A DNA stretch of 64,000 nt, from the sequence record PQ310662.1. One strand, 5' to 3'. The stretch comes from Escherichia phage Mimir124. Positions 1 through 64,000 of this stretch are shown here, in pieces (the first letter of the stretch is position 1; every line of letters begins with the position of its first letter). A model generated the notes under the pieces. It did no database searches. It was not told the origin of the DNA and saw only the letters and a list, made by a program, of their open reading frames with translations. The position numbers were made by a program, and so were the translations under genes.

Positions 1-1
1 A

Positions 2-181
2 CCTGTTGGTTCATCTGCTGGTACTTTGTCTATTAAGACTGCTCCGGATTCCGGTCGTGCTACAGCTACCATTTCTGGTAACGTACTGACGGTTAAACCA
101 GTGGCTGCTGGTAAAGCTACTTCTGTTGTAGTTACAAATGGTACTGTTGATGTAACCATCGCTATTACTGTTGCAGAATAA
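2..181 (+). CDS. 3' end of a gene encoding an Ig-like (Big_2-type) domain protein; 5' end lies outside the window; possibly a head decoration protein
   Basis: Open frame from the window edge to TAA at 179-181; translation ...ATISGNVLTVKPVAAGKATSVVVTNGTVDVTIAITVAE has the alternating hydrophobic, Thr/Val-rich beta-strand pattern of bacterial Ig-like domains; followed by a strong terminator. Confidence 0.4.
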   Translation, partial: PVGSSAGTLSIKTAPDSGRATATISGNVLTVKPVAAGKATSVVVTNGTVDVTIAITVAE

Positions 182-231
182 GGGTATCCCTTATTTGGGG
201 TTATAAACTCTGAGATAAAACCCTCAAGTTT

Positions 232-262
232 GACCTCCCTATTGAAGGGAGGTCTTTTTTTT
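232..262 (+). terminator. Rho-independent terminator
   Basis: GACCTCCC-tattgaa-GGGAGGTC stem-loop followed by a run of 8 T. Confidence 0.65.
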
Positions 263-287
263 GACTTAAACAAACTGGAGCCAGGAA

Positions 288-476
288 ATGTATAAAGAGA
301 TTGCATTCTTCTCGTTCTTGTTAGGTGGGTTAATTGGTGCAGGATTTGTAGCTATTTCTAATACCTACTTTGGTTCTACTCCAAACTCTGTAACGCAAAC
401 CCTCAAGCATGAATGTGAATTGAATATCCCTCGTAATCAAAGCTGCGTAATGCAGTTCGTACCGGAGAAGAAATGA
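288..476 (+). CDS. small hypothetical membrane protein
   Basis: 62-aa ORF with N-terminal hydrophobic helix (FFSFLLGGLIGAGFVAI); same strand as the block. Confidence 0.3.
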   Translation: MYKEIAFFSFLLGGLIGAGFVAISNTYFGSTPNSVTQTLKHECELNIPRNQSCVMQFVPEKK

Positions 477-658
477 AACTTACTCAGTCCCAAGCAATTT
501 TCCTTCGCATGGTTCAAGGTGGTTCTGCCACCAGCAACCGTAATAACAAAACGGCACAGTCTCTTAAGAAGCTGGGCTTAGTACAGTTCAATGCTGGTCT
601 TGGGTGGTCATTAACCCCTACCGGAGTACTTCAACTTAACGAATTAAAAGGTAACTAA
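473..658 (+). CDS. hypothetical protein
   Basis: 61-aa ORF, start overlaps the upstream stop (ATGA), typical phage gene packing. Confidence 0.3.
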   Translation: MKLTQSQAIFLRMVQGGSATSNRNNKTAQSLKKLGLVQFNAGLGWSLTPTGVLQLNELKGN

Positions 659-985
659 ATGAAAACTTTAATTGCTGTTGTTCTAGTAGCTTTATCAGTT
701 CTTTCATTCGGTGCTCAAGCATCTAGCCGTGCAACCTTATTGGAAGCTGCTGCTGATTACAAAGCCAATAATGCAAACTTTGTGAATCAGGGTTACTTCA
801 TGGGTATGGTTACTATGGGTGTGGAAGCAGGAAAAAATTGTGTACCTGACGATATGAAATTAGGGCACATTTTTGACAGAGTGGCATCTATTATTCTGTA
901 TGACCGAAAGGTTAATGCAGTAAAAGTACCATCAGACATGATTTTGTTGGCGATTGATACAGCGTATCCCTGCGTTAAATCTTAA
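659..985 (+). CDS. small secreted or periplasmic protein of unknown function
   Basis: N-terminal signal peptide (MKTLIAVVLVALSVLSFGAQA, AxA cleavage site), two Cys in mature part. Confidence 0.45.
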   Translation: MKTLIAVVLVALSVLSFGAQASSRATLLEAAADYKANNANFVNQGYFMGMVTMGVEAGKNCVPDDMKLGHIFDRVASIILYDRKVNAVKVPSDMILLAIDTAYPCVKS

Positions 986-1019
986 TTAGTAATTCCATTA
1001 ACTTTAGGAGAGTAAGTAA

Positions 1020-2072
1020 ATGGCGAGCATTGACTCCTTGACTGTATGTAATACACGCCAAGCCCGTAACTTTATTATCCGTGCCTTGCAAGCAGGTAAC
1101 GTGCCGTTCCTGACTTCATCACCAGGCATGGGTAAGTCTGCAATTATCCGTTCTGTTGCAGATGAATTTGGTATGAAGCTGATTGACCATCGTCTGTCTA
1201 CTTCTGCCCCAGAAGACTTATCTGGTCTGCCATTCCGTAATGGTGACCGCGCAGAGTTTATCCCTTTTGCTGACTTATTCCCTATTGAGGGGGATGAAGT
1301 ACCTGAAGGTTATAATGGCTGGCTCCTGTTCCTTGATGAGTTCAACTCAGCTAAGAAAGAAGTAGTAGCTGCTGCATACAAACTGATTCTCGACCGTATG
1401 ACTGGTCAGAAGAAACTTCACCCTAATGTAATGATTGTCTGTGCCGGTAACAAAGCTACTGACCGAGCCATCGTTAACCCACTGGGTACTGCAATGCAGT
1501 CCCGTGTTGTCCACTTCGAAATGGAACTTAACTTCGACATCTTTGTTGAAGACGTAATGATTCCGCAAGAATGGGATGAGCGTCTGGTTGCATTCTTACA
1601 TGCTAACCCTGGCTATCTGCACGACTTCGACCCTGCCCATAAGAACAAAACATTCTGTTGCCCTCGTACCTGGGACTTTGTTAACAAAGACCTTAAGAAC
1701 CGACCAGAAGGCGCTCTTCCTGATGAAGATTCTATCTACTATGCAGGTCACGTTACTGCCGGTAAAGCTACAGAGTTTGTTCAGTTCACTCAGGTATACA
1801 ATCGTATGATTACGATTGAGAAGGTAGTCAAAGACCCTTTGGGATGTACACTGCCTGAAGATAATAACCTGTGCTGGGCTACCGTTAACCATCTGGCTAA
1901 CAAGACCACTGAAGATAACTTCGCTGATGTTCTTCAGTATATTGAACGCTTTAAAACGTTCACTCATAAGATTCTGTACTTCCGTACAGTAGGCAAAGCA
2001 TTACCAGAAATTCAGGCTACCCCTGAATGGCGTAAGGCTGCTGCCAATATCTCTCGTTACATTCACGGATAA
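1020..2072 (+). CDS. AAA+ ATPase, MoxR-like
   Basis: Walker A SSPGMGKSA, Walker B LLFLDEFN; RBS AGGAG upstream; partner VWA gene downstream. Confidence 0.6.
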   Translation: MASIDSLTVCNTRQARNFIIRALQAGNVPFLTSSPGMGKSAIIRSVADEFGMKLIDHRLSTSAPEDLSGLPFRNGDRAEFIPFADLFPIEGDEVPEGYNGWLLFLDEFNSAKKEVVAAAYKLILDRMTGQKKLHPNVMIVCAGNKATDRAIVNPLGTAMQSRVVHFEMELNFDIFVEDVMIPQEWDERLVAFLHANPGYLHDFDPAHKNKTFCCPRTWDFVNKDLKNRPEGALPDEDSIYYAGHVTAGKATEFVQFTQVYNRMITIEKVVKDPLGCTLPEDNNLCWATVNHLANKTTEDNFADVLQYIERFKTFTHKILYFRTVGKALPEIQATPEWRKAAANISRYIHG

Positions 2073-2079
2073 TCACATC

Positions 2080-2556
2080 ATGAACTGGAATGACTTGTTC
2101 ACATACAGCAATGGTGCTCTTTACTGGAAAGTATCTAGAGGCCGTGCACTAGCTGGGGCTGTTGCCGGGAGTGTGGACAATAGTGGATACGTTAGAGTCA
2201 AATGCTTCAAAAAGATGTACTTGGTTCACCGTATAATCTATGAAATGGAAATCGGCCCAATCCCTGATGGCTACCAGGTAGACCATATTGACCATAACAG
2301 GTTAAATAACTACCCAAGTAACTTCCGTTTAGTCACCAATTTAGATAACTGCCGTAACCAAAAGAAAAGGATAACCAATTCTTCTGGTATTACAGGAGTC
2401 TATTGGCACTCCAGAGATGAAATATGGGCTGCTTCCATAAATGATAATGGTAAGCAAATTTATTTAGGAAAATTCCCTAGTAAAGAAGAAGCTGCTAAAG
2501 CCAGGAAAGAGGCTGAAAAGCTTATTGGTTACCATAAAAATCATGGAGCACCTTAA
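2080..2556 (+). CDS. HNH homing endonuclease with C-terminal AP2-type DNA-binding domain (copy 1)
   Basis: HNH_3-like motif YQVDHIDHNRLNNYPSNFRLVTNLDNCRN and AP2-like SSGITGVYWHSRDEIWAASINDNGKQIYLGKF..EEAAKARKEAE. Confidence 0.7.
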   Translation: MNWNDLFTYSNGALYWKVSRGRALAGAVAGSVDNSGYVRVKCFKKMYLVHRIIYEMEIGPIPDGYQVDHIDHNRLNNYPSNFRLVTNLDNCRNQKKRITNSSGITGVYWHSRDEIWAASINDNGKQIYLGKFPSKEEAAKARKEAEKLIGYHKNHGAP

Positions 2557-3731
2557 TGAATAACATACCTACACATACCCTTACTGATGAACAGTTAATG
2601 AGGGAGTACGACAGGATCCAAGCCAACGCATTTCTTGGACGCAGCGCAGCGTTTTTTGGTTCATTGCTGTGTAGTCTTAAGTTCTCATGGAAACGTGAGG
2701 ACTGTCCTACTGCATGTACCGATGGGATAGAACTCCATTTCAACCCAGACTTCTTTATCTGGATGTGTCCCGATGCAAGAGAAACAGTGCTAATGCACGA
2801 ACTCTGGCATGTGGCATATCTGCACGGCATCCGTTGTGGAAGCCGTGACCCGGAAGTCTGGAACCAGGCATGTGACCACTTCATCAACCTTCAGTTAGAA
2901 GAAGATGGTTACAAGTTCACTGGTATCGACAAAGGCATTTGCAAAGACCCTCAATATAAAGGATGGGTCGAAGAAGACATCTACGATGACCTGATGAAGA
3001 ACCCTCAGAAAAGGCAGAAGCCGTCAGGGGGTGCTGGAGCAGGTCTTGCTGGCGACATGAAAGCTCCCTCTTCGGGGCAGTCCCAGGGTGCTGTTGTCAA
3101 CAACGTAGTACGTGCAATGCAAAGCCAGAAGATGGCTGGTGGAATGATGCCCGGTAAAGGTGCTGGTCGTATGGAAGAGGTAATTACCCAATTCCTTAAA
3201 CCAGTGGTTCCTTGGCAGGAAGTCCTGCTGAACTTCTTTACCGACATTGATGACACACACTATACGTGGGCCAGACCTAATCGTCGTTTCACTGACATCT
3301 ATCTACCTTCTCTGGAAGATGATGAAGGACGCTTACGACACTTAGCTTACTTTGAGGATGTATCTGGTTCTATTAGTAGTGCTGACTCTCTGCGTTTTAA
3401 CTCAGAGGTTGCCTACGTTAAGAGCCAGTTCAATCCTAAGAAGATGACCCTTATTACCTTCGACGATATTATCCAAGAAGAAATAGACATCACTGAAGAA
3501 GATACTTTTGAAGAGATTAAGATTACCGGTCGTGGTGGTACAAACCTTGAACCAGTGCGTGAATGGATTATTAAGAATAAGCCAACCGCTGCAATCATAT
3601 TCTCTGATATGTATGTTAAACCAATGGAAGAATTACCATTTGATATCCCTATCATCTGGTGTGTTCTGAATAATCCCAATGCTACCGTACCTTTTGGGGA
3701 GGTAGTTCATATCCATAAAGGAATGAAATAA
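2556..3731 (+). CDS. VWA-domain protein with N-terminal HExxH metallopeptidase-like motif (partner of MoxR-like ATPase)
   Basis: HExxH (MHELWHVAYLH) in N-terminal part; MIDAS-like DxSxS (DVSGSIS) in C-terminal part; start overlaps the HNH stop. Confidence 0.5.
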   Translation: MNNIPTHTLTDEQLMREYDRIQANAFLGRSAAFFGSLLCSLKFSWKREDCPTACTDGIELHFNPDFFIWMCPDARETVLMHELWHVAYLHGIRCGSRDPEVWNQACDHFINLQLEEDGYKFTGIDKGICKDPQYKGWVEEDIYDDLMKNPQKRQKPSGGAGAGLAGDMKAPSSGQSQGAVVNNVVRAMQSQKMAGGMMPGKGAGRMEEVITQFLKPVVPWQEVLLNFFTDIDDTHYTWARPNRRFTDIYLPSLEDDEGRLRHLAYFEDVSGSISSADSLRFNSEVAYVKSQFNPKKMTLITFDDIIQEEIDITEEDTFEEIKITGRGGTNLEPVREWIIKNKPTAAIIFSDMYVKPMEELPFDIPIIWCVLNNPNATVPFGEVVHIHKGMK

Positions 3732-4237
3732 TGGTTGTTAACGGTAATTCTCTATATCGTTCGTCTCAATTGCTGGATGTACCAGACCGTAAGGTATCCG
3801 AGCATGGTGTAAGTTATGGGCTAGGTGAAGCCGGTTATGATATTCGTATCAAACAAGACATCACCTTCTATCGCTTATTTGGGTTGATTCCAATGGTGAA
3901 AATCGTTGATGGAAAACAAGTATCACGCCATCTCGGTAAATTCGCATTGGCTTCAGCAATTGAGAAGTTCAATATGTCCCCATCCTGTGTAGCTATCGTT
4001 CATGATAAATCCACATGGGCAAGACGTGCATTATCAGTATTTAATACCGTAATAGAACCAGGGTGGAAAGGTTGGCTTACTTTAGAGCTTGTCTACCATG
4101 GTCGTAAGAAATTGCATATCCCGGCTGGTTCTGGGATAGCTCAAGTATTATTTCATCTGGTTCAAGAACCTGCTAATTACAATGGCAAGTATATGAACCA
4201 GGAAAACAAACCAGTAGCTGCTAGACCTTCAAAATAA
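3731..4237 (+). CDS. dCTP deaminase / dUTPase-superfamily protein
   Basis: Motifs GEAGYDIRI and GWKGWLTLEL resemble dCTP deaminase signature regions; 168 aa. Confidence 0.45.
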   Translation: MVVNGNSLYRSSQLLDVPDRKVSEHGVSYGLGEAGYDIRIKQDITFYRLFGLIPMVKIVDGKQVSRHLGKFALASAIEKFNMSPSCVAIVHDKSTWARRALSVFNTVIEPGWKGWLTLELVYHGRKKLHIPAGSGIAQVLFHLVQEPANYNGKYMNQENKPVAARPSK

Positions 4238-4267
4238 AAGGCTATCCGGCTTAGTCAAGGAAACAAT

Positions 4268-4468
4268 ATGTCAGTATTTCAAGTAACTCCTGTTGGCAGT
4301 ACTATGCGTAAAACTATTGTTGCAACTAACGTAGTAGACGTAGATGAAACTCCGGCAGGTGCTGTAATTCGTCTGATTGATGGACGTTCAGTATATGTAG
4401 AAGAAAGTTATCGTTCAGTACGTGGTTATATTCGCAAAGCCATGACTACCGCTTCTGACGCAGAGTAA
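4268..4468 (+). CDS. hypothetical protein
   Basis: 66-aa ORF with RBS-like AAGGAAACA upstream. Confidence 0.35.
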   Translation: MSVFQVTPVGSTMRKTIVATNVVDVDETPAGAVIRLIDGRSVYVEESYRSVRGYIRKAMTTASDAE

Positions 4469-4505
4469 GTAGCTGCCTAAATAGCCCAGCATAATTGGGC
4501 TATTT

Positions 4506-4802
4506 GTGAAGAAACTAACTCAACCCTACATAGGAACCATCATGGAATCTTTAGCAGCAATCCTCGTTCTGTTATTCGCACTAGCTGTATACCTTATCCC
4601 TACTATTATTGCTTTTACACGAGGCCATGCCTCTAAGTGGGGTATTGGTGTACTCAATATCGTATTAGGCTGGTCTTTAGTCTTCTGGGTAGTAGCACTG
4701 ATTTGGTCACTGTCTAATAAAGGACAGTCTCAGACTACAATCGTTAACGTTGGTAGTGGTAATCAGTACAACGTGTCTCAAACGAGCCAGTCTGATAAGT
4801 AA
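4506..4802 (+). CDS. superinfection immunity-like small membrane protein (Imm family)
   Basis: Two TM helices and motif PTIIAFTRGHASKWGIGVLNIVLGWSLVFWVVALIWSLS matching the conserved core I recall for phage Imm proteins. Confidence 0.5.
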   Translation: MKKLTQPYIGTIMESLAAILVLLFALAVYLIPTIIAFTRGHASKWGIGVLNIVLGWSLVFWVVALIWSLSNKGQSQTTIVNVGSGNQYNVSQTSQSDK

Positions 4803-4877
4803 CTAACCTAAGCATCATTACATAGTGGTGCTTGCGGAAGTTACTTCCAGCTCATTGCTTATCCATCTCCTAATCCA

Positions 4878-4903
4878 AGCCCACCTAACCCGTGGGCTTT
4901 TTT
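4878..4903 (+). terminator. Rho-independent terminator
   Basis: AGCCCAC-ctaaccc-GTGGGCT followed by TTTTTT. Confidence 0.6.
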
Positions 4904-4919
4904 AATTACAGGTACTCGT

Positions 4920-5309
4920 ATGTCAAACAGACGAAATGGTAAGTCTATCTTGCAAGGGATGGACTTCGGTAAGCTGGAACAAACTGCAATGCTTACTTTA
5001 GGTAAAACTATGCACGACCTGGTGGAAAAGAATGGAATTAACTCTGATGTTTATGCAGCAATGCAGGTTCTTATTCAGAAAGGATGGACTACTAGTAGAC
5101 CTTTTAGCACCACTTCATACATTCCCCCAGAACCTCATCTGAAATCTAAGGTAGACCGAATCATAGATAAGTTCTGGGCATATCCAGGAGAAGGTCACAT
5201 GTACCTATACTTGGAGCAGTTACGAAAGAATCCCATTACTCGTGACTTGTTCAAGGGTAAAAGTACTACCCATCACTACCCCTGGTATAGAAGAGGTAGT
5301 AAATACTAA
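4920..5309 (+). CDS. hypothetical protein
   Basis: 129-aa ORF, compact spacing. Confidence 0.4.
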   Translation: MSNRRNGKSILQGMDFGKLEQTAMLTLGKTMHDLVEKNGINSDVYAAMQVLIQKGWTTSRPFSTTSYIPPEPHLKSKVDRIIDKFWAYPGEGHMYLYLEQLRKNPITRDLFKGKSTTHHYPWYRRGSKY

Positions 5310-5752
5310 TGCGTATCCCATTCCTAAGAAAAAGGGAACGAAATCCTGTTCTTTATAATAAAGGTATAGAGGATGAGTATGAACTCAACCGTAAAGCCCG
5401 TTCCTACACAACAAAATTATTTATGGGGACTAACAACCCTGATAGATTACTGGACTTTGTTTTTGAACAAGTCTTTATCATATACAGCTTAGCTATGTCT
5501 GCTGGTTCACAAGAAGTAAGTGATAAGGCAAGGGATGCTCTCTGTATGCTCCGTAAAGAGTATGAAGCCCTCCTGTATGAAGACTTGTACTCCTTTAAAA
5601 AAGAAACCGCTGTAGCGTGTTCTGTGGCTCTTACTGAAGGTATATCAGTATTACAGGAACTACCTCGTAGTGAGTTTAAGCTGGTATATGTTCAGGCCAG
5701 GAAGATTACAGAAAACCGTAGTGGTATTACTAACTATCTAAGGTCATTCTAA
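5309..5752 (+). CDS. hypothetical protein
   Basis: 147-aa ORF, start overlaps upstream stop. Confidence 0.4.
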   Translation: MRIPFLRKRERNPVLYNKGIEDEYELNRKARSYTTKLFMGTNNPDRLLDFVFEQVFIIYSLAMSAGSQEVSDKARDALCMLRKEYEALLYEDLYSFKKETAVACSVALTEGISVLQELPRSEFKLVYVQARKITENRSGITNYLRSF

Positions 5753-6696
5753 TGATTAAGGCAACTGTCATTGCAGATTCCGTTCATCATGCAACGGGTA
5801 CTCGTATTACTACCTTTGAATTGGTCTATCCCCGATTCATTCACAGTGAGTTTATGACTCACCGTGTGTTCAACCGCAATGCTTCAAGCAGTCGTGCTAT
5901 CCCCACATCTAAGTTCATCGAACAGGTTCGTAAGGAACCAGTGATGCCAAGTCACTGGGGCAAGAACCAGAAAGGTATGCAAGCAGATGAAGAACTCACT
6001 CCTATGGAGATTGAGGATGCTAAGTTTATCTGGGATAACGCTGCATCTGCTGCTGCTGTATATGCTGAACAACTCCGTCGTGGACAAGTACATAAGCAGA
6101 TTGTTAACCGTATTCTGGAACCATTCACGCATATCCGTGTAGTAGTAACTTCAACTAGCTGGGCTAATTTCTATGGCTTGCGTGACCATGAAGACGCTCA
6201 ACCAGAGATTCGTGAACTGGCCCAAGCAATGCGTAAGGCTCATAATGAAAGTGTTCCATCAAAACTCATGCAAGGACATTGGCATATGCCATATATCACT
6301 GCTAATGATCGTTTTGCTGCTTACGATTTCTGCAAACATCAACGAATTACTCGTGATGAACCAAGTGGTGCAGAAGTGTATGGACTACTTCTCAAAGTAA
6401 GTGCTGCACGTTGTGCCCGTGCTTCTTATAACAACTTCGAGGGGCGACCTTCTACTATTGAAGAAGACCTTGGCTTGTTCGCTAAGTTAGTGGAAGACCA
6501 GCCTATTCATGCTTCACCAACGGAGCATCAGGCTACGCCTATGAACCTTGGTGAGAAGTATGTGAATAACATGAACCCAGTTACCTGGGAACAAGGTGTT
6601 ACATCTATGGATAAAGAAGGAAATCTGTACTCAGGTAACCTGCTTCACTTTATCCAATTCCGTAAGTTAATTCCTGGTGAGACTATTACTGAATGA
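5752..6696 (+). CDS. thyX: FAD-dependent thymidylate synthase (ThyX-like)
   Basis: ThyX-like signature region HRVFNRNASSSRA (degenerate RHR-x7-S) and downstream DAQPEIRELAQAM; 314 aa. Confidence 0.45.
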   Translation: MIKATVIADSVHHATGTRITTFELVYPRFIHSEFMTHRVFNRNASSSRAIPTSKFIEQVRKEPVMPSHWGKNQKGMQADEELTPMEIEDAKFIWDNAASAAAVYAEQLRRGQVHKQIVNRILEPFTHIRVVVTSTSWANFYGLRDHEDAQPEIRELAQAMRKAHNESVPSKLMQGHWHMPYITANDRFAAYDFCKHQRITRDEPSGAEVYGLLLKVSAARCARASYNNFEGRPSTIEEDLGLFAKLVEDQPIHASPTEHQATPMNLGEKYVNNMNPVTWEQGVTSMDKEGNLYSGNLLHFIQFRKLIPGETITE

Positions 6697-6932
6697 AAAA
6701 ACTAGCCCTGTATGCAATGCTACTTAGTACCTTACTCACACTGACCTACGCATACAAAGTCGCCTTTGTCGTAGAAACAGATATGCAGTTCATTCGAGCT
6801 AGTATTCTGTTATTTGTAAGTGAGATTGGTTTGTGGTGTGTTTACTACTTTGCTCGTGACTATGAAGCTATTAAAGAGCATGATGAAGCAAAAGAACGTA
6901 TGAGACGTTTCGTTGAAGAAAATCGTAAGTAA
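6693..6932 (+). CDS. small membrane protein
   Basis: 79 aa, two hydrophobic segments, followed by terminator. Confidence 0.35.
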   Translation: MKKLALYAMLLSTLLTLTYAYKVAFVVETDMQFIRASILLFVSEIGLWCVYYFARDYEAIKEHDEAKERMRRFVEENRK

Positions 6933-6938
6933 ACCTAA

Positions 6939-6963
6939 GACCTCCCCCGGGAGGTCTTTTTTT
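6939..6963 (+). terminator. Rho-independent terminator
   Basis: GACCTCC-cccg-GGAGGTC followed by TTTTTTT. Confidence 0.65.
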
Positions 6964-6992
6964 GGTTTCAATTAACTCTTTTAGGAGGGCAT

Positions 6993-7205
6993 ATGCCTGC
7001 TAAATACCGTATCAAAGACACACCACTAATGTGTGAGGGTGAGAAAGGTGACATTGTATATGCCTGTATCCAAGACGATTTCAATGCTGCTCTGATGTTA
7101 ACCCAAATGACAAATACACTGCATGTATCAGTAACACTGGATCCTACCGGTGACTATCCATGCTTCCCTATCCCTGCCCACAACCTGGAGCAAATCCATG
7201 ATTAA
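6993..7205 (+). CDS. hypothetical protein
   Basis: 70-aa ORF with AGGAGGG RBS 7 nt upstream. Confidence 0.4.
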   Translation: MPAKYRIKDTPLMCEGEKGDIVYACIQDDFNAALMLTQMTNTLHVSVTLDPTGDYPCFPIPAHNLEQIHD

Positions 7206-7524
7206 TCCTGAAGTTATTCATAGTAAAACTGGTAAAGCTGTTCCACTCAGTGATATTGCAGTTACCGGTGATATTGCTGCTTGCCCAGCTAACATCGCCT
7301 CCCTATGTATGTGCATTGCTGCACTGGCAGAGGAACGTAAATTATGGCTGGAACCAAGCAAGGAGATGATTCAGGCTGGTTTAGCTGAAGTGCAGAATGT
7401 GCTTGATAACTGGGAAGATAACGGTCCGTTACCTTATGGTACGGTTAATGACATTACTGATGACATGGCATCAGATATGGCTGTATTCATCCTTCAAGCA
7501 ATGGCAGGTAAACGTAATGGCTAA
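7198..7524 (+). CDS. hypothetical protein (start chosen at internal ATG 7198; longest ORF begins 7150)
   Basis: Frame of the 7150..7524 ORF; ATG at 7198 avoids a 56-nt overlap with the upstream gene. Confidence 0.35.
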   Translation: MINPEVIHSKTGKAVPLSDIAVTGDIAACPANIASLCMCIAALAEERKLWLEPSKEMIQAGLAEVQNVLDNWEDNGPLPYGTVNDITDDMASDMAVFILQAMAGKRNG

Positions 7525-7735
7525 TGTAAATATCGCCTCAGAGAAAACGTATAGCATTCAGATCAATGGCTTAACAGAATAACAAGTCTTATTCCTAATG
7601 AATGCTTTTCAAAACAGTCCATTGGGTCACCACCCCAATGATGAACCGCTGGAAGAAGCTGAACTACGTAAAGCTATTTTTGATAAGTGTAAACAAGTAC
7701 TACTTTAAGCAACATTTAAACTGGAGAATAAATAA

Positions 7736-10303
7736 ATGTTAGTTGCAGATACCAATCAATCAGCCACTTCAGCGACACTGGGTGGCAAAGAAACAATTGC
7801 CTTTGGCATCTCTGATGACCCGGCATTCTTCCATGTATTAAGTACTTCCCTGTATAACAATCCTACTCTGGCAGTAGTCCGTGAGACTATCTGTAACAGT
7901 TGGGATGCTCATATTGAAGCAGGTAAGACTGATACTCCTATTCGTATCACTATTGATACAGACAACTTTATTACCTTCCGAGACTTCGGTAGCGGTATTC
8001 CAGATGAACTCATTGGTTCCATTTATGGTGTCTATGGTGCATCTACTAAGAAGTCCAACAGTAGTGTTACTGGTGGCTTCGGTCTGGGATGTAAATCCCC
8101 ATTCGCTTATACAGATAGCTTCCAGGTTACTTCATGGAACCAAGGAAAGATGTCTGTATATAACGTAGCTAAGGCTGCGATTGAGAATGATGGTAAACCG
8201 GGTATTGTTCCTATTGTTACCAATATTCCTACTGAGGAATCTGGTCTGGAAGTTAAATTCCAGTTAGGCAAGCATGATGTAAATACCTTCGTGCATTACA
8301 TCACATCAATTGTGTTTAACGGTGAGATTAAAGCTGAGCTTAGTATTCCTAAACTCGTTAAAACAGAAGAGGGTAACAGTATTCAGCAGGGTGATTACAC
8401 TCTACTGAATACACTGGGTATGTCATTTGAACCTGGTTCGTATGATATGTCTGATAGATGGTATCAAGGCTATATGGGTAGTAGTAACATATACGTTCGC
8501 TACGGTAACGTAATGTACCCAATAGTATCTAGCCCGGCTAGTGAAGAGGCTGTAGGGCTTATCCTCAACTTCATGAATATTATTGGTGCTTTTAATTTAG
8601 TAGTTCAGGCTGCACCAGACACCTTAGCTATTGCTCCTAGTCGAGAAACACTGTCTAACCAGAAGTTAACTGATGATGGTATTACTACTCTATGCGTAGA
8701 TTTAGTAGACCGTATGGAGAAAGAGATTAAGGCTAAGATTCCTGAAGCTATTAAACAGATTGAGGAATATGCCTCTGAATCCTCTACCCGTTTCTGGGAA
8801 TATCCATCATTCCTACTTGCCGTTACAGACAAAACTGTTCAACGCTATATGTCCTCTAGTTTGTGGGCTAAGCAACGTAAGCATCATATCAAGCACTGGC
8901 GTAACTTATCCAATAAGGCATTATTAGCTCGTCCTGAATATGCAGGTCTTAAGAAACTGTATGGTAAGGCTATGCGTGCTCTTAAGGATACTCGTGAAGA
9001 AAGTACATACTCCCCATTCCATGAATTAGTATATCGTCATCTGCACTTACCCCAGCTTGCTGCTTTAAAAGCTATAGGTATTAAGTGGTCTGGCTACATA
9101 GTGAACCAGGGTAACAGTGTTGACTTGGAGAAAGGTAAACTCGCTGACTACTTTAGAATATTCCATAACTCCCACCAGAGTATTGGCATATTCACTACCA
9201 AGAACGTTGTAGTTACTCGACGTTTGTCTGATTGTGCTGACTCTTTCTCATACTTCCCTGAATACAACAGAGGTGACTTGGAGCGTACAGCTTTTGTTCA
9301 CGTCGTTGGACCTAAGAAGGGTGCGGCAGAGGAAGCTGTAGCTAAGTTCACTGCTATGGGTTATCGGGTAATTGACCTTACTCAATACAATGAGTGGGAC
9401 AAACCAACTAACTTCCGTAGGGAACAGGCTAAGATAGCTGCTGAGAAACGAGCTAAGACAATAGCTACCAATAAAACCAAAGCAGGAGGTAAAACTAATG
9501 CTCTGATTTCATTGAATGCAGTTAATGGTACTACTATTGTACGGGATAAAAATGGTGATTGGTTATCTAAGCCTTATATTCAGAATGAGTTTGCTGACCC
9601 AAGCCGCCATGATAAATCTGGTTTCGTTGAAGTAGAGAAGCCAAAGTACTATGTACTGGCTAATCAGGTTGGTTCAGGTAGCCCAGTAACTGCCAGTATT
9701 GGAACCATGTGGAAATGGTATGAGTTATCTGATGAGATGAAAGCAGAGACTGTTGTCTGTCGTAATCAAATCGAAGCTAACAAGGCTAAACGACGAGGTG
9801 CTATCCACATTGATGATGTTCGCTTTAGTGAATTGATGTCAGTTATTACCAGTAAAGGCTTCAAGAAATATGTTACTGAACACCGCATCGGTATTCTGGA
9901 ATACGTAGGGCTGGATGACAGAGAGTATTGGGAAATCCTCGACATACTGGGTCTAACATTCAAACCATTACAGAATCTGATTTTTAAACCAGAATATGAA
10001 TGGGCATATGACTTTCTACGGAATCGCCCACTCAACAACAAAGAAAAACTTGTTGAAATGGGTTGTATTAAGTCAGTGAATGATTTAAAGCCATATGCAA
10101 GGATGGTTAACCCACGTAACCATAAGTACTATGAGATACTTAGTAGTTACAAAGAGTTATTCAGCTATAGCTGGAATAAAAATGACATCCTACAGACGCT
10201 GGACTTAGGTAGTTTGGTCAAACACCTTAAGAAGAATCCAGAGGATATTCCTGGGTTTAAGTCCCTCTACCGTAATCGTCTAAATAAACTGAAAGGTAAC
10301 TAA
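7736..10303 (+). CDS. rIIA: rIIA-like protein with N-terminal GHKL-type ATPase domain
   Basis: GHKL N-box ETICNSWDAH, G1 box DFGSGI, G2 box GGFGLG in first 120 aa; 855 aa; followed by rIIB-like gene. Confidence 0.5.
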   Translation: MLVADTNQSATSATLGGKETIAFGISDDPAFFHVLSTSLYNNPTLAVVRETICNSWDAHIEAGKTDTPIRITIDTDNFITFRDFGSGIPDELIGSIYGVYGASTKKSNSSVTGGFGLGCKSPFAYTDSFQVTSWNQGKMSVYNVAKAAIENDGKPGIVPIVTNIPTEESGLEVKFQLGKHDVNTFVHYITSIVFNGEIKAELSIPKLVKTEEGNSIQQGDYTLLNTLGMSFEPGSYDMSDRWYQGYMGSSNIYVRYGNVMYPIVSSPASEEAVGLILNFMNIIGAFNLVVQAAPDTLAIAPSRETLSNQKLTDDGITTLCVDLVDRMEKEIKAKIPEAIKQIEEYASESSTRFWEYPSFLLAVTDKTVQRYMSSSLWAKQRKHHIKHWRNLSNKALLARPEYAGLKKLYGKAMRALKDTREESTYSPFHELVYRHLHLPQLAALKAIGIKWSGYIVNQGNSVDLEKGKLADYFRIFHNSHQSIGIFTTKNVVVTRRLSDCADSFSYFPEYNRGDLERTAFVHVVGPKKGAAEEAVAKFTAMGYRVIDLTQYNEWDKPTNFRREQAKIAAEKRAKTIATNKTKAGGKTNALISLNAVNGTTIVRDKNGDWLSKPYIQNEFADPSRHDKSGFVEVEKPKYYVLANQVGSGSPVTASIGTMWKWYELSDEMKAETVVCRNQIEANKAKRRGAIHIDDVRFSELMSVITSKGFKKYVTEHRIGILEYVGLDDREYWEILDILGLTFKPLQNLIFKPEYEWAYDFLRNRPLNNKEKLVEMGCIKSVNDLKPYARMVNPRNHKYYEILSSYKELFSYSWNKNDILQTLDLGSLVKHLKKNPEDIPGFKSLYRNRLNKLKGN

Positions 10304-10307
10304 TCTG

Positions 10308-12356
10308 ATGAAAATCGAACTGATTTCTATCATCGCACTGGCAGTTGACAGTCGAAACCTCACACTGTGGAAGCCAGATGGCTCCACGGTTGTATATCCA
10401 CAAAGCGACCCACGGGTTGCTCGTATTGTATCTGAAGCACAGACTAAAGGTCTTGGCACTACCCAGGACCAAATAGAAGTAAACATTGCACCAGAAGTAG
10501 AACTTCGTACTGAATATCTGGAAGCAGAGAAGAACACCAACGGATTCGTCCGTTTCTTCAAGGTAGCTAAGGCTAAGCTAAAAGAGTTCTTCGAGGATGG
10601 TACAAGTGTTCAACCAGCCCGTATCATTTCAGATATTAAACTGGGTAATCCTACAAAGACTCTGGTGTCTAAAGCTATGGATACCTTCCTGGCTGGCCAG
10701 GCAAATGAACCAGAAGTAACGGTGGCAGATGGTTGTTACGACAAACGTGACAATCTGATGTGGGTTACTGGTTGGGATAAGGACCATAACCATCTTGCAC
10801 TGGTTCGTTTTATTAATGACGTACTGGGTTGGGGTTATGACCATACTAATCGCATCCTTGCACGGGAATGGCCTATTGGAATCCGTGCAGTATCCGATGA
10901 TGAAATGGGTGAGTTTGCTAAACAAGCCAAGCACATCAAAGGAGTACACATTGTATTCACCAGCCGTAAACATACCCCACCACCTTACATTGAAGTAGCT
11001 AAAACTACGAACCAGGATAAGCTGGCTGCTGCTTCTGAGAAGTTAGCTGCATTGGGTGCTATTAGTACCGATGACGCTAACTTCCACACTGAAGTGAAAG
11101 AAGATGAAGTGGTTGTTGCTGTTACCAACAATGGGGTTATCCCTGGAGTTGAGAACCTGCAACGTCACCTACGCCAATCTGCCAAACTGAAAGACTATAA
11201 GGGCTTTACTAAGTTCCTTGAGCGTCTGGCTCCGGTTATTAAAGACCGTTTGCACTCAGTGGAAGACTTGATGAAGTTCATGGAAACTGCTGAACTGCCT
11301 ATCGCTGATGATGGCTCTATCCTGTTCCTGAAACGCCTTAAGTTCCGGGGTACAGAAGACGGTAAACGTGTATTCGTTGACTGTCACTCAGGTAACATCC
11401 GTCAGTGGGTAGGCTGTAAAGTACAGGTACGAGAAGACCTGGTAGACCCTGACCGTCGTCAGGACTGCTCTAATGGCCTACACGTAGCATCCATGAGCTA
11501 TATCCGTAGCTTCGGTGGTAACGTAACTATCCTTGGTAAAGTAGCACCGGAAGATGTATTTGCTGTTCCTCAGTACAGCACCAATAAGATGCGTGTATCT
11601 GCATATCATATTATTGCTGAACTGCCGGAAGAAGAACGTAATAACGTTAACAATGGTATCTACCTGTCTAAGACAGAAGTAGGTAAAAAGTTGCTTAATG
11701 ATGCCATCGTTGGGAACCATAGTTCACCTACCACTCTTATTATGGTTGGTGGACATCGTGGTACTAACCTCAAATACACTAATCTTACATCTGGTTCTGT
11801 AGAACAATTCCGTACAGTTGCTAGTAAAGAAGCACTGAACATGGAAGAGTCACTGAATGAAGCCGTAGCTGCTGAACCAGTGAAGGCTACTGACCTTAAA
11901 CCTGTTATTAAGAAGGCTCCTACTGTGAAAGAACAAATCCAGGAACTGGTCAAAGAGTTCCTTAATGCAACAACCCCGGAAGATAAGTTAGCTGCTGCTG
12001 ACCTTCTGGTAGAACTGCGTTCCAAAGCCAGAAAGCCTTGGGGTGCATTCGACGTAGGTAGTGATGTAGTAGACGCTATTGCTACTATCCGTAGTACTCG
12101 TATTCCTGCACCTAAAGCTGTTAAGCAGGATAAGACAGTTAAACCTACACGTTCTGCTGCTGCCACTAAAGTAGCTCCGTCTGGTAAACACGCTGATAAT
12201 CTGCGTAGCATCCTGAACGATACGACGTACTCCGACTATCAGAAAGGCCATGCTCTGCAAGACTATAAGCGTCATGCTAAGAAGTCATTCACTGCAATGG
12301 GTCTGACTGAAGAAGAAGCTAAGTTAGCTACCAAGCTGGTTAAGGCTGCTAAGTAA
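10308..12356 (+). CDS. rIIB: rIIB-like protein
   Basis: 682-aa ORF immediately downstream of the rIIA-like gene; assignment by size and synteny only. Confidence 0.35.
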   Translation: MKIELISIIALAVDSRNLTLWKPDGSTVVYPQSDPRVARIVSEAQTKGLGTTQDQIEVNIAPEVELRTEYLEAEKNTNGFVRFFKVAKAKLKEFFEDGTSVQPARIISDIKLGNPTKTLVSKAMDTFLAGQANEPEVTVADGCYDKRDNLMWVTGWDKDHNHLALVRFINDVLGWGYDHTNRILAREWPIGIRAVSDDEMGEFAKQAKHIKGVHIVFTSRKHTPPPYIEVAKTTNQDKLAAASEKLAALGAISTDDANFHTEVKEDEVVVAVTNNGVIPGVENLQRHLRQSAKLKDYKGFTKFLERLAPVIKDRLHSVEDLMKFMETAELPIADDGSILFLKRLKFRGTEDGKRVFVDCHSGNIRQWVGCKVQVREDLVDPDRRQDCSNGLHVASMSYIRSFGGNVTILGKVAPEDVFAVPQYSTNKMRVSAYHIIAELPEEERNNVNNGIYLSKTEVGKKLLNDAIVGNHSSPTTLIMVGGHRGTNLKYTNLTSGSVEQFRTVASKEALNMEESLNEAVAAEPVKATDLKPVIKKAPTVKEQIQELVKEFLNATTPEDKLAAADLLVELRSKARKPWGAFDVGSDVVDAIATIRSTRIPAPKAVKQDKTVKPTRSAAATKVAPSGKHADNLRSILNDTTYSDYQKGHALQDYKRHAKKSFTAMGLTEEEAKLATKLVKAAK

Positions 12357-12582
12357 TGGTTAGCATTGATAAGGTGGATATACGGGAAGTAATCACACCC
12401 CTAAAGCAAACCGTTATAAGGATTTGTGTAAAGTACAACGGACACTTTGGTCAATTCTTTGAAGGCTTGTCTCTAGAAGATGCGATGAAAGAGTTCGGAG
12501 AATGGTATAAGAACCAGTCCTAGCCTGTTCAAAAGCCCTCACTTGTAATAAAGTGAGGGTAATTTTGAGGAGGAAATAAGCT

Positions 12583-12939
12583 ATGTCTAAAGTATTCAGA
12601 AGTAATCGCAAAGCAACTGATGAAGACATCATTCGCATGAATGCTGTTGGTCTGTCCCTCGCAACTATCGCTAAGACGTTGGGGGTTCACCCCACTACGG
12701 TTACACTTCGGCTACGTTCTTTGAATATAGAACCTGCGGATACAAGAAGAACCTTTATGGAAAATGTTCTAACTCCACTACCTACACCTATGATTGATTG
12801 GTTAGCTGAACAGCTCGGCCCTAAATATGAAATTAGGCAGTTTGTAAGGGATTTGCTGATAGATGCCTATAAGAATAGACAAGCAACAGACCTCCCTGCA
12901 CACATCCGTTACTTACGGGCATATGGGGGGGAAGAATAA
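12583..12939 (+). CDS. small helix-turn-helix DNA-binding protein
   Basis: HTH-like segment GLSLATIAKTLGVHPTTVTLRL; RBS GAGGAGG upstream. Confidence 0.4.
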   Translation: MSKVFRSNRKATDEDIIRMNAVGLSLATIAKTLGVHPTTVTLRLRSLNIEPADTRRTFMENVLTPLPTPMIDWLAEQLGPKYEIRQFVRDLLIDAYKNRQATDLPAHIRYLRAYGGEE

Positions 12940-12956
12940 TTTCCATAGAGGTACTA

Positions 12957-13436
12957 ATGCATAATTGGAATGAAATACTTACCTACTCTAACGGTAAGCT
13001 GTACTGGGCAATAAAACCGAAACGGGGTACACAAATAGGTGACCCCGTGGGAAATCCGAATAAAAACGGGTATTTACGTTTTCAATATAAAGGAAAACAT
13101 TATTTAGTCCACCGCATTGTGTGGGAAATGCACTATGGAGAAATACCCATGGGAATGCAGGTAGACCACATATGGCATAACAAGCTAGATAATAGGATAG
13201 AGAATCTTAGGTTAGTGACTCCTCTGGATAACCAGAGAAACAGAAGTAAAGCTCCAAAAAATACATCAGGAGTTACAGGTGTATGTTGGAGCAAACCAAG
13301 TGCTAAGTGGTTAGCGAGTATAACTGTTAAGGGTATTCGTAAACACTTAGGAATGTTTGACAATATAGAGGATGCTGCAAAAGCCCGTAAGCAAGCAGAA
13401 TTGCTTTACGGATTCCATCCTAATCACGGTAAATAA
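12957..13436 (+). CDS. HNH homing endonuclease with AP2 domain (copy 2)
   Basis: Same architecture as 2080..2556: NWNEILTYSNGKLYW, MQVDHIWHNKLDNRIENLRLVTPLDNQRN, SGVTGVCW..EDAAKARKQAE. Confidence 0.7.
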   Translation: MHNWNEILTYSNGKLYWAIKPKRGTQIGDPVGNPNKNGYLRFQYKGKHYLVHRIVWEMHYGEIPMGMQVDHIWHNKLDNRIENLRLVTPLDNQRNRSKAPKNTSGVTGVCWSKPSAKWLASITVKGIRKHLGMFDNIEDAAKARKQAELLYGFHPNHGK

Positions 13437-13438
13437 CT

Positions 13439-13891
13439 ATGAGTAATTCTTTAAACGATACGCTGGAAAACACACGGCAATGGTTTGAAATCGCAGTAGC
13501 GAATCCGACGAGTAAGAACATTAGTACCCAGATTGGTTGTCATCTGGAAGAAGTAGCTGAAATGCTGGAGACAATTAGTAGTATCTATAAAGATGACGCT
13601 AAAATACTTGCTTCCTTACACGATGCTATTAACTACGTAGCAGACCGTATTAAACAAAACGGTGGTATTGTTGTGAAAGACCCTATAGGACTTTTGGACA
13701 GCATTGCTGATCAGATTGTTACAGCAACTGGCGTCGGTACTTTCCTTGGGATGAATGTCCCTGGAGCATTGGCTGAAGTCAATCGCTCAAACTATTCCAA
13801 GTTCGAAGATGGGGAACCTATCTTCAACGAGAACAAGAAAGTCATGAAAGGGAAAGACTACACTCCCCCCGATTTATCACCTTACATCTAA
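13439..13891 (+). CDS. MazG-like nucleotide pyrophosphohydrolase
   Basis: EExxE-type motif (HLEEVAEMLE) and downstream acidic helix (LLDSIADQI) typical of phage MazG-like proteins. Confidence 0.45.
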   Translation: MSNSLNDTLENTRQWFEIAVANPTSKNISTQIGCHLEEVAEMLETISSIYKDDAKILASLHDAINYVADRIKQNGGIVVKDPIGLLDSIADQIVTATGVGTFLGMNVPGALAEVNRSNYSKFEDGEPIFNENKKVMKGKDYTPPDLSPYI

Positions 13892-13892
13892 C

Positions 13893-13913
13893 CCTCTACG
13901 GAGGGTTTTTTAC
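13893..13913 (+). terminator. Rho-independent terminator (short stem)
   Basis: CCCTC-tacg-GAGGG followed by TTTTTT. Confidence 0.5.
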
Positions 13914-13924
13914 TGGAGATTTAA

Positions 13925-15235
13925 ATGTTTTCCAAACCTACCAAAGCCCCATTGAACCAGGGGCAAGAAGCGGTTGCGAAGGAGTTCTTCGACTTCCTGC
14001 TCGACCCTAATGCCACAGAGTTCGGAATCAGTGGACCTGGAGGAACTGGTAAGACATTCCTGATGTCGCACCTGATTGATGACACTATGCCTGCATATAT
14101 GGAAACCTGTTCTTTGATGGGAACCAAGCCTCTGTATAACGAAGTTGTCATGACAGCGACCACGAACAAAGCTGCTGAAGTTCTGGCTCAAGCTACGGGG
14201 CGTCCAACCTCTACCTATCATTCCTTCCAGGGACTGATTGTTAAGAATGACTTTAAGACGGGTGAGGCTAATGTCGTACCTTCTAAATCATTCACTATTA
14301 AGAAGAACAAGATTATCTTCGTAGATGAAGCATCCATGATTGACCGTCAGTTACTTAAGTATGCTCGTGAAGGTACTCACCAGTGCAAACTGGTATTCGT
14401 AGGTGATGCTTCTCAGCTTCTGCCTGTTAAAGAGAGTAAGTCTCCAGTGTATGCAGGTAATATCCCAACACACTATCTGACCGAACAGATGCGTACTGAT
14501 ACACCAGAACTCAAAGCATTGCACCAGCAATTGCGTGATACGGTGGAAGGTAAGACAGGCTTCCTGCCTATTAAATGTATTCCAGGCATTATTGACTGGG
14601 TGCAGGGAGAAGAGATGGAGAAACTGGTTCTCAGTCACTTCACTCAGCCTACCAATAGCCGTATTGTTGCTTACACAAATGACCAGGTTATTAATTACAA
14701 TAACTACATACGTGAAGCTAACGGATATGTGGGTGAATACTCCATTGGCGAACAGTTAGTCTCTAACTCAGCCGTTCGCTTGGGCGTGGATGACCGTCTG
14801 TCTATCGAGCAGGACGTAAAACTCATTGACCAGGATAGCAGTACTCGCATGATTAAAGTTACAGGTGACCTGGAACTGGAAGTCCGTGACAGTACTCTAG
14901 ACCTTGGCTATGGTGGTATTGTAAGTGAAGTACCAGTTCCTACCGACCCAGACTACTTCAACCGTTTAGTTAAGTGGTTAGGTAAAGAGAAGAACTGGGA
15001 ACCTTACTTCCGTCTTAAAGAAACCATTCCAGACCTTCGTGCTACCCATGCATGTACTGTTCATAAATCACAAGGCTCTACTTACGACACAATCTTTATT
15101 GATGCAAATGACCTCTCAAGCTGTCGCCAACCTGATATGGTTGCCCGTCTGCTTTACGTCGCTGTGTCTCGTGCACGTAAGCGTGTAGTGTTCTATGGAA
15201 ATCTCGCCAGTAAGTACGGTGGTCTAACTTTCTAA
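13925..15235 (+). CDS. SF1 DNA helicase (Dda/RecD-like)
   Basis: Walker A GPGGTGKTF, Walker B FVDEASM, C-terminal TVHKSQGSTYD motif. Confidence 0.7.
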   Translation: MFSKPTKAPLNQGQEAVAKEFFDFLLDPNATEFGISGPGGTGKTFLMSHLIDDTMPAYMETCSLMGTKPLYNEVVMTATTNKAAEVLAQATGRPTSTYHSFQGLIVKNDFKTGEANVVPSKSFTIKKNKIIFVDEASMIDRQLLKYAREGTHQCKLVFVGDASQLLPVKESKSPVYAGNIPTHYLTEQMRTDTPELKALHQQLRDTVEGKTGFLPIKCIPGIIDWVQGEEMEKLVLSHFTQPTNSRIVAYTNDQVINYNNYIREANGYVGEYSIGEQLVSNSAVRLGVDDRLSIEQDVKLIDQDSSTRMIKVTGDLELEVRDSTLDLGYGGIVSEVPVPTDPDYFNRLVKWLGKEKNWEPYFRLKETIPDLRATHACTVHKSQGSTYDTIFIDANDLSSCRQPDMVARLLYVAVSRARKRVVFYGNLASKYGGLTF

Positions 15236-15245
15236 GGGAGGGTAT

Positions 15246-15776
15246 ATGCCTCAGATTGGTTCAGCGACTATTGGTCAGGTTGCCAATAGTAGTGAGATAG
15301 TCAAGCACCTGTTCTTAGCAGAACTAGTTCGTCTTGATGGTGTGTTAAACGGTATCATTGATAAGAATGACTGTATCAATGGTGTAGATGTATCGGCTGG
15401 CTTCCTTCACCAAGGGGAGTTCTATCAGCGTTCCAACGCTACCAGACCCCCAACCTATGGAGAACGATTAACACTTAATCCAGAACTTTGGCCTGCAATG
15501 GACAAGTATCTGAAAGCCTCCAGTCGTCTGATTATGGAAGTACACCTTGTGAACCAGACTGTATATCGACTGGTTCGTGGTTGTATGTCCTATCAGGATG
15601 TACGTGATGCTTTACCTGAATGTCTGGTAGCACAAGACCAGACTGGTCAGTACAAAGAGCTACCACGTACTCGTGAAGCAGCTTGGACTCTTGCTGGTGA
15701 TGCTATGGCAATCAAACAGTATGAGAAGATTTTACCTTCTATTGAATACTATGCAGCTTCACATCTGATTTTCTAA
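15246..15776 (+). CDS. hypothetical protein
   Basis: 176-aa ORF between helicase and polymerase, RBS GGGAGGG. Confidence 0.4.
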   Translation: MPQIGSATIGQVANSSEIVKHLFLAELVRLDGVLNGIIDKNDCINGVDVSAGFLHQGEFYQRSNATRPPTYGERLTLNPELWPAMDKYLKASSRLIMEVHLVNQTVYRLVRGCMSYQDVRDALPECLVAQDQTGQYKELPRTREAAWTLAGDAMAIKQYEKILPSIEYYAASHLIF

Positions 15777-15785
15777 GGTAAAGCT

Positions 15786-18365
15786 ATGCGTTACATCACC
15801 TCTCAGGATACTGGTAAGTATCCTATTGCTATCCTCGGTCATCAAATCCGAAGGGAGGAGATGATTAAAACCTACCTGCTGCCTTATGACCTAAGCATGG
15901 AAGATTTCATCTTCCTTGAACTTCATTCTGCCCCTGGCAAGAAGAAAACTCCTGCAAGGGAGATTAAAGAGTTCATTCAGCAGGAACTACAACAAGTACT
16001 GGATGATGCAGAGACTCAGTACATTATCTGTACCGACTCTGACTACTTCAAAATACTGACTAAAGAAGCTAAAGCAGAGGCTAACCTCGGCTATGTTTGC
16101 GACTCAGTATGGGGTAAACAGAAGGTTATCTATACACCTAGCTACAGGCAGGTCTTTTATGACCCACCTGTGGTAAAAGCCAAGATTGCTCAGGGTATGG
16201 ATGCATTACTTAACCACATTCGTGGGCAGTATGCTGAACCAGGTCAGGGAATCATTGAGTTTGAAGCCTATCCAGATACACCCGAAAAGATTAAAGCCTG
16301 GCTAGACCAGTTGCTTGAGATGAATAAGCCTCTGGCTATAGACATCGAATCATTCGGTTTAAAGCACTATAACGCAGGCATAGGAACGATTACGTTCTGT
16401 TGGAGCAAGACACAAGGCATAGCCTTTAATGTGGACTACGAGCCAATTAAGGGGGCTACTGAGGCTCCTTATGGGCGTATTAACAGGAATGATGTTGTTC
16501 GTAACCTGTTGCGTGAGTTCTTCATTAAGTACACTCAACGGCAGATGTATCACAACATTAGCTATGACGTGTACATACTTATCTATCAGTTATTCATGGA
16601 TAACCTGATTGATACGGAAGGCTTACTACATGGCATGGATATCATGCTACGTAATTGGGACTGTACTAAGTTAATCACCTACCTGGCTACTAACAGTTGT
16701 GCTGGCAATCACCTTAGTCTGAAAGAACAGGCCCAAGAGTATGCTGGTAACTACGCTCAGGATGATATTAAAGACATTCGTCTTATTCCTAATGAGCAAC
16801 TGCTACGCTACAACCTCATTGATGGTTTGTGTACGTGGTACACCTACGAGAAGCACTGGGATACTCTCATTGCTGATGACCAACTGGATGTTTACAACAA
16901 CATCTTTAAACCAGCCTGTGAAGACATTATTCAGATGCAGTTAACCGGTATGCCCATGAATATGGAAACCGTTAACCAAGTAGCTGAAGAGATGGAAACT
17001 GACAGGAACCAGGCTCTGAAAACTATTCGTGAGTCTAAGCTCATGAAGAATTTCACCCTGATGCTTCGTCAGGAATGGGTAGATGATAAGAATGCTAAGC
17101 TCAAGAAGAAACAAGTAACACTTGCTGACTGTGACATCGAGTTTAACCCAAACTCTGGTCCACAATTACAAAAACTGTTATTTGATTATATTGGCTTACC
17201 AGTTCTTGGTCTTACTAAGAGCAAGCAACCTGCTACTGACGGTGACACTATTAAAGCACTGCGTACACATACGCAGAGTGAAGATGTTAAGGAACTGCTC
17301 AATGCACTTATCGACTATAAGCTCGTGGATAAGATTATCACTAGCTTCATCCCGGCTTTTAGAAATGCCCAACCTGGGCCAGATGGTTGGCACTACCTAT
17401 TCGGCAACCTCAATTTGGGGGGAACAGTTTCTGGTAGATTATCTGCCTCTGAGCCAAACCTGCAAACCATACCGTCTGGTTCTAAGTATGCCAAGAAGAT
17501 TAAGAAATGCTTCGAAGCACCACCAGGTTGGATATTTTGTGGACTGGACTTTGCGAGCCTTGAAGACCGTATCTCAGCTTTAACTACTAAAGACCCACAG
17601 AAGCTTAAGGTATATACCGATGGCTACGATGGTCACAGTCTCCGTGCATATGCTTACTTCGGTGAGCAGATGCCAGACATAGTAGATACTGTAGAATCCA
17701 TTAACTCCATTCAGCATAAGTACAAATCCTTACGTAGTGACTCGAAGGCTCCAACCTTCCTACTTACCTATGGTGGTACATATATGGGCTTAATGAAAAA
17801 CTGTGGCTTCTCTGAAGAGAAGGCTAAGACTACAGAGAAGCGTTATCACGACCTCTATGTGGTAAGTGATATGTGGGTTCAGGCTAAGCTAGACGAAGCT
17901 GCCAAAACTGGTTATGTTACTGCTGCATTTGGTTTGAGAGTGCGTACTCCTTTACTGGCTCAGGTATTACGTGGGACATGTAAGACTCCATATGAAGCAG
18001 AAGCTGAAGGCAGAACTGCTGGCAATGCCTTGGGGCAAAGCTGGTGTCTACTGAATAACCGTGCTGGTTCAGAGTTTATGCGTAAAGTCAGAGCCAGTGA
18101 GTTCAGGCTAGATATACGCCCTAGTATTCACATTCATGATGCACAGTACTTCATGATTCGTGACAACATGGATACCTTGCAGTACACGAACAAGCATTTG
18201 GTTGAAGCCGTTAACTGGCAAGACCATCCTGATATTGCTCATCCAGAAGTTGGTTTGGGCGGGGAACTATCCTTGTTCTACCCAACGTGGGCTAACGAGA
18301 TTGAGATTCCAAATCACGCTACCCCAGAAGAAGTTCATCAAATAATTCAAAAGGCATTCGCATGA
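15786..18365 (+). CDS. family A DNA polymerase with 3'-5' exonuclease domain
   Basis: Exo motifs AIDIESFGL and YHNISYDVYIL; pol motif A DFASLEDRI, motif B RSDSKAPTFLLTYGG, motif C HIHDAQYF; 859 aa. Confidence 0.8.
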   Translation: MRYITSQDTGKYPIAILGHQIRREEMIKTYLLPYDLSMEDFIFLELHSAPGKKKTPAREIKEFIQQELQQVLDDAETQYIICTDSDYFKILTKEAKAEANLGYVCDSVWGKQKVIYTPSYRQVFYDPPVVKAKIAQGMDALLNHIRGQYAEPGQGIIEFEAYPDTPEKIKAWLDQLLEMNKPLAIDIESFGLKHYNAGIGTITFCWSKTQGIAFNVDYEPIKGATEAPYGRINRNDVVRNLLREFFIKYTQRQMYHNISYDVYILIYQLFMDNLIDTEGLLHGMDIMLRNWDCTKLITYLATNSCAGNHLSLKEQAQEYAGNYAQDDIKDIRLIPNEQLLRYNLIDGLCTWYTYEKHWDTLIADDQLDVYNNIFKPACEDIIQMQLTGMPMNMETVNQVAEEMETDRNQALKTIRESKLMKNFTLMLRQEWVDDKNAKLKKKQVTLADCDIEFNPNSGPQLQKLLFDYIGLPVLGLTKSKQPATDGDTIKALRTHTQSEDVKELLNALIDYKLVDKIITSFIPAFRNAQPGPDGWHYLFGNLNLGGTVSGRLSASEPNLQTIPSGSKYAKKIKKCFEAPPGWIFCGLDFASLEDRISALTTKDPQKLKVYTDGYDGHSLRAYAYFGEQMPDIVDTVESINSIQHKYKSLRSDSKAPTFLLTYGGTYMGLMKNCGFSEEKAKTTEKRYHDLYVVSDMWVQAKLDEAAKTGYVTAAFGLRVRTPLLAQVLRGTCKTPYEAEAEGRTAGNALGQSWCLLNNRAGSEFMRKVRASEFRLDIRPSIHIHDAQYFMIRDNMDTLQYTNKHLVEAVNWQDHPDIAHPEVGLGGELSLFYPTWANEIEIPNHATPEEVHQIIQKAFA

Positions 18366-18667
18366 CTAAAAGTACTAAAGAAACCGTCGTCAAAAAATAT
18401 CATTGGATGGTGGCAGCACAGGTAATCTTCCAGCTTCCTAAAGCCGATGATGGTTCCCTGCTTACCATGAACACAATGCTGCTCACTGACGAACCTCATG
18501 TGACGTATAAAGATTTGGCCCGTGTCAATCACTCTCTGAAGATTAGTCTGGACCAGCGTTTTGATACTTCGGTTGACCTGAAAGACATTGTTTATCTGTC
18601 CATCAATAACCTGGGTCTGATGTCTGAACCAGAGTTCCAGGCAAACATGATTCCCAAGGGGGAATAA
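18362..18667 (+). CDS. hypothetical protein
   Basis: 101-aa ORF, start overlaps polymerase stop. Confidence 0.35.
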   Translation: MTKSTKETVVKKYHWMVAAQVIFQLPKADDGSLLTMNTMLLTDEPHVTYKDLARVNHSLKISLDQRFDTSVDLKDIVYLSINNLGLMSEPEFQANMIPKGE

Positions 18668-19140
18668 TGACTAAGCTCTCCGGCGGATTGAATAACTGGT
18701 ATGTAGTACCAATTAAGAACCCCCAACGGAAAGAGCAAGAGCCATACCAAGCAGAGTGTGAGGATATTATCCAAGCACTGGGCATGACCTTTGATGAAGG
18801 TTGTGCCTTTAAAGCTCTATGGCGAAACGCTGCTGCCCGTATGGGTAATGGTAAACCTGGAAACACTACAGTGTATGATTGTGAGAAGCTAGTTCATTAT
18901 GCTAATCGTCTACTTGCTAAAGCTTACCTTGATTCTAGGGATAGTGGTGAAGTAGTTAAGTTGGAAGAATCCTGTACCGATTGGGTTTACAGTAATGAAA
19001 GACCTTCCTTCATGCGTAAGTGGAAGAAGATTGAGTATGAGTACAAAAACCATTGTAAAACATACACATGCTTTTCGGGAGAACCACAGTTCCAGTCTAT
19101 CAATTGGGCAGATATTTACCGTTATAGGATTTTCTACTAA
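18667..19140 (+). CDS. hypothetical Cys-rich protein
   Basis: 157-aa ORF with several Cys (CEDI, CEKL, CTDW, HCKTYTC). Confidence 0.35.
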   Translation: MTKLSGGLNNWYVVPIKNPQRKEQEPYQAECEDIIQALGMTFDEGCAFKALWRNAAARMGNGKPGNTTVYDCEKLVHYANRLLAKAYLDSRDSGEVVKLEESCTDWVYSNERPSFMRKWKKIEYEYKNHCKTYTCFSGEPQFQSINWADIYRYRIFY

Positions 19141-19211
19141 TGAAAATAACCAACAACCATGATGTCTCACTGGCCCTGGCTGTATGGCTATTGCATGACG
19201 AGTAACTAATT

Positions 19212-19709
19212 ATGAAACAGAGGATTGCCCATGACAGGCTTTTACAGCTTGTTAGTTATGACCCTATTTCCGGGATTTTTACTCGTAGGAATACCGGAAA
19301 GGTATCCGGTTACCTAATGAAGAGTGGCTACATTCAACTTCGTGTGGATAGCGTGTTGTACTATGGGCATATCCTTGCATGGTTTTATGTGCACGGTGTA
19401 TGGCCTACGGATAGGATTGACCATAAGGACAATATACGCCATCACAACTGGATAGATAACCTCAGAGAAGCGACCCACAAGCAGAATAACCAGAGTGCTG
19501 TTTTATCTAAAACAAACACATCTGGGTTTAAGGGTGTCTCCTTTTCAAAGAGTATGGGTAAGTACAGAGCAACTATTTGGGTTAATAGCAAACCAATTAC
19601 ATTAGGTTACACAGATAACCCAATAGAGGCTGCTGTTCTCTACGATGAAGCTGCTGTAACTCATTATGGTGAGTTTGCCAAAACCAACAAACAATTAGGA
19701 CTGTTATGA
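19212..19709 (+). CDS. HNH homing endonuclease with AP2 domain (copy 3)
   Basis: DRIDHKDNIRHHNWIDNLREATHKQN (HNH) and SGFKGVSFSKSMGKYRATIWVNSKPITLGYTDNPIEAAVLYDEAA (AP2-like). Confidence 0.65.
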   Translation: MKQRIAHDRLLQLVSYDPISGIFTRRNTGKVSGYLMKSGYIQLRVDSVLYYGHILAWFYVHGVWPTDRIDHKDNIRHHNWIDNLREATHKQNNQSAVLSKTNTSGFKGVSFSKSMGKYRATIWVNSKPITLGYTDNPIEAAVLYDEAAVTHYGEFAKTNKQLGLL

Positions 19710-20686
19710 AACTTACTAACAATCATGATGTTAGTCTTGCACTAGCTGTTTGGCTTGTTACAGATGATTATGATTACGTAGACAATCCTAAGTACCTGTC
19801 TGCTACTACATTGCTTAAACCTATTAAGCAAATCGTCATGAAGCATCGTGTAGATTTTAGTGACCAGTCAATTGATGTTATGGATTTCGTATCCACATCA
19901 ATGGGTACTGGCTTACATGACTCTATAGAGAAAGCCTGGAAGCTAGGTCATAAGACTGCATTGAAGAAGTTGGGTTACCCTCAACGAGTAATTGATGCAG
20001 TAGTCATTAACCCAACCAAAGCAGACTTTGCTACTAATCCTGACCTTATCCCAATCTACATTGAACAACGTGGAACCAAGCAGGTTAAGGGATGGACTAT
20101 TGGTGGTAAATTCGACATCGTAACAGAAGGTCTGTTACAAGACTTCAAGTCTACCTCAACCTATTCTTGGGTTGCTGGTTCCCGTGATGATGAACACAAG
20201 ATGCAAGGCAGCTTGTACCGTTGGATTCACAACGACATCATTACTGAGGATGTAATTCGTATTAACTACATCTTCACTGACTTCATGAAACACATGGCTA
20301 ACAGCAATCCGAACTATCCTGCTAATCGTATTATGCATAAGGATATACCGTTGCTGTCTGTCGAGAAGACTGAGCGTTGGGTGGAAGAGAAGATTCACTT
20401 AATCGAAAAGTACTGGGATGCACCTGAAGAGGAAATCCCTGAATGTACTGACGAGGAGTTGTGGCGAACAGAGCCACAGTTCAAATACTTCTCTGATGCT
20501 TCTAAGGTAGATGTACCTGGAGCCAGAAGTACCAAAAACTTTGACGATATGGCATCTGCCCGTATCTTCATGGCTGAAAAGGGTGGCAAGGGTGCTATCA
20601 AGGTCGTGGAGGGACAGGTTAAAAGATGTCTTTACTGCCCTGTCGCTTCTATTTGCAAACAAAGAGAGAGATATTTTCCATCATGA
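19706..20686 (+). CDS. putative PD-(D/E)xK nuclease with C-terminal CxxCx5C cysteine cluster (Cas4/RecB-like)
   Basis: D..E.K-like core (KFDIVTEGLLQDFK) and C-terminal KRCLYCPVASICK = C-x2-C-x5-C plus upstream Cys (PECTDEE). Confidence 0.4.
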   Translation: MKLTNNHDVSLALAVWLVTDDYDYVDNPKYLSATTLLKPIKQIVMKHRVDFSDQSIDVMDFVSTSMGTGLHDSIEKAWKLGHKTALKKLGYPQRVIDAVVINPTKADFATNPDLIPIYIEQRGTKQVKGWTIGGKFDIVTEGLLQDFKSTSTYSWVAGSRDDEHKMQGSLYRWIHNDIITEDVIRINYIFTDFMKHMANSNPNYPANRIMHKDIPLLSVEKTERWVEEKIHLIEKYWDAPEEEIPECTDEELWRTEPQFKYFSDASKVDVPGARSTKNFDDMASARIFMAEKGGKGAIKVVEGQVKRCLYCPVASICKQRERYFPS

Positions 20687-22836
20687 GTATTGACCTTACC
20701 GGAGTAGTGCACCATCCAGCGATTGAAGAAATCGTAGATGTGCTCTGCAATAAAACCCAGAATAATGACCGGGGATTCTTCCGTGTCGAAGTAGCCTACT
20801 TCTTGGCTAAAATGGCATCCTGCATGGGTGCAACCATCGTAACTAAAGACCGTGGTGACCTGCCGGTAAACATCTACGCTATGGCGTTGGCTACATCTGG
20901 TTTCGGTAAAGGTCACTCGGTAAATATTATTGAAGACGGGTTCATGACTGGATTCCGTAAGCGATTTATGGAAGACACCATGCCCGTCATTGCAAATGAC
21001 CGATTATGGAAGATTGCTAACGAACGTGCTGCTCGTCAGGGTACGGACCAGAATGATGAGTTCGACAAAGTTGAAGCAGAGTATAAACGTGCTGGGGCAT
21101 TCCCATTCACGTTCGACTCTGGTACAGCACCTGCTGTAAAACAACTTCGACACAAGCTGCTTATGGCTGGTTGCGGTGCTATTAACTTACAGATTGATGA
21201 GATTGGTTCCAACCTCATTGCCAACGTTGAAGTACTTAACCTGTTCCTTGAGTTGTATGACCAGGGGAAAGTAAAACAGAAGTTAACCAAGAACACTGCT
21301 GAAAGTATTCGTGGCGAAGAACTGGATGGTAAGACTCCTGCTAACCTGCTGCTGTTCGGTACTCCGAGTAAGCTGCTGGATGGTGGTCAGACTGAAGACC
21401 AGTTCTATGACTTCCTTGATACAGGGTATGCACGTCGTTGTCTGTTTGCCATTGGGCATTTAGACAAGCGAGCACATGCAACGATGACCCCGGAAGAAAT
21501 CTACCGTAACCTGATTAAGCAGGATAACGTTCAGTCTCTTGGTAAGTGGGCTAACCACTTCCATAGTCTGGCTGACCCAAACCTGTTTGGCTTTAAGATG
21601 ATTGTGGAAGATGCAGTGGGTATTGCTCTGATTACTTACAAAATTGATTGTGAGAAAAAAGCAGAAGCTATGGCTGACCACGAAGAAATTCGTAAGGCTG
21701 AAATATCCCACCGTTACTTCAAGGCTCTTAAGCTGGCAGGTGCACTGGCGTTTGTTGATCAGAGTTCATTCATTGAGATGTCTCACCTTAAACAAGCAAT
21801 CTTGCTCGTAGAAGAATCTGGGGCAGCATTCCAGGGTATTCTCAATCGTGAGAAAGCCTATGTGAAGCTGGCTAAGTACATTGCCTCCGTAGGCAAAGAG
21901 GTTACTCATGCTGACTTGCTGGAGTCATTACCTTTCTATAAGAGTGGCAATGCGGCTCGTAATGAGATGATGACTCTTGCTACAGCATGGGGTTACAAAC
22001 AGCACATCATTATTAAGAAGACCTTCAATGAGGGTATTGAGTTCTTCCGTGGTGAGACTCTGAAAGAGACTGACACCAATGAGATGATAGTGGCATATAG
22101 TGATAGCTTTGCTTATGACTATGTTGGTGAACGTGTACCGTTTGACCAGCTACATGTATTAACCCAAGCTCCCGGTATGCACTGGGTGAACCATCATATG
22201 AAGAATGGACATCGTTCTGAAGAGAACGTTATCCCAGGATTTAACATGATTGTTATTGACTGTGATGGTGGAGTACCACTGCATACGTGCCATGAACTGA
22301 TGAAGGAATATAAGTTCATGACCTATACCACTAAGCGTCATACCGACGAAGAGAACCGCTTCCGTCTGATTATTCCAATGAACTATGAGCTACACCTCGA
22401 CACTGAGGAATACAAAGAGTTCATGAATAACGTTATGGCTTGGCTACCATTCGAAACGGATGAGTCTGCTAACCAACGAGCCAAGAAGTGGATGTCCTGT
22501 GAGACTGGTTCCTATCATTACAACCTTGATGCGAATCTGTTGGATGTACGTGACTTTATTCCTCGTACCAGTAAGAACGAGCAGTTCCAGAACCAGATGA
22601 AGGAAGTACAGTCGCTGGACAATCTGGAGCGTTGGTTCGCTGGTCGTATTGCCTCCGGTAATCGTAATAATCAAATGATTAAGTACGCACTGGCATTAGT
22701 AGACAGTGGTTGGGACTTTGCTCAAGTACAGCAAGCCGTCTATTCATTCAATAAGAAACTGGCTAATCCATTGCCAGATGATGAATTGAATTCAACCGTA
22801 ATGGTCACCGTGGCTAAACGCTTCGCTGGCAAGTAA
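20683..22836 (+). CDS. putative DNA primase (primase-polymerase-like)
   Basis: 717 aa from ATG 20683 (ATGA overlap with upstream stop); hhhDxD-like motif VIDCDGGV; position between polymerase and SSB-like genes. Confidence 0.4.
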   Translation: MSIDLTGVVHHPAIEEIVDVLCNKTQNNDRGFFRVEVAYFLAKMASCMGATIVTKDRGDLPVNIYAMALATSGFGKGHSVNIIEDGFMTGFRKRFMEDTMPVIANDRLWKIANERAARQGTDQNDEFDKVEAEYKRAGAFPFTFDSGTAPAVKQLRHKLLMAGCGAINLQIDEIGSNLIANVEVLNLFLELYDQGKVKQKLTKNTAESIRGEELDGKTPANLLLFGTPSKLLDGGQTEDQFYDFLDTGYARRCLFAIGHLDKRAHATMTPEEIYRNLIKQDNVQSLGKWANHFHSLADPNLFGFKMIVEDAVGIALITYKIDCEKKAEAMADHEEIRKAEISHRYFKALKLAGALAFVDQSSFIEMSHLKQAILLVEESGAAFQGILNREKAYVKLAKYIASVGKEVTHADLLESLPFYKSGNAARNEMMTLATAWGYKQHIIIKKTFNEGIEFFRGETLKETDTNEMIVAYSDSFAYDYVGERVPFDQLHVLTQAPGMHWVNHHMKNGHRSEENVIPGFNMIVIDCDGGVPLHTCHELMKEYKFMTYTTKRHTDEENRFRLIIPMNYELHLDTEEYKEFMNNVMAWLPFETDESANQRAKKWMSCETGSYHYNLDANLLDVRDFIPRTSKNEQFQNQMKEVQSLDNLERWFAGRIASGNRNNQMIKYALALVDSGWDFAQVQQAVYSFNKKLANPLPDDELNSTVMVTVAKRFAGK

Positions 22837-22892
22837 GAAAACAGGAGTCTTTCTTTGGTTTGAAGGACTCCTAAACTAAACGAGGAAAAATA

Positions 22893-23645
22893 ATGTCCGA
22901 AGAAATCTCCAATGATATGAACACTCAGCTAATCCTGATTGCAGGATTCTCAGCGAGTGGTAAATCAGCATCACTGCGTAATATCCGGAACCAGGAACGC
23001 TGGTTGTATCTGAATACAGAAGCAGGTAAGCGTCTACCTTTCCGTAATAAGTTCAACACCTACAACATTGAAGACCCATATCAGATTTGGGAAGCATTTG
23101 ATGTTGCATCTCCAGGGGGTGAAATGGCAGACGATGTTGATGGTATCATTATCGACTCTGCCACCTTCATGATGGACATGCTGGAATCCCAGTATGTATT
23201 GCCATCTGCTAATACCCAGAAAGCCTGGGGGGACTTTGCACAGTTCTTTAAAATACTGCTGCAACAGAAAGTCGTTAAGTTTGGTAAGCCAGTAATCATT
23301 ACTGCCCATGCTAAAGATGAACTCGACGAAGCTGCTGGTGTGATGAAAACATTCATCCCAGTGAAAGGCTCCCTGAAGAATAATGGCCTTGAGGCTTACT
23401 TCTCTACAGTGGTTTACGCAGAACGCGTAGATATTAAGGAACTGGAGAAGTATGGCAACAAGATGCTTGATATTACGGAAGAAGAACGTGACTTAGGCTA
23501 TAAGCACGTATTCCAGACACGTCCAACCAAGAAGTCTGTTGGTAAACGTCTTCGCTCACCGATGGGTATGTTCGATAAGTCTCAGACTTACATTGATAAT
23601 GATGCCCAGAAACTCTTAGACCATCTGGCTGAATACTACGCTTAA
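22893..23645 (+). CDS. P-loop NTPase
   Basis: Walker A GFSASGKSA near N-terminus, hhhhD Walker B-like IIIDSAT. Confidence 0.45.
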   Translation: MSEEISNDMNTQLILIAGFSASGKSASLRNIRNQERWLYLNTEAGKRLPFRNKFNTYNIEDPYQIWEAFDVASPGGEMADDVDGIIIDSATFMMDMLESQYVLPSANTQKAWGDFAQFFKILLQQKVVKFGKPVIITAHAKDELDEAAGVMKTFIPVKGSLKNNGLEAYFSTVVYAERVDIKELEKYGNKMLDITEEERDLGYKHVFQTRPTKKSVGKRLRSPMGMFDKSQTYIDNDAQKLLDHLAEYYA

Positions 23646-23685
23646 GCGTTTGCCTGGTTGTTAATCACTTATTAGGAAAAATATT

Positions 23686-24489
23686 ATGTCACTGTTCGGT
23701 AACTTGAAAGAAAAGACCAAAAACGTTGAAGCTGCAAAAGACACTCTTGGTGGTGGTGGCTTCGGTGCAAAAGAATCTGATATCTACACCGGTACTGTAA
23801 AAGTAGCTTACGTAGGTAAAGCTGATTCTGGTGCAGACTGGATGCAGTTAATCATTGAAAACCTGAAAGGTTCTGATGGCAATGATGCTGGTGAGTTCCG
23901 TGCCCAGGTATACTTCACTTCCGGTAATGCTAAAGGCAATAAGCCGACTTACGAGAAGAATGGTAAAGAGTACTTCCTGCCTGGTTACACTGTCATTAAT
24001 GACATGATGCTGATGGCTACTGGTTGTGAACTGCCAGATGCAGACTTCGAAGAGAAGATTGTTAAAGTCTATGACTTCGACCTGAAAGCAGAAACCAATA
24101 AGTCTGTCATGGTTCCAGTTGATCTGGTGGGCCAGACTGTTACCTTCGCTCTGGAAAAGGTTCTGGAAGCTAAGCAGGTTAAGGGTGATAACGGTTACGT
24201 TGACTCCGGAGAAACTCGCGAAGTAAACGAGATTCAGAAAGTGTTTCACCCGGAACTGCTGGTTACAGTCGTCGAGGCTCAGGAAGCAGAGAAGGCTGAG
24301 AAAGAACTGACCCCAGAACTGGCTGTATTCTATACAGCATGGTTGGAAAAGAACAAAGGTAAAACCCGTGATAAGACCAAGGGTTCTGCTGGTGGTAATG
24401 GTAAAGGTGGCTTACCTCCTAAACCAGGTGCAGGTGCTGGCACAGGTACTACTCCTGCTGGGGGTAAATCTCTGTTCGGTAAGCGTTAA
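23686..24489 (+). CDS. putative single-stranded DNA-binding protein (assignment by position and size)
   Basis: 267 aa, Gly-rich termini; sits where an SSB is expected in N4-like gene order; no OB-fold motif verified. Confidence 0.3.
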   Translation: MSLFGNLKEKTKNVEAAKDTLGGGGFGAKESDIYTGTVKVAYVGKADSGADWMQLIIENLKGSDGNDAGEFRAQVYFTSGNAKGNKPTYEKNGKEYFLPGYTVINDMMLMATGCELPDADFEEKIVKVYDFDLKAETNKSVMVPVDLVGQTVTFALEKVLEAKQVKGDNGYVDSGETREVNEIQKVFHPELLVTVVEAQEAEKAEKELTPELAVFYTAWLEKNKGKTRDKTKGSAGGNGKGGLPPKPGAGAGTGTTPAGGKSLFGKR

Positions 24490-25043
24490 TGAAAATCCCA
24501 ATTGTCGGTGCAGATATTAGTCTCCGCAATTGGGGATTAGCTCGTGGGATGCTGGACATTGAGTCCGGTGTCTTCGAGCAGGTCGAACTTAAACTGGTTC
24601 AAACTGAAGTTGACCACAACAAACAAGTTCGAACCAACTCCAAAGATATACAAGCTGCCCATGATTTGTTTCTTGGTTGCAAAGAATGGTTACGGTCTGC
24701 TAAAGCAGTGTTTGTAGAAGTACCAGTAGGCTCTCAGTCTGCTAACGGTATGAAGTCCTATGGTGTATGCGTAGGATTAATCGGTGCATTCCGTGCATTG
24801 GGTTGCCCAATCTTTGAAGTATCCCCAATTGAAAACAAACTTGCACTGGTCGGTGATAAAACTGCATCCAAAGACACGATGATTCGTGCTGCTCATGCCA
24901 TCTATCCCGAAGCCAACTGGCTCACGGATAAGAAAGGTAAACTCCTGAATAAGAATGAGCACTTAGCTGATGCAATCGGTGCAATCCACGCTGGGGTAAA
25001 TCTACCAGCTTTCCAGAATCTCATTAAATTAATAAAGGCATAA
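24489..25043 (+). CDS. RuvC-like Holliday junction resolvase
   Basis: N-terminal IVGADISLRNWG (catalytic Asp context), FVEVPVGSQ, and C-terminal NEHLADAIGAIHAG resembling the RuvC DAxDAxAIA motif. Confidence 0.5.
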   Translation: MKIPIVGADISLRNWGLARGMLDIESGVFEQVELKLVQTEVDHNKQVRTNSKDIQAAHDLFLGCKEWLRSAKAVFVEVPVGSQSANGMKSYGVCVGLIGAFRALGCPIFEVSPIENKLALVGDKTASKDTMIRAAHAIYPEANWLTDKKGKLLNKNEHLADAIGAIHAGVNLPAFQNLIKLIKA

Positions 25044-25044
25044 T

Positions 25045-25494
25045 ATGCAAATCGTTCTGAACCAGTCTGAAGTAGAAGCTGCTATTGAAGCTTATGTAAA
25101 TGAACAAGTTAATCTTGCCGGGGACATTAATATCCTGGTGAATGCAGATGGTACTGCCACTATTGGTATCAATGAAGAGGTCGGTCATAGTGATGACACT
25201 CCCCCCGTGGTAGAGAAGAAGACTCGCCGTCCTCGTAAGAACCCACAAGAAGCCAAACACCGTCCGGTAGAACCGGAACCGGTTGTTGAGGATGAAGCTG
25301 AAGAAGAGGTAAAGGAAGAAGAAACCCAGACCTCTACTGGTGGACCGAACGGGAGTTCTACGCCGGAACCTGAAGAAGCAGTAGCTGAACCAGAAGCACA
25401 AGAAGAAGTTGTGCAGGAGGAAGTTAAGGCAGAAGAACCAGCAGAGAAACCTGCTGCGAAGCCTTCACTGTTCGCTGGCCTAAAACGTAGTTAA
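25045..25494 (+). CDS. protein with structured N-terminus, basic patch and long acidic Glu/Pro-rich tail
   Basis: 149 aa; KKTRRPRKNPQEAKHR followed by EPEPVVEDEAEEEVKEEE..EEAVAEPEAQEEVVQEEVKAEEPAEKP. Confidence 0.4.
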   Translation: MQIVLNQSEVEAAIEAYVNEQVNLAGDINILVNADGTATIGINEEVGHSDDTPPVVEKKTRRPRKNPQEAKHRPVEPEPVVEDEAEEEVKEEETQTSTGGPNGSSTPEPEEAVAEPEAQEEVVQEEVKAEEPAEKPAAKPSLFAGLKRS

Positions 25495-25725
25495 TCTGGT
25501 AGGTGGCTCAGAAGCTGCTGCTAGGTGTGGTAGTGTTTATAGTCCTGATGCTACTACTGGTCAGAATTATAGACGTGTCGGCTCCATACATAGCTTTTAT
25601 CATCACTGTCATTATCCTGTGGAAATGCAGTGGTAAACACGGTGGTGACAAGCCGCCAGAATAACAACAACCGAACCAGTGGATTGGAATACTCTCCCCA
25701 GTCCATTGGTTCAACCGGGGTTAAT

Positions 25726-25896
25726 ATGAACAAATTTACTATTCACTGGCTCAATGGAAAGGTTAGTTCTTTCATGGGTGAAGAACCTGCTGAAGGAAAC
25801 AAAGCATTCCACATTGATTCAGAAGGCTGCAAAATCTTAATACCTTATGCTTGGTATAAAGATGGTGAAGTTGAAGCATTGAAAAAGAGTAGTTAA
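25726..25896 (+). CDS. small hypothetical protein (start uncertain; longest ORF begins 25630)
   Basis: In-frame ATG at 25726 inside the 25630..25896 ORF; last + ORF before the ORF-poor region. Confidence 0.25.
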   Translation: MNKFTIHWLNGKVSSFMGEEPAEGNKAFHIDSEGCKILIPYAWYKDGEVEALKKSS

Positions 25897-26107
25897 TATC
25901 GTGAAGGGTTCTGTCAGAATCCTTTGAGATAGGAACTCCTATCATAACCTTTCTTAACTTAATCTTTGCCGTATGGCACTGACGCTAGGGGTGGCCCCCC
26001 ATCCGTCAGACAGACTATTTTAAGAATGGGTTATCTCAGAAAATGTAAAGCAACATTCGGGTTAATCAATGGCCTCTCCTATAGGGGCCATTTCTGAGTC
26101 TTAGGCT

Positions 26108-26135
26108 ATATCCCAAAGGTTAGTATCTTTGGGAT
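26108..26135 (+). repeat. perfect 10-bp inverted repeat (hairpin) with 8-nt loop
   Basis: TATCCCAAAG-gttagtat-CTTTGGGATA. Confidence 0.6.
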
Positions 26136-26577
26136 AAGGCTTCAGATCCCTTATCAAACTAGCTGCTCAATGTTGAGCATATTAATCAACCAAGCCCAAT
26201 AAGGGGGCGGGAGTTTAATGCCGGTAAGCATAAGCCTATCCGTCTACAACATCGAACTGTTAGATCTTACATGCAATATAGGGTATAAAGGGAGGACTCG
26301 TCCCCTCCCTCCTATTATGAACTATCGGAGAGTGCATTAGTTGATTAGCTGTGGAAGGTAGGCCGATGTCCACGAGCATGGCCCAGAGCTAGTGTACTCC
26401 CCGATAGTTTTCGTAGCGATTATGCGGTTTTTTAGAAACGAACCAATAACATAAATGCAAACGAAGAAGCGTATCTGATGGTCGCCTAACAGCGTAACCT
26501 CAGTCAGGAGTGAGTCGTCCTGATTATCAAACGACCGTGGAGTTCTCCCGTCCATGTATTAGAAACGGGGGACCAAT

Positions 26578-26701
26578 TACCAGTTGCACGAGATGGCTTG
26601 ACATGTTCAAGTTTGGACTAAGTGTGACACCGCTAGATTGGAGGGCTGCTGCGGTAAGCTATAGACTCCAACCGGAGGTTCGAATCCTTCACTGGTAACC
26701 A
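26578..26701 (+). ncRNA. tRNA-like element: perfect 7-bp acceptor-type helix plus canonical T-arm and encoded CCA, but about 121 nt long (non-canonical)
   Basis: TACCAGT (26578-84) pairs ACTGGTA (26691-97); T-arm GGAGG-TTCGAAT-CCTTC; discriminator A then CCA; interior cannot be folded into a standard cloverleaf by hand. Confidence 0.3.
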
Positions 26702-26777
26702 ATTCAAAGTAGCACTGTATCTTTAAATGTTTCCCGGCATTCAAAGAACCCACCGTGACAGTGCTACTCTGAATTGG
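26699..26777 (+). repeat. long inverted repeat: 19-bp stem with one A/C mismatch and 41-nt loop
   Basis: CCAATTCAAAGTAGCACTG (26699-26717) pairs CAGTGCTACTCTGAATTGG (26759-26777); starts at the CCA of the upstream tRNA-like element. Confidence 0.55.
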
Positions 26778-26805
26778 AAGAATTAAGACGGGTCTGGTTG
26801 AAGTA

Positions 26806-26899
26806 GATGGGGTTCGATTACCTCCGGTGGAGTAATCCACTAGCGTGCTTGGTGCACGAATAAGACTTAGTACTGGTGGTTCGATTCCATCCCCCGTTA
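26806..26899 (+). ncRNA. second tRNA-like element (T-arm and acceptor-type pairing present, cloverleaf unresolved, about 94 nt)
   Basis: T-arm GGTGG-TTCGATT-CCATC, 3' strand CCCCGTT pairs GATGGGG at 26806-12 with G-U pairs; interior has 4- and 5-nt hairpin loops, not a canonical anticodon arm. Confidence 0.2.
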
Positions 26900-27093
26900 C
26901 CTGAAGTCGCCAGGTACTTATGGCAAACGGGTAGTAACGAACTAGTCATTCGTCAAACGCCCACCCAATTATGAGTCAGCAAGAACGCCTTCACTTAAAC
27001 TTAAACAAAAAAGCTTAACGCAATAATTATGTAGGGGTATGTAAGGATTGCGAAGAAGGAGCCAGTTAGAGCCTGGCATGACTCACCTATTAT

Positions 27094-27167
27094 GTCCACT
27101 TAGCTTAGACTGGGAAAGCAACCGACTAATAATCGGAAGGTCACTGGTTCAAATCCAGTAGTGGATA
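27094..27167 (+). tRNA. tRNA, canonical cloverleaf; anticodon reads AAT (Ile-type, unusual A34)
   Basis: Acceptor GTCCACT/AGTGGAT (one G-U), D-stem GCTT/AAGC with GG in D-loop, anticodon stem ACCGA/TCGG(A) with loop CTAATAA, T-arm ACTGG-TTCAAAT-CCAGT; 74 nt, CCA not encoded. Confidence 0.6.
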
Positions 27168-27402
27168 CTTATTCAGCAGTAACATAGTCCTGATTGCATA
27201 GCACTCTAAAGACAACACTGGTAAGACAGTCCAGTGGCTGCTAATGTATTGTTATTCCCCTCGACGGGAATTTCGCTAGTGAAGGTAACACTTAAAAATC
27301 CAAACCTACGTCTTACTACTATCGGGCTATCAACCCACGGTCGCTTAACCCTGTAGTGATAGTAGTTTGACGGCCTGCCTCGTTGACTGCGTTAAAGTCA
27401 CT

Positions 27403-27439
27403 AAGTCCCTCGGAGCCGTCACTCTGGGGGACTTTTTTA
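27403..27439 (+). terminator. putative terminator closing the ORF-poor region
   Basis: AAGTCCC...GGGGACTT stem with long loop followed by TTTTTTATTT. Confidence 0.4.
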
Positions 27440-27609
27440 TTTGAGAACTGTTTATTGGACGATTCATATGATTGACCTAATCTTAACCCCGTATGCCTAT
27501 GAGGTAACGGATAACCGAGGACGTAAGTCTTTGGTGTTTGCAGGTAGCGTAGCCTATAACAACGCAGTCATGTTTAAATACAAACTTAAACCACTTTATG
27601 AGGCTAATA

Positions 27610-27990
27610 ATGGCAACAGTAAGTAAAGAATCAATCGAAGCTAAGATTAAGAGCGTTTACTATTTCAATGGTGCTGATGCAGTAAAGACTGCATTCGTTA
27701 ACCCTTCTGCACTTCCGGCAGACGATTTGGCTAACCTGAGCCTGGTAACCTACTGTATTATCATCCTGGAAAACGGATTCAAAGTTGAAGGTGTATCTGC
27801 CTGTATTGACCCAACCATCTATGATGAACAAAAAGGCCGTCAGTATGCATATGAAAATGCATTCAATAAGATTTGGGAAATAGAGGGTTACCTGCTACGT
27901 CAGGCATTGCATGAGAAAGAGGAGACTACTAAGGCTCTGGCTTCCTTTGCAGAAAACAACACCTGTGATGGTGGTGGTTGCACCATTTAA
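27610..27990 (+). CDS. conserved phage protein, possibly N4 gp49-like family
   Basis: 126 aa from ATG 27610 (longest ORF starts 27598); sits shortly upstream of the giant RNAP gene; family assignment is from memory of a Pfam family name and is unverified. Confidence 0.35.
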   Translation: MATVSKESIEAKIKSVYYFNGADAVKTAFVNPSALPADDLANLSLVTYCIIILENGFKVEGVSACIDPTIYDEQKGRQYAYENAFNKIWEIEGYLLRQALHEKEETTKALASFAENNTCDGGGCTI

Positions 27991-28109
27991 CAAACAGGTG
28001 TAAGGTAGTTTTTACCGAAAGGTACTGAACTACCCAACATGTGGTAAGGCTCTAGAAGCCAAAACAAAACAAGCCCTCCTAGTGAGGGCTTTATCATTTG
28101 AGGTAGTTA

Positions 28110-28597
28110 TGTCCGAAGAAATTAAAATTCACTTCACCAACTACATTGGAACCAAGTGTGTAAATGGTTTCAAGATGAACAAGGAAACATATTGCAAACT
28201 TCGTGGCTGGGATGTGCCTGCTAATGAAGACCCATTAGAAGAAGGTTACTTAGTAGAGTACCCAGACTCTAAACCTAACCATGAGCAATTCCGTGGTTAT
28301 ATTAGCTGGTCACCAAAAGCTGCATTTGAGGCTGCATATTGTGACGTAACTAAGGGTTGTACTTTTGGTCACGCAGTAGAACTTTTGAAGTCTGGTTTTA
28401 GACTGTCCCGTAAAGGCTGGAATGGAAAAGGAATGTATATCACCTTGGTACCGGGTAAATATTGGTCCATGGCTAAACATGAGAACTCCATTTGTGAGAA
28501 ACGGGATTGGTTGGGCATCAAAACTGTTGATGACCAGTTTATGCCTTGGGTTCCATCCCAATCGGATGTATTAGCTGAAGACTGGGTAATTCTGTAG
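28110..28597 (+). CDS. DUF2829 (Tad2-like) domain protein with about 70-aa N-terminal extension; candidate immune-signal sponge
   Basis: C-terminal 90 aa: GHAVELLKSGFRLSRKGWNGKGMYITLVPG ... PWVPSQSDVLAEDWVIL matches my recollection of the DUF2829 consensus (GWNGKGM, PW..SQ.DLLAEDW); RBS GAGGTAG before ATG 28110. Confidence 0.45.
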
Positions 28598-28606
28598 GAA
28601 ACTATT

Positions 28607-28837
28607 ATGACACAAGTATCTATTACCTCTGTTGTTCGTGAATCCATTCTCAACAATACTGTCCGTACATATTCATTCGATGAAATCGCAGAGAAGCTGG
28701 GAGTAACTCGTTACGTAGCTAAAAAACTCTACTTCACATTCCTGTGGTTCCCTACGGAGGAAACATTACGGAAGATTAAAGAGACTGGTAAATTTCCAAG
28801 TGAAGGACGTAAGCCTAAAATGTGGAAAACACCCTGA
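28607..28837 (+). CDS. small HTH-like protein
   Basis: 76 aa; SFDEIAEKLGVTRYVAKKL resembles a helix-turn-helix; last + gene before convergent terminator. Confidence 0.35.
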   Translation: MTQVSITSVVRESILNNTVRTYSFDEIAEKLGVTRYVAKKLYFTFLWFPTEETLRKIKETGKFPSEGRKPKMWKTP

Positions 28838-28845
28838 CTTCTAAA

Positions 28846-28876
28846 AGCAAAGCCCCTCTAATGAGGGGCTTTTTTA
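28846..28876. terminator. bidirectional Rho-independent terminator at the junction of convergent gene blocks
   Basis: AAGCCCCTC-taatga-GGGGCTT flanked by T-run on + side and A-run on the other side (T-run for - strand). Confidence 0.65.
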
Positions 28877-28878
28877 TT

Positions 28879-31800
28879 TTAATTTACCAGGTTCATCCAA
28901 GGGTTAAGGTTGTGAGCACGAAGCCCCTGACCAAAGCCCCATGAGTAATCCAGACTACCCTTAGCAGCAATGCTAAAGATGTTGTCCTGAATAGGTAAGC
29001 CAACGTTACCAAACATGGTAGGAGTTGGAGCCAACATAGCCATAGCAGCATGCACTGGGTTATTACGAATCATGGACACTGCAACTTTTGCAGAACGAAT
29101 CTTAAAGTTGTAGAACCACATTAAACCAACACTTTCCATATACCCACGGAAGCGACCAGGTAAACGATCATAGTTAATGAACTCTTCCGTTACACGTCCT
29201 AGTGCTTCTTCACGAGTCTTACCTTTACGCTGGGTCAATTCATCATAGATGATTGCTTTAGCGATAAAGTCAGAGTACTCAACGGTCTTCTGGATACCCT
29301 GGAATAAAGCAGTATCCTTAGTGATAAGTGCATAACGTCCGGCAGTACGTACTGACTTAGGTAGCTTATCTGCCAATTTACTCATGTACTCTTGAAGTTT
29401 ACCTTCGGTAATAAGGATGTCATCACGACCGATACCAGCGTCTGCAATTGAAGAGAACTCACCAGCTTCTAACAGAGGCCAGATACTCATACGCTTATGG
29501 CTATCAGTAATGGACTGAATCTCAGCCTTAAGTTTACGAATCTGGTTCGGGTTAGTAGCTGCACGTAATTCTGCTTCTGCATCTACCTGACGCAGACGAG
29601 ACTTCAGGTACTGGTTAATCTCAGCAGTTTTCTGTGGAATGCTCTTAGCAATGTTCTTAACCGGTACGCCACGGGCAACCATCTGGTAAAGGTTAGCCAA
29701 GAAGTTAACAGCAGGTACGACTACTGACTTAACTACAATCAGAGTCTTGGCTTCTTTAACTAAGTTCTGAACCAGGTTCTCACCACCCATAGTGTACTTA
29801 TAAGCACGGTTGCCAAATACACCCAGCATAGCTTTCTTGAAGGTATCCAGGGTTTCCGGGGACCAACGAGAATTACCAGACCAGGCATCACCAACAGAAG
29901 CTGCACGATAACCAAGTGCATCATTCAGCATGTCACGACGCACCCACAGTTCGCCATCACCAAACAGGCTTTCTGCTTTCCGTCGAGTTTCACTGTTCAT
30001 CAGCTTAAGTGCATCAGCAGTTACTGGGTCCAGTTTAGAACCAAGAAGGTTCACATACTGGGACTTGTTAGAGGCAGACATCTTTATGTCGTTCTCATAC
30101 ATACTATGCAGGTTCTCAATCAGCATATCGTTGAAACGCTGTGCCTTAGCCTCTTCCACCTGACGCCCACGCCATACACCAATTGCACGTGCAAGATGGT
30201 TCTCACCTTCAATATGCTTCAGCATGTTAGGGTCAATGGATTGCTCATAAGCAACTACATTACCTTTATCATCATATACAGGCAGGAGTGGTTCATTACC
30301 ACGTTCACCACGAGCCAGTGCTTTAGTGATACGGTCTACGGAAGGCTTGTCAGTGATACGACCTGCTACCATGGAACCCATCGTAAAGCCTGTACCCAGG
30401 TCTACACCACCAGCAGTATTACGAACGTTCTGTAGGATACCCTGTGAGAATGGAGCCTGTGCCTGTACTGGTGCAAAGTAATAACTACGTGCCGGACCAC
30501 GGTTAGCAGAACTACCTTGATAAGTACCCAGACGTACATAGGACTTCTCAATCAAATCAGCAAACTGACTATCTTCAGCAACAATCAGATTAACGCCCTG
30601 TTTAGTCTCACTAGGGATATGCCCTTTGTACTGGTTCAGGGTTGCACGCATATCAGATTTGGCTTTAGCCATTTCATCTTTACGCTGACCAACCAGATAA
30701 GAAGTAGCAAAGTCCATTCCCTCAACTTCTGATTGAGCCAGTGAAGATAACATCTCACGGTCGGACTTATTCATTGCTTCCAGTGCATACAGGGTAATCA
30801 GTTTATCCAGTTGAGCTACATCTACAGTAGAACGAGCAGCCTGACGTTCACCCAGCATACGAGAGATTGCAGTAGCATTACGCAGCAGGTTATTACCGAC
30901 TGTACCATTAATCATGTACTGAGCCAGTTGCTTAGATTTACGACTAATAAGAGGCCAGTTACGACCAGCTTGTTTTTGCAAATCTGCTTCCAGCTTATTC
31001 ACTTCACGGTCAACAATCTTCTGGTCAGTCAGCAGGTCACGGATTTCAGCCAGAGACATAGTGTCACGCAGAACAGCTAAGTCAGTTTTACCCATACCAG
31101 TGTGCATTGCTTTCCACTCATCTTTAGTCAGCTTACGGCTGAACTTAGATGCGATAGTGGTGGGCAGGTGTTCACGAAATTGTTGACGGTCTGCTTGTAC
31201 CTGTGCACGAACTGCTTTAATTAAATCATATACAGAAGCATTACTCTTAGTACGACCAGTTAGGTCATTAACTAAGTCATGGAAAGGTTGCCATACCTTG
31301 CCTTGGTTCATTGCAGCCATAACACCTTCAGCTACGATTACACCATTCTTCTCTGTAGCAATGGCAGCTACCAGTTGTGCAGCATGAGCAGCACCTTTAA
31401 CCAACGGGTTCTTGGTATTAGCTGCAACTTCACGAGCACTTTCTAAAGCACGGGTGGACAGTGCATCAATAGAATCCACCAGATACTGGTTAGCACGGTC
31501 GATAGCATTACCACTAGGTATAGCAACGGAATCATAAAATGACTGTGCATTGAGGCTGGTCTGCATGATTGTCTGAGCCAGTGCATCCGTCCCTTCCTGC
31601 ACATTGGTGGCTTTGGTATCACCTGTTACACGAGCATTCAGGCTAGACATTGCAGCAGTACCGATGTTAGTCAGCATTGCATCAATGGTATTACCAGATT
31701 TCTTATCTGCTTTCATAACAGGAATGTTAGCCAGTACATTACGTACTTCTTCACTAACCATTGCCAGACCAACAAAGGTAGGCAATAAGGAAGAACGACC

Positions 31801-34800
31801 CTGTGCATCAAACTCAATGTTGTTAGCACCCATGATGGTATCAAACTTCTGTTGAGCATAGTAACGGTCAGCAGGGTTAGTGCTATCAGGGTCAGCCATG
31901 AATGCTTCAACGGTCAGGTTCTTAGTGACGTGTGCGTAGTATTCCTGTGCACGAGAAAGAGCAGCCGGACTAATAGCAGCTTCAGTAGCCAAAGCAGCAA
32001 CAATGTTAGTGAACAGTCGCTGTTCCTGCATATTCATAGTGAAGCCATGAGCCTGAACATCACGAGTTACTTTAGTTGCATTCACTACTGCATCAGAGAA
32101 CTTACCCTTACGAATTACTTGCTGTACCGGTTCTGAACCAATGTAGTTAGTAATCAGCTTATCAAAGGTCTGCCCCAACTCTTCCAGACGGGTATTGTCA
32201 CCGTATGCTTTGTTATGGAACAGAGTAGTGTCTTTGGCTACAGCAGCAGTAGGAGCCTGCCCACGCATAACTACAGAAGAGTTAAACAGTAAGCCAGAGA
32301 ACATATCATCTGCGTTAGCAGGGGCTTTCTTACGACCAAATACCAGACGTTTGATTGCTTCATATACAGCCTGAACCATGGCCTTAAGTGCAGTGGTTTT
32401 CTTCTGCTTACCAATCAATTCACGGTTGGTTAAACCCCATGCCATGTACTCATTCAGTGCAGCAGCTTTAGCCATTGCTGGTTCAATAAAGCCATTAGAC
32501 AAGTGACCATTAATGGTATTGAGTGCATCAGCATATGCTTCACGTACTGCCGGGGATTCATCCTTAACATCCAGAGTACGGAACTGGTTCATCAGGTCTT
32601 CAATATTCTGGACTGCTTCATTAGAAGTACCTTCATAGTGAGCCAGTACAGATTCAAAAGTAGAAGCATGTACCAATTCATGAACCAGAGTCTCTAAGGA
32701 AGGAGTAACTAAGTAGATGGTCTTATCTTCAAAGTTAGTCCAGCCATATGCATTACCAGCTTCAGCAGCTTCAATATCTTCCGGTGCTGGGCGAGTAATG
32801 TTCTTCTCAATAGCATAAGCATCCAGTTGAGCAGGAGTACCATAAACAACCTTGTAGTCTTTAGCAGCAAGGGATTTCTGTACTTCTTTCAATACTGCTT
32901 GCTGTTCTGGGGACATCTCTTTAGCCAGCTTAGTGATAGCAGTATTGGACAGCAGACGTACACCGGACTTCAGTACACGACCTACCTTCTCCATTGCTGG
33001 TACTTCTTTCACTGGTTCTGCTTTAGCAGCACGTACTGCATCACGACGCTTATTTAATTCAGCATCAAACAGCTCGTTCAGCTTAGCTACTTGTTGGTCT
33101 ACAGTCAGACCTTCCAGAGAAATTTTACCGTTGTTCACATAAGGAGCACCTACAGCAGCCATCTGGTCAACAGTAGTCTGTACCTGGTTCATTACTTTGT
33201 GGCGAATATCTACACCCAGAGCAATGTTACGCAGATTACGTTCAATCTGTTCAGCACCAATACGTAACAGGTCATCAGTAGCACCTTCACGTTGGTCATA
33301 TTCCAGAGCAGATTTAGCGATAGCCTGTTTGGTTTCATCAGACAGTTTGCTGAAGTCTACGTTCTTCATGAACTTAGCGAAGGAGTCATAAACATTCTTG
33401 ATAGGGTTTCCTTGCCAAGAAGTATATACAGCCTCGTTAGCTTTACGACTTGCATCAGTAATGTCATTAATACCAATGTTCATACCATCAAAGATTTTCA
33501 GGGTATTCTTCGGAGCACCCTTCATAGTAGAAAGAGTCTGCATCATCATGCCATCACCAGTACCGATGGTCATAAATGGAATACCTGCAACACCTGCCTG
33601 TGAAGGAGCATAGATGCTCATTGGCACACGCATACGGTCATCTAAGTTGGTAGCCAGTACTTGGTTAGCAACATCAGTGTTCTCACTACCAGCAATGTAG
33701 AAAGTCTGTGAGCCAGTCTCAATCATTGGAGCCAGCGGAGATAAGCTATTCTGAATTTCATTCAGTTCTTTCTGCGTTAAGAAATCACCTTTCTTCCATG
33801 TTGAGTCTTTTTCTTTTTCTGCAAGTTTAGCCTGTACTGCCTGTTGGAACATATCCTGCAATACCAGAGACTGAATCTGGGTAGCCTTCTGTAAGTTCTC
33901 AGTAGAATGCATCAGACCTTCACCAACAGTATTTCGAATACCAGTACGCATTGGTTCAACGAACAGGTGAAGCATGTTCTCTTGTAAGTTCTTCAGGGCA
34001 TTACCAGATACAGTAAACTTCTGTGGGTCTAACTTACCAGTCAGAGCACCTTCTACCTGCTGAATAGATAACTCACCCTTACGCATAACTGGAACATTGC
34101 CAGTCAGTGCTTCCATAGAAGTAAGGAAAGTATCCAGCATAGCCTGAGCATCAGCCTCAGATGCAGCCTCCTTACCAAACATTGCCATAGCCGGGGAAAT
34201 ACTAGGGTCAGCAGCACGAGCTTGCAGAACGTCGCTGAAGCGTTCGTAGATGGTATCAGTAATTGCACTAACCATCTTGCCAGCAATACCACGAGCACCA
34301 GAACCATAGATGGTAATGGTTAGTGGGTTTTTAGCGATACCACGTTTCAGGTCCAGTGTACCGTCTTCATTCAGGTTAAAGTCTTTGATGAACAGGTCCA
34401 TTAACTTCTGGAGATGATTCATCTGGCTCATAACAGGAACGTTGTTACGGTAAGTACTACGTAATTCACCAAGTGCTTGTTGCAGACCATTAGTAGATGC
34501 TTCATACAGGTCAACACTGTCATCCTGTGAGCGATGCTCGTTCATAGTCTTACCAGCTTTACCGAAGAACAAACCACCCTTAGCAGTATTCTTAATCCAG
34601 TCTGGAGTGAACTTACCACCGGTCATTAATACCATTGCGTTGATTGGGCCATTGGTTACACCATCAGCTTCAACGTACAGTGGGGTATTAAAATTGGCAC
34701 GGTCATCGCTATTCAGGTAACGGGCATATTCCATCAGAGCCATGAGAGCTACGAATGATTTATCACCACCCAAAGAGGTCTTAAGAATATCCACTGCATC

Positions 34801-37800
34801 AACTGGTAAGTAACCAGACTTATCAAACTCAACCATCATATCAACAGCAGGTTTCAGGTTACCTTCCAGAGCTTTGGTCAGCTTTTCAGACATAGCTTCA
34901 CGGGACATGTTATGTACCTTGATGCCTAATGCCTGAGCCAGACCTAACTGAAAGTCAGAGAACGCTTGGCTGTTTTCATTACTCAAGTCAATAGTAGAGA
35001 AGGTTGGCAGAATTGCTTCACGAACCAGCTTACTGGATTGTGGGTTATTCTTACCAAGCATCTGCATACGACCTACACGGGTCATGTTGTAACCATAGTG
35101 AATAGGAGTATCCAGTCCATTCTCCTGTTCCTGAACCTGATTGATTACCCCAAACAAGGAATCGTATGCCATAGACACGGACAGGTTCTTACATTCCAAT
35201 GATTTAGCAGTGTTTACGTTCAGTAGTTCAGGATTAATCGTACCAGCACCCATCAGTTCCAGAATGTTGTCACGACCCAATGCTTCATAGAAATTAACCA
35301 TCGGCATGTGTACACGGAACTCAGTAGCCTGTTCTGCTTTAAGAGCAGCTTTCTGTTCTGGAGTATTCTTGACAGCCGGGTTACGTAACTGAGTTTGAGC
35401 CACGGAAGGAATATCATCCCCGAAGTACATTTTCTCTTCCGGTTCTACGAGGACAGCTTCCTCAATAGCAGTAGGGAAATTGTTAATGGCATCGTTATCA
35501 TCCAGCTTCTCAATGGTGTACAGACCTACAGTCTTATTGGAGGCTGGGTCAATTTCAGACACATCCAGCATAGACTCTTTAACTTCACCCATCTCAATAA
35601 AGGAAGACAGAATCTCTGTAGCCATTGCCATTGGGATACCCTTGGTATAACCCAGTGGTGCATTAGGATTACGATTCAAACCCCAATAGGATTCAATCTT
35701 TTGAGCCAGTGAGTTAGTAGCTTCAACCAGGGTCTGAGCATTCTCGAAGTCAGCCAGAATACCTTCAGGTAACAGGGATGCTTCTACACCAGTAATAGCA
35801 GCTACATCTTTCATGTCTTTAATGGCAGCATTCTGTGTAGCAGTCAGTCGCCATTGCAAACCAGCAAGTACAGCAGTCTCTAGCAACTGGTCATTGAACT
35901 TAAAGGTGTCACCATCCTTCTCAACGATATTCAGCAGTTTACCACCCACCCAACGGTTAGCTTCAGTACCTTCTGCAAAACGTTTACCAACATTCTTGTT
36001 AGCAAGGAACTTAGCTAGACGGTCAGAAAGAGTAGTCTTCAGGGTTTCACCAAAATCAAACAAGTCCTGATAACGCTTAATCACATCACTTGTGAGAGCG
36101 TTATTTTCTTTTTGAGTAAATGCTTCAAAACGAGCAACAGAAGACAGTGCTTTCTTAACATCAGTCAAAGGAGACTCAGAACCAATGGTACGAGACTTAG
36201 GTTCTTCCGGTAGGGTAAATGCTTTCAGGAACTGGTTCGGTGTCTTTTCATTGTTATAGACAGGGAACACTGTTTCCATTTCTGTTTTGGTTTCGACTAC
36301 TTCCTGGGTAGTATCTACTGTTTCAGACTTAGTAGTAGAGACTTCTTCTGTTTTTGGGCTAGTCTCCATAGTAGGAGCAGTCTTATTTTCTACCACTGGT
36401 TTAGCTTTAGGCTGTACAGTAGTAGTGTCCTCTTGCACTGGTGCAGGAGTTTCATCAACCTGATTCACTGGTTCATTGGTCTGTTGGGATTGAGCAGCGT
36501 CAAGATTGCCCTGACGGAACTCTTTAACTACCTGGGCAGCAGGCTTGTCCAGACGTGAATCCAATGGGGTAACTTTCACATGAGAAACATTAAGCTCCGG
36601 GTAAGCCGTAGCAAGTGCGTTAGCAATATCAGCTACGGTTTTGGCCTCCAGTCCTACTTGCTGGGCAAACTTAACAGACTTGGTATCGTAAGGATTGACA
36701 CCGAGTCCAGTACGACTACGTACCCATTCACGGGAAGGCGAGAGAGCCTGATAATGAACAGACTTATTCTTATCCGCATTCCCAGAAATCAGATGCTCAT
36801 TCAACGCTCCGACCTTATTCTGCATGTGCTGGGCGAACTTCATAAAGTCGCTCAGATAAGCGGAGGCCAAATCGAAGTTACCAGAGTTATACGCAGAACG
36901 AATGCGTTTCGCATGTTGCAACGCAGAGTACTGTCCTTCGTTAGAACGAGACTCATCGGTTTTAATTTGTTTACTAACAATGTCTTGAGGACGTAAGCCC
37001 AGTTCTTCTGCTTTAGCGTCGAACTCACGTGCACCCTGTAACAAGGCAGCAGCAGATTGCAGGGCAGCACGTTGATGATTCCCCAGTGTAATCTTACCTT
37101 CACTTGCATGTTTCAGAACCATGTTCACTGAATCTGCATCCAGTACTTCTGGGGATACATCAGCAGCCATAGCAATGTTGTTTGCTTGGGCTTGATTAGC
37201 TTCTTCAGTAGCTTTCAGCTTACCTGCTTCAGCCTGTTCCTGAATCATGGAATGGATAGCACGGTATGCACGGAGTACTTTAGGTGTATTCTGTACGTTA
37301 GCCATCAGGCCAGAGAACTGGTCTACGATAGTAGCAGCAGGGGAACCTTGTTCCAGATTAGCCAGAGCACCTGGGTCACGGTTAATGAAGCTATCCATAG
37401 ACATAATGTTGTCATACATCTGGATTGCAGCTTCCATTTGAACGTTAGGATCTTCAGCAGTATTAACCAGGTCAGCCATCTTCTGAATAGCTTCTACACG
37501 GTTAGTGGAACCAGAAACAGCTTCACGGATTACCAGGTTAGCTTGTTCCAACTCTACTGGGTCGAACTTCATTGCCTGAGTTAAGTCAGCAGCATACTGA
37601 GTAGCAGCAGCTTTCTCTTCTGGAGTGATATCCATTGCATCTACTGCTTCCTGTACAGTTGCTTGTGCCTGCTCTGCCTGAGCAGCAGCTTCCTGTGCAG
37701 CAGCGTTAACCGTAGCATCAGCTACAGGGGATGCTTGTTCATTACGCTTAGCAACTTCTTCCCCACGTTGAACCAGGATGTTAGTAAGAGGAGATGCAGC

Positions 37801-39228
37801 TTTTGCTAATGTTTTACCAACCAGAGAAGCACCAGCCAGAGTAGTACGTAGAGCAGGACCAGCAGAAGCACCAACTGCTTTAACAGTTGCACCTGGAGCT
37901 TGAGCAACCCCAGCACTACCGAAGCCATAAAGTGCACCAAGACCTGCTTGCTCACCAACCCCTTTGAGAGTGTCACGGGATGCATCAACATTTTCCTTGA
38001 TTGCACGGTTCTGGGCATACTGACCGAAGCCGGATTGAATACCCTCTTCTACAGTTTCACGGAGCATGTTAGAACCAGCACCAGCCAGTGAACCTACCTT
38101 AAGTGGGTTAAGTTCAAAACGAGATACCAGTGGGCCGGTAGCAGCAGCAACTGGAGCAGTTAAGCCAGCAGCAATAATACCTGTTTCAGATGCAGTCTGA
38201 CGACGTGCTTCATCAGGGGATAATCCATCAGCAATATGTTGTTGGTAAACAGGAGACTTACTTGCCAAATCTTGATGGGACATCTTCATGATTTCAGAAG
38301 CAGTCTGTTGGTATGCACCACCAGCTTCCATACCACCAATTGCAATAGCAGGTGCAGCAACACGACCAGCAGACAATGCAACCTGTGCAGGGCGTGAACC
38401 TAACTCAGCAGCTAAGGTAATACCCTTAACAGCTTTATCACCACCTACCATTACTTTACCAAGTGCAGATACACCACGGATAAGTGGACCACCAGTAAAG
38501 AGGGAACCAACACCTTCACTCAGTCCGTCGGAAGCAGCCATACCATTATCAAGTGTATTAGCAACAGAATCGAAAGCATCACGACCAATGCGAGACAAGG
38601 AGGCAACCAAATCGCTCTCCCCATTTTTGACGTCTTGTTCATAGAGTTTCTGGTTCTTTTGAGCAGAAATCTGGTTCTGATTCTGAACAACTTTACGGGT
38701 AGCATTCAGTGCATCAGATTGTAAATTGTGTACACCTTCATTCAACCAATCCATCCCGGAAGCAATGGATGCCCCGGCATTATCATTGACCAGACCTGTG
38801 CCAAGAGCAGCAATGCCCCCAAGGGTATTAGCAACACCAAGACCAACACCAGAAAGAGTATCGCCAAATGCTTCTGCGTTAGTACGTTGTTTAGATAAGT
38901 CCTGACGTACAACATCAGCAGCATTAGCTCGGCTATTAAGAATTTGTAGACCTTGCTCATTACCGTACTTATTAATGATTTCTAATGGAGAGGCTTGAGT
39001 GAAATCTGCCTGAAGTGAACCCGGTTCGAATGCACCGATTCCAAGATTACCTACTCGTCCAGTCTGGAGATTGTAAGCGTTCTCTGGGGTTAATTGGAAA
39101 GGGCTTTGCCCTTGTGCAGCTTGCTTCTGAGAGGTTGCAGTAGAGACATCGACTTGCTTAGCAGTAGTGATGCTGTCTGCGAAACCTGCCAGACGGTCAA
39201 ATGTTGACATAGCATGTTTCCTGTTCAA
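28879..39228 (-). CDS. giant virion-encapsidated RNA polymerase (N4 vRNAP-like)
   Basis: Single uninterrupted 3449-aa ORF, a size class essentially unique to N4-like phage virion RNAP; position at start of the leftward structural block. Confidence 0.75.
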   Translation of the reverse strand: MNRKHAMSTFDRLAGFADSITTAKQVDVSTATSQKQAAQGQSPFQLTPENAYNLQTGRVGNLGIGAFEPGSLQADFTQASPLEIINKYGNEQGLQILNSRANAADVVRQDLSKQRTNAEAFGDTLSGVGLGVANTLGGIAALGTGLVNDNAGASIASGMDWLNEGVHNLQSDALNATRKVVQNQNQISAQKNQKLYEQDVKNGESDLVASLSRIGRDAFDSVANTLDNGMAASDGLSEGVGSLFTGGPLIRGVSALGKVMVGGDKAVKGITLAAELGSRPAQVALSAGRVAAPAIAIGGMEAGGAYQQTASEIMKMSHQDLASKSPVYQQHIADGLSPDEARRQTASETGIIAAGLTAPVAAATGPLVSRFELNPLKVGSLAGAGSNMLRETVEEGIQSGFGQYAQNRAIKENVDASRDTLKGVGEQAGLGALYGFGSAGVAQAPGATVKAVGASAGPALRTTLAGASLVGKTLAKAASPLTNILVQRGEEVAKRNEQASPVADATVNAAAQEAAAQAEQAQATVQEAVDAMDITPEEKAAATQYAADLTQAMKFDPVELEQANLVIREAVSGSTNRVEAIQKMADLVNTAEDPNVQMEAAIQMYDNIMSMDSFINRDPGALANLEQGSPAATIVDQFSGLMANVQNTPKVLRAYRAIHSMIQEQAEAGKLKATEEANQAQANNIAMAADVSPEVLDADSVNMVLKHASEGKITLGNHQRAALQSAAALLQGAREFDAKAEELGLRPQDIVSKQIKTDESRSNEGQYSALQHAKRIRSAYNSGNFDLASAYLSDFMKFAQHMQNKVGALNEHLISGNADKNKSVHYQALSPSREWVRSRTGLGVNPYDTKSVKFAQQVGLEAKTVADIANALATAYPELNVSHVKVTPLDSRLDKPAAQVVKEFRQGNLDAAQSQQTNEPVNQVDETPAPVQEDTTTVQPKAKPVVENKTAPTMETSPKTEEVSTTKSETVDTTQEVVETKTEMETVFPVYNNEKTPNQFLKAFTLPEEPKSRTIGSESPLTDVKKALSSVARFEAFTQKENNALTSDVIKRYQDLFDFGETLKTTLSDRLAKFLANKNVGKRFAEGTEANRWVGGKLLNIVEKDGDTFKFNDQLLETAVLAGLQWRLTATQNAAIKDMKDVAAITGVEASLLPEGILADFENAQTLVEATNSLAQKIESYWGLNRNPNAPLGYTKGIPMAMATEILSSFIEMGEVKESMLDVSEIDPASNKTVGLYTIEKLDDNDAINNFPTAIEEAVLVEPEEKMYFGDDIPSVAQTQLRNPAVKNTPEQKAALKAEQATEFRVHMPMVNFYEALGRDNILELMGAGTINPELLNVNTAKSLECKNLSVSMAYDSLFGVINQVQEQENGLDTPIHYGYNMTRVGRMQMLGKNNPQSSKLVREAILPTFSTIDLSNENSQAFSDFQLGLAQALGIKVHNMSREAMSEKLTKALEGNLKPAVDMMVEFDKSGYLPVDAVDILKTSLGGDKSFVALMALMEYARYLNSDDRANFNTPLYVEADGVTNGPINAMVLMTGGKFTPDWIKNTAKGGLFFGKAGKTMNEHRSQDDSVDLYEASTNGLQQALGELRSTYRNNVPVMSQMNHLQKLMDLFIKDFNLNEDGTLDLKRGIAKNPLTITIYGSGARGIAGKMVSAITDTIYERFSDVLQARAADPSISPAMAMFGKEAASEADAQAMLDTFLTSMEALTGNVPVMRKGELSIQQVEGALTGKLDPQKFTVSGNALKNLQENMLHLFVEPMRTGIRNTVGEGLMHSTENLQKATQIQSLVLQDMFQQAVQAKLAEKEKDSTWKKGDFLTQKELNEIQNSLSPLAPMIETGSQTFYIAGSENTDVANQVLATNLDDRMRVPMSIYAPSQAGVAGIPFMTIGTGDGMMMQTLSTMKGAPKNTLKIFDGMNIGINDITDASRKANEAVYTSWQGNPIKNVYDSFAKFMKNVDFSKLSDETKQAIAKSALEYDQREGATDDLLRIGAEQIERNLRNIALGVDIRHKVMNQVQTTVDQMAAVGAPYVNNGKISLEGLTVDQQVAKLNELFDAELNKRRDAVRAAKAEPVKEVPAMEKVGRVLKSGVRLLSNTAITKLAKEMSPEQQAVLKEVQKSLAAKDYKVVYGTPAQLDAYAIEKNITRPAPEDIEAAEAGNAYGWTNFEDKTIYLVTPSLETLVHELVHASTFESVLAHYEGTSNEAVQNIEDLMNQFRTLDVKDESPAVREAYADALNTINGHLSNGFIEPAMAKAAALNEYMAWGLTNRELIGKQKKTTALKAMVQAVYEAIKRLVFGRKKAPANADDMFSGLLFNSSVVMRGQAPTAAVAKDTTLFHNKAYGDNTRLEELGQTFDKLITNYIGSEPVQQVIRKGKFSDAVVNATKVTRDVQAHGFTMNMQEQRLFTNIVAALATEAAISPAALSRAQEYYAHVTKNLTVEAFMADPDSTNPADRYYAQQKFDTIMGANNIEFDAQGRSSLLPTFVGLAMVSEEVRNVLANIPVMKADKKSGNTIDAMLTNIGTAAMSSLNARVTGDTKATNVQEGTDALAQTIMQTSLNAQSFYDSVAIPSGNAIDRANQYLVDSIDALSTRALESAREVAANTKNPLVKGAAHAAQLVAAIATEKNGVIVAEGVMAAMNQGKVWQPFHDLVNDLTGRTKSNASVYDLIKAVRAQVQADRQQFREHLPTTIASKFSRKLTKDEWKAMHTGMGKTDLAVLRDTMSLAEIRDLLTDQKIVDREVNKLEADLQKQAGRNWPLISRKSKQLAQYMINGTVGNNLLRNATAISRMLGERQAARSTVDVAQLDKLITLYALEAMNKSDREMLSSLAQSEVEGMDFATSYLVGQRKDEMAKAKSDMRATLNQYKGHIPSETKQGVNLIVAEDSQFADLIEKSYVRLGTYQGSSANRGPARSYYFAPVQAQAPFSQGILQNVRNTAGGVDLGTGFTMGSMVAGRITDKPSVDRITKALARGERGNEPLLPVYDDKGNVVAYEQSIDPNMLKHIEGENHLARAIGVWRGRQVEEAKAQRFNDMLIENLHSMYENDIKMSASNKSQYVNLLGSKLDPVTADALKLMNSETRRKAESLFGDGELWVRRDMLNDALGYRAASVGDAWSGNSRWSPETLDTFKKAMLGVFGNRAYKYTMGGENLVQNLVKEAKTLIVVKSVVVPAVNFLANLYQMVARGVPVKNIAKSIPQKTAEINQYLKSRLRQVDAEAELRAATNPNQIRKLKAEIQSITDSHKRMSIWPLLEAGEFSSIADAGIGRDDILITEGKLQEYMSKLADKLPKSVRTAGRYALITKDTALFQGIQKTVEYSDFIAKAIIYDELTQRKGKTREEALGRVTEEFINYDRLPGRFRGYMESVGLMWFYNFKIRSAKVAVSMIRNNPVHAAMAMLAPTPTMFGNVGLPIQDNIFSIAAKGSLDYSWGFGQGLRAHNLNPWMNLVN

Positions 39229-39269
39229 ACTTATATCGTATATAGGTAACTTACTCTACAGTAAGCCAG

Positions 39270-39296
39270 TTAAAGAAAAAAGCCCCGTAGGGCTTT
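39270..39296 (-). terminator. Rho-independent terminator on - strand between upstream virion gene and vRNAP gene
   Basis: Reverse complement reads AGCCC-tacg-GGGCT followed by TTTTTT. Confidence 0.5.
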
Positions 39297-39304
39297 TATT
39301 AGTA

Positions 39305-41044
39305 TTACCGATTTTGCCTTGGTTGCATATACTCAGGCAGTCCCTGTGCCTGACGTAAGTACCTTGCAGCACGCTCTTCGTCTTCCTTAGCTCGTGCTCT
39401 ATCCACACTAGCCTGTGACCGGAAACCCCTTGGAGCCAGGTTAGCTGGGTCAGCTTGAACCTGTGCCTGTGCAGCTTGGAGCATTGCAGCAGCTTTAGTA
39501 ACAGCCTCCTGACGTGCAGGTAAAAGAGCAGTAAGACCACTTTGTCCGGTGTTAATCTTGTTCTGGGTATTTGCCAGTGCAGCTACAGCAGCATCATACG
39601 CAGTCTGTGCTGCCTGAATATTCTGCATAGCCTGAGCACGACCTAGGTTACGAACACTACCTTCCAGTGGTTCTCCCCGTTTCACACCCTCAATTAACTG
39701 TTCTACCTGACGGTCATTAAGACGCATACCATTACCGGCTTCATTGGTAATGAATGGGTTAACTGCATCAATAGCACGACTAATATAACCTTCCGGTACA
39801 CCAGTCTGTGCACGCTGCATAACAGCAGCAGCCATAGCTGGTGACATATTCCCACGCTGGGAAATATCATTCAGTCGGTTCAGTACCCAGTTACGGTCAG
39901 CACCTTTAAAATCACCTTCCAACAAACGGTTAGCAATCTCACCTACTGGGGTATTATCAGTGACAGTACCGAGGAAGTCAGTATTAAGACTACCGGTGTT
40001 ATCCTGCATAGAACGAGTACCAATCATACCCTGAGCCAGAGTAGATACTGCCTGATTGCCCTGATTATTCTGAACCATAGCAAGTGGGTCAGCCCCTACT
40101 TCAGCTTGGGCAATAACAGGTTTAATCTCTTCCCATGTCATATCCTTATAAGCACCAGGGGTAGAGTTAGGCAGTGCAGCCCAAGTATCTTTAAGGTTGC
40201 CATTCTTACGAGATTCGAAGATAGCCTTACCAATCTTATCCTGGTTCTCAGGAGAAAGGGGCTGGCTTTGCCAATCTGAACCAAGAACTTTGGGAGCGAA
40301 GTCTTTCAGTGTAGCTTGGTTAATCTGGAACGCACCAACAGGTGAAGCACCCTGGTTAGACTTCATACCATCCTGGTGTTTAATTACATCACCAATACTC
40401 ATTTGAGTAATAGGAGTAGATGTACCAGCAAACTGGTAAGTAACATCGTAAGGGGAACCCTGACGAGTACCAGCAGTACCAGGAGCAGATGCAGCACCTA
40501 CGCCATTGCCATATACACCCGGGTAAGCATTAGCCAGTAATCCCTGCAAGCGTGCCTGTGCAACTGGGGACAGGTTCTTACTATATGCTTCTGCCAACAG
40601 ACGGGCATCGTTGGGGTTCTCAGCACCACGGGTAATCTGTGACATTACACCCATAGCTGCCTGACTATCGGCATCATTACGTTGAGCAACACCCAAATCA
40701 AAACGGTTCTGTGCTTGACTAATAGCCTGACCTTGTTGAGTCAGAAGTGTACCTGCTCTCTCATCCAGATTCTGGAGAGTACGCTGGTTTACCAGAGAAG
40801 GGTCAACTCCCTGAAACAATGCACCTGATGCCAAAGCATTACGATACTCAGTTGGGTCTTGATATTGCATAGCATTCATCATGACGGCATTGCCAGCCTC
40901 CTGCTTGGCAGCGTTCTGGAAATTACCCAGTGCATCACTTAAGCCGGAGGTGGCGTTACCAATCATGCTACCAAATGTGCGAATGCTGTCACCAACTCCA
41001 GAGAAGTTAGGTGCATCAACATTACGCCATGTTATCTGACTCAT
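39305..41044 (-). CDS. virion-associated protein (function unknown)
   Basis: 579-aa ORF in structural block next to vRNAP. Confidence 0.4.
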   Translation of the reverse strand: MSQITWRNVDAPNFSGVGDSIRTFGSMIGNATSGLSDALGNFQNAAKQEAGNAVMMNAMQYQDPTEYRNALASGALFQGVDPSLVNQRTLQNLDERAGTLLTQQGQAISQAQNRFDLGVAQRNDADSQAAMGVMSQITRGAENPNDARLLAEAYSKNLSPVAQARLQGLLANAYPGVYGNGVGAASAPGTAGTRQGSPYDVTYQFAGTSTPITQMSIGDVIKHQDGMKSNQGASPVGAFQINQATLKDFAPKVLGSDWQSQPLSPENQDKIGKAIFESRKNGNLKDTWAALPNSTPGAYKDMTWEEIKPVIAQAEVGADPLAMVQNNQGNQAVSTLAQGMIGTRSMQDNTGSLNTDFLGTVTDNTPVGEIANRLLEGDFKGADRNWVLNRLNDISQRGNMSPAMAAAVMQRAQTGVPEGYISRAIDAVNPFITNEAGNGMRLNDRQVEQLIEGVKRGEPLEGSVRNLGRAQAMQNIQAAQTAYDAAVAALANTQNKINTGQSGLTALLPARQEAVTKAAAMLQAAQAQVQADPANLAPRGFRSQASVDRARAKEDEERAARYLRQAQGLPEYMQPRQNR

Positions 41045-41056
41045 GATGGTTTCCTA

Positions 41057-41521
41057 TTAACGAGTTAGTTTATTGGCTGCAATGTAAGCATCAGCCGAAG
41101 ACTGGTCACGGTTCTCTGCCGTAGCACGACTACGAGCACGGTCTTCCAGTGCAGTGTTATAAGACTTAATCTGGTTATTCAGGTTAGTGTTAGTAACACT
41201 CTTAGTAAAGTTCAACTGGTCTTTGGCTAACTTATTAGCCTGGAAACCACTGTAAATATTAGCTAATGAACCAAGTGCACCTAATCCTAGTTGGAAGGTA
41301 GGTACGTTCATGCCCAACTGATTAGCTGAACCAGACAGGAAAGAAGTAGGGGAAGCTACTCCCGAACCTGCCCCCATACCAATAGCAGCACCTGGGTTGT
41401 AGTTCATAGCCGGGGTATTAAAGTTCTGATTGTTATTAGACATCCAAGACATAGCCGCTGGCTGTGGGGCTTGGTTACCTGTTAAGAATGACAAATCCAT
41501 GAGGATTCTCCTGTTAAGCAA
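41057..41521 (-). CDS. hypothetical structural-block protein
   Basis: 154-aa ORF, Asn/Gly-rich. Confidence 0.35.
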   Translation of the reverse strand: MLNRRILMDLSFLTGNQAPQPAAMSWMSNNNQNFNTPAMNYNPGAAIGMGAGSGVASPTSFLSGSANQLGMNVPTFQLGLGALGSLANIYSGFQANKLAKDQLNFTKSVTNTNLNNQIKSYNTALEDRARSRATAENRDQSSADAYIAANKLTR

Positions 41522-44156
41522 GGTCAGTATTAAGGGTCATGTCAGAGTAGCTGCCAATCATGTTTAAAGACAAGTCAGCTATATCCGAACCAGTCATAAG
41601 AGTACGTGATAAGAAAGAATCCATCGACTCCATTGACACGAATTGCATAGGGTCAATTACACCCTGCCCAGCAGTACCAAACATTTCTTCATACTGCTTA
41701 TTGATTGCCATCATATCAGTATTGTACTGCTGCATTACACTCTCTGCTTTCTGAATAGTAGCAGCCGTGGATGCATTAATATACTGACTAATACCATTAC
41801 CTACTGAGCTGGTAAGCTGCATGATGTTTTGGGCATTCATCATTTCACCTGCTAAGGTAGATAATGATGTACCAGTAGACAAAGCAGTACCAACATTCAT
41901 AGCTACCATTGAAGCAATAGCAGCAACGATAAAGCCTAGTTTATCTCCAAACAGTGAAGTGGATACTTTTGTGACAAGGGATACCAGAATCATTCCAGCA
42001 ATGGCATTTGCTACAGCACCAACTATTACAGCAGCTAATCCAACAAAACCTAGTGATGCACCAACTGCACCATATGCCCCAAGTATACCTGCACCACCAG
42101 CACCAGCAGTAAATACCGATACAACGACAGCAACCACAACAACTACAATCTTAAAGGCAGAAGACTGATACCACTTTTTCTTAACCTTTTTATATGAGTT
42201 CATTACTAAGTAAGAACAGGCAGTAGATAACTGAGTACTACGAACCAGTGACATTGAACGGTAGATGTTAGTGTGTAGTGGAATGATGAAACCACTCTCT
42301 TCTGCATCACTCATTGCTTCAGCAACATCAATGTTTACTGATTTATTTTTATATACCCTGTTATTGTGGTGTAGACCCAGTACTCTAAGTTTACGGTAAG
42401 AGTTATTACCATCCTGCCAAAGTAATTCATACTCCTGCATAGAGTAAAACGTGGGGGTAATCTCTAGTTTTTTGCTATCACTTGTACGTATGTTCTTGCG
42501 AGTAAGAGTTATATCTCCTGCATACCTGGCTCGTAGTTGTCCCTGTTTAGCACCAGCCCATGCTTGTCCTGAGTGGGTAGTTTCAGATGCGTAGTTCCAG
42601 CCAATAGTCATGTCGTATTTGTAATGTTTACTACTATGCACCCTAAACTCACGCTTAGGTATGACTGGGTATTCCGGTAGCGATGGAGGTGTTCCAACAA
42701 TCTGGCCTTCCTGCCTGTTCCACCATGCTACATAGTCATCAACTGCATCATTAGCTGCCTGATAACCTGCAATGACTGCCTCCAAAGTAGGATAAGTTGG
42801 GTCGGGTGGGAATGCTTCAGTAGCCATCTGAAAGAAACGGTAGATGTATTCCTTAGCAGTATCCTCTGGTGTATTAAGAGATACACCGAATGAGCCACAG
42901 ATGTATTGAATATCCCCAATGTCATCATTCTTCTTAAGCTCTGATGTTACTTTATTGAGTTTTCCTCCAGTAGCTTTATAAAGAGCCTTCTTGCAGTGAG
43001 GGTAGATTGGGTCATTCTCTACCCATTGTTTATCGTTCCTTATTGGGATGAATGGGTAGAACCGGTTATCAGTAGCCTCAGTTTCAAACAGTGAGTCTAG
43101 TGCAACGTTACCAGAGTTCTGTTTATAGATAAGCATCTTAGGTGTACCAGCAGCAGCCATTTCTGTATCAGTACGAGTAGTCTGTGATGAATACTTGCGA
43201 ACCAGTGACTCTGTAGTTGTAGTAATTGTGTCGGTGCGAGTAACACCACCACCTATATCAACTACATTGGTAGTTACAGCAGTACTGGATTGAATCTCAC
43301 CAAACTTTGTATGAGTCATTACTCTGTCAGATACAACTACAGTCACATCATCAGGTTTCTCAGTGAATCCTCTACGATAAACCTTAACGTAAGAGTTCCA
43401 GTTATCCACACTTGGTTCTGTGACAGTGCTGTCTTCATCCGGCCTACCATCAGAGTATACAGAATGAGTCTGTATAGTCTTGGTAAGGTTAGTTGTATTA
43501 GCAGTCATATCACTTGAGATGGTAGTCCATAGCAAAGTGGAGGGTAAGTCATCCTCATCATCATAGACAGTAGTCGGACCTTCTACTGGTGGATTGGTAG
43601 TAGGTGACTTATAGAATGTGTAGTCAGCATAGAGATACAAAGCACCTGGTTCAAAGTTAGTAGGTGTGAATGTAATAGTAGAGCCTCCATCTAAGGAGGT
43701 CATAGTAATTTCATTGGTATCTTCATCAATGTCTATGTCGAATCGTTCCATGATTCGACTTGGGGCATTCTCATAAAGATACTGGTCACACCATTGTTCA
43801 AAGTCAGCAAAGCCAATCTCTGCTGCCTGAACATAGACAGATTCCCCAGCAGGTGGAGTAATTTGACCCTCTATAACAGTAGGGTCAATCTTAGCCAGTA
43901 CGCCTAATGAAGAGCCTGCCATACCAACTTCTGAATCATAGTGGTTCTTACTCCAGCTGGAGAACAGTCGCATACGAATACCTGGTCCATTCAGATAACT
44001 ATCAGAGATAGTATCTGCCATAGTGAATCCTGTATTGGAAATAATGTTGCCAATGACTACAGTCTTCATATAGTTAGGACGTTTATGTATATCCCCTGCC
44101 ATGTTATAGACAGAGGATGCTACGTATACTTTGGTCTTCCCACTGAATAAGCCCAT
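41514..44156 (-). CDS. large virion protein with Gly/Ala-rich hydrophobic C-terminal region (candidate ejection/channel protein)
   Basis: 880 aa; C-terminal third contains VVVVAVVVSVFTAGAGGAGILGAYGAVGASLGFVGLAAVIVGAVANAIAGMILV and further hydrophobic segments. Confidence 0.4.
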   Translation of the reverse strand: MGLFSGKTKVYVASSVYNMAGDIHKRPNYMKTVVIGNIISNTGFTMADTISDSYLNGPGIRMRLFSSWSKNHYDSEVGMAGSSLGVLAKIDPTVIEGQITPPAGESVYVQAAEIGFADFEQWCDQYLYENAPSRIMERFDIDIDEDTNEITMTSLDGGSTITFTPTNFEPGALYLYADYTFYKSPTTNPPVEGPTTVYDDEDDLPSTLLWTTISSDMTANTTNLTKTIQTHSVYSDGRPDEDSTVTEPSVDNWNSYVKVYRRGFTEKPDDVTVVVSDRVMTHTKFGEIQSSTAVTTNVVDIGGGVTRTDTITTTTESLVRKYSSQTTRTDTEMAAAGTPKMLIYKQNSGNVALDSLFETEATDNRFYPFIPIRNDKQWVENDPIYPHCKKALYKATGGKLNKVTSELKKNDDIGDIQYICGSFGVSLNTPEDTAKEYIYRFFQMATEAFPPDPTYPTLEAVIAGYQAANDAVDDYVAWWNRQEGQIVGTPPSLPEYPVIPKREFRVHSSKHYKYDMTIGWNYASETTHSGQAWAGAKQGQLRARYAGDITLTRKNIRTSDSKKLEITPTFYSMQEYELLWQDGNNSYRKLRVLGLHHNNRVYKNKSVNIDVAEAMSDAEESGFIIPLHTNIYRSMSLVRSTQLSTACSYLVMNSYKKVKKKWYQSSAFKIVVVVVAVVVSVFTAGAGGAGILGAYGAVGASLGFVGLAAVIVGAVANAIAGMILVSLVTKVSTSLFGDKLGFIVAAIASMVAMNVGTALSTGTSLSTLAGEMMNAQNIMQLTSSVGNGISQYINASTAATIQKAESVMQQYNTDMMAINKQYEEMFGTAGQGVIDPMQFVSMESMDSFLSRTLMTGSDIADLSLNMIGSYSDMTLNTDLA

Positions 44157-44157
44157 A

Positions 44158-45000
44158 TTAGTTCAGCCCGTTGTTAGACTTCAGCTTGGTCAAAATGGTA
44201 TCAATACTTGCGTTAGTGAAACCATTTGGTGGATTCAAGCCTTCATCAATAGTCTTCTGAGTAATCCATGCATCAGTAAACAATTTAGATGCTTTAACTT
44301 CTGCATCACGTTGATATGAAGTAATCTGCTGGTCATACAACTCCTTCTGCTTACCAATACTACCTTTGATTGGTAAAGAGTCAGAACGTGTTTCCATAGT
44401 CTGTGCACGTTGTACTTCATACTGCTCTTGCAGTAAACGCCCCTGAGCTGGAAGAATCTCATCCATATTGAACTTTGCAGCACAGTAATTCTGGCCCTCA
44501 ATAGAGAGTTTCATCTTAGTTAAGGCATACTCAGACTTAGTAGACAGTGCCTGTACCTTAGCAAGTACAAACTGAGCCTTAGCTGTTGCCAAACCAACAC
44601 GTGCAGTAACTGCCTGAATCTGTGCCAGTGCTGCCTGGAAGTAAGCAGAGTCACGACCCAGAAGGAATTGAACAGCGTTACCCATACATGCTTCCAAGGT
44701 AGCAATATAGGCTTTAGTGTACTCACCACCTGTAATTCGGTTTTCTTTAAACTCAGCTTTAAGGTGCTTACTAGCAGATTCCATTAATGCATCAAATACA
44801 CCAGAGCCGCCTACTTCACGAGTAGTAAGGGATTCGTTAGTGATTCGGGGTACTTCTGCAAAGATTGGTGAATTATCCCCACCAGGGATATCCCATTCAG
44901 GTCCAGTCATATCAATGTTGGGAAGGGTAAAATCATCACCCTTGGTTAACTCTTCTAGGAGTCGGTTAGCTTCTACCTCAGCAGAACAAGACATAATCAT
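44158..45000 (-). CDS. hypothetical structural-block protein
   Basis: 280-aa ORF; coiled-coil-like central region. Confidence 0.35.
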
Positions 45001-45070
45001 TCCTCTTGGTTCAAAAAGAAACGGCCCACGGAGTTACCCCAGTGAGCCGTGTTGAACTGTAGCTTATACG

Positions 45071-45712
45071 TTAATCGTTCAGGCTACCAGCAGCAATCTG
45101 TGCTTGAGCCAGTTGAGCCAATTCTGCTTCAGTCAACGGAGGCAATACTTCAATGGAGAACTCACGTGCTTCAGTTGCACGGATATCCGGTAAGCCATTC
45201 TTACCTTTACGAGTAGTAATGTTGATGAACTTACGTTCTTTAAGGAACTCGTAGATACAGTACGGGATATGATAACCATTGTCGGTTACTTCACCGAACG
45301 GAACAAACTTACGTACAGTACCCATATATTCATTAGCTACGGTGATAATCTCACCTGGCAGGTCTTTCTTCTTAGGGTCAAGGTTCTGGATACGTACACG
45401 AATCAGCCGAGTCTGTTCTGCACGAATCTTCTGACCCAGGGTCATCTTCTTAACACCTGCTTCTTGTTTAGCACCCAGTGGGTTAACAGCATCTTCTTCT
45501 ACTTCTGGTTCATCGCTTGCTTGTGCAGCTTCAATCTTCTCACGAAGTTTCTCAACGGAGATGTTGTTAGAGAACTTAATATTCATCAACGTTGCACGTT
45601 GCTTAAGAACTTCAAGTTCACTAGGCATTGCAATATCGTTAACGGTATCTTCGTTGCCCTGTACGTTCAGTTCTACGTCAGTGGTCGGTTTATCGTTAAT
45701 GCTCATGTTCAT
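45071..45712 (-). CDS. hypothetical head-related protein
   Basis: 213-aa ORF immediately downstream (in transcription) of the capsid gene. Confidence 0.35.
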   Translation of the reverse strand: MNMSINDKPTTDVELNVQGNEDTVNDIAMPSELEVLKQRATLMNIKFSNNISVEKLREKIEAAQASDEPEVEEDAVNPLGAKQEAGVKKMTLGQKIRAEQTRLIRVRIQNLDPKKKDLPGEIITVANEYMGTVRKFVPFGEVTDNGYHIPYCIYEFLKERKFINITTRKGKNGLPDIRATEAREFSIEVLPPLTEAELAQLAQAQIAAGSLND

Positions 45713-45779
45713 ATTTCCTGTGGTTCATTTAGTTTTATTAAGAGGGGGACTAATGTCCCCCTTGTTTTATTTCGGACTA

Positions 45780-46982
45780 TTACAGAGGAGCAACAGTCTT
45801 AATCAGAGCCAGACGTTCTGGGCGTTTAACCAGAATACCGTAGTACCACTTGATAGAACTGAAACCAGTCTCACCATACGGGTCATTACGGTCAGCAGTT
45901 TCTTTACCTGGCATCTTAGTCATGATGGTGAACTTAACAGACTTACCATCAGTCTGGAAGCCAATGGTAGAGAAGGAGTCATCACCAACTACCAGCATCG
46001 GGAATACGTCGTAGTGTTCTTCACCACTAACCATAGAAGAACGATAACCCGGGTTAGTAGTAACCTGAGCACCAGCACCTGCCCAATGCAGCATCTCAGG
46101 AACCTGGATAATACGGAACTTGTCGATACAACCAATCTCACCATTCATCAGAGTACCAGCATCAGCATAGTGCTGAACCTCGATGAATGCTTTGTTACCG
46201 AACAGGTCTTTCATCGCTTTCAGTTCTGGAACCAGCTCAGAACCTACGTACATTACACGAGTACCACCAAGTACTTTGGTATCAGTAAGTTTAGAACCAG
46301 TGATGATAGTAGTCTGGGTCGGAGTACGGTTCTCAGTAAGAATCTGGTCAAGACGCATCAGGTTCTTATAAGAAACTACAGACGGGGTAGCACCTTCACC
46401 AGTGATGGTAGCATCAGAGGTAGCAGCACCTGCATACAGTACAGTACCAGCAGCAGCCAACAGGTCTTTCTGGAGAACAGCTTCAGTCAACTGTACAGCA
46501 CCGTTCATCAGTTCACGAGACAGGTGTTCTTTCAGTTGGTCATCAGAATCAAAGTCCAGGGACTCTTGAGTAAATTCATAGAAGAAACCGAACTTATGAA
46601 TGGAACCTTCACGAGACAGACGAGTAAAGCCTACACGGTTAACACGACCACCATTCTCTGTCAGCAGAGGCAGTTTAGAGGTGATGTTACCAACGTCTCT
46701 GGAAGAGCCATACAGGTTACCATTAACGATGGTAGCTCCATTAGCATCAATACCCTGGTCGTTGATGTTCTTATCATCAAGCAATGGAACGTACTCATAC
46801 ACCTTAACAGTCTTACCGTAGTTCTTCGGCATGTTAATGGTGTTAGCCAGTGGCATGAAATACTGGTCTTTACGGGACTGAATAATAGCTTTCTTCAGCC
46901 AGTAATAGGTATTCATCTGGTCGGAACCAGCACCATCAATGCTAGATTTCTGACCGTCAATTGGGGCGTTATAGTTTAACAT
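45780..46982 (-). CDS. major capsid protein
   Basis: 400 aa, matching the size class of the N4 major capsid protein; position between scaffold-like and head genes; hairpin just downstream. Confidence 0.55.
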
Positions 46983-46998
46983 ATCATCTTATTCCTGT

Positions 46999-48219
46999 TT
47001 AAAGACTACCCGGTACTGGGAGTTTAGCGAAATCTTCATCACTCATAGCGAGTGGGTTTACAATAGGTGTTGCTTTACGTGTAGCAGCCCGATTGAGGGA
47101 AGCTGCTTTAGCTTGCTCACTGTTAGCCAGAGTCTGCTTAGGTTGTGCTACACGCACTACCGGCTGAACCACTGGCTTAACTGCTTGTACCGGTTCTGGC
47201 TTAGCTACTCGGTTAAATGCCCCTTGCTGTGCAAGGAGGTTACCGACGTGGTTATAAGCCTGAATGAACGGAGTACCTACCGGAATCTGGCCTAACATCT
47301 GAAGACGGTTCACTTCGTTTGCAATGGTGTCATAAATACCATTCTCACGTTGTTCGTGAATAGTCTGGAGTAGGCCACGATTCTGGTAAAGAGCATCTTT
47401 ACTGGCAGCATCCCATGTCGAGCCGATAACACCTAATGTAGCTTGTCCTTCTTGAGTAGACTTTAAGTCGTCAATTTCGGTTGCAAAATCTGCTTCGGTG
47501 TCGGTAACACGGTGATTGCCACCCTGGTAATTAATTTCCTCATCTGGGTTAAAGTCCAGAGGATCTGTACCAGAGTCTTTGAGCAACTTCTTAATGGCTT
47601 CAGGATTCTTTTTATCCAGGTCAATCAGGAAAGAAAGTTTATCCTCATCCATTAAACCGTTGTTCTGTAACATCAGCATTACCTTACGGTAAGGCTTTAG
47701 TTCTTGCATCTTACGAGTATAGTTAGCACCCATCTGCATCAGGCTAATGGCCTCCTCCGGTGAACGGGGAGTAATCACTTTGCCGTTAGCTTTAAAAGGA
47801 GCCATCAACTTTTCGTAACTTTCCTTATAGTTGAAGTCAGCAGGCAGACCTTCAGACTGTTTGCCTTCTTCTTCCTGTTCCTGGCCTGGTTCAGCAGTAG
47901 AAGGTTCAGCTTTAGTAATCGGCTCGCCGTTACTATCAACTTCTGTGTCAACAACTTTATCATCAACTTTATCAGAAGTTAAAGGATTTGCTGAATCTTC
48001 TTCATCTAGTTCGACTTCAGGGGAGGTTTCTTCGGTTGGTAGGTCTTCAACAGCAGGGGTGTCAACTTCTTCTTCAGGAGTCTGTACGCCGTTGGTTTCT
48101 GGGTTGTTCTGAGTGGAAGTATCTTCCTCAGCAATAATTGCTGGGGCTTCCATATTCAGAATCTCATCATCCGACATTGCGAGAATGTCGGAAGCTGTGG
48201 TTGCAGCTTCCGTAGTCAT
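46999..48219 (-). CDS. putative scaffolding / head assembly protein
   Basis: 406 aa, strongly acidic low-complexity N-terminal half, between portal and capsid genes. Confidence 0.35.
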   Translation of the reverse strand: MTTEAATTASDILAMSDDEILNMEAPAIIAEEDTSTQNNPETNGVQTPEEEVDTPAVEDLPTEETSPEVELDEEDSANPLTSDKVDDKVVDTEVDSNGEPITKAEPSTAEPGQEQEEEGKQSEGLPADFNYKESYEKLMAPFKANGKVITPRSPEEAISLMQMGANYTRKMQELKPYRKVMLMLQNNGLMDEDKLSFLIDLDKKNPEAIKKLLKDSGTDPLDFNPDEEINYQGGNHRVTDTEADFATEIDDLKSTQEGQATLGVIGSTWDAASKDALYQNRGLLQTIHEQRENGIYDTIANEVNRLQMLGQIPVGTPFIQAYNHVGNLLAQQGAFNRVAKPEPVQAVKPVVQPVVRVAQPKQTLANSEQAKAASLNRAATRKATPIVNPLAMSDEDFAKLPVPGSL

Positions 48220-48238
48220 AGGAAATATCTCCGGTTAA

Positions 48239-48583
48239 TTATTCGTCTTCAGGTTCAGCACGAACTGCGTCGAGTTCTTCTTCTACCTGTAGAATAACGT
48301 CAGCTTCGTTTTCGCCCATACGAATAGCGAGGTCAAGCCAACGACGTAAGTGACCAGCAGCTTGAGCCATGTTCAATGCATCTGCACGGTTATTAGCTTC
48401 AAGCAGTGGGTCACCAGACTCTTGCACGTAACGTGCACAATCTTCCGTACAGAACTGGCGAAGGATTACTTTACGGAACAGTGGATTCTCCAGAAGTTTA
48501 CGTACATCTTCTGCATGTGCAACTGCACCTTTAGCAGCTTCCAGTCGATGTTCCAGTCCAGCGATTGTTGATTCTTTACTCAT
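48239..48583 (-). CDS. hypothetical protein
   Basis: 114-aa ORF between portal and scaffold-like genes. Confidence 0.35.
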   Translation of the reverse strand: MSKESTIAGLEHRLEAAKGAVAHAEDVRKLLENPLFRKVILRQFCTEDCARYVQESGDPLLEANNRADALNMAQAAGHLRRWLDLAIRMGENEADVILQVEEELDAVRAEPEDE

Positions 48584-48596
48584 GTGAAGGTCTGCC

Positions 48597-50867
48597 TTAC
48601 AGGTTCATGCCAAGAGCCGATGCTGGGTCTTGGCTAGGGTCATAGAATTGGGAACTAAGTGAATAAGCCGGGTCTTGCTGAGCAGCTATATCACGTTCTG
48701 GTATAGAGTTCCCATCAGTCAAAGTATTATATCCAACAGCAGCAGATATGTTGGGGGTAGTTTCCCCTTCTTTAATAGGTGTTGTCAATGCCTTAGTTAT
48801 CTGAAGGTTCTGGTTTCCTTGAGACTGTGCTTTTTGTTTTTCCATATCACGAGCATGTTTAGTACCAGATTCCTGTTCCAGATAATCCAAGTCTTTAAGG
48901 TCACCAGCAGAAGCAGCCTCTTTAGCCTTAGCCATATTGAGTGCAATCTTACTCTGCAACTCTTCATTCTCAAGCTGTGCTTTCTGAATTGCCAATTGCT
49001 TAAGCTGTTCTTCCATAGGGTCTGGTTGTGGTTGCCAAGTACGTAATTCATGAGCCAGGTCAGGCATACGTTTAAGTTCTGCAATCTTAGCTACGAGAGA
49101 TAACGTAATAGTCTGGTCAACCGTATTACCCAATGTTTGAACCATGAAGCTCAAATCCTGAGACTTCTGGTTATCAATTTCAGCAGTGTTAATATCAACC
49201 TCAATGTCGAAGTTACCTTTAAGGTCTTCACGGTTAATCTCTACATACTGCTCGTTAGTAATACGTACTACTTCTTTCTCAGATAAGAACACAGCATTCA
49301 TTGCACAAATCTTAGTACCAATGTCTGCCATACCCTTAGCTAATCGACGAAGGATTGCCATCTCTCGTTTAGATGCTGCATCAAGTGCACCACGAATACC
49401 AGCAGCCACGTCCCCATAAGCTGAGCCAGTTACACCACCAGAGAATGCTTTAACACCAGTTAGGGATTCTGCTTCCTGGTTTTGCATCTGGGTCATTACT
49501 ATTGCCGACTGAGGTAACTCTGGGAACTTATGTTCCATAATGGCCTGACTAGGATTACCCTGCATTGGGTTATATTCATAGTCTTGCCCATCGTCATATC
49601 GACGTCGGTTCAGTGTATCCAGCATCCCTTTAGGGTAGCCACGTTGACCATTTGCACTTCGACCTAACAGGTCAATCATCCCACGCATAGTTGCACCAAG
49701 AATTGCTTGGTTATCCCCTAATAGTTCAGCATCAGCTTCACCAAAGAGTTCGCGTTTACGTGGCATGTAAGGAACAACTACTAAAGGTAACTTACCATCC
49801 GGGAATGGGTTCTTCTCCATACGAATAAGAGTAGAACCAATCCAGGTAGCAACAATTGGTTCCAGAGAACCATCATCGTTGATGTCGTAAAATCCCCAGT
49901 ACTCATAAGCAACAACTTTCTTACGAAGTGCATCCTTAAACTGGAAGTCACTAGGAGTTTTACTTTCATGGTCTGGGTCAGTCATAGGGCTGGAGCTTTC
50001 CCAATCAATCTTATCCAGGTTGTGATAACGGTCTTTGTTCTTCATGAGGTCTGCTTTGCATGTCTCGAATGAAATGACTGCATAAAGAGCCTTATCCAAA
50101 TCACCATTACAGCTTGGGTCAATAACTACGTTATTAGGGTTAAGCATTTCAACGGTAGGTCTGTTAACCAGTGCTTTCTCTACCTCTACCTCAGTAACTC
50201 CAGTCTGGATTGCATAAGTAGCTTCACCAGTTTCATTAAAGTAGTTAACAGCTTCCTTAATATCTTCAGACATTGTTTCATCATACTCACGAGGATTCTC
50301 AGCCTGAAGTTGTAAAGCCTGTTGAAGAACATCTGCCTGTTCCTGTTTCTCAATGGGATACAGCTGGAAGACTGGGGTTTCTGTTTTAATCTTAACAGTC
50401 TTACGTTCCCAACCGATACGAGCAATACCAGTACCATCGTCTACGATACTATGCACGTAATCATCCACCAGTTTTACTTTATTAAGCTGGGTACGGAATT
50501 GGTAGTTAAGAACTAACTCATTCTGACGTGCAGCTAACTCATCTTCAAAAGTAACAGGTGTTAGCTTAAAGAGTTTACTGGATGAGAGGAATGGTTCAGA
50601 TAATGGTGCATAACGCCACTCCGCCTGACGGCGAACCAGTCTAGGCTGGACTTGTGAACGTCCCTTAATCTTTGGGGGTTTAGCTTTACCCTTGACTTCC
50701 ATTAGGTCATTCCACTCACGAATCTGAGACATGATTGCATCATGAGCAGGTTTAGCAGATTCCAAATCACCCTTCAGTAATTGGATACTTGGTTCCTTCT
50801 TCCAGTCCGTTAACTTCTCTGATTGAGTCGGGTCTGGTAAAGGCTTAAAAGAGTCTTGGTGTTCCAT
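48597..50867 (-). CDS. portal protein
   Basis: 756 aa; size and position upstream of scaffold and capsid genes. Confidence 0.5.
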
Positions 50868-50875
50868 AGTTATTC

Positions 50876-51397
50876 CTATTCAAAAAGTTTACGGTCAGCC
50901 TGAATTTGTTTACCCAACTCAATTAGTTGGTTGTCACGGAGTCTAACAGTTGCCCGGAGTTCTTCAACCAAACGTCTGCCTTCTTCAAGACTATTGTCGA
51001 GTCTGGCTGCATGGCTTGCAAGACTTCTGCACTCAAAGGCTCCGGCTTCGGCTTGACGTTTATATACCGATGCTCGTCTTTCAGACTGTTGCATCCGGCT
51101 GTCATAATCACTGCTAACGCGAGCAAGCTCGCTTGCGTAATTACTCTCAGCCGTCTGCAACCGGGAAGTGAGTAACCCGACTTCATAACTATGGTTTCTT
51201 TGGAGAGCATTGTATTTGTCCTGTAATTTTTGTGTTGCCTTAAGGTCTTCGACCTTTTGGTCATCCCACTTCTTTTGAACAGTAGACTGTCCATTGGAAT
51301 TACCCCAAAAGTAAATGGTGGCCCCAAGGACCACCACCAGAAGATAAGGCCAACCTTTAGAGATTAGCATCTTCATTACATGCCTCCAGTGGCACAT
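50876..51397 (-). CDS. Rz-like i-spanin
   Basis: N-terminal TM helix ([16 protein letters not shown]) followed by coiled-coil-prone periplasmic domain; overlaps endolysin 3' end. Confidence 0.5.
50923..51186 (-). CDS. Rz1-like o-spanin embedded out of frame within Rz
   Basis: Within ORF 50923..51327: signal peptide plus lipobox ([22 protein letters not shown]), Pro-rich mature part (KPKPEP); start at Met48 assumed. Confidence 0.4.
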   Translation of the reverse strand: MKSGYSLPGCRRLRVITQASLLALAVIMTAGCNSLKDEHRYINVKPKPEPLSAEVLQAMQPDSTIVLKKADVWLKNSGQLLDSVTTN

Positions 51398-51992
51398 TGC
51401 CTATTCGGTTAGCTACCCAACCATACGTAAAGTCTGGCATGTTTAATGAGGTGTAGTGGTTCAGTTGTTTGGCATCTAGTAACTTAATTATTACCTGACA
51501 TGCTGCAACTTTGCCTCTTTTTTTCTGTAATGCTTTATATGCATTAACAGTACCTGCACCGACTTTACCATCAACCTGTATTTTAGGGTAGTCTTTGCCA
51601 TCACGGGACATTTCATTAAGAGATAGCTGCAACCACTTAGCCGGACGGGATACACCAGTGTTAACACCAGCATCAACCAGTTTGTGCGTTATAGCAGGAG
51701 ATATATCAGCGAAGGCTACGAAGTTAGGCTTAAGTACGTAGTCATCAATGTATATCTCAGCAGCCATCTCTTTAGATAAACCTTTCATAGAACCATCCCA
51801 ACCATACTCAGTAGCCAGAACTTCTTTATGGGTCTTAGCTACTGATTGGGTAATACCATGATTAGTTTCCCCACCTGGGTCGCGAGGATTGTTTACGTAC
51901 CCTCCTTCCATATAGAACACTGCCCCCAGAATAGCAGCGACAACTCCTCCCACTGCACCCCCTTTTGCAGCGAGTTTCTGTTTAGCTTTCAT
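51357..51992 (-). CDS. endolysin, GH108-type N-acetylmuramidase with peptidoglycan-binding domain
   Basis: EGGYVNNPRDPGGETNHGIT signature near N-terminus; C-terminal PG-binding-like region. Confidence 0.65.
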   Translation of the reverse strand: MKAKQKLAAKGGAVGGVVAAILGAVFYMEGGYVNNPRDPGGETNHGITQSVAKTHKEVLATEYGWDGSMKGLSKEMAAEIYIDDYVLKPNFVAFADISPAITHKLVDAGVNTGVSRPAKWLQLSLNEMSRDGKDYPKIQVDGKVGAGTVNAYKALQKKRGKVAACQVIIKLLDAKQLNHYTSLNMPDFTYGWVANRIGNVPLEACNEDANL

Positions 51993-52308
51993 GAGATTTT
52001 TCCTTCGGTTGGAATCGTATTAATCTGCCTACAATGTTTAGGGCAAACAGTGCGATTGTAATACTGGAGCCATGTGGAATATCTTCCAGAATGTGACGAG
52101 GTAGTCCTGTTAGCATTGGTTGGATAATATCTACAGCAGAAAATAGTATTAACCCAAACGTACTAATCTGAACAGATGCCCACTTCCAGGACTTCTTCCA
52201 GTTAGGTACTAACTCAATCTTTCTTTTTAGCCTGCGAACCATGCGAATATCTCCCGTCTTGCAGCAGCCAATACACCAATAATTGCACCTGCTCCTGCCC
52301 ATACCCAC
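51982..52308 (-). CDS. putative holin (two TM helices; true start possibly Met at 52242)
   Basis: Hydrophobic segments ISTFGLILFSAVDIIQPML and SSITIALFALNIVGRLI; immediately upstream of endolysin. Confidence 0.4.
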   Translation of the reverse strand: MGMGRSRCNYWCIGCCKTGDIRMVRRLKRKIELVPNWKKSWKWASVQISTFGLILFSAVDIIQPMLTGLPRHILEDIPHGSSITIALFALNIVGRLIRFQPKEKSHES

Positions 52309-52592
52309 TTACCGAAGATACCAGCACCAACCACTTTGTGCTTAATGGTAATAAACTCTTCAATGGTGGGTTCCGACTTAGCAAGGCTATCCTCTACGTT
52401 TTTAAGTCTGCCTTCCATTTGCTGAACAGACTCCTTCAAACCAGATAAGGTTTGTTCCAGTTTATCCTTAGAACGTTCCTCCTTTTCTTGGTTCTTAAAT
52501 AATGTTTCCAGTCTTTCCTCCAATCGGGCAAGAAGAACCGAAGTCGATTCATCGCTCATGAGAAAGTCCTTATTGTTTGTAGTGACACCCAT
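52227..52592 (-). CDS. coiled-coil protein with C-terminal TM segment (lysis-associated?)
   Basis: 121 aa; C-terminal GAGIFGKWVWAGAGAIIGVLAAA. Confidence 0.3.
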   Translation of the reverse strand: MGVTTNNKDFLMSDESTSVLLARLEERLETLFKNQEKEERSKDKLEQTLSGLKESVQQMEGRLKNVEDSLAKSEPTIEEFITIKHKVVGAGIFGKWVWAGAGAIIGVLAAARREIFAWFAG

Positions 52593-52684
52593 ACGGGACG
52601 TATCAGAAGAGTCTGACTGAAAGATAATACTGATTTAGGTTTGTAGAGGGAAGTGAGAAAAGCCTCCCGCATGGGAGGCTTATT

Positions 52685-52945
52685 TTAAACAGACTGTTTT
52701 AGTGCAGCTTCTGCTTCTGCAATGGGATTACCAGAACCAGAATAGGTAAAGGGGAATCGGTTAGCACTACCCTGCTTACCGTCTATGGTAACAAGGTACT
52801 CTGCTACACCATCATTACCAAATAAGCTGACAATACCCTTAACATCAAAAGTTGCCGTAACTTGTTCCATGACAGAGTCAGAGATTACATTGTACTCTGG
52901 GTAAGAACTTTTTTTACTAGTATTAATTTGCTTAGTAAAAGACAT
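52685..52945 (-). CDS. hypothetical protein
   Basis: 86-aa ORF downstream of tail fiber gene. Confidence 0.35.
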   Translation of the reverse strand: MSFTKQINTSKKSSYPEYNVISDSVMEQVTATFDVKGIVSLFGNDGVAEYLVTIDGKQGSANRFPFTYSGSGNPIAEAEAALKQSV

Positions 52946-52953
52946 AAATAACC

Positions 52954-55320
52954 TTAGCTGGATGCCAGCACTTTATTTGCTATAAGAGAAGCAATCAACG
53001 CATTAACGGCCACAGAAGCTGGGTCAGTACCTGTACTTGGAGTTACTGCTGCTCCCTTAGTGACAGGACCTACTACTATGACACCAGACGGATTATCTGA
53101 TGTTGGTTTGTTAGAGGACAGCCTCAAGTAACCATCAGAACCTACCCAGCAATAATACCCATTAAGGATGATATAGCCATCACGATAATCCCCAACGTAA
53201 GCAGTTCCTCCCTTCTGCCTTGACCCAATCCAACCCGAACCAGCAGACATAGTTTTACGGAGTTGGTTACCCTGCATACAAGGGTTGGTCACATTAGAAG
53301 ATAGGACCACAGACTGAGATACAGTAGGTCTATCCATACAGCCTGCCCCAACTATTGGGTAGTCTTCCTGAGACAGCTGCATAGTAATGGCATCCGTAGA
53401 TGTAGACAACCCATTAATATTATAGAGATTATTGCTACCAATAGTCTGAGCTGCACCTGTAACGGGGTTAGTGGTCCCAGCACCTGTACGGAAAGCGATG
53501 TTTATACTACTACCAGTACCTACACCTGTGCAGGTAATATTGTACGTAGAATCAGAACCACCCAATTTCAGGCCAGACTTACATACGGCAGTTACGATAC
53601 AACCAACCAAATCTCTCAGCTCTATTGCATATTTAGCTATACTAATTCCAGAGAACACAGTAGTAGAGCAACCTTGTAGAAAAGTCTGTCCACCAATTAA
53701 CCCATCTACAACAGAATCACGCAATCCGTATAACCAGATACTACGAAGCACCGTAGACCGAGATGGTTCCACCCGAATTCCCTGTATAACCATATTTCTA
53801 TTGGGTACATAGTAAGGAGTAAAGATGGCATCTACGTAGAAACCGTAGTTACCCTGAGAACCAGTGGCATTCGCATCTTTGGTTGAGATTTTACCAATCA
53901 CCAGACCGGGGGAACTCATTACCTTGAATACAGCATTATCGGTAGTAGAGCTAGAACCAGATAAAGTCACACTATCTATAATTGAGTGACCGAATACATA
54001 AGTAGTATTCATACTGGATGGTTCATACGCACCTAACACATTATTGTTAGTAAAATGAAAGTTATATAAGAAGCTGTTAACAGATCGCCCAATAGTAACA
54101 CCATCTACCTTAACCCCAGCAGATTGTCTAATCTCCAATCGTTTTATATAACCAGCCCCTACGATTGAGACATTTTCAATGTAACCAACTTTAGCAATCC
54201 AAGGGTTAACATGAGTAAATTCCAACCGCTTATCCAGAACAATACTGGTAGACGTAATGGACTTAACTCGAACCACTTCGAAGTAGGCAGACTTGGCCTC
54301 TACCCCATCAGTACCATCAGTGTTCTCAATACGCAGTAAATCATTTACTGCGAATAGGGCTGTATAATCCCCCGGTATAGTATAACCATCTGATGACAGA
54401 GTACCTGTGTACTTGACGGCAGACTTGAGAATGGAGATTACAGGTTTCTGGTAAGGGTAACGAAGACCGGAACTCAAGGTAAGAGATGAGCTGGACGCAG
54501 CAGCTACAGTAGCAATATCAGAGCCAATTTCATTACCCTGAGAGGCACTACCTCCGTCAGTATCGTTAAGACGTACTACAACAGTGTCTCCTACGTTAAA
54601 ATCCAGAGCATTACCCTGAGAGGCACTACCTCCGTCAGTATCGTTAAGACGTACTACAACAGTGTCTCCTACGTTAAATCCAGAGAAGTCACCAGATAAT
54701 ACTGTGGTTCCTGCTGGGATATCTGACCATGCAGCGTCACTGTTTACTGTCCTTGTAGTGGAGAAGTACTCGCCTTTAACAATTACAGAGAACTGTAAGT
54801 TAGCATTCTGATTCAGCTGGATACTAACGCTTTTGTCAATGTTAAGTGTGTTACCTATGTAATTACCAGCTGGGAAAACCAGAGGCCACTTTTTAGATAT
54901 TGCAGCATTGGCAGCTAATAGTATTGCAGCAGTATCGTCAGTAACACCATCCCCTTTAGCCCCATACATTTGAGGAGTAACGTAGTTAAGACCACCGATA
55001 AGGGATGTTCCTGTCAGAGAAGACAGAGCATCTGCTAACCAACCCCCAGGTTGAGCCTTGGTTAGTGTAAATTGTCCAACATCTGTAGTAAGAATCAGGG
55101 AATCAGACGATACTGACCATGCTACAGGAGTACCTGTGGCGTTACCCGTAAACCAACAGGTTTCAGTAATTGGGTCATACAAAACTGTATACCCATTCAC
55201 AGGTGAATGCTTATTTATATAACCAACAGCAGATACAGCAATGCCAAGCATCCTGGCTATGGCTTGCTTGTTGGTCTGTTTAGCCACTGGGCCAGTAGGC
55301 TGAGTAAACATCTTATTCAT
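52954..55320 (-). CDS. tail fiber / tail appendage protein with internal 26-aa tandem duplication
   Basis: 788 aa, Gly/Ser/Thr/Asn-rich beta-rich sequence; contains FNVGDTVVVRLNDTDGGSASQGN twice. Confidence 0.5.
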   Translation of the reverse strand: MNKMFTQPTGPVAKQTNKQAIARMLGIAVSAVGYINKHSPVNGYTVLYDPITETCWFTGNATGTPVAWSVSSDSLILTTDVGQFTLTKAQPGGWLADALSSLTGTSLIGGLNYVTPQMYGAKGDGVTDDTAAILLAANAAISKKWPLVFPAGNYIGNTLNIDKSVSIQLNQNANLQFSVIVKGEYFSTTRTVNSDAAWSDIPAGTTVLSGDFSGFNVGDTVVVRLNDTDGGSASQGNALDFNVGDTVVVRLNDTDGGSASQGNEIGSDIATVAAASSSSLTLSSGLRYPYQKPVISILKSAVKYTGTLSSDGYTIPGDYTALFAVNDLLRIENTDGTDGVEAKSAYFEVVRVKSITSTSIVLDKRLEFTHVNPWIAKVGYIENVSIVGAGYIKRLEIRQSAGVKVDGVTIGRSVNSFLYNFHFTNNNVLGAYEPSSMNTTYVFGHSIIDSVTLSGSSSTTDNAVFKVMSSPGLVIGKISTKDANATGSQGNYGFYVDAIFTPYYVPNRNMVIQGIRVEPSRSTVLRSIWLYGLRDSVVDGLIGGQTFLQGCSTTVFSGISIAKYAIELRDLVGCIVTAVCKSGLKLGGSDSTYNITCTGVGTGSSINIAFRTGAGTTNPVTGAAQTIGSNNLYNINGLSTSTDAITMQLSQEDYPIVGAGCMDRPTVSQSVVLSSNVTNPCMQGNQLRKTMSAGSGWIGSRQKGGTAYVGDYRDGYIILNGYYCWVGSDGYLRLSSNKPTSDNPSGVIVVGPVTKGAAVTPSTGTDPASVAVNALIASLIANKVLASS
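54533..54688. repeat. tandem direct repeat, 2 units of 78 bp (first 68 bp identical) inside tail fiber CDS
   Basis: TTACCCTGAGAGGCACTACCTCCGTCAGTATCGTTAAGACGTACTACAACAGTGTCTCCTACGTTAAA at 54533-54600 and again at 54611-54678. Confidence 0.8.
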
Positions 55321-55372
55321 GGGATAATCCTCATGTTGTAGTTTTAATGGGCCACATAAAGTGGCCCATGGT

Positions 55373-58168
55373 TTACATAGCTTCCGTCCTAAAAGTAGGA
55401 GCTACATAGCTAACTGCACCATCTGTTACAGAGGCGTCACAAGCTACATCAACCTTAATAGTAGTACCTTGTATGTCCAAGACTCGTTTGCTACCAGAGA
55501 CTCCGGCTATAGCTATAACGCAACCTCTATACACATTAGTAATGTTATTAAGAGTAACTGTTTTACTACCTGCTACAGTAGTACCTGTTACATCGTTTAA
55601 TGTACCAAAGGTTCCGTCGGTTAGGATAGTGTAGCGATTCCCACCAACGTAATCAGTAATGGTACTGCTGGCATAGTGAGTACCGGCATTAGGTGCTCCA
55701 AGCTTAGTCTTACCTATACCTTTATAAGCAGCAGAACCTGAACCGATGGCAATGTTGTTATCGGATTGGTTTGCTTCAATAAAAGACAGTGGACTAACGT
55801 TGTTAACCAAAATCCCTTGTCTTGCCGGTAAGGTATCACTAATAGCCTGACCCCTTACCTGATTACCCACCAACTCTAAGATGATGTTGTAATCGGACGG
55901 CCTAACCAGAATACCGTTAGGAAGCTGTCCCAGGTTAGGGGATAAACCATAACCATCAATCGTATTATAAGAAATCTTAGCTCTCACCTTAGAGAAATCC
56001 CCTGTAATTGACCCACTTACGTGGTCTAGGTAGATTCCTCCAGAGTGCGAGTTAAACATCCTGTTATCTGTGATTTCCAGATTATTGTCACATTGATGAA
56101 TACGAATAAATGGTCTGCTACCCGTAAGGGATAGTGGGGCATCCTTAAAGGTATTACTGTTGATAAACAGGTTAGAGAACCTTTTGTAGTTATCCTGCGT
56201 AACAGCAGCTACACCGGAACCACACTCACTAATCGTGTTATTGTAGATGTGGATGTTATCAATACTAGCCACAGAGTTTTGAACGGTATCATCGGGCCAG
56301 AAACGTAAACGTACACCACCGGCAGTATTGTTAGTTAACTCAAGACCAACGATATTATAAAACTCGTTATCAGATATTCGCACATTACGTACGTAAGAGT
56401 TGTTAAGCGAGTTCTTATCATTGGTCAGATATACACCACCTTCATGCCCATGCTTAAAGATGTTCTTTTCAATGATAGCCCCATCTACATAACTGTAGAG
56501 TTTAATAGTGCCATGTACTCTGTTAATACGGTTGTTAATAAAGTTAATGTTCGAACAAGGGAACAGTGGGTCAAAAGAACCAGAAGATAAGGCATCATCC
56601 CCGATTTCTTCAATTACGTTATTGTATGCCCATACGTCAGTGCACTTGTAGAAGTGCATCCCATCCGAGCCTGCTTTTGGAGAAGCATACGTACCCTGGT
56701 GATAACCAGCGTAGGAATCTCTTACAGTAACTCGGTTACAGAATACAAAAAAGATACCGTAACCGATGGCGTTAAGTTCCTTAACATCCTCCATTAAAAA
56801 CGGAGAGAAGTTGCCAAAGGAGAAACTCTTAGGTCCAGACGAGCTAGGTCCATTCAAATAGTTAGGACGAACACAGCCACAACCCTTTAGCTTACCTGGG
56901 TATTTAGTAACGCTGTTTGTCTCAGGACCAAATGTCAAACCTGCCGATAAGTGGTCGTAAACAAAAGTAGTTAGCTCGGAACCAAGTCCCTCGAAGCTTA
57001 CTGCCCCATTGCCTAAAGTTACTGACCGGGTTAGCCGATACTTTGCTGGTTGCTTCTCCACGATAGGCAGGCGAGTGGAAAATACCCGTAGTACTGCATC
57101 GGTATCGTCAGCACCAGTGATAGTAGTTCCACTAATGGAGGCATTACCAATTGCCCCACCATCTTGCATGCAGATGCCATTTCGAACATCCCGTGCCCAA
57201 CCAAATGAGTTATTAACACGGAAGAAGGTAACACCGTCATCTGCTCGGCTAGATGAGCTAATGCCTATAAGCATGCCACCACCCAAACCAGAACCTTCTG
57301 CATACTCTTTAAGGAAAATTCGCTGACCAGCTACGCCAGGTATAGTACGTAATGTGTCTACATCTTTACACTGACCAATTAGCTTTAAACCATCATAGTT
57401 TGCAAAGTCTGTTCTTACGTTAGCTACACTTTCTTGCAGGCTGTCTAAAGCAGCTTGTACAGTTTCTCCAGACTGGGTGCCAATGTTAGATGCACCATCG
57501 CTATTCTTGAGTATGGCGAAAACATCCACATCCAAATCTGGGTCAGTTATACCTATAATAACGGTAACCAGATTACCAGCTTCCAGAGAGTCAGCTAATG
57601 TGATTGTAGCTGTGCCTTCATTGTAGGAGAAGCCTTCATTGTAGGAGAAGCCTTCATTGATGTCCTGTCTTACACCCTCCACGTAAATGGTCTGCACTCC
57701 AACAATTGGAATATCCGTGGGTAGCTCTATCGAAGTAATGCCATCAGCCTCAGCCCGATACTTCCAGATACGCACGAAAGATGCATTAGAGCCGGTAGCT
57801 TTCGTACTTAACCAGGAACCAGTTGCAGTTGGGTCATTTGATGGGATACCAGTAGTATCGTCTGCTACATACAGGTAGTCAGTGAAGTAGTACCCAGCCG
57901 TTTCTGATTTATTGTATACGCGAGCGAACTTACCAATAGATAATGGGATATCCTTGATTGCATCCTCACTGTCTACAGTAATAATCAGACCGTACTTCTG
58001 TAGGTAGTTATAGATGTAGGTAAGGTTACCTAATGCAAGGTATACCTCTTTAACTACGTGGTAGGCATCACCAATGATACGGTCTACTAATTGGTCAGCA
58101 GAACGAAAATCATTGGTGCACCCACCGTCACCACCAGTGTTAAACGGGTTATGAGAATTCATATCCAC
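55373..58168 (-). CDS. tailspike with right-handed parallel beta-helix (candidate polysaccharide depolymerase)
   Basis: 931 aa; repetitive N-x-x-I/V turns (NNRINRVHG, NVRISDNEFYN, IHIYNNTISE) typical of pectate-lyase-fold tailspikes. Confidence 0.5.
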   Translation of the reverse strand: MDMNSHNPFNTGGDGGCTNDFRSADQLVDRIIGDAYHVVKEVYLALGNLTYIYNYLQKYGLIITVDSEDAIKDIPLSIGKFARVYNKSETAGYYFTDYLYVADDTTGIPSNDPTATGSWLSTKATGSNASFVRIWKYRAEADGITSIELPTDIPIVGVQTIYVEGVRQDINEGFSYNEGFSYNEGTATITLADSLEAGNLVTVIIGITDPDLDVDVFAILKNSDGASNIGTQSGETVQAALDSLQESVANVRTDFANYDGLKLIGQCKDVDTLRTIPGVAGQRIFLKEYAEGSGLGGGMLIGISSSSRADDGVTFFRVNNSFGWARDVRNGICMQDGGAIGNASISGTTITGADDTDAVLRVFSTRLPIVEKQPAKYRLTRSVTLGNGAVSFEGLGSELTTFVYDHLSAGLTFGPETNSVTKYPGKLKGCGCVRPNYLNGPSSSGPKSFSFGNFSPFLMEDVKELNAIGYGIFFVFCNRVTVRDSYAGYHQGTYASPKAGSDGMHFYKCTDVWAYNNVIEEIGDDALSSGSFDPLFPCSNINFINNRINRVHGTIKLYSYVDGAIIEKNIFKHGHEGGVYLTNDKNSLNNSYVRNVRISDNEFYNIVGLELTNNTAGGVRLRFWPDDTVQNSVASIDNIHIYNNTISECGSGVAAVTQDNYKRFSNLFINSNTFKDAPLSLTGSRPFIRIHQCDNNLEITDNRMFNSHSGGIYLDHVSGSITGDFSKVRAKISYNTIDGYGLSPNLGQLPNGILVRPSDYNIILELVGNQVRGQAISDTLPARQGILVNNVSPLSFIEANQSDNNIAIGSGSAAYKGIGKTKLGAPNAGTHYASSTITDYVGGNRYTILTDGTFGTLNDVTGTTVAGSKTVTLNNITNVYRGCVIAIAGVSGSKRVLDIQGTTIKVDVACDASVTDGAVSYVAPTFRTEAM
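57614..57659. repeat. 18-bp tandem repeat, about 2.5 copies, in tailspike CDS (encodes EGFSYN repeats)
   Basis: CCTTCATTGTAGGAGAAG x2 then CCTTCATTGA. Confidence 0.7.
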
Positions 58169-58866
58169 CCTCTTCTTTCAAATAATGTATTGGTGTTTGA
58201 CTCACTGCTGCTTCCAAGGTCGTAGTCCTTAACCTCTCCACAGATGGATTCGTACATTTGTAAGTACTCTGCTGCTTTGGATGTACTCTCAGCAGTATTG
58301 AGTCCAGTGTAGTAACTATACGCTATCCAGTACTTTAAAGCAGGTAGTAAAGAATCAGGCAAGTCAACTTCCTGATTCTCACCATCTACAGTAAGAGTTG
58401 GATGCTTCGCCTGATAAGTTACAGTAAGTACCTCACAATGACGAGGGCGAATACACTGTAGTGTGTCTGGTCTTGGGGTAAATAACCCGTGTGGATTGTG
58501 GCTGTCGTTAAGTCCTCGACGTTCCCCCCAAGAGTCATACACCATCAGTATCTTTATCACATTCTCCTCAAATGGGTTGGTTACTGAATCCATTATGAAA
58601 GGGTACTGGGCTAACTCAGGGTCAAACCCCATAAAAGAGTATCGCTTGAGTAATGGGTATTCTGTTCTACCCTCCCTCATTTCTACGAATATATTCTCAG
58701 TTTTAAGAGGGAACCTGCCGTGTAAACGGGTAAGCCCCTCATTAATAAATTCGAGGATGTATTCTTTCTTATCTGCCTCAATGTCCTTCTTATCATCAGT
58801 AACAACACTGGTGTTATTCAGAACACTTAGAGCCAGACTCTTATACAGCTCGGTTAGTTTAATCAT
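58159..58866 (-). CDS. hypothetical virion or tail-associated protein
   Basis: 235-aa ORF between terminase and tailspike. Confidence 0.35.
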   Translation of the reverse strand: MIKLTELYKSLALSVLNNTSVVTDDKKDIEADKKEYILEFINEGLTRLHGRFPLKTENIFVEMREGRTEYPLLKRYSFMGFDPELAQYPFIMDSVTNPFEENVIKILMVYDSWGERRGLNDSHNPHGLFTPRPDTLQCIRPRHCEVLTVTYQAKHPTLTVDGENQEVDLPDSLLPALKYWIAYSYYTGLNTAESTSKAAEYLQMYESICGEVKDYDLGSSSESNTNTLFERRGWI

Positions 58867-58872
58867 AATTCC

Positions 58873-60483
58873 TCATACAATATATGAACGTAGTGGGTTA
58901 ACACTATCTTCTTCTTCCTCATCCCACATTGGGTCACCCTTACTATCCACCATAGTCATACCTGCTTGTGGTTTCCAAGGATTGAGATAACCCAGCATGG
59001 AGATAGTATCAATACAGTCATCCTTACCTTTGATCCCATTAATGGTAGCTAGTTTAATCTGGCCCATGAACAGACCCATAATAGTTGTATCTCTCAACTC
59101 TTCCGGGAAATACATCTTACCAGCCTTGAACCATGGAACTACCAGGTTAAAGCGTGACAGTTTAGAGGTTACAGGACGAATGCCTGGCTTACCACCCTCA
59201 GAGGAAGCAAAGTTAAAGAAGACATTACGGTTAATCATTTCTTTCTGAAGAAGTGAAATGAACCCACCCTGTTGACCTGTGATTTCGACCCCAACGTTTT
59301 GAGGTTGATATTCCTGAACCAGACGGAACAGGTCGTCAAAGTTTTTATCCATAAGCTGACGATTAGCCACACCATCAACCCAGAACCAATCTCCATTAGA
59401 ACTATAAGCCCAAACTGATATGACACTGTAGTCACTGGTCTGTTTCTCCGAAGTAGCAAAGTCAGTTGTAATATAATAGTTGTAACAGGACTTCATCCTT
59501 AATAGTTGCTGTCTGCTGTACCATTTAATCTCACTATCCTGAACCAGTCTCTCATCCTCAGAACTAATACGAAGCATAAGTTCCTGATAGAATCCTGCCA
59601 GCTTACCGGTCTTAACTGCCATGTCATACTGAGCTTTGATGTAGTCGTAAGAGAAACGGTCATCCCATGCACCCTGAAATTCTTCTTCACTACAGGGGAA
59701 CTTCTCACATACGGGCCATACGTTGACATCCCATGCACCAGACTCAACTGCTTCAATGATAATGTCTTCCTTATTAAAGGGAGTACCATTGAAGATTACT
59801 TTACGACGAGTCGGGTCAAGAGCATGGTTCACACCTTTATAGACAGTATCCTTAATAGCTTCCATACTTGTCTTGGAGTTAGCATCACCATCACTAATCA
59901 AGTCATCCAGTACACAGAGTGTTGGACGTTTACCATATATCTTAGTACCACGAAGACCTGTCTTAGCACCAAACAGCTTAACACCCAGTCGATGCCCTTC
60001 TGCATTACGAAACTCTAACAGGTTATCTGTAAAGGTAGCTTCAGGTATCCACTGCTGAAGGAACTCACTATTCTTGTACCGGAACTCAATATTCTTACGT
60101 GCAGACTTAGCACCGTTATCCATTGAGTCGGATACGTAAATCATTCCTTCTACTTTTCCCAGACTTGGTAAGTGACCAAAAACTGCCAGGAACAAAGTAA
60201 AGTATTCCATGAACACGGCAGTCTTACCTGCCCCACGAAAACACAGGTTAACTACATACTGGTTAGGGCTAATCATCTTATCCAGCATCTTCAGGTGAAC
60301 TGGGGGTGTTTTGTTGGATTCACCTTCCTTACCATTAACCAACTTAATAAAGTTGGCAAAGGTAAGAGCAAACTGACTAGGAACATAGTTGGAAGAATTA
60401 AGGTGGGAGTAATCCACCTGGTCTAGCCATTCATCTAGTTCCTGTTTAATTAACTCAGACATCTGTAATGTCCTCATCTGCAC
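58873..60483 (-). CDS. terminase large subunit
   Basis: 536 aa; Walker A-like FRGAGKTA, Walker B-like LCVLDDLISD, C-terminal acidic nuclease-like region. Confidence 0.6.
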   Translation of the reverse strand: MQMRTLQMSELIKQELDEWLDQVDYSHLNSSNYVPSQFALTFANFIKLVNGKEGESNKTPPVHLKMLDKMISPNQYVVNLCFRGAGKTAVFMEYFTLFLAVFGHLPSLGKVEGMIYVSDSMDNGAKSARKNIEFRYKNSEFLQQWIPEATFTDNLLEFRNAEGHRLGVKLFGAKTGLRGTKIYGKRPTLCVLDDLISDGDANSKTSMEAIKDTVYKGVNHALDPTRRKVIFNGTPFNKEDIIIEAVESGAWDVNVWPVCEKFPCSEEEFQGAWDDRFSYDYIKAQYDMAVKTGKLAGFYQELMLRISSEDERLVQDSEIKWYSRQQLLRMKSCYNYYITTDFATSEKQTSDYSVISVWAYSSNGDWFWVDGVANRQLMDKNFDDLFRLVQEYQPQNVGVEITGQQGGFISLLQKEMINRNVFFNFASSEGGKPGIRPVTSKLSRFNLVVPWFKAGKMYFPEELRDTTIMGLFMGQIKLATINGIKGKDDCIDTISMLGYLNPWKPQAGMTMVDSKGDPMWDEEEEDSVNPLRSYIV

Positions 60484-61144
60484 GTACTAGTTTAGAACCA
60501 GCAATCTCTTTGGTAGGTACACCACTATTGATTGCATTGATTTGCTGTTCAGCTAGTGCAGCAAGTGTTGCCTTGAGGTCGGTTAACCCGGAGTTCTCTC
60601 TCAAGTCCAGATTGATATTTGTCACCTGGTCTTTTGGTTTAGCTAAGTGAGTAAGGATAGAGTTAGCTGCATCACATCTTACCTTCTCACTTGCTGCTGT
60701 AGTCATTAGTTCAACCTGAACGTTGATTGCCTTCTGATAATTGTCTTGGTTCACAATCCACACTGGAACCAAACTTTGTTCCATGATGAGGTTAACTAGC
60801 TTACCCCTGTGGTAAGCAGATACATAAGCACTAATATCTTTCTCACTGGTTCCACGTGCTACAAGTTCTGCTTGTCGGTTAGGGAATGTTTTAAAGTAGG
60901 CTTCCTTATTGGAATAGCCCATATGTTTGTAAGTCACATACTGAACTGCATTCATGTAGTCCTGTGTCTTGAACTTACCCTCCTTCATAACACCAGAGTA
61001 GGAGATGAAGTTTTCACGGAATGCCTCAGCAACCAGTTGGTCTTGGGTTATGTTGTTGATCGTGTCTACCAATTCCTGGCTTACACTATTTTTGAAGTTA
61101 GCAGGTAGTGCATTAATAATTTGCTGTCTGGTTAACTCACTCAT
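60455..61144 (-). CDS. putative terminase small subunit
   Basis: 229 aa immediately upstream of TerL, overlapping its start; assignment by position. Confidence 0.3.
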   Translation of the reverse strand: MSELTRQQIINALPANFKNSVSQELVDTINNITQDQLVAEAFRENFISYSGVMKEGKFKTQDYMNAVQYVTYKHMGYSNKEAYFKTFPNRQAELVARGTSEKDISAYVSAYHRGKLVNLIMEQSLVPVWIVNQDNYQKAINVQVELMTTAASEKVRCDAANSILTHLAKPKDQVTNINLDLRENSGLTDLKATLAALAEQQINAINSGVPTKEIAGSKLVRADEDITDV

Positions 61145-61315
61145 ACTTATCTCTCTACAAAGTTATGTCTATTAACGAAGATTCTTTTCTTGGGGTGAGA
61201 TACCCCTTGAAGAAACCATACCATACAGTTACACTTTAGTCATGATATAGAAAAAGTTCATGATACTAAATAGTATGTAATGTTCCGATGACCTTATTCC
61301 CTAAAGGAGTAACCT

Positions 61316-61606
61316 TTGAGAATCTATATGAGAGTCTACGACTCTAAAGATGAATACAAAGAGCTAGACCACACCAAGGCTGGTATTCTTTCAGATGATA
61401 TTATCATTACACATGATGAAGATATCTATCATGAATTAGCTGGGATGATGCTGTTAGAGAATCGTCCAGGCATTAAGATCTTAGAACCAAGAGAAACTTA
61501 CTCTTTAGAAAAACGCTTTTCAGCTCTTGTGTTCTTCACAAAATTACCTCATAGTGTCTCCATCAAACGAAGCAAAGACAGAGTTCGGATGACGGTGACG
61601 ATGTGA
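61316..61606 (+). CDS. small early-region protein, paralog family member 1
   Basis: Shares motif YHELAGMMLLENRPGIKIL with downstream paralogs. Confidence 0.4.
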   Translation: MRIYMRVYDSKDEYKELDHTKAGILSDDIIITHDEDIYHELAGMMLLENRPGIKILEPRETYSLEKRFSALVFFTKLPHSVSIKRSKDRVRMTVTM

Positions 61607-61754
61607 TTAGTCATACCGCCTAGTAGACAGTGGCGGTACTCGTAAAGAGTTAATAACTTCTACAGTCAGGGTTGCCCGGCTCCTTTCCTACCTAGTAGGC
61701 TAACGATACACATGTATCTAGGGTGATGAACTGACCCGTGATAGAAAACGGTAA

Positions 61755-61790
61755 GGGGTAGAGTCGAGAGGCTCTGCCCCATTTCTTTTT
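61755..61790 (+). terminator. hairpin plus T-run (terminator or attenuator)
   Basis: GGGGTAGAG-tcgagagg-CTCTGCCCC followed by ATTTCTTTTT. Confidence 0.45.
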
Positions 61791-61806
61791 CAGGAGGTAT
61801 GCAACT

Positions 61807-62205
61807 ATGAGCATCTACGCTTTTGATATTGATATTACTGGAGTACTTCATAAGCAGGAACCCTATCTACTTGGGGAACCAGAAACAGTAAGTAAGTTCA
61901 TTGCCCCGTGGCAATCTGTGTTCTTACCTAACTGTGAAGAGTCCCATGAGATTGTTGGTTCTCTCTTCTTATCAAACCTACAACTTAATACTGAGATACT
62001 TACCGAACCAAAGGTGTATGACCTCACTCGTTATGATGGATTCAATGAGTTCTTCCCTGGTATACGTTTCTATAAAATACCCGGTTGGGAATTGATAGCT
62101 GCCCATAATGTCTTTAATAAAACACTTTCCATTTACTTCAGACCTATTCCTAAAGGAAGGAGAATCAATCATGAAATTCATAATGACCGCCCCCAGTTTT
62201 ATTAA
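61807..62205 (+). CDS. small early-region protein, paralog family member 2
   Basis: SHEIVGSLFLSNLQLNTEIL motif. Confidence 0.4.
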   Translation: MSIYAFDIDITGVLHKQEPYLLGEPETVSKFIAPWQSVFLPNCEESHEIVGSLFLSNLQLNTEILTEPKVYDLTRYDGFNEFFPGIRFYKIPGWELIAAHNVFNKTLSIYFRPIPKGRRINHEIHNDRPQFY

Positions 62206-62485
62206 AGGGGAATTATTGTTTACAACTGACTTCACTTTAGAAGAAGTGATGAACAGCAGTCCCCAACGAGTAATACTGGTTCCTACTTTAGAAGATTATC
62301 ATGAAGTAAGGGGTCAGCTATTCTTAGCTGGTTGTGACCGTAAGGTTGTATGTATCATTCCTCCCTCAGTATACACCGTTAGTTGTGCATATGATGCTCT
62401 ACCTTTCATGATGATATCTCATGACTACCAGTGGGATAGTCGTCATGATAATGATGACTATCGTTACTACTATGTAAGGAAGTAA
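62171..62485 (+). CDS. small early-region protein, paralog family member 3 (start chosen at ATG with RBS; longest ORF starts 62108)
   Basis: YHEVRGQLFLAGCDRKVVCI motif; GGAAGGAG RBS before ATG 62171. Confidence 0.4.
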   Translation: MKFIMTAPSFIKGELLFTTDFTLEEVMNSSPQRVILVPTLEDYHEVRGQLFLAGCDRKVVCIIPPSVYTVSCAYDALPFMMISHDYQWDSRHDNDDYRYYYVRK

Positions 62486-62488
62486 GTT

Positions 62489-62809
62489 ATGCACTTCTAT
62501 GGTTTGAGTTATCGTAGTACCAGTCCCCTTAATCTGGGGGTAGGTAAATCCCATTGGTTGAGGATAAGCACACCTATGACCATGTACTACGAACAATGTG
62601 AAAAAGCGGATGAGTTCATCGGAACCTGCCTCATGTTGGGTGTACCTATTACCTTTATTAAAATAGATACTTCCATTGAAGTTCCAGAGAATGTAGTTGT
62701 ATACATCTACTCCTCCTGTGAACCTATGGTAGTAACTACCTTAACTGGCAGACTTATTACCCTCTGCCCTTCTACCTCAAATTTATCTAGCGACGAGTGT
62801 ACCTTATGA
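62489..62809 (+). CDS. small early-region protein, paralog family member 4
   Basis: ADEFIGTCLMLGVPITFIKI motif. Confidence 0.35.
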   Translation: MHFYGLSYRSTSPLNLGVGKSHWLRISTPMTMYYEQCEKADEFIGTCLMLGVPITFIKIDTSIEVPENVVVYIYSSCEPMVVTTLTGRLITLCPSTSNLSSDECTL

Positions 62810-63147
62810 ATAGAGTACTGTACCTCCATCAGTATACGGATGAAGTCTCTGTTTACTCTGAGAACATTACTAAAGCTATTGATTGGTTACTCCCCCAAGA
62901 CTGTCATATGCTTATGCTACCTGGAGAGTTAGCAGATAGTACCCGTGGTTCCATCCTTCTTCTCAATAGTCCAGCTAAGTTAACCATCCTTAATCCGAGG
63001 GAATCCATAAAGATACCTGCTGGTGAATCTGCATTCTTGTTCTTTGAACCAAGGATAGAAGAAGGGTTTGTTGGGCTTACTATAGACAGTAGACCTAATA
63101 AAGATTTTAAAAGAGTACGTATCATTACCCCAAGGGTGCTCTTATGA
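62797..63147 (+). CDS. small early-region protein, paralog family member 5
   Basis: PGELADSTRGSILLLNSPAKLTIL..ESIKIP motif, closest to member 6. Confidence 0.4.
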   Translation: MYLMNRVLYLHQYTDEVSVYSENITKAIDWLLPQDCHMLMLPGELADSTRGSILLLNSPAKLTILNPRESIKIPAGESAFLFFEPRIEEGFVGLTIDSRPNKDFKRVRIITPRVLL

Positions 63148-63186
63148 AATCAAACACATCTCCTTACCGGATATGGATACTAAAAC

Positions 63187-63525
63187 ATGAACGTTAAGCT
63201 CTTAGGAATGAAAGGTACAGACTTACTGCATTATTCTTCTGTACCAGAGAAAGTAATCCTCCACGTTATGTCTCATGGAACTTCTACACTAATAATGGAA
63301 CCAGGAGAGTTAGCAGAATTTGCACAGGGACATAAGCTAATTACTAACAGTAACGCAGAGATAGTTATCCTGCAAAATGGTGAGTCAGTCTTCATACCAT
63401 ATGGTGATTATGCCCATGTATTTATCAAAGATGCTACCGTAAGGAATAGTAGTGGTGGTAATAACCATCCGGACTATTACCCTGGTATAGCACGCATAAT
63501 CACCCGAAAGCTTCCTCCTATTTAA
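63187..63525 (+). CDS. small early-region protein, paralog family member 6
   Basis: PGELAEFAQGHKLITNSNAEIVIL..ESVFIP motif. Confidence 0.4.
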   Translation: MNVKLLGMKGTDLLHYSSVPEKVILHVMSHGTSTLIMEPGELAEFAQGHKLITNSNAEIVILQNGESVFIPYGDYAHVFIKDATVRNSSGGNNHPDYYPGIARIITRKLPPI

Positions 63526-63742
63526 CTGCTTATAATTAGGATAGCTATCATATTTTTGCATACCATTTTGGTCATAGCTATGTATAGCTACAGTGGTGGT
63601 GGCTAGGGCTACACCCTTACACTCAACCATCCCCCCCGGTATGTTGACGGTGTAGCCACTACCCTACCCCACCTTACACGTTACACATGCTCCGCATGTT
63701 ATGGACATGTCGTCCTATCATCAACTATTGGAGCTATCATCA

Positions 63743-64000
63743 TGACTACTACCGCTTCTGTACGTATGACCGCAGGAACTTTACTTGGTACTGTTAACTC
63801 AGCTGCTACTACTGTTGCAGATACCTTCGGTACTGCAACTAAAGCAGTAGGTATGCTTAATTCATATGTTAGTACTATGGCAGAGAAACAGGCCATCCGT
63901 ACTAAATTAGAAATGCATACCTTTGTTAATAAACTGGCAGAGGAAACAGCTATGAACGAGACTCTGCGTAAGAAAAGTATCGAAGATTTCTGCAAGGATT
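63743..64000 (+). CDS. 5' part of a + strand gene running off the window end
   Basis: ATG at 63743 opens a frame with no stop to the window end (MTTTASVRMTAGTLLGT...); absent from the ORF track because it is incomplete. Confidence 0.4.

Follow-up and report, generated by a model that had tools for sequence, protein, structure and literature searches.

Six divergent paralogous genes at the right genome end of an N4-like Escherichia phage

Genes and non-coding elements of the right-end array

The DNA analysed here, referred to as the window, is a 64,000 nt stretch from Escherichia phage Mimir124 (PQ310662.1). By its sequence this is a Gamaleyavirus, an N4-like phage of the G7C/IME11 type, and IME11 is the closest relative, with 95% identity to the window. 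The terminase large subunit gene belongs to the last block of leftward late genes and forms the left-hand context of the array; the adjoining gp69 homologue is annotated as the terminase small subunit in some relatives. Coordinates are in Table 1.

Table 1. Features at the right end of the Mimir124 window
Feature	Position	Strand	Remarks
Terminase large subunit, N4 gp68 homologue	58873..60483	-	ORF and annotations of relatives
N4 gp69 homologue	60455..61144	-	ORF and annotations of relatives; transcribed divergently from the array
Divergent intergenic region	61145..61315	.	GC hairpin 61192-61206 and element TTACACTTTAGTC...CCTTATTCCCTAAAGGAG
Member 1, 96 aa, N4 gp70 orthologue	61316..61606	+	PHROG 7213, E=7.8e-44, residues 1-96
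Conserved non-coding spacer, members 1-2	61607..61806	+	Candidate structured RNA
Spacer hairpin	61615-61637	+	Followed by UUAAUAAC 61650-61657 and CUACAGUCAG 61660-61669
Spacer hairpins	61687-61699 and about 61704-61721	+	
Spacer intrinsic terminator	61755-61790	+	
Member 2, 132 aa, N4 gp71 orthologue	61807..62205	+	PHROG 9160, E=1.3e-63
Member 3, 104 aa from its most likely start	62171..62485	+	PHROG 11661; AlphaFold model, pLDDT 86.8
Member 4, 106 aa, most divergent	62489..62809	+	PHROG 12099
Member 5, 113 aa from its most likely start	62806..63147	+	PHROG 12606
Member 6, 112 aa, closest paralogue of member 5	63187..63525	+	PHROG 12606
Conserved right border CCTCCTATTTAACTGCTTATAA	63514..63535	+	Stop codons in all three frames
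Terminal repeat, about 401 bp	63599..64000	+	IME11 terminal reads; PMC3896407

All six plus-strand ORFs of the original prediction, which was made from the letters of the DNA, are present, with two starts in need of correction. The start of member 3 is most likely ATG 62171, and the ORF that begins at 62108 is too long, because its match to PHROG 11661 starts only at residue 22, homologues in the databases almost always measure 103-105 aa, and AAGGAAGGAG is found upstream of the shorter form. Member 5 most likely starts at ATG 62806, in an ATGA overlap with the stop codon of member 4. Member 1 has a TTG start 6 nt after AAGGAG, the other possible start being ATG 61328.

Member 1 belongs to the N4 gp70 family on the basis of a full-length profile match and synteny; it falls into one cluster with gp70 of N4 and of Klebsiella phage KP8, and lies directly after the opposite-strand gp69. 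Member 2 similarly belongs to the N4 gp71 family and is positioned after the gp70 spacer and terminator. Its G7C orthologue matches N4 gp71 by BLASTP (E=1e-9), and hhalign links within the gp71 family are strong (C1-C9 93.3%, C1-C12 97.3%). The two genes are also named gp70 and gp71 homologues in the PhAPEC5 and G7C annotations. PHROGs lists all five member families as "unknown function". The six ORFs are real genes: all members are under purifying selection (dN/dS 0.18-0.33), and the families of member 1, member 3 and members 5/6 each account for far more than 100 clusters in the databases, as a rule on contigs of ~70-73 kb.

Member 1 stands apart, the spacer with its terminator comes next, and members 2-6 are tightly packed, with stops and starts that overlap or nearly abut, up to the conserved border that closes the cluster. 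In this layout members 2-6 constitute one translationally coupled operon. An intrinsic terminator lies directly upstream of member 2 and a search for a promoter for members 2-6 found none; their transcription is assumed to proceed by read-through past the terminator or from a phage-polymerase promoter.

By its sequence, the stretch of ~200 nt that separates members 1 and 2 resembles a conserved structured RNA with a terminator at its end. An Rfam search of positions 60900-64000 gave no credible match.

Upstream of member 1, the element TTACACTTTAGTC...CCTTATTCCCTAAAGGAG is conserved in part in N4, KP8 and Achromobacter phage JWAlpha. It was considered as a general promoter motif and discarded, there being no second copy in the window. 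A sigma-70 promoter scan revealed fewer sites than in shuffled sequences and none well placed, the gp69-member 1 region being unconvincing, and inspection of that intergenic region by eye showed no hairpin that follows the N4 base rules.

The IME11 termini were mapped by sequencing (PMC3896407), and the terminal reads can be placed on the window at 63599 (+) and 64000 (-). Position 63599 is the counterpart of the mapped left genome terminus and 64000 that of the right terminus; the gp1 start at 63742 represents the copy inside the terminal repeat. This makes the array the final unique DNA ahead of the right end: it is flanked by the terminase genes on one side and by the right terminal repeat on the other, and belongs to the part of the genome that is last to enter the cell. 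The annotation of the G7C record displays a matching arrangement of array and right terminal repeat. The array had been placed originally at the start of an early or host-takeover block; the mapped termini move it to the opposite end. In N4 the early block, transcribed by vRNAP, is the left ~10 kb downstream of the left terminus and has hairpin promoters with a 3-nt loop, and the array lies outside such a block, upstream of the mapped left terminus at 63599. As the left end is injected first (PMC4496689), the cluster would enter last and could not be early.

Relationships and predicted fold of the six proteins

It is well supported that the six genes are paralogues of one divergent, Schitoviridae-specific superfamily that includes N4 gp70 and gp71, because profile-profile comparison, leave-one-family-out HMMs, bridging sequences and a confident AlphaFold model converge on it. 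The alternative, that unrelated ORFans or non-genes resemble one another in this motif by chance or through their composition, has to be weighed against each of these.

Pairwise BLASTP shows similarities in a consistent register between members 5 and 6 (8e-10), 2 and 3 (9e-6) and 1 and 5 (4e-4). Pairs such as members 4 and 6 or 2 and 6 show no significant similarity, as a chance resemblance would predict. Family alignments drawn from 17 phages were compared by hhalign, with probabilities of 97.9% for members 5/6, 92.6% for member 1 with the C6 family, 81.8% for member 3 with C6 and 76.5% for members 2 and 3. With the families merged into groups GA (members 1, 2 and 3), GB (members 5 and 6) and GC (member 4), GA and GB align at 87.6% (P=3.5e-6), GA and GC at 59%, and GB and GC at 47.5%. 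These scores are far above the maxima of 2.9% for reversed decoys and 0.6% for C4 and C11, two unrelated neighbours in the array. A comparison of deep alignments of the member 1 and member 5/6 families gives a probability of only 3.9%, a second point on the side of chance; thus the link between member 1 and members 5/6 rests on the merged profiles, the bridging sequences and structure.

When the family HMMs were run against the 587 stop-to-stop ORFs of the window, the top non-self matches were other array members, and no member was found outside the array. A superfamily HMM built with one family left out at a time scores members 1-6 at 30.5, 18.3, 23.4, 8.8, 21.6 and 11.4 bits, respectively, and each outscores all 2000 of its own shuffles. 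The closest case is member 4, at 8.8 bits against a shuffle maximum of 7.7. This protein had been described as intermediate; it is instead the weakest member, as its HMM score and its hhalign values of 59% and 47.5% show. Its group is joined to the others through two proteins from a metagenomic N4-like contig, P0382 (GA 5.5e-9, GB 2.1e-12, GC 3.2e-5) and L030_5057 (GC 2e-14, GA 6e-7). The superfamily is narrow: a set of 1.84 billion representatives yields only 29 matches at E<=1e-3. One of the 29 is spurious: P0374 (1664 aa, five matched stretches), a low-complexity repeat protein (GPLLLENES...).

The originally proposed motif holds in part. The six proteins do share a core, in one register, consisting of a hydrophobic strand, a Pro, acidic residues, a helix with a Gly, and hhL; a 4-residue insertion is not needed, as the best six-way alignment is ungapped and pairs PGELADSTRG with DEDIYHELAG. 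In both the six-way alignment and one of 96 sequences, a single Gly is the only near-invariant residue. Thus by BLASTP, hhalign, decoys and shuffles the core is significant and not a product of chance, and the alignments, HMMs and bridging proteins agree with the view, already put forward from the sequence, of one paralogous small-protein family. With the structural matches described below also connecting the groups and dN/dS below 0.35 in every member, the chance or non-gene reading is rejected as highly improbable.

The AlphaFold model of member 3 (pLDDT 86.8, pTM 0.79; five models all at 85-87) displays an alpha/beta fold of about 100 aa with the order b-b-a-b-a-b-b-b-b-b. The fold may be common to the family: member 6 has the same element order, in a weak model (pLDDT 64) built from a different alignment. 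A Foldseek search of PDB with the member 3 model found no match (best E=0.85); the predicted fold is without counterpart among the solved PDB structures. In BFVD, matches at E<=0.001 are only to small uncharacterised proteins of N4-like phages of Escherichia, Klebsiella and Achromobacter, and weaker ones include Pseudomonas phage Zuri. Several BFVD matches come from one genome. Proteins matched in BFVD include C6, an N4-type gp71 (OLB145) and C14 of KP8; the IME11 orthologue of member 5 is matched at E=4e-3 with a TM of 0.47. The family probably consists of soluble alpha/beta proteins of about 100 aa; the proteins are neutral to acidic.

Searches of Pfam, NCBIfam, PADLOC and PDB sequences gave no signal of an enzyme or known family. 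PADLOC, which covers defence proteins and not anti-defence proteins, has no match to array members, and the PDB sequence profile search returned only ASFV p15-like chains at a non-significant E of about 0.25. A cupin fold was considered for members 5/6, whose Gly and hydrophobic spacing are loosely cupin-like. Member 6 matches Pfam Cupin_3 weakly, at E=0.31, and its 11.2 bits fall short of the 23.5-bit cut-off. Of the 122 family members only 6 give any match, at best with E=0.07; the models hold two helices in a b-b-a-b-a-b5 order and Foldseek shows no cupin, so that this fold is not reproduced across the family or by structure. An AbrB/MazE-like swapped hairpin was likewise dropped: the member 3 model resolves the motif into a short strand and a helix of 13 residues without a b-a-b-b unit, and Pfam support is absent.

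Copy number, turnover and other right-end clusters

The original prediction regarded a six-fold expansion as unusual. Among the relatives examined, Gamaleyavirus arrays hold 4-7 superfamily members, so six is ordinary for the genus. Across N4-like genomes copy number varies from 2 in N4 to about 7, with 5 each in KP8 and JWAlpha. Copy number and content differ between close relatives, and for content this applies to phages with gp69 identities of 96% or more. Array members have dN of 0.09-0.23 against 0.008 for the adjacent gp69, and evolve 10-25x faster at non-synonymous sites; gp69 retains 97-100% aa identity among Gamaleyaviruses, with dN/dS of 0.024. The right border CCTCCTATTTAACTGCTTATAA is kept in all Gamaleyaviruses examined, whatever family stands last. 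The array may have arisen by old tandem duplications followed by rapid divergence, and recombination anchored on the conserved border would then allow cassettes to be gained, lost and swapped between related phages.

N4 itself has gp70 and gp71 in the same slot after gp69, on the same strand and with a ~200-nt spacer and terminator between them. It differs in having only these two genes plus a 42-aa gp72, whereas the window adds four paralogues to them (PHROGs 11661, 12099 and, twice, 12606). JWAlpha (JJJB_0087-0091), KP8 and the metagenomic contig L030 show the same layout with the same family, all with the strand-Pro-acidic-helix-Gly motif, but with member numbers and subfamilies that vary. 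In JWAlpha, where the layout is conserved in another subfamily, JW87 and JW90 are assigned by HMM, and JW88, JW89 and JW91 by the motif as judged by eye alone; BFVD adds structural matches to JWAlpha proteins that agree in length with cluster members. Unrelated inserts also occur in KP8 and in some Gamaleyaviruses, e.g., the C4 family with its HELNH motif.

A parallel is found in phage LUZ7, where 29 small ORFans (gp87-gp115) stand immediately before the right terminal repeat (Ceyssens 2010, PMC3715699). They occupy the slot between a gp69-like gene and the repeat with the same strand logic, and represent a tandem paralogue expansion with uncharacterised products, at least 16 of the 29 proteins being mutual BLAST matches. 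However, these proteins are of ~65 aa, appear helical by eye and have a KYxKE motif; they were rejected as homologues, the superfamily HMMs all giving E>0.08. The LUZ7 cluster is the sole one of this kind with expression data, and its rightmost cluster is represented by Watson-strand transcripts in mid-infection (Putzeys 2022, PMC9163698). By analogy, rightward middle-stage transcription by phage RNAPII would read across the genome into the sense-oriented array; this timing is taken from a different protein family, in a phage with middle promoters unlike those of N4.

Possible functions of the array

The role of the array may be that of an accessory cluster of one family, expressed in mid-infection and encoding diversified host-binding proteins; taken as a whole, this explanation stands at about an even chance. 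The proteins could be non-enzymatic binders, each perhaps tuned to a different host protein, such as a defence component or a housekeeping factor, and loss or gain of a copy might alter the range of permissive hosts and not phage viability; these details are put forward with low confidence. An anti-defence or host-target role is plausible, and the fast non-synonymous evolution is compatible with host interaction. Entry of the genes last of all speaks against anti-defence, as it is a poor position from which to meet defences aimed at incoming DNA. For member 1 at least, a core role, e.g., in replication or end handling, fits better than an arms race, because conservation across subfamilies extends to gp70 and the non-coding elements beside it. 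In the searchable literature no function of gp70 or gp71 and no relevant phage-wide N4 knock-down data were found.

That same conservation bears on another reading, in which the proteins serve the genome end itself, i.e., right-end replication initiation, terminus protection or processing, or packaging, with the extra copies as sub-functionalised helpers. In Enquatrovirinae and JWAlpha alike, the cluster is invariably flanked by the terminase genes and the right terminal repeat. N4 DNA synthesis prefers a right-end start, according to a review as cited in PMC3896407, and the LUZ7 authors, who found the rightmost cluster transcribed with middle genes, guess at a replication-related role (PMC9163698). 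However, core replication or packaging factors would not be expected to range from 2 to about 7 copies, to be lost freely between near-identical phages, or to show dN 10-25x that of gp69, and the neutral to acidic proteins yield no nucleic-acid-binding or enzyme family. We consider this reading unlikely.

A broader proposal, which must be called improbable as it stands, is that the Schitoviridae right end bears a conserved, previously undescribed module, consisting of a ~190-nt terminator-ended structured RNA between gp70 and gp71 and an expandable family of small proteins of novel fold, directed against late host systems. Transcription, as it draws the last DNA into the cell, would activate the module, and its paralogues would neutralise late-acting host systems, possibly abortive-infection sensors of terminase, portal or capsid proteins, or nucleases acting on the free DNA end that has just entered. 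Host range would be set by the exchange of cassettes at the conserved border.

Small transcription regulators, acting on host RNA polymerase, N4SSB or RNAPII at the middle-to-late switch, are more doubtful still. N4-like phages do use small early or middle polymerase cofactors (gp1, gp2, Drc) and, by analogy, the cluster is probably expressed at the middle stage; but the array proteins show no similarity to gp1, gp2, Drc or to sigma or anti-sigma families, and a fixed regulatory circuit would not predict variable copy number.

Thus the right-end ORFs of the N4, G7C, KP8 and Achromobacter lineages represent one fast-evolving family, and about five separate "unknown" PHROGs become a single target for structural and genetic work. 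The conserved border would be a natural site of cassette exchange that may influence host range, which is of practical relevance as G7C-like phages have been isolated as therapy candidates against pathogenic E. coli.

Position of the array in the phage genome

Escherichia phage IME11 shares 95% identity with the 3.6 kb around the array, and about 60 G7C-like N4-like phages (genus Gamaleyavirus, family Schitoviridae) match the region. The large terminase and gp69 homologue genes lie to its left on the opposite strand. The first two + strand ORFs, members 1 and 2 (m1 and m2), are the homologues of N4 gp70 and gp71 according to the PhAPEC5 and G7C annotations, and at the same position N4 has gp70, gp71 and a 42-aa gp72.

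The array had originally been placed at the start of the rightward block, in what looked like the early region. However the termini of IME11 have been mapped from sequencing reads (PMC3896407), and each terminal read has a unique match in the window, at 63599 (+) and at 63981-64000 (-). Thus the sequence between these points is the terminal repeat: 63599 corresponds to the left terminus mapped in IME11, and the final base of the window to its right one. The right terminal repeat therefore appears to close the window at the genome's right end, and the "gp1" ORF from 63742 is the copy carried by that repeat. In the G7C record, which is linear with its left end 145 bp upstream of gp1, the array copy is found directly before the right terminal repeat. 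The array is therefore at the right end, and its six genes form the final unique stretch of the virion chromosome. [quoted passage not shown]

Achromobacter phage JWAlpha, of another subfamily, is arranged likewise, with gp69 followed by a gp70 homologue, a terminator, four ORFs that bear the motif, and the terminal repeat. In LUZ7 the same slot holds 29 small ORFans, gp87-gp115, a paralogous family distinct from the one described here. At least 16 of these 29 are mutual BLAST matches, ~65-aa proteins with a KYxKE motif. The LUZ7 cluster represents another tandem expansion in this slot, not homologous to the first, and Watson-strand transcripts are reported to cover it in mid-infection (PMC9163698).

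Coordinates of the array, its neighbors and related elements in other phages
Feature	Sequence	Coordinates	Strand	Remark
Large terminase	window	58873-60483	-	left of array
gp69 homologue	window	60455-61144	-	left of array
Upstream-of-gp70 element	window	61192-61315
Upstream-of-gp70 element	L004	~4396-4555
Upstream-of-gp70 element	L012	~3068-3240
Upstream-of-gp70 element	L018	~5801-5940
GC hairpin	window	61192-61206		also in N4
Six-gene array	window	61316-63525	+
m1-m2 spacer	window	61607-61806		non-coding
First spacer hairpin	window	61615-61637		right after gp70 stop
Intrinsic terminator	window	61755-61790		directly before m2 ribosome-binding site
Right border	window	within 63514-63561
Terminal repeat, ~401 bp	window	63599-64000		from mapped IME11 terminal reads
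Extra post-border segment	L010	4059-4193
Extra post-border segment	L016	4079-4213
Extra post-border segment	L007	~4340-4660
C4 gene	L001 (IME11)	5745-6059		IME11_81
ORFan cluster	L029 (LUZ7)	8699-14346		gp87-gp115

Coding capacity, paralogy and predicted fold

All six + strand ORFs are present in the window. Database homologues and PHROG alignments place the m3 start at 62171 and the m5 start at 62806, in both cases a revision; the m5 start overlaps the m4 stop as ATGA. Members m2-m5 overlap or nearly abut, m6 follows after a 39-nt gap, and m1 is set off by 200 nt. In a 5.8-billion-protein collection the homologue clusters number 136 for m1, 403 for m3 and 277 for m5/m6, and most of these homologues are on contigs of ~70-73 kb. 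Three Gamaleyavirus gp70-like and C6-like proteins (P0160, P0181, P0350) are attributed in the public record to Enterococcus faecium, as hypothetical proteins of a 2.76-Mb contig, probably through contamination or a chimeric assembly. In samples of 6-15 Gamaleyaviruses per family, dN/dS is 0.18-0.33 per array member vs 0.024 for gp69, which indicates that each member is under purifying selection; non-synonymous divergence is 0.09-0.23 in the array genes and 0.008 in gp69.

PHROGs places the array in five families, with m5 and m6 in one and weak hits across families. BLASTP pairs align in a single register (m5-m6 8e-10, m2-m3 9e-6, m1-m5 4e-4). Arrays collected from 17 phages yielded 112 ORFs, which fell into 23 clusters, and family alignments made from them were compared by hhalign. 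Values were 97.9% for m5/m6, 92.6% for m1 and 81.8% for m3 against C6, a family absent from the window, 76.5% for m2 vs m3 and 42% for m4 vs m5, with reversed decoys at ≤2.9%. Merging the m1, m2 and m3 families (GA) gave 87.6% against m5 and m6 (GB) and 59% against m4 (GC), and GB vs GC gave 47.5%; C4 and C11, unrelated families of the same arrays, remained at ≤0.6%. However it should be noted that deep alignments of the m1 and m5/m6 families gave only 3.9%, which weakens the case for paralogy.

When all 587 stop-to-stop ORFs in the window were searched with the family HMMs, other array members ranked first and no further members appeared outside the array. Under a leave-one-family-out HMM each of the six outscored its full set of 2000 shuffles, though the margin was narrow for m4 (8.8 bits, best shuffle 7.7) and m6 (11.4 bits, best shuffle 10.0). 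The groups are bridged by members of a seven-gene array on L030, a metagenomic N4-like contig: L030_5057 matches GC at 2e-14 and GA at 6e-7, and P0382 matches GA at 5.5e-9, GB at 2.1e-12 and GC at 3.2e-5. The core of the six-way alignment is ungapped, and one Gly is nearly invariant. Thus the predicted paralogy of the six genes is borne out by hhalign, family HMMs, shuffle tests and bridging proteins, with the deep m1 vs m5/m6 comparison against it.

A model of m3 from a 96-sequence superfamily alignment reached pLDDT 86.8 (85-87 across all five models) and pTM 0.79. That of m6, from its own family alignment, is weak (pLDDT 64), and the two have in common the element order b-b-a-b-a-b-b-b-b-b. 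The m3 model displays a signature of strand b3 (ILV), Pro and the 13-residue helix LEDYHEVRGQLFL with the conserved Gly. Against the PDB, Foldseek gave this model no match (best E=0.85, TM ≤0.34). In the viral structure library BFVD there are 12 matches at E≤0.001, all small uncharacterised N4-like phage proteins, from EC1-UPM, PhAPEC5, PhAPEC7, N4-type OLB145, KP8 (three) and Achromobacter phage (three); weaker matches include the IME11 m5 orthologue, more Achromobacter proteins and four from Pseudomonas phage Zuri. An exhaustive HMMER search with a six-sequence profile against 1.84 billion representatives gave only 29 proteins at E≤1e-3, 54-134 aa long apart from a low-complexity repeat protein that is a spurious hit. 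Nothing significant came from searching Pfam, NCBIfam, PADLOC and PDB sequences with the array proteins, which are soluble and neutral to mildly acidic.

Copy number and the right border

Copy number, tallied from cluster assignments, varies among N4-like genomes: two superfamily members in N4, four in G7C, five in JWAlpha and in KP8 (among ~10 ORFs), six in the window and in IME11, and seven in PhAPEC7 and L030, with one unrelated gene in addition in IME11 and PhAPEC7. On its right the array is bordered by a fixed 22-nt sequence, CCTCCTATTTAACTGCTTATAA, which has stop codons in each of the three frames and is kept in all Gamaleyaviruses examined irrespective of the last gene. A palindrome and T-run, GATAGCTATCATATTTTTGCAT, come next. 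Because different last genes are joined to this border, unrelated last genes have C-terminal tails in common (...SYLTAYK, ...LLFNCL, ...PPI). The border looks like a fixed site at which cassettes are exchanged by recombination.

Orthologues of m6 occur in two forms (alignment A1; L006, L013, L014) with nearly identical N-terminal halves and C-terminal parts that differ after ~residue 62, which points to recombination within the gene. Directly after the border, three relatives (pSb-1, St11Ph5 and 24-32N) have an extra segment that the window lacks; the annotations of pSb-1 and St11Ph5 give it a 44-aa ORF. C4, a ~104-aa extra array gene unrelated to the paralogue family and without a copy in the window, is carried by many relatives: IME11, L003, L007, L008, L009, L012, L013, L014, L016 and L017. 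Its HELNH motif, which resembles HExxH, hints at a small metallopeptidase, and Pfam has no match for it.

Non-coding elements and possible roles

No convincing sigma-70 promoter was found, and a strong intrinsic terminator precedes m2; we infer that m2-m6 are transcribed by phage-polymerase read-through. Upstream of m1 is an element that occurs once in the window and is conserved in part in N4, KP8 and JWAlpha. These three have TTAGACTTTAGACT...TTAGTCTCCTTACAATAGTAAGACAGAGAC...CCTATTGCCCAAAGGA in common upstream of gp70, and the related version in the window is TTACACTTTAGTC...AUACU-AAAU-AGUAU hairpin...CCTTATTCCCTAAAGGAG. The GC hairpin GGGGTGAGATACCCC is found in both the window and N4. These upstream sequences may act as a promoter or as a leader.

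The m1-m2 spacer is conserved above its flanking proteins, from E. coli to Achromobacter N4-like phages. After a first hairpin come UUAAUAAC and CUACAGUCAG, a pair that JWAlpha has in identical form, and then internal hairpins and the terminator. Folding z-scores are -2.7 in the window, -2.9 in N4 and -3.7 in JWAlpha, and compensatory changes are found in two internal hairpins and the terminator stem, in a sample of eight sequences whose small number and close relatedness preclude proof of structured RNA. There is no Rfam match. The spacer is a candidate for a novel structured RNA or for a DNA element with a regulatory role.

The identity, paralogy and location of the array are well supported. 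As to role, the main rival explanation is that the proteins act in genome-end replication or packaging, which is especially apt for the conserved gp70. The best fit for the array proteins is as putative accessory binding proteins that have diversified and would target host factors, because of their fast divergence, cassette turnover, narrow host-linked distribution, lack of a catalytic signature and several copies per genome. The array is a useful consolidation rather than a new kind of system, and unites "hypothetical" genes that were already known in a single family whose predicted fold has no PDB match.

Follow-up and report, generated by a model that had tools for sequence, protein, structure and literature searches.

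A plus-strand homologue of phage N4 gene 1 behind a predicted virion RNA polymerase promoter at the edge of an Escherichia phage Mimir124 sequence

The early promoters of phage N4 contain a GC-rich heptamer centred at -11 with inverted repeats on either side, and the contacts reported for the N4 virion RNA polymerase (vRNAP) are template -11A/G, -10G, -9C, -8G and +1C (PMC4496689). The N4 laboratory listed gp1, like gp2, among the cofactors of RNAPII, a heterodimer of gp15 and gp16, on evidence that the laboratory called preliminary (PMC4496689). In the model of the Drc paper, gp1 unwinds the AT-rich promoter and the ssDNA-binding gp2 then recruits RNAPII; N4-like phages of the LUZ7 type are without gp1 (PMC7145618). 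The cofactor role was repeated in a 2026 structural paper (PMC13434306). The part played by gp1 in opening middle promoters was never published in full, and the Mimir124 copy described here adds nothing new on that point. The gene itself is known and is routinely annotated in relatives: it stands at 154..480 of the linear N4 genome and at 145..468 in G7C, within the terminal repeat, and the IME11 counterpart is annotated as a 107-aa CDS, 'uncharacterized protein Gp1 (12 kDa protein in genome left end) (ORF 1)'. Across the family the gene keeps its place at the left genome end.

The window analysed here is the whole 64,000-nucleotide stretch taken from Escherichia phage Mimir124 (PQ310662.1). 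Its last 900 bases and its last 20 kb were searched by megablast and matched Gamaleyavirus records at approximately 90-95% identity, IME11, 24-32N, K57alpha1.2 and pSb-1 among them. No identical record was found in the phage collection (best match approximately 95% DNA identity by megablast), and the last 52 bases of the window had no exact match among IMG/VR viral contigs. On the strength of these matches, the window is assigned to a G7C/IME11-like, N4-like coliphage (Gamaleyavirus, Schitoviridae). The opening ORFs encode an ATPase, HNH endonucleases and a dCTP deaminase. Ahead of the gp1 region, the - strand carries a terminase-large-like ORF and a gp69-like ORF, and the gene for the early polymerase lies further upstream in the window.

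28879..39228, - strand: virion RNA polymerase gene (3449 aa; phrog_2206 'virion RNA polymerase', 4124.7 bits).

The RNAPII genes, sought as the partner of gp1, were not found in the window, which begins downstream of them; these genes and the gp2 gene are located in the approximately 8 kb of genome outside it.

In the linear records of G7C, N4 and KP8, base 1 aligned to window positions 63599-63601, 141-143 nt 5' of the gp1 ATG, and the window is therefore a circularly permuted assembly. The direct terminal repeat appears to have been collapsed to one copy in this permuted assembly, which would place the physical left end approximately 142 nt before gp1.

63600..64000, no strand: presumed beginning of the direct terminal repeat (physical left end), placed from the left ends of G7C, N4 and KP8.

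The G7C annotation places the terminal repeat, gp1 included, within bases 1-1160, and the right repeat copy of that phage begins 59 nt past the last gp71-like gene. The stretch between the left end and the promoter (63600-63685) was strongly conserved from the Gamaleyaviruses through N4 and KP8. Within it lie, as conserved motifs of the terminus, GGGCTACACCCTTACAC, seven consecutive C residues at 63631-63637 and CCCTACCCCACCTTACAC; the C-run and CTACCC motifs were found again even in Achromobacter and Erwinia phages. This stretch may be a terminus-recognition or packaging signal.

The genes preceding the repeat form an array on the + strand.

61316..63525, + strand: six small genes, N4 gp70/gp71-like, at the right end of the genome and immediately ahead of the right terminal repeat.

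All six array ORFs matched PHROGs of unknown function (E<=1e-43 each), and their layout is that of G7C gp70, gp71, gp71.1 and gp71.2 and of IME11_80-86. The ORFs at 62797-63147 and 63187-63525 are paralogues (both phrog_12606); these last two align weakly with the others, which share a weak common motif, hE..G..Ll.n....i.il.p.e. Array copy number varies in relatives, with 4 copies in G7C and 7 in IME11. The 125-aa ORF at 62108-62485 overlaps the gene before it (61807-62205). As this ORF matches its PHROG only from residue 22 onward, the true start is probably an internal ATG at about 62171 (MKFIMTAPS...).

Downstream of the array, the initial annotation had noted that the ORF track offered only a - strand ORF and had argued that the + strand reading was the more plausible gene. 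The - strand ORF is as described (63699..63995, 98 aa, TTG start). The + strand ORF was missing from the mechanical ORF list because ORFs running off the window were excluded from it. The two frames and the ribosome-binding site are as follows.

63742..64000, + strand: gp1 homologue, N-terminal 86 codons plus one base (assigned from the translation, PHROG 5020 and relatives).
63730..63733, + strand: Shine-Dalgarno GGAG, 8 nt before the ATG.
63699..63995, - strand: antisense ORF from the track, spurious (no family match, stops in relatives, 16% open expectation).

A + strand ATG had been placed at 63743. The codon is real, and its position required correction to 63742-63744, since the frame read from 63743 is interrupted by many stops. 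From the corrected start (surrounding + strand sequence TTGGAGCTATCATCATGACTACTACC) the translation begins MTTTASVRMTAGTLLGTVNSAATTVADTFGTATKAV and stays open to the window end, as had been claimed, for 86 complete codons (63742-63999). The 86 sense codons read MTTTASVRMTAGTLLGTVNSAATTVADTFGTATKAVGMLNSYVSTMAEKQAIRTKLEMHTFVNKLAEETAMNETLRKKSIEDFCKD. The Thr/Ala-rich N-terminus described earlier was seen in this translation, and the orientation is indeed that of the six small + strand ORFs in the array before it. The distance from GGAG to ATG was identical in 15/15 phages compared.

The + strand product was matched to PHROG 5020 with E=1.4e-36, residues 2-86 aligning to profile positions 1-85 of 106. 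A tblastn search with the 86-aa fragment returned 130 phage records, each with at least 80% query coverage, at identities from 97.7% down to approximately 35% (the low end comprising Achromobacter, Erwinia, Stenotrophomonas, Xanthomonas, Burkholderia and Pseudomonas phages). In a large protein database the family formed 63 clusters, nearly all of 105-111 aa and all with the precomputed label PF26891; the PF26891 model is absent from the local Pfam copy, and searches of local Pfam-A, NCBIfam and PDB sequences with gp1 gave sub-threshold noise only. The ORF was intact with the same start and a length of 101-111 aa in 14/14 relatives drawn from several Schitoviridae subfamilies. A 42-sequence alignment contained 27 invariant columns, including the charged or polar positions K49, Q50, E67, E68 and R76 and an invariant F-C-K motif. 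On these grounds the ORF is taken to be homologous to gp1 (ORF1) of phage N4, first among the early genes. In the K57alpha1.2 record (OY979416.1 34671-36881) the gp1 region lies under a pseudogene-flagged CDS labelled 'DNA primase'; adjacent labels look shifted too, which suggests a mis-registered annotation.

The stop codon and the last approximately 21 codons fall outside the window, and intactness of the gene was read from relatives at 94-98% identity. The initial annotation had named an early stop in the + frame, together with homology of the - strand product, as the outcome that would speak for the track. The closest relatives run for 21 more codons to 107 aa, and the - strand product showed no homology to known proteins. 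The full-length Mimir124 protein is expected to have approximately 107 aa, with approximately 21 codons, about ...SENARIYNAEYSKVIDILTKD, past the window end.

It was then considered whether the track is right, with the - strand ORF at 63699-63995 as the gene and a + frame that just happens to be open. The - strand ORF is open for 98 aa, its product still matched 89 phage records by tblastn, and its dN/dS against close relatives was below 1. Codon position 3 of the - frame coincides with codon position 3 of the + frame, as read from the coordinates, so that matches in 89 records and a low dN/dS would be expected of any antisense frame whose third positions are also those of a conserved gene; the antisense product therefore looks conserved. 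Its identity was below that of the + product throughout and was lost sooner with divergence (66.7% vs 76.7% in N4-type phages). It had no match in PHROGs, Pfam or NCBIfam, whereas the + strand, in the comparison of ribosome-binding sites and homology that had been proposed for both strands, has both GGAG and the PHROG 5020 match. In the same register, 2-6 stops were found in the antisense frame of each of the 14 relatives, Axy10, JWAlpha and HN04 included, and in G7C, N4, KP8, Axy24, Pokken and others stops fell within the stretch that is open in the window. A gene on this strand would also be read against the early promoter described below and into the promoter region. That the track is right is extremely unlikely.

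Third-codon-position periodicity was rejected as a strand discriminator: substitutions pile up at the same sites in both frames and, as third positions are common to both, periodicity cannot separate the strands. Nei-Gojobori dN/dS was lower in the + frame in 7/7 pairs (0.04-0.27 vs 0.10-0.35, a 1.3- to 3.7-fold difference), a measure that separates the frames weakly for the same reason. When the gp1 protein was held fixed and synonymous codons were resampled from the codon usage of the window, 16% of trials left the antisense frame without a stop; of the 85-codon stretches taken in that register across the long genes of the window, 3.9% were open. What keeps the frame open is the composition of gp1, which is rich in Thr and Ala and has little Tyr, His or Gln. 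The + strand ORF, with its matched family and 130 records, is far beyond chance, and the - strand ORF is not.

A further reading would have both strands coding, with a lineage-specific antisense gene lying over gp1 in some of the Gamaleyaviruses. In IME11, K57alpha1.2, phi G17 and Moo19 the antisense frame is indeed open over the window-equivalent stretch. It is nevertheless lost in the congeneric G7C through one synonymous Ser codon change at Ser41-Tyr42, the only dipeptide junction of gp1 able to create a stop in that frame, and the frame has no family and no start or RBS evidence. Scans for sigma-70 promoters and terminators over 61000-64000 gave promoter-like sites fewer in number than in shuffles and none relevant to either ORF; those on the - strand were weak consensus matches only. 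Such an overlapping gene is very improbable.

The family match, the relatives, dN/dS, the ribosome-binding site, the promoter and existing annotation thus agree on the + strand, as the initial annotation had favoured. The preferred reading, to which a probability of about 95% is given, is of a real and conserved + strand gene with a GGAG leader and a vRNAP hairpin promoter upstream, the - strand ORF being an antisense by-product. The result is mainly an annotation correction: a track of window-complete ORFs misses the edge gene and displays its antisense shadow instead.

The promoter lies between the left end and the gene.

63686..63698, + strand: predicted vRNAP early promoter hairpin (N4 P1 equivalent), CATGC-TCC-GCATG, 56 nt before the gp1 ATG.

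With its flanking pair, the hairpin reads (A)CATGC-TCC-GCATG(T) at 63685-63699, and the GC-rich heptamer GCTCCGC occupies 63689-63695. A hairpin of the form GC-T[CT]C-GC occurs once in the 64 kb. In its active form the hairpin would be extruded from the template (-) strand, where its loop reads GGA, and the promoter would fire toward gp1. At the homologous sites in relatives the stems were, besides CATGC, GTTGC/GCAAC (N4, G7C, KP8), GACGC/GCGTC (Axy10, JWAlpha, inbricus), GATGC/GCATC (HN04), GCTGC/GCAGC (Pokken) and GGCGC/GCGTC (Axy24). Across 11 distinct sequences 100% of cells were paired, and 3/5 pairs had changed on both sides. The stem covariation score was 0.582 vs 0.172 +/- 0.055 in shuffled sequences, a value reached in 0/500 shuffles, and slid controls were 14-51% paired. 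The DNA fold of the template strand contained the hairpin, although its overall fold energy was not exceptional (z=-1.06). With +1 at 63703, the template G at 63692, 63693 and 63695 and the template C at 63703 are in register with the reported contacts, as is -9C. The homologous site is labelled 'early promoter' in the KP8 record. As judged from this agreement, the site is a predicted vRNAP promoter of canonical form, the equivalent of N4 P1. A further GC-TCC-GC hairpin, AACGC-TCC-GCGTT, was seen in G7C at 503-515, 35 nt past the gp1 stop, and lacks the +1 stem-loop described below; it may serve gp1.1 as an additional early promoter, or be some other signal. The equivalent position in Mimir124 falls beyond base 64000.

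The start was placed at G63703 by analogy with N4 P2, in which it lies 11 nt to the 3' side of the centre of the loop (PMC4496689).

63703..63715, + strand: probable transcription start G63703 and 5'-terminal stem-loop, GGAC-AUGUC-GUCC.
L002 107-119 and 576-593, L001 4525-4537 and 5645-5663: +1 stem-loop at other loci.

A transcript from 63703 begins GGACAUGUCGUCC, with a 4-bp stem-loop starting exactly at +1. A stem at +1 was present in 15/15 Schitoviridae gp1 leaders, and the stems differ (GGACA/TGTCC, GGGTA/TGCCC, GGCA/TGCC, GGGT/ATCC). The mean +1 stem score was 4.07 vs 2.05 +/- 0.44 in shuffled sequences, reached in 0/2000, although the sequences are related, so that these figures overstate their independence. 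N4, IME11 and G7C carry the stem-loop at their second early promoter as well, but KP8 does not, and the hairpin just after G7C gp1 also lacks it. It is possible, though we consider it unlikely, that the +1 stem-loop is a functional element of vRNAP early transcription units, one undescribed in the literature consulted. If it is, it could protect the 5' ends of early mRNAs, or it could be a second extrudable DNA hairpin that aids promoter activation. One chance snoRNA match far below threshold was the only return of an Rfam scan of 63400-64000. With the first vRNAP promoter, the terminal repeat and the physical left end placed at approximately 63600-63703, the whole window gains a frame of reference.

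A scheme for early transcription can be proposed from these elements. After injection, the vRNAP (28879-39228) would recognise the hairpin with a 5-bp stem and 3-nt loop extruded on the template strand at 63686-63698, and would start + strand transcription at about G63703. The mRNA would consist of the short 5' stem-loop, the GGAG ribosome-binding site and then gp1 from the ATG at 63742. By the N4 literature, gp1 would open AT-rich middle promoters, at which ssDNA-binding gp2 would recruit RNAPII. The Mimir124 protein is accordingly described here, from that literature, as a putative RNAPII cofactor at middle promoters, an assignment that we regard as fairly probable. An AlphaFold2 model of a full-length close homologue, built with the 42-sequence alignment, was of low confidence (pLDDT 65, pTM 0.33). 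It was essentially a single long helix (residues 4-83) and then a short one, with residues 1-23 at pLDDT <50. Such a model would be compatible with an oligomeric helical protein; it gives no mechanistic support.

The + strand gene may be real and its product something other than a transcription cofactor, for example a small early protein that is secreted or associated with a membrane, or a factor for host takeover or anti-defence. The approximately 40 N-terminal residues are Thr/Ala/Gly/Leu-rich and poorly predicted, and two Stenotrophomonas phage records name gp1 homologues 'putative secreted protein'. The cofactor role has been described only as preliminary (PMC4496689), and LUZ7-type phages have the same RNAPII scheme without gp1 (PMC7145618). 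Nevertheless, gp1 is listed with gp2 among the RNAPII cofactors by the N4 laboratory (PMC4496689); it is the first gene transcribed, in a left-end position kept across the family, and its invariant K49, Q50, E67, E68, R76 and F-C-K are typical of a soluble helical protein. A role outside transcription is therefore held to be a minority possibility, and the cofactor assignment is retained.

Compared with the three described early promoters of N4 (P1-P3), the Mimir124 site, which is predicted from its sequence, has the heptamer centred at -11, the inverted repeats, the template purine at -11, and -10G, -9C, -8G and +1C. The stem sequence differs and its pairing is kept: CATGC/GCATG with loop TCC in Mimir124 corresponds to GTTGC/GCAAC with loop TTC in N4, a difference of two compensated pairs. 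In both phages gp1 comes first after the left genome end, with the same GGAG-to-ATG spacing and the same architecture of a P1 hairpin upstream, although the Mimir124 gp1 leader is 8 nt shorter than that of N4. N4 gp1 (ORF1, YP_950479.1, 108 aa, '12 kDa protein in genome left end') belongs to the same PHROG 5020 family, and N4-type phages share 76.7% amino-acid identity with Mimir124 gp1 over the 86 visible residues. Closer still are the 107-aa gp1 proteins of G7C (YP_004782125.1), IME11 (AFV29128.1) and phi G17 (YP_010659662.1), at 90.7-97.7% amino-acid identity (given as 94-98% for these three together with K57alpha1.2); the few substitutions that set Mimir124 gp1 apart from those of the Gamaleyaviruses include S6, M71 and D82. 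As in Mimir124, the Gamaleyavirus gp1 genes lie within the terminal repeat, and the gp70/gp71-like array stands across the collapsed repeat from them.
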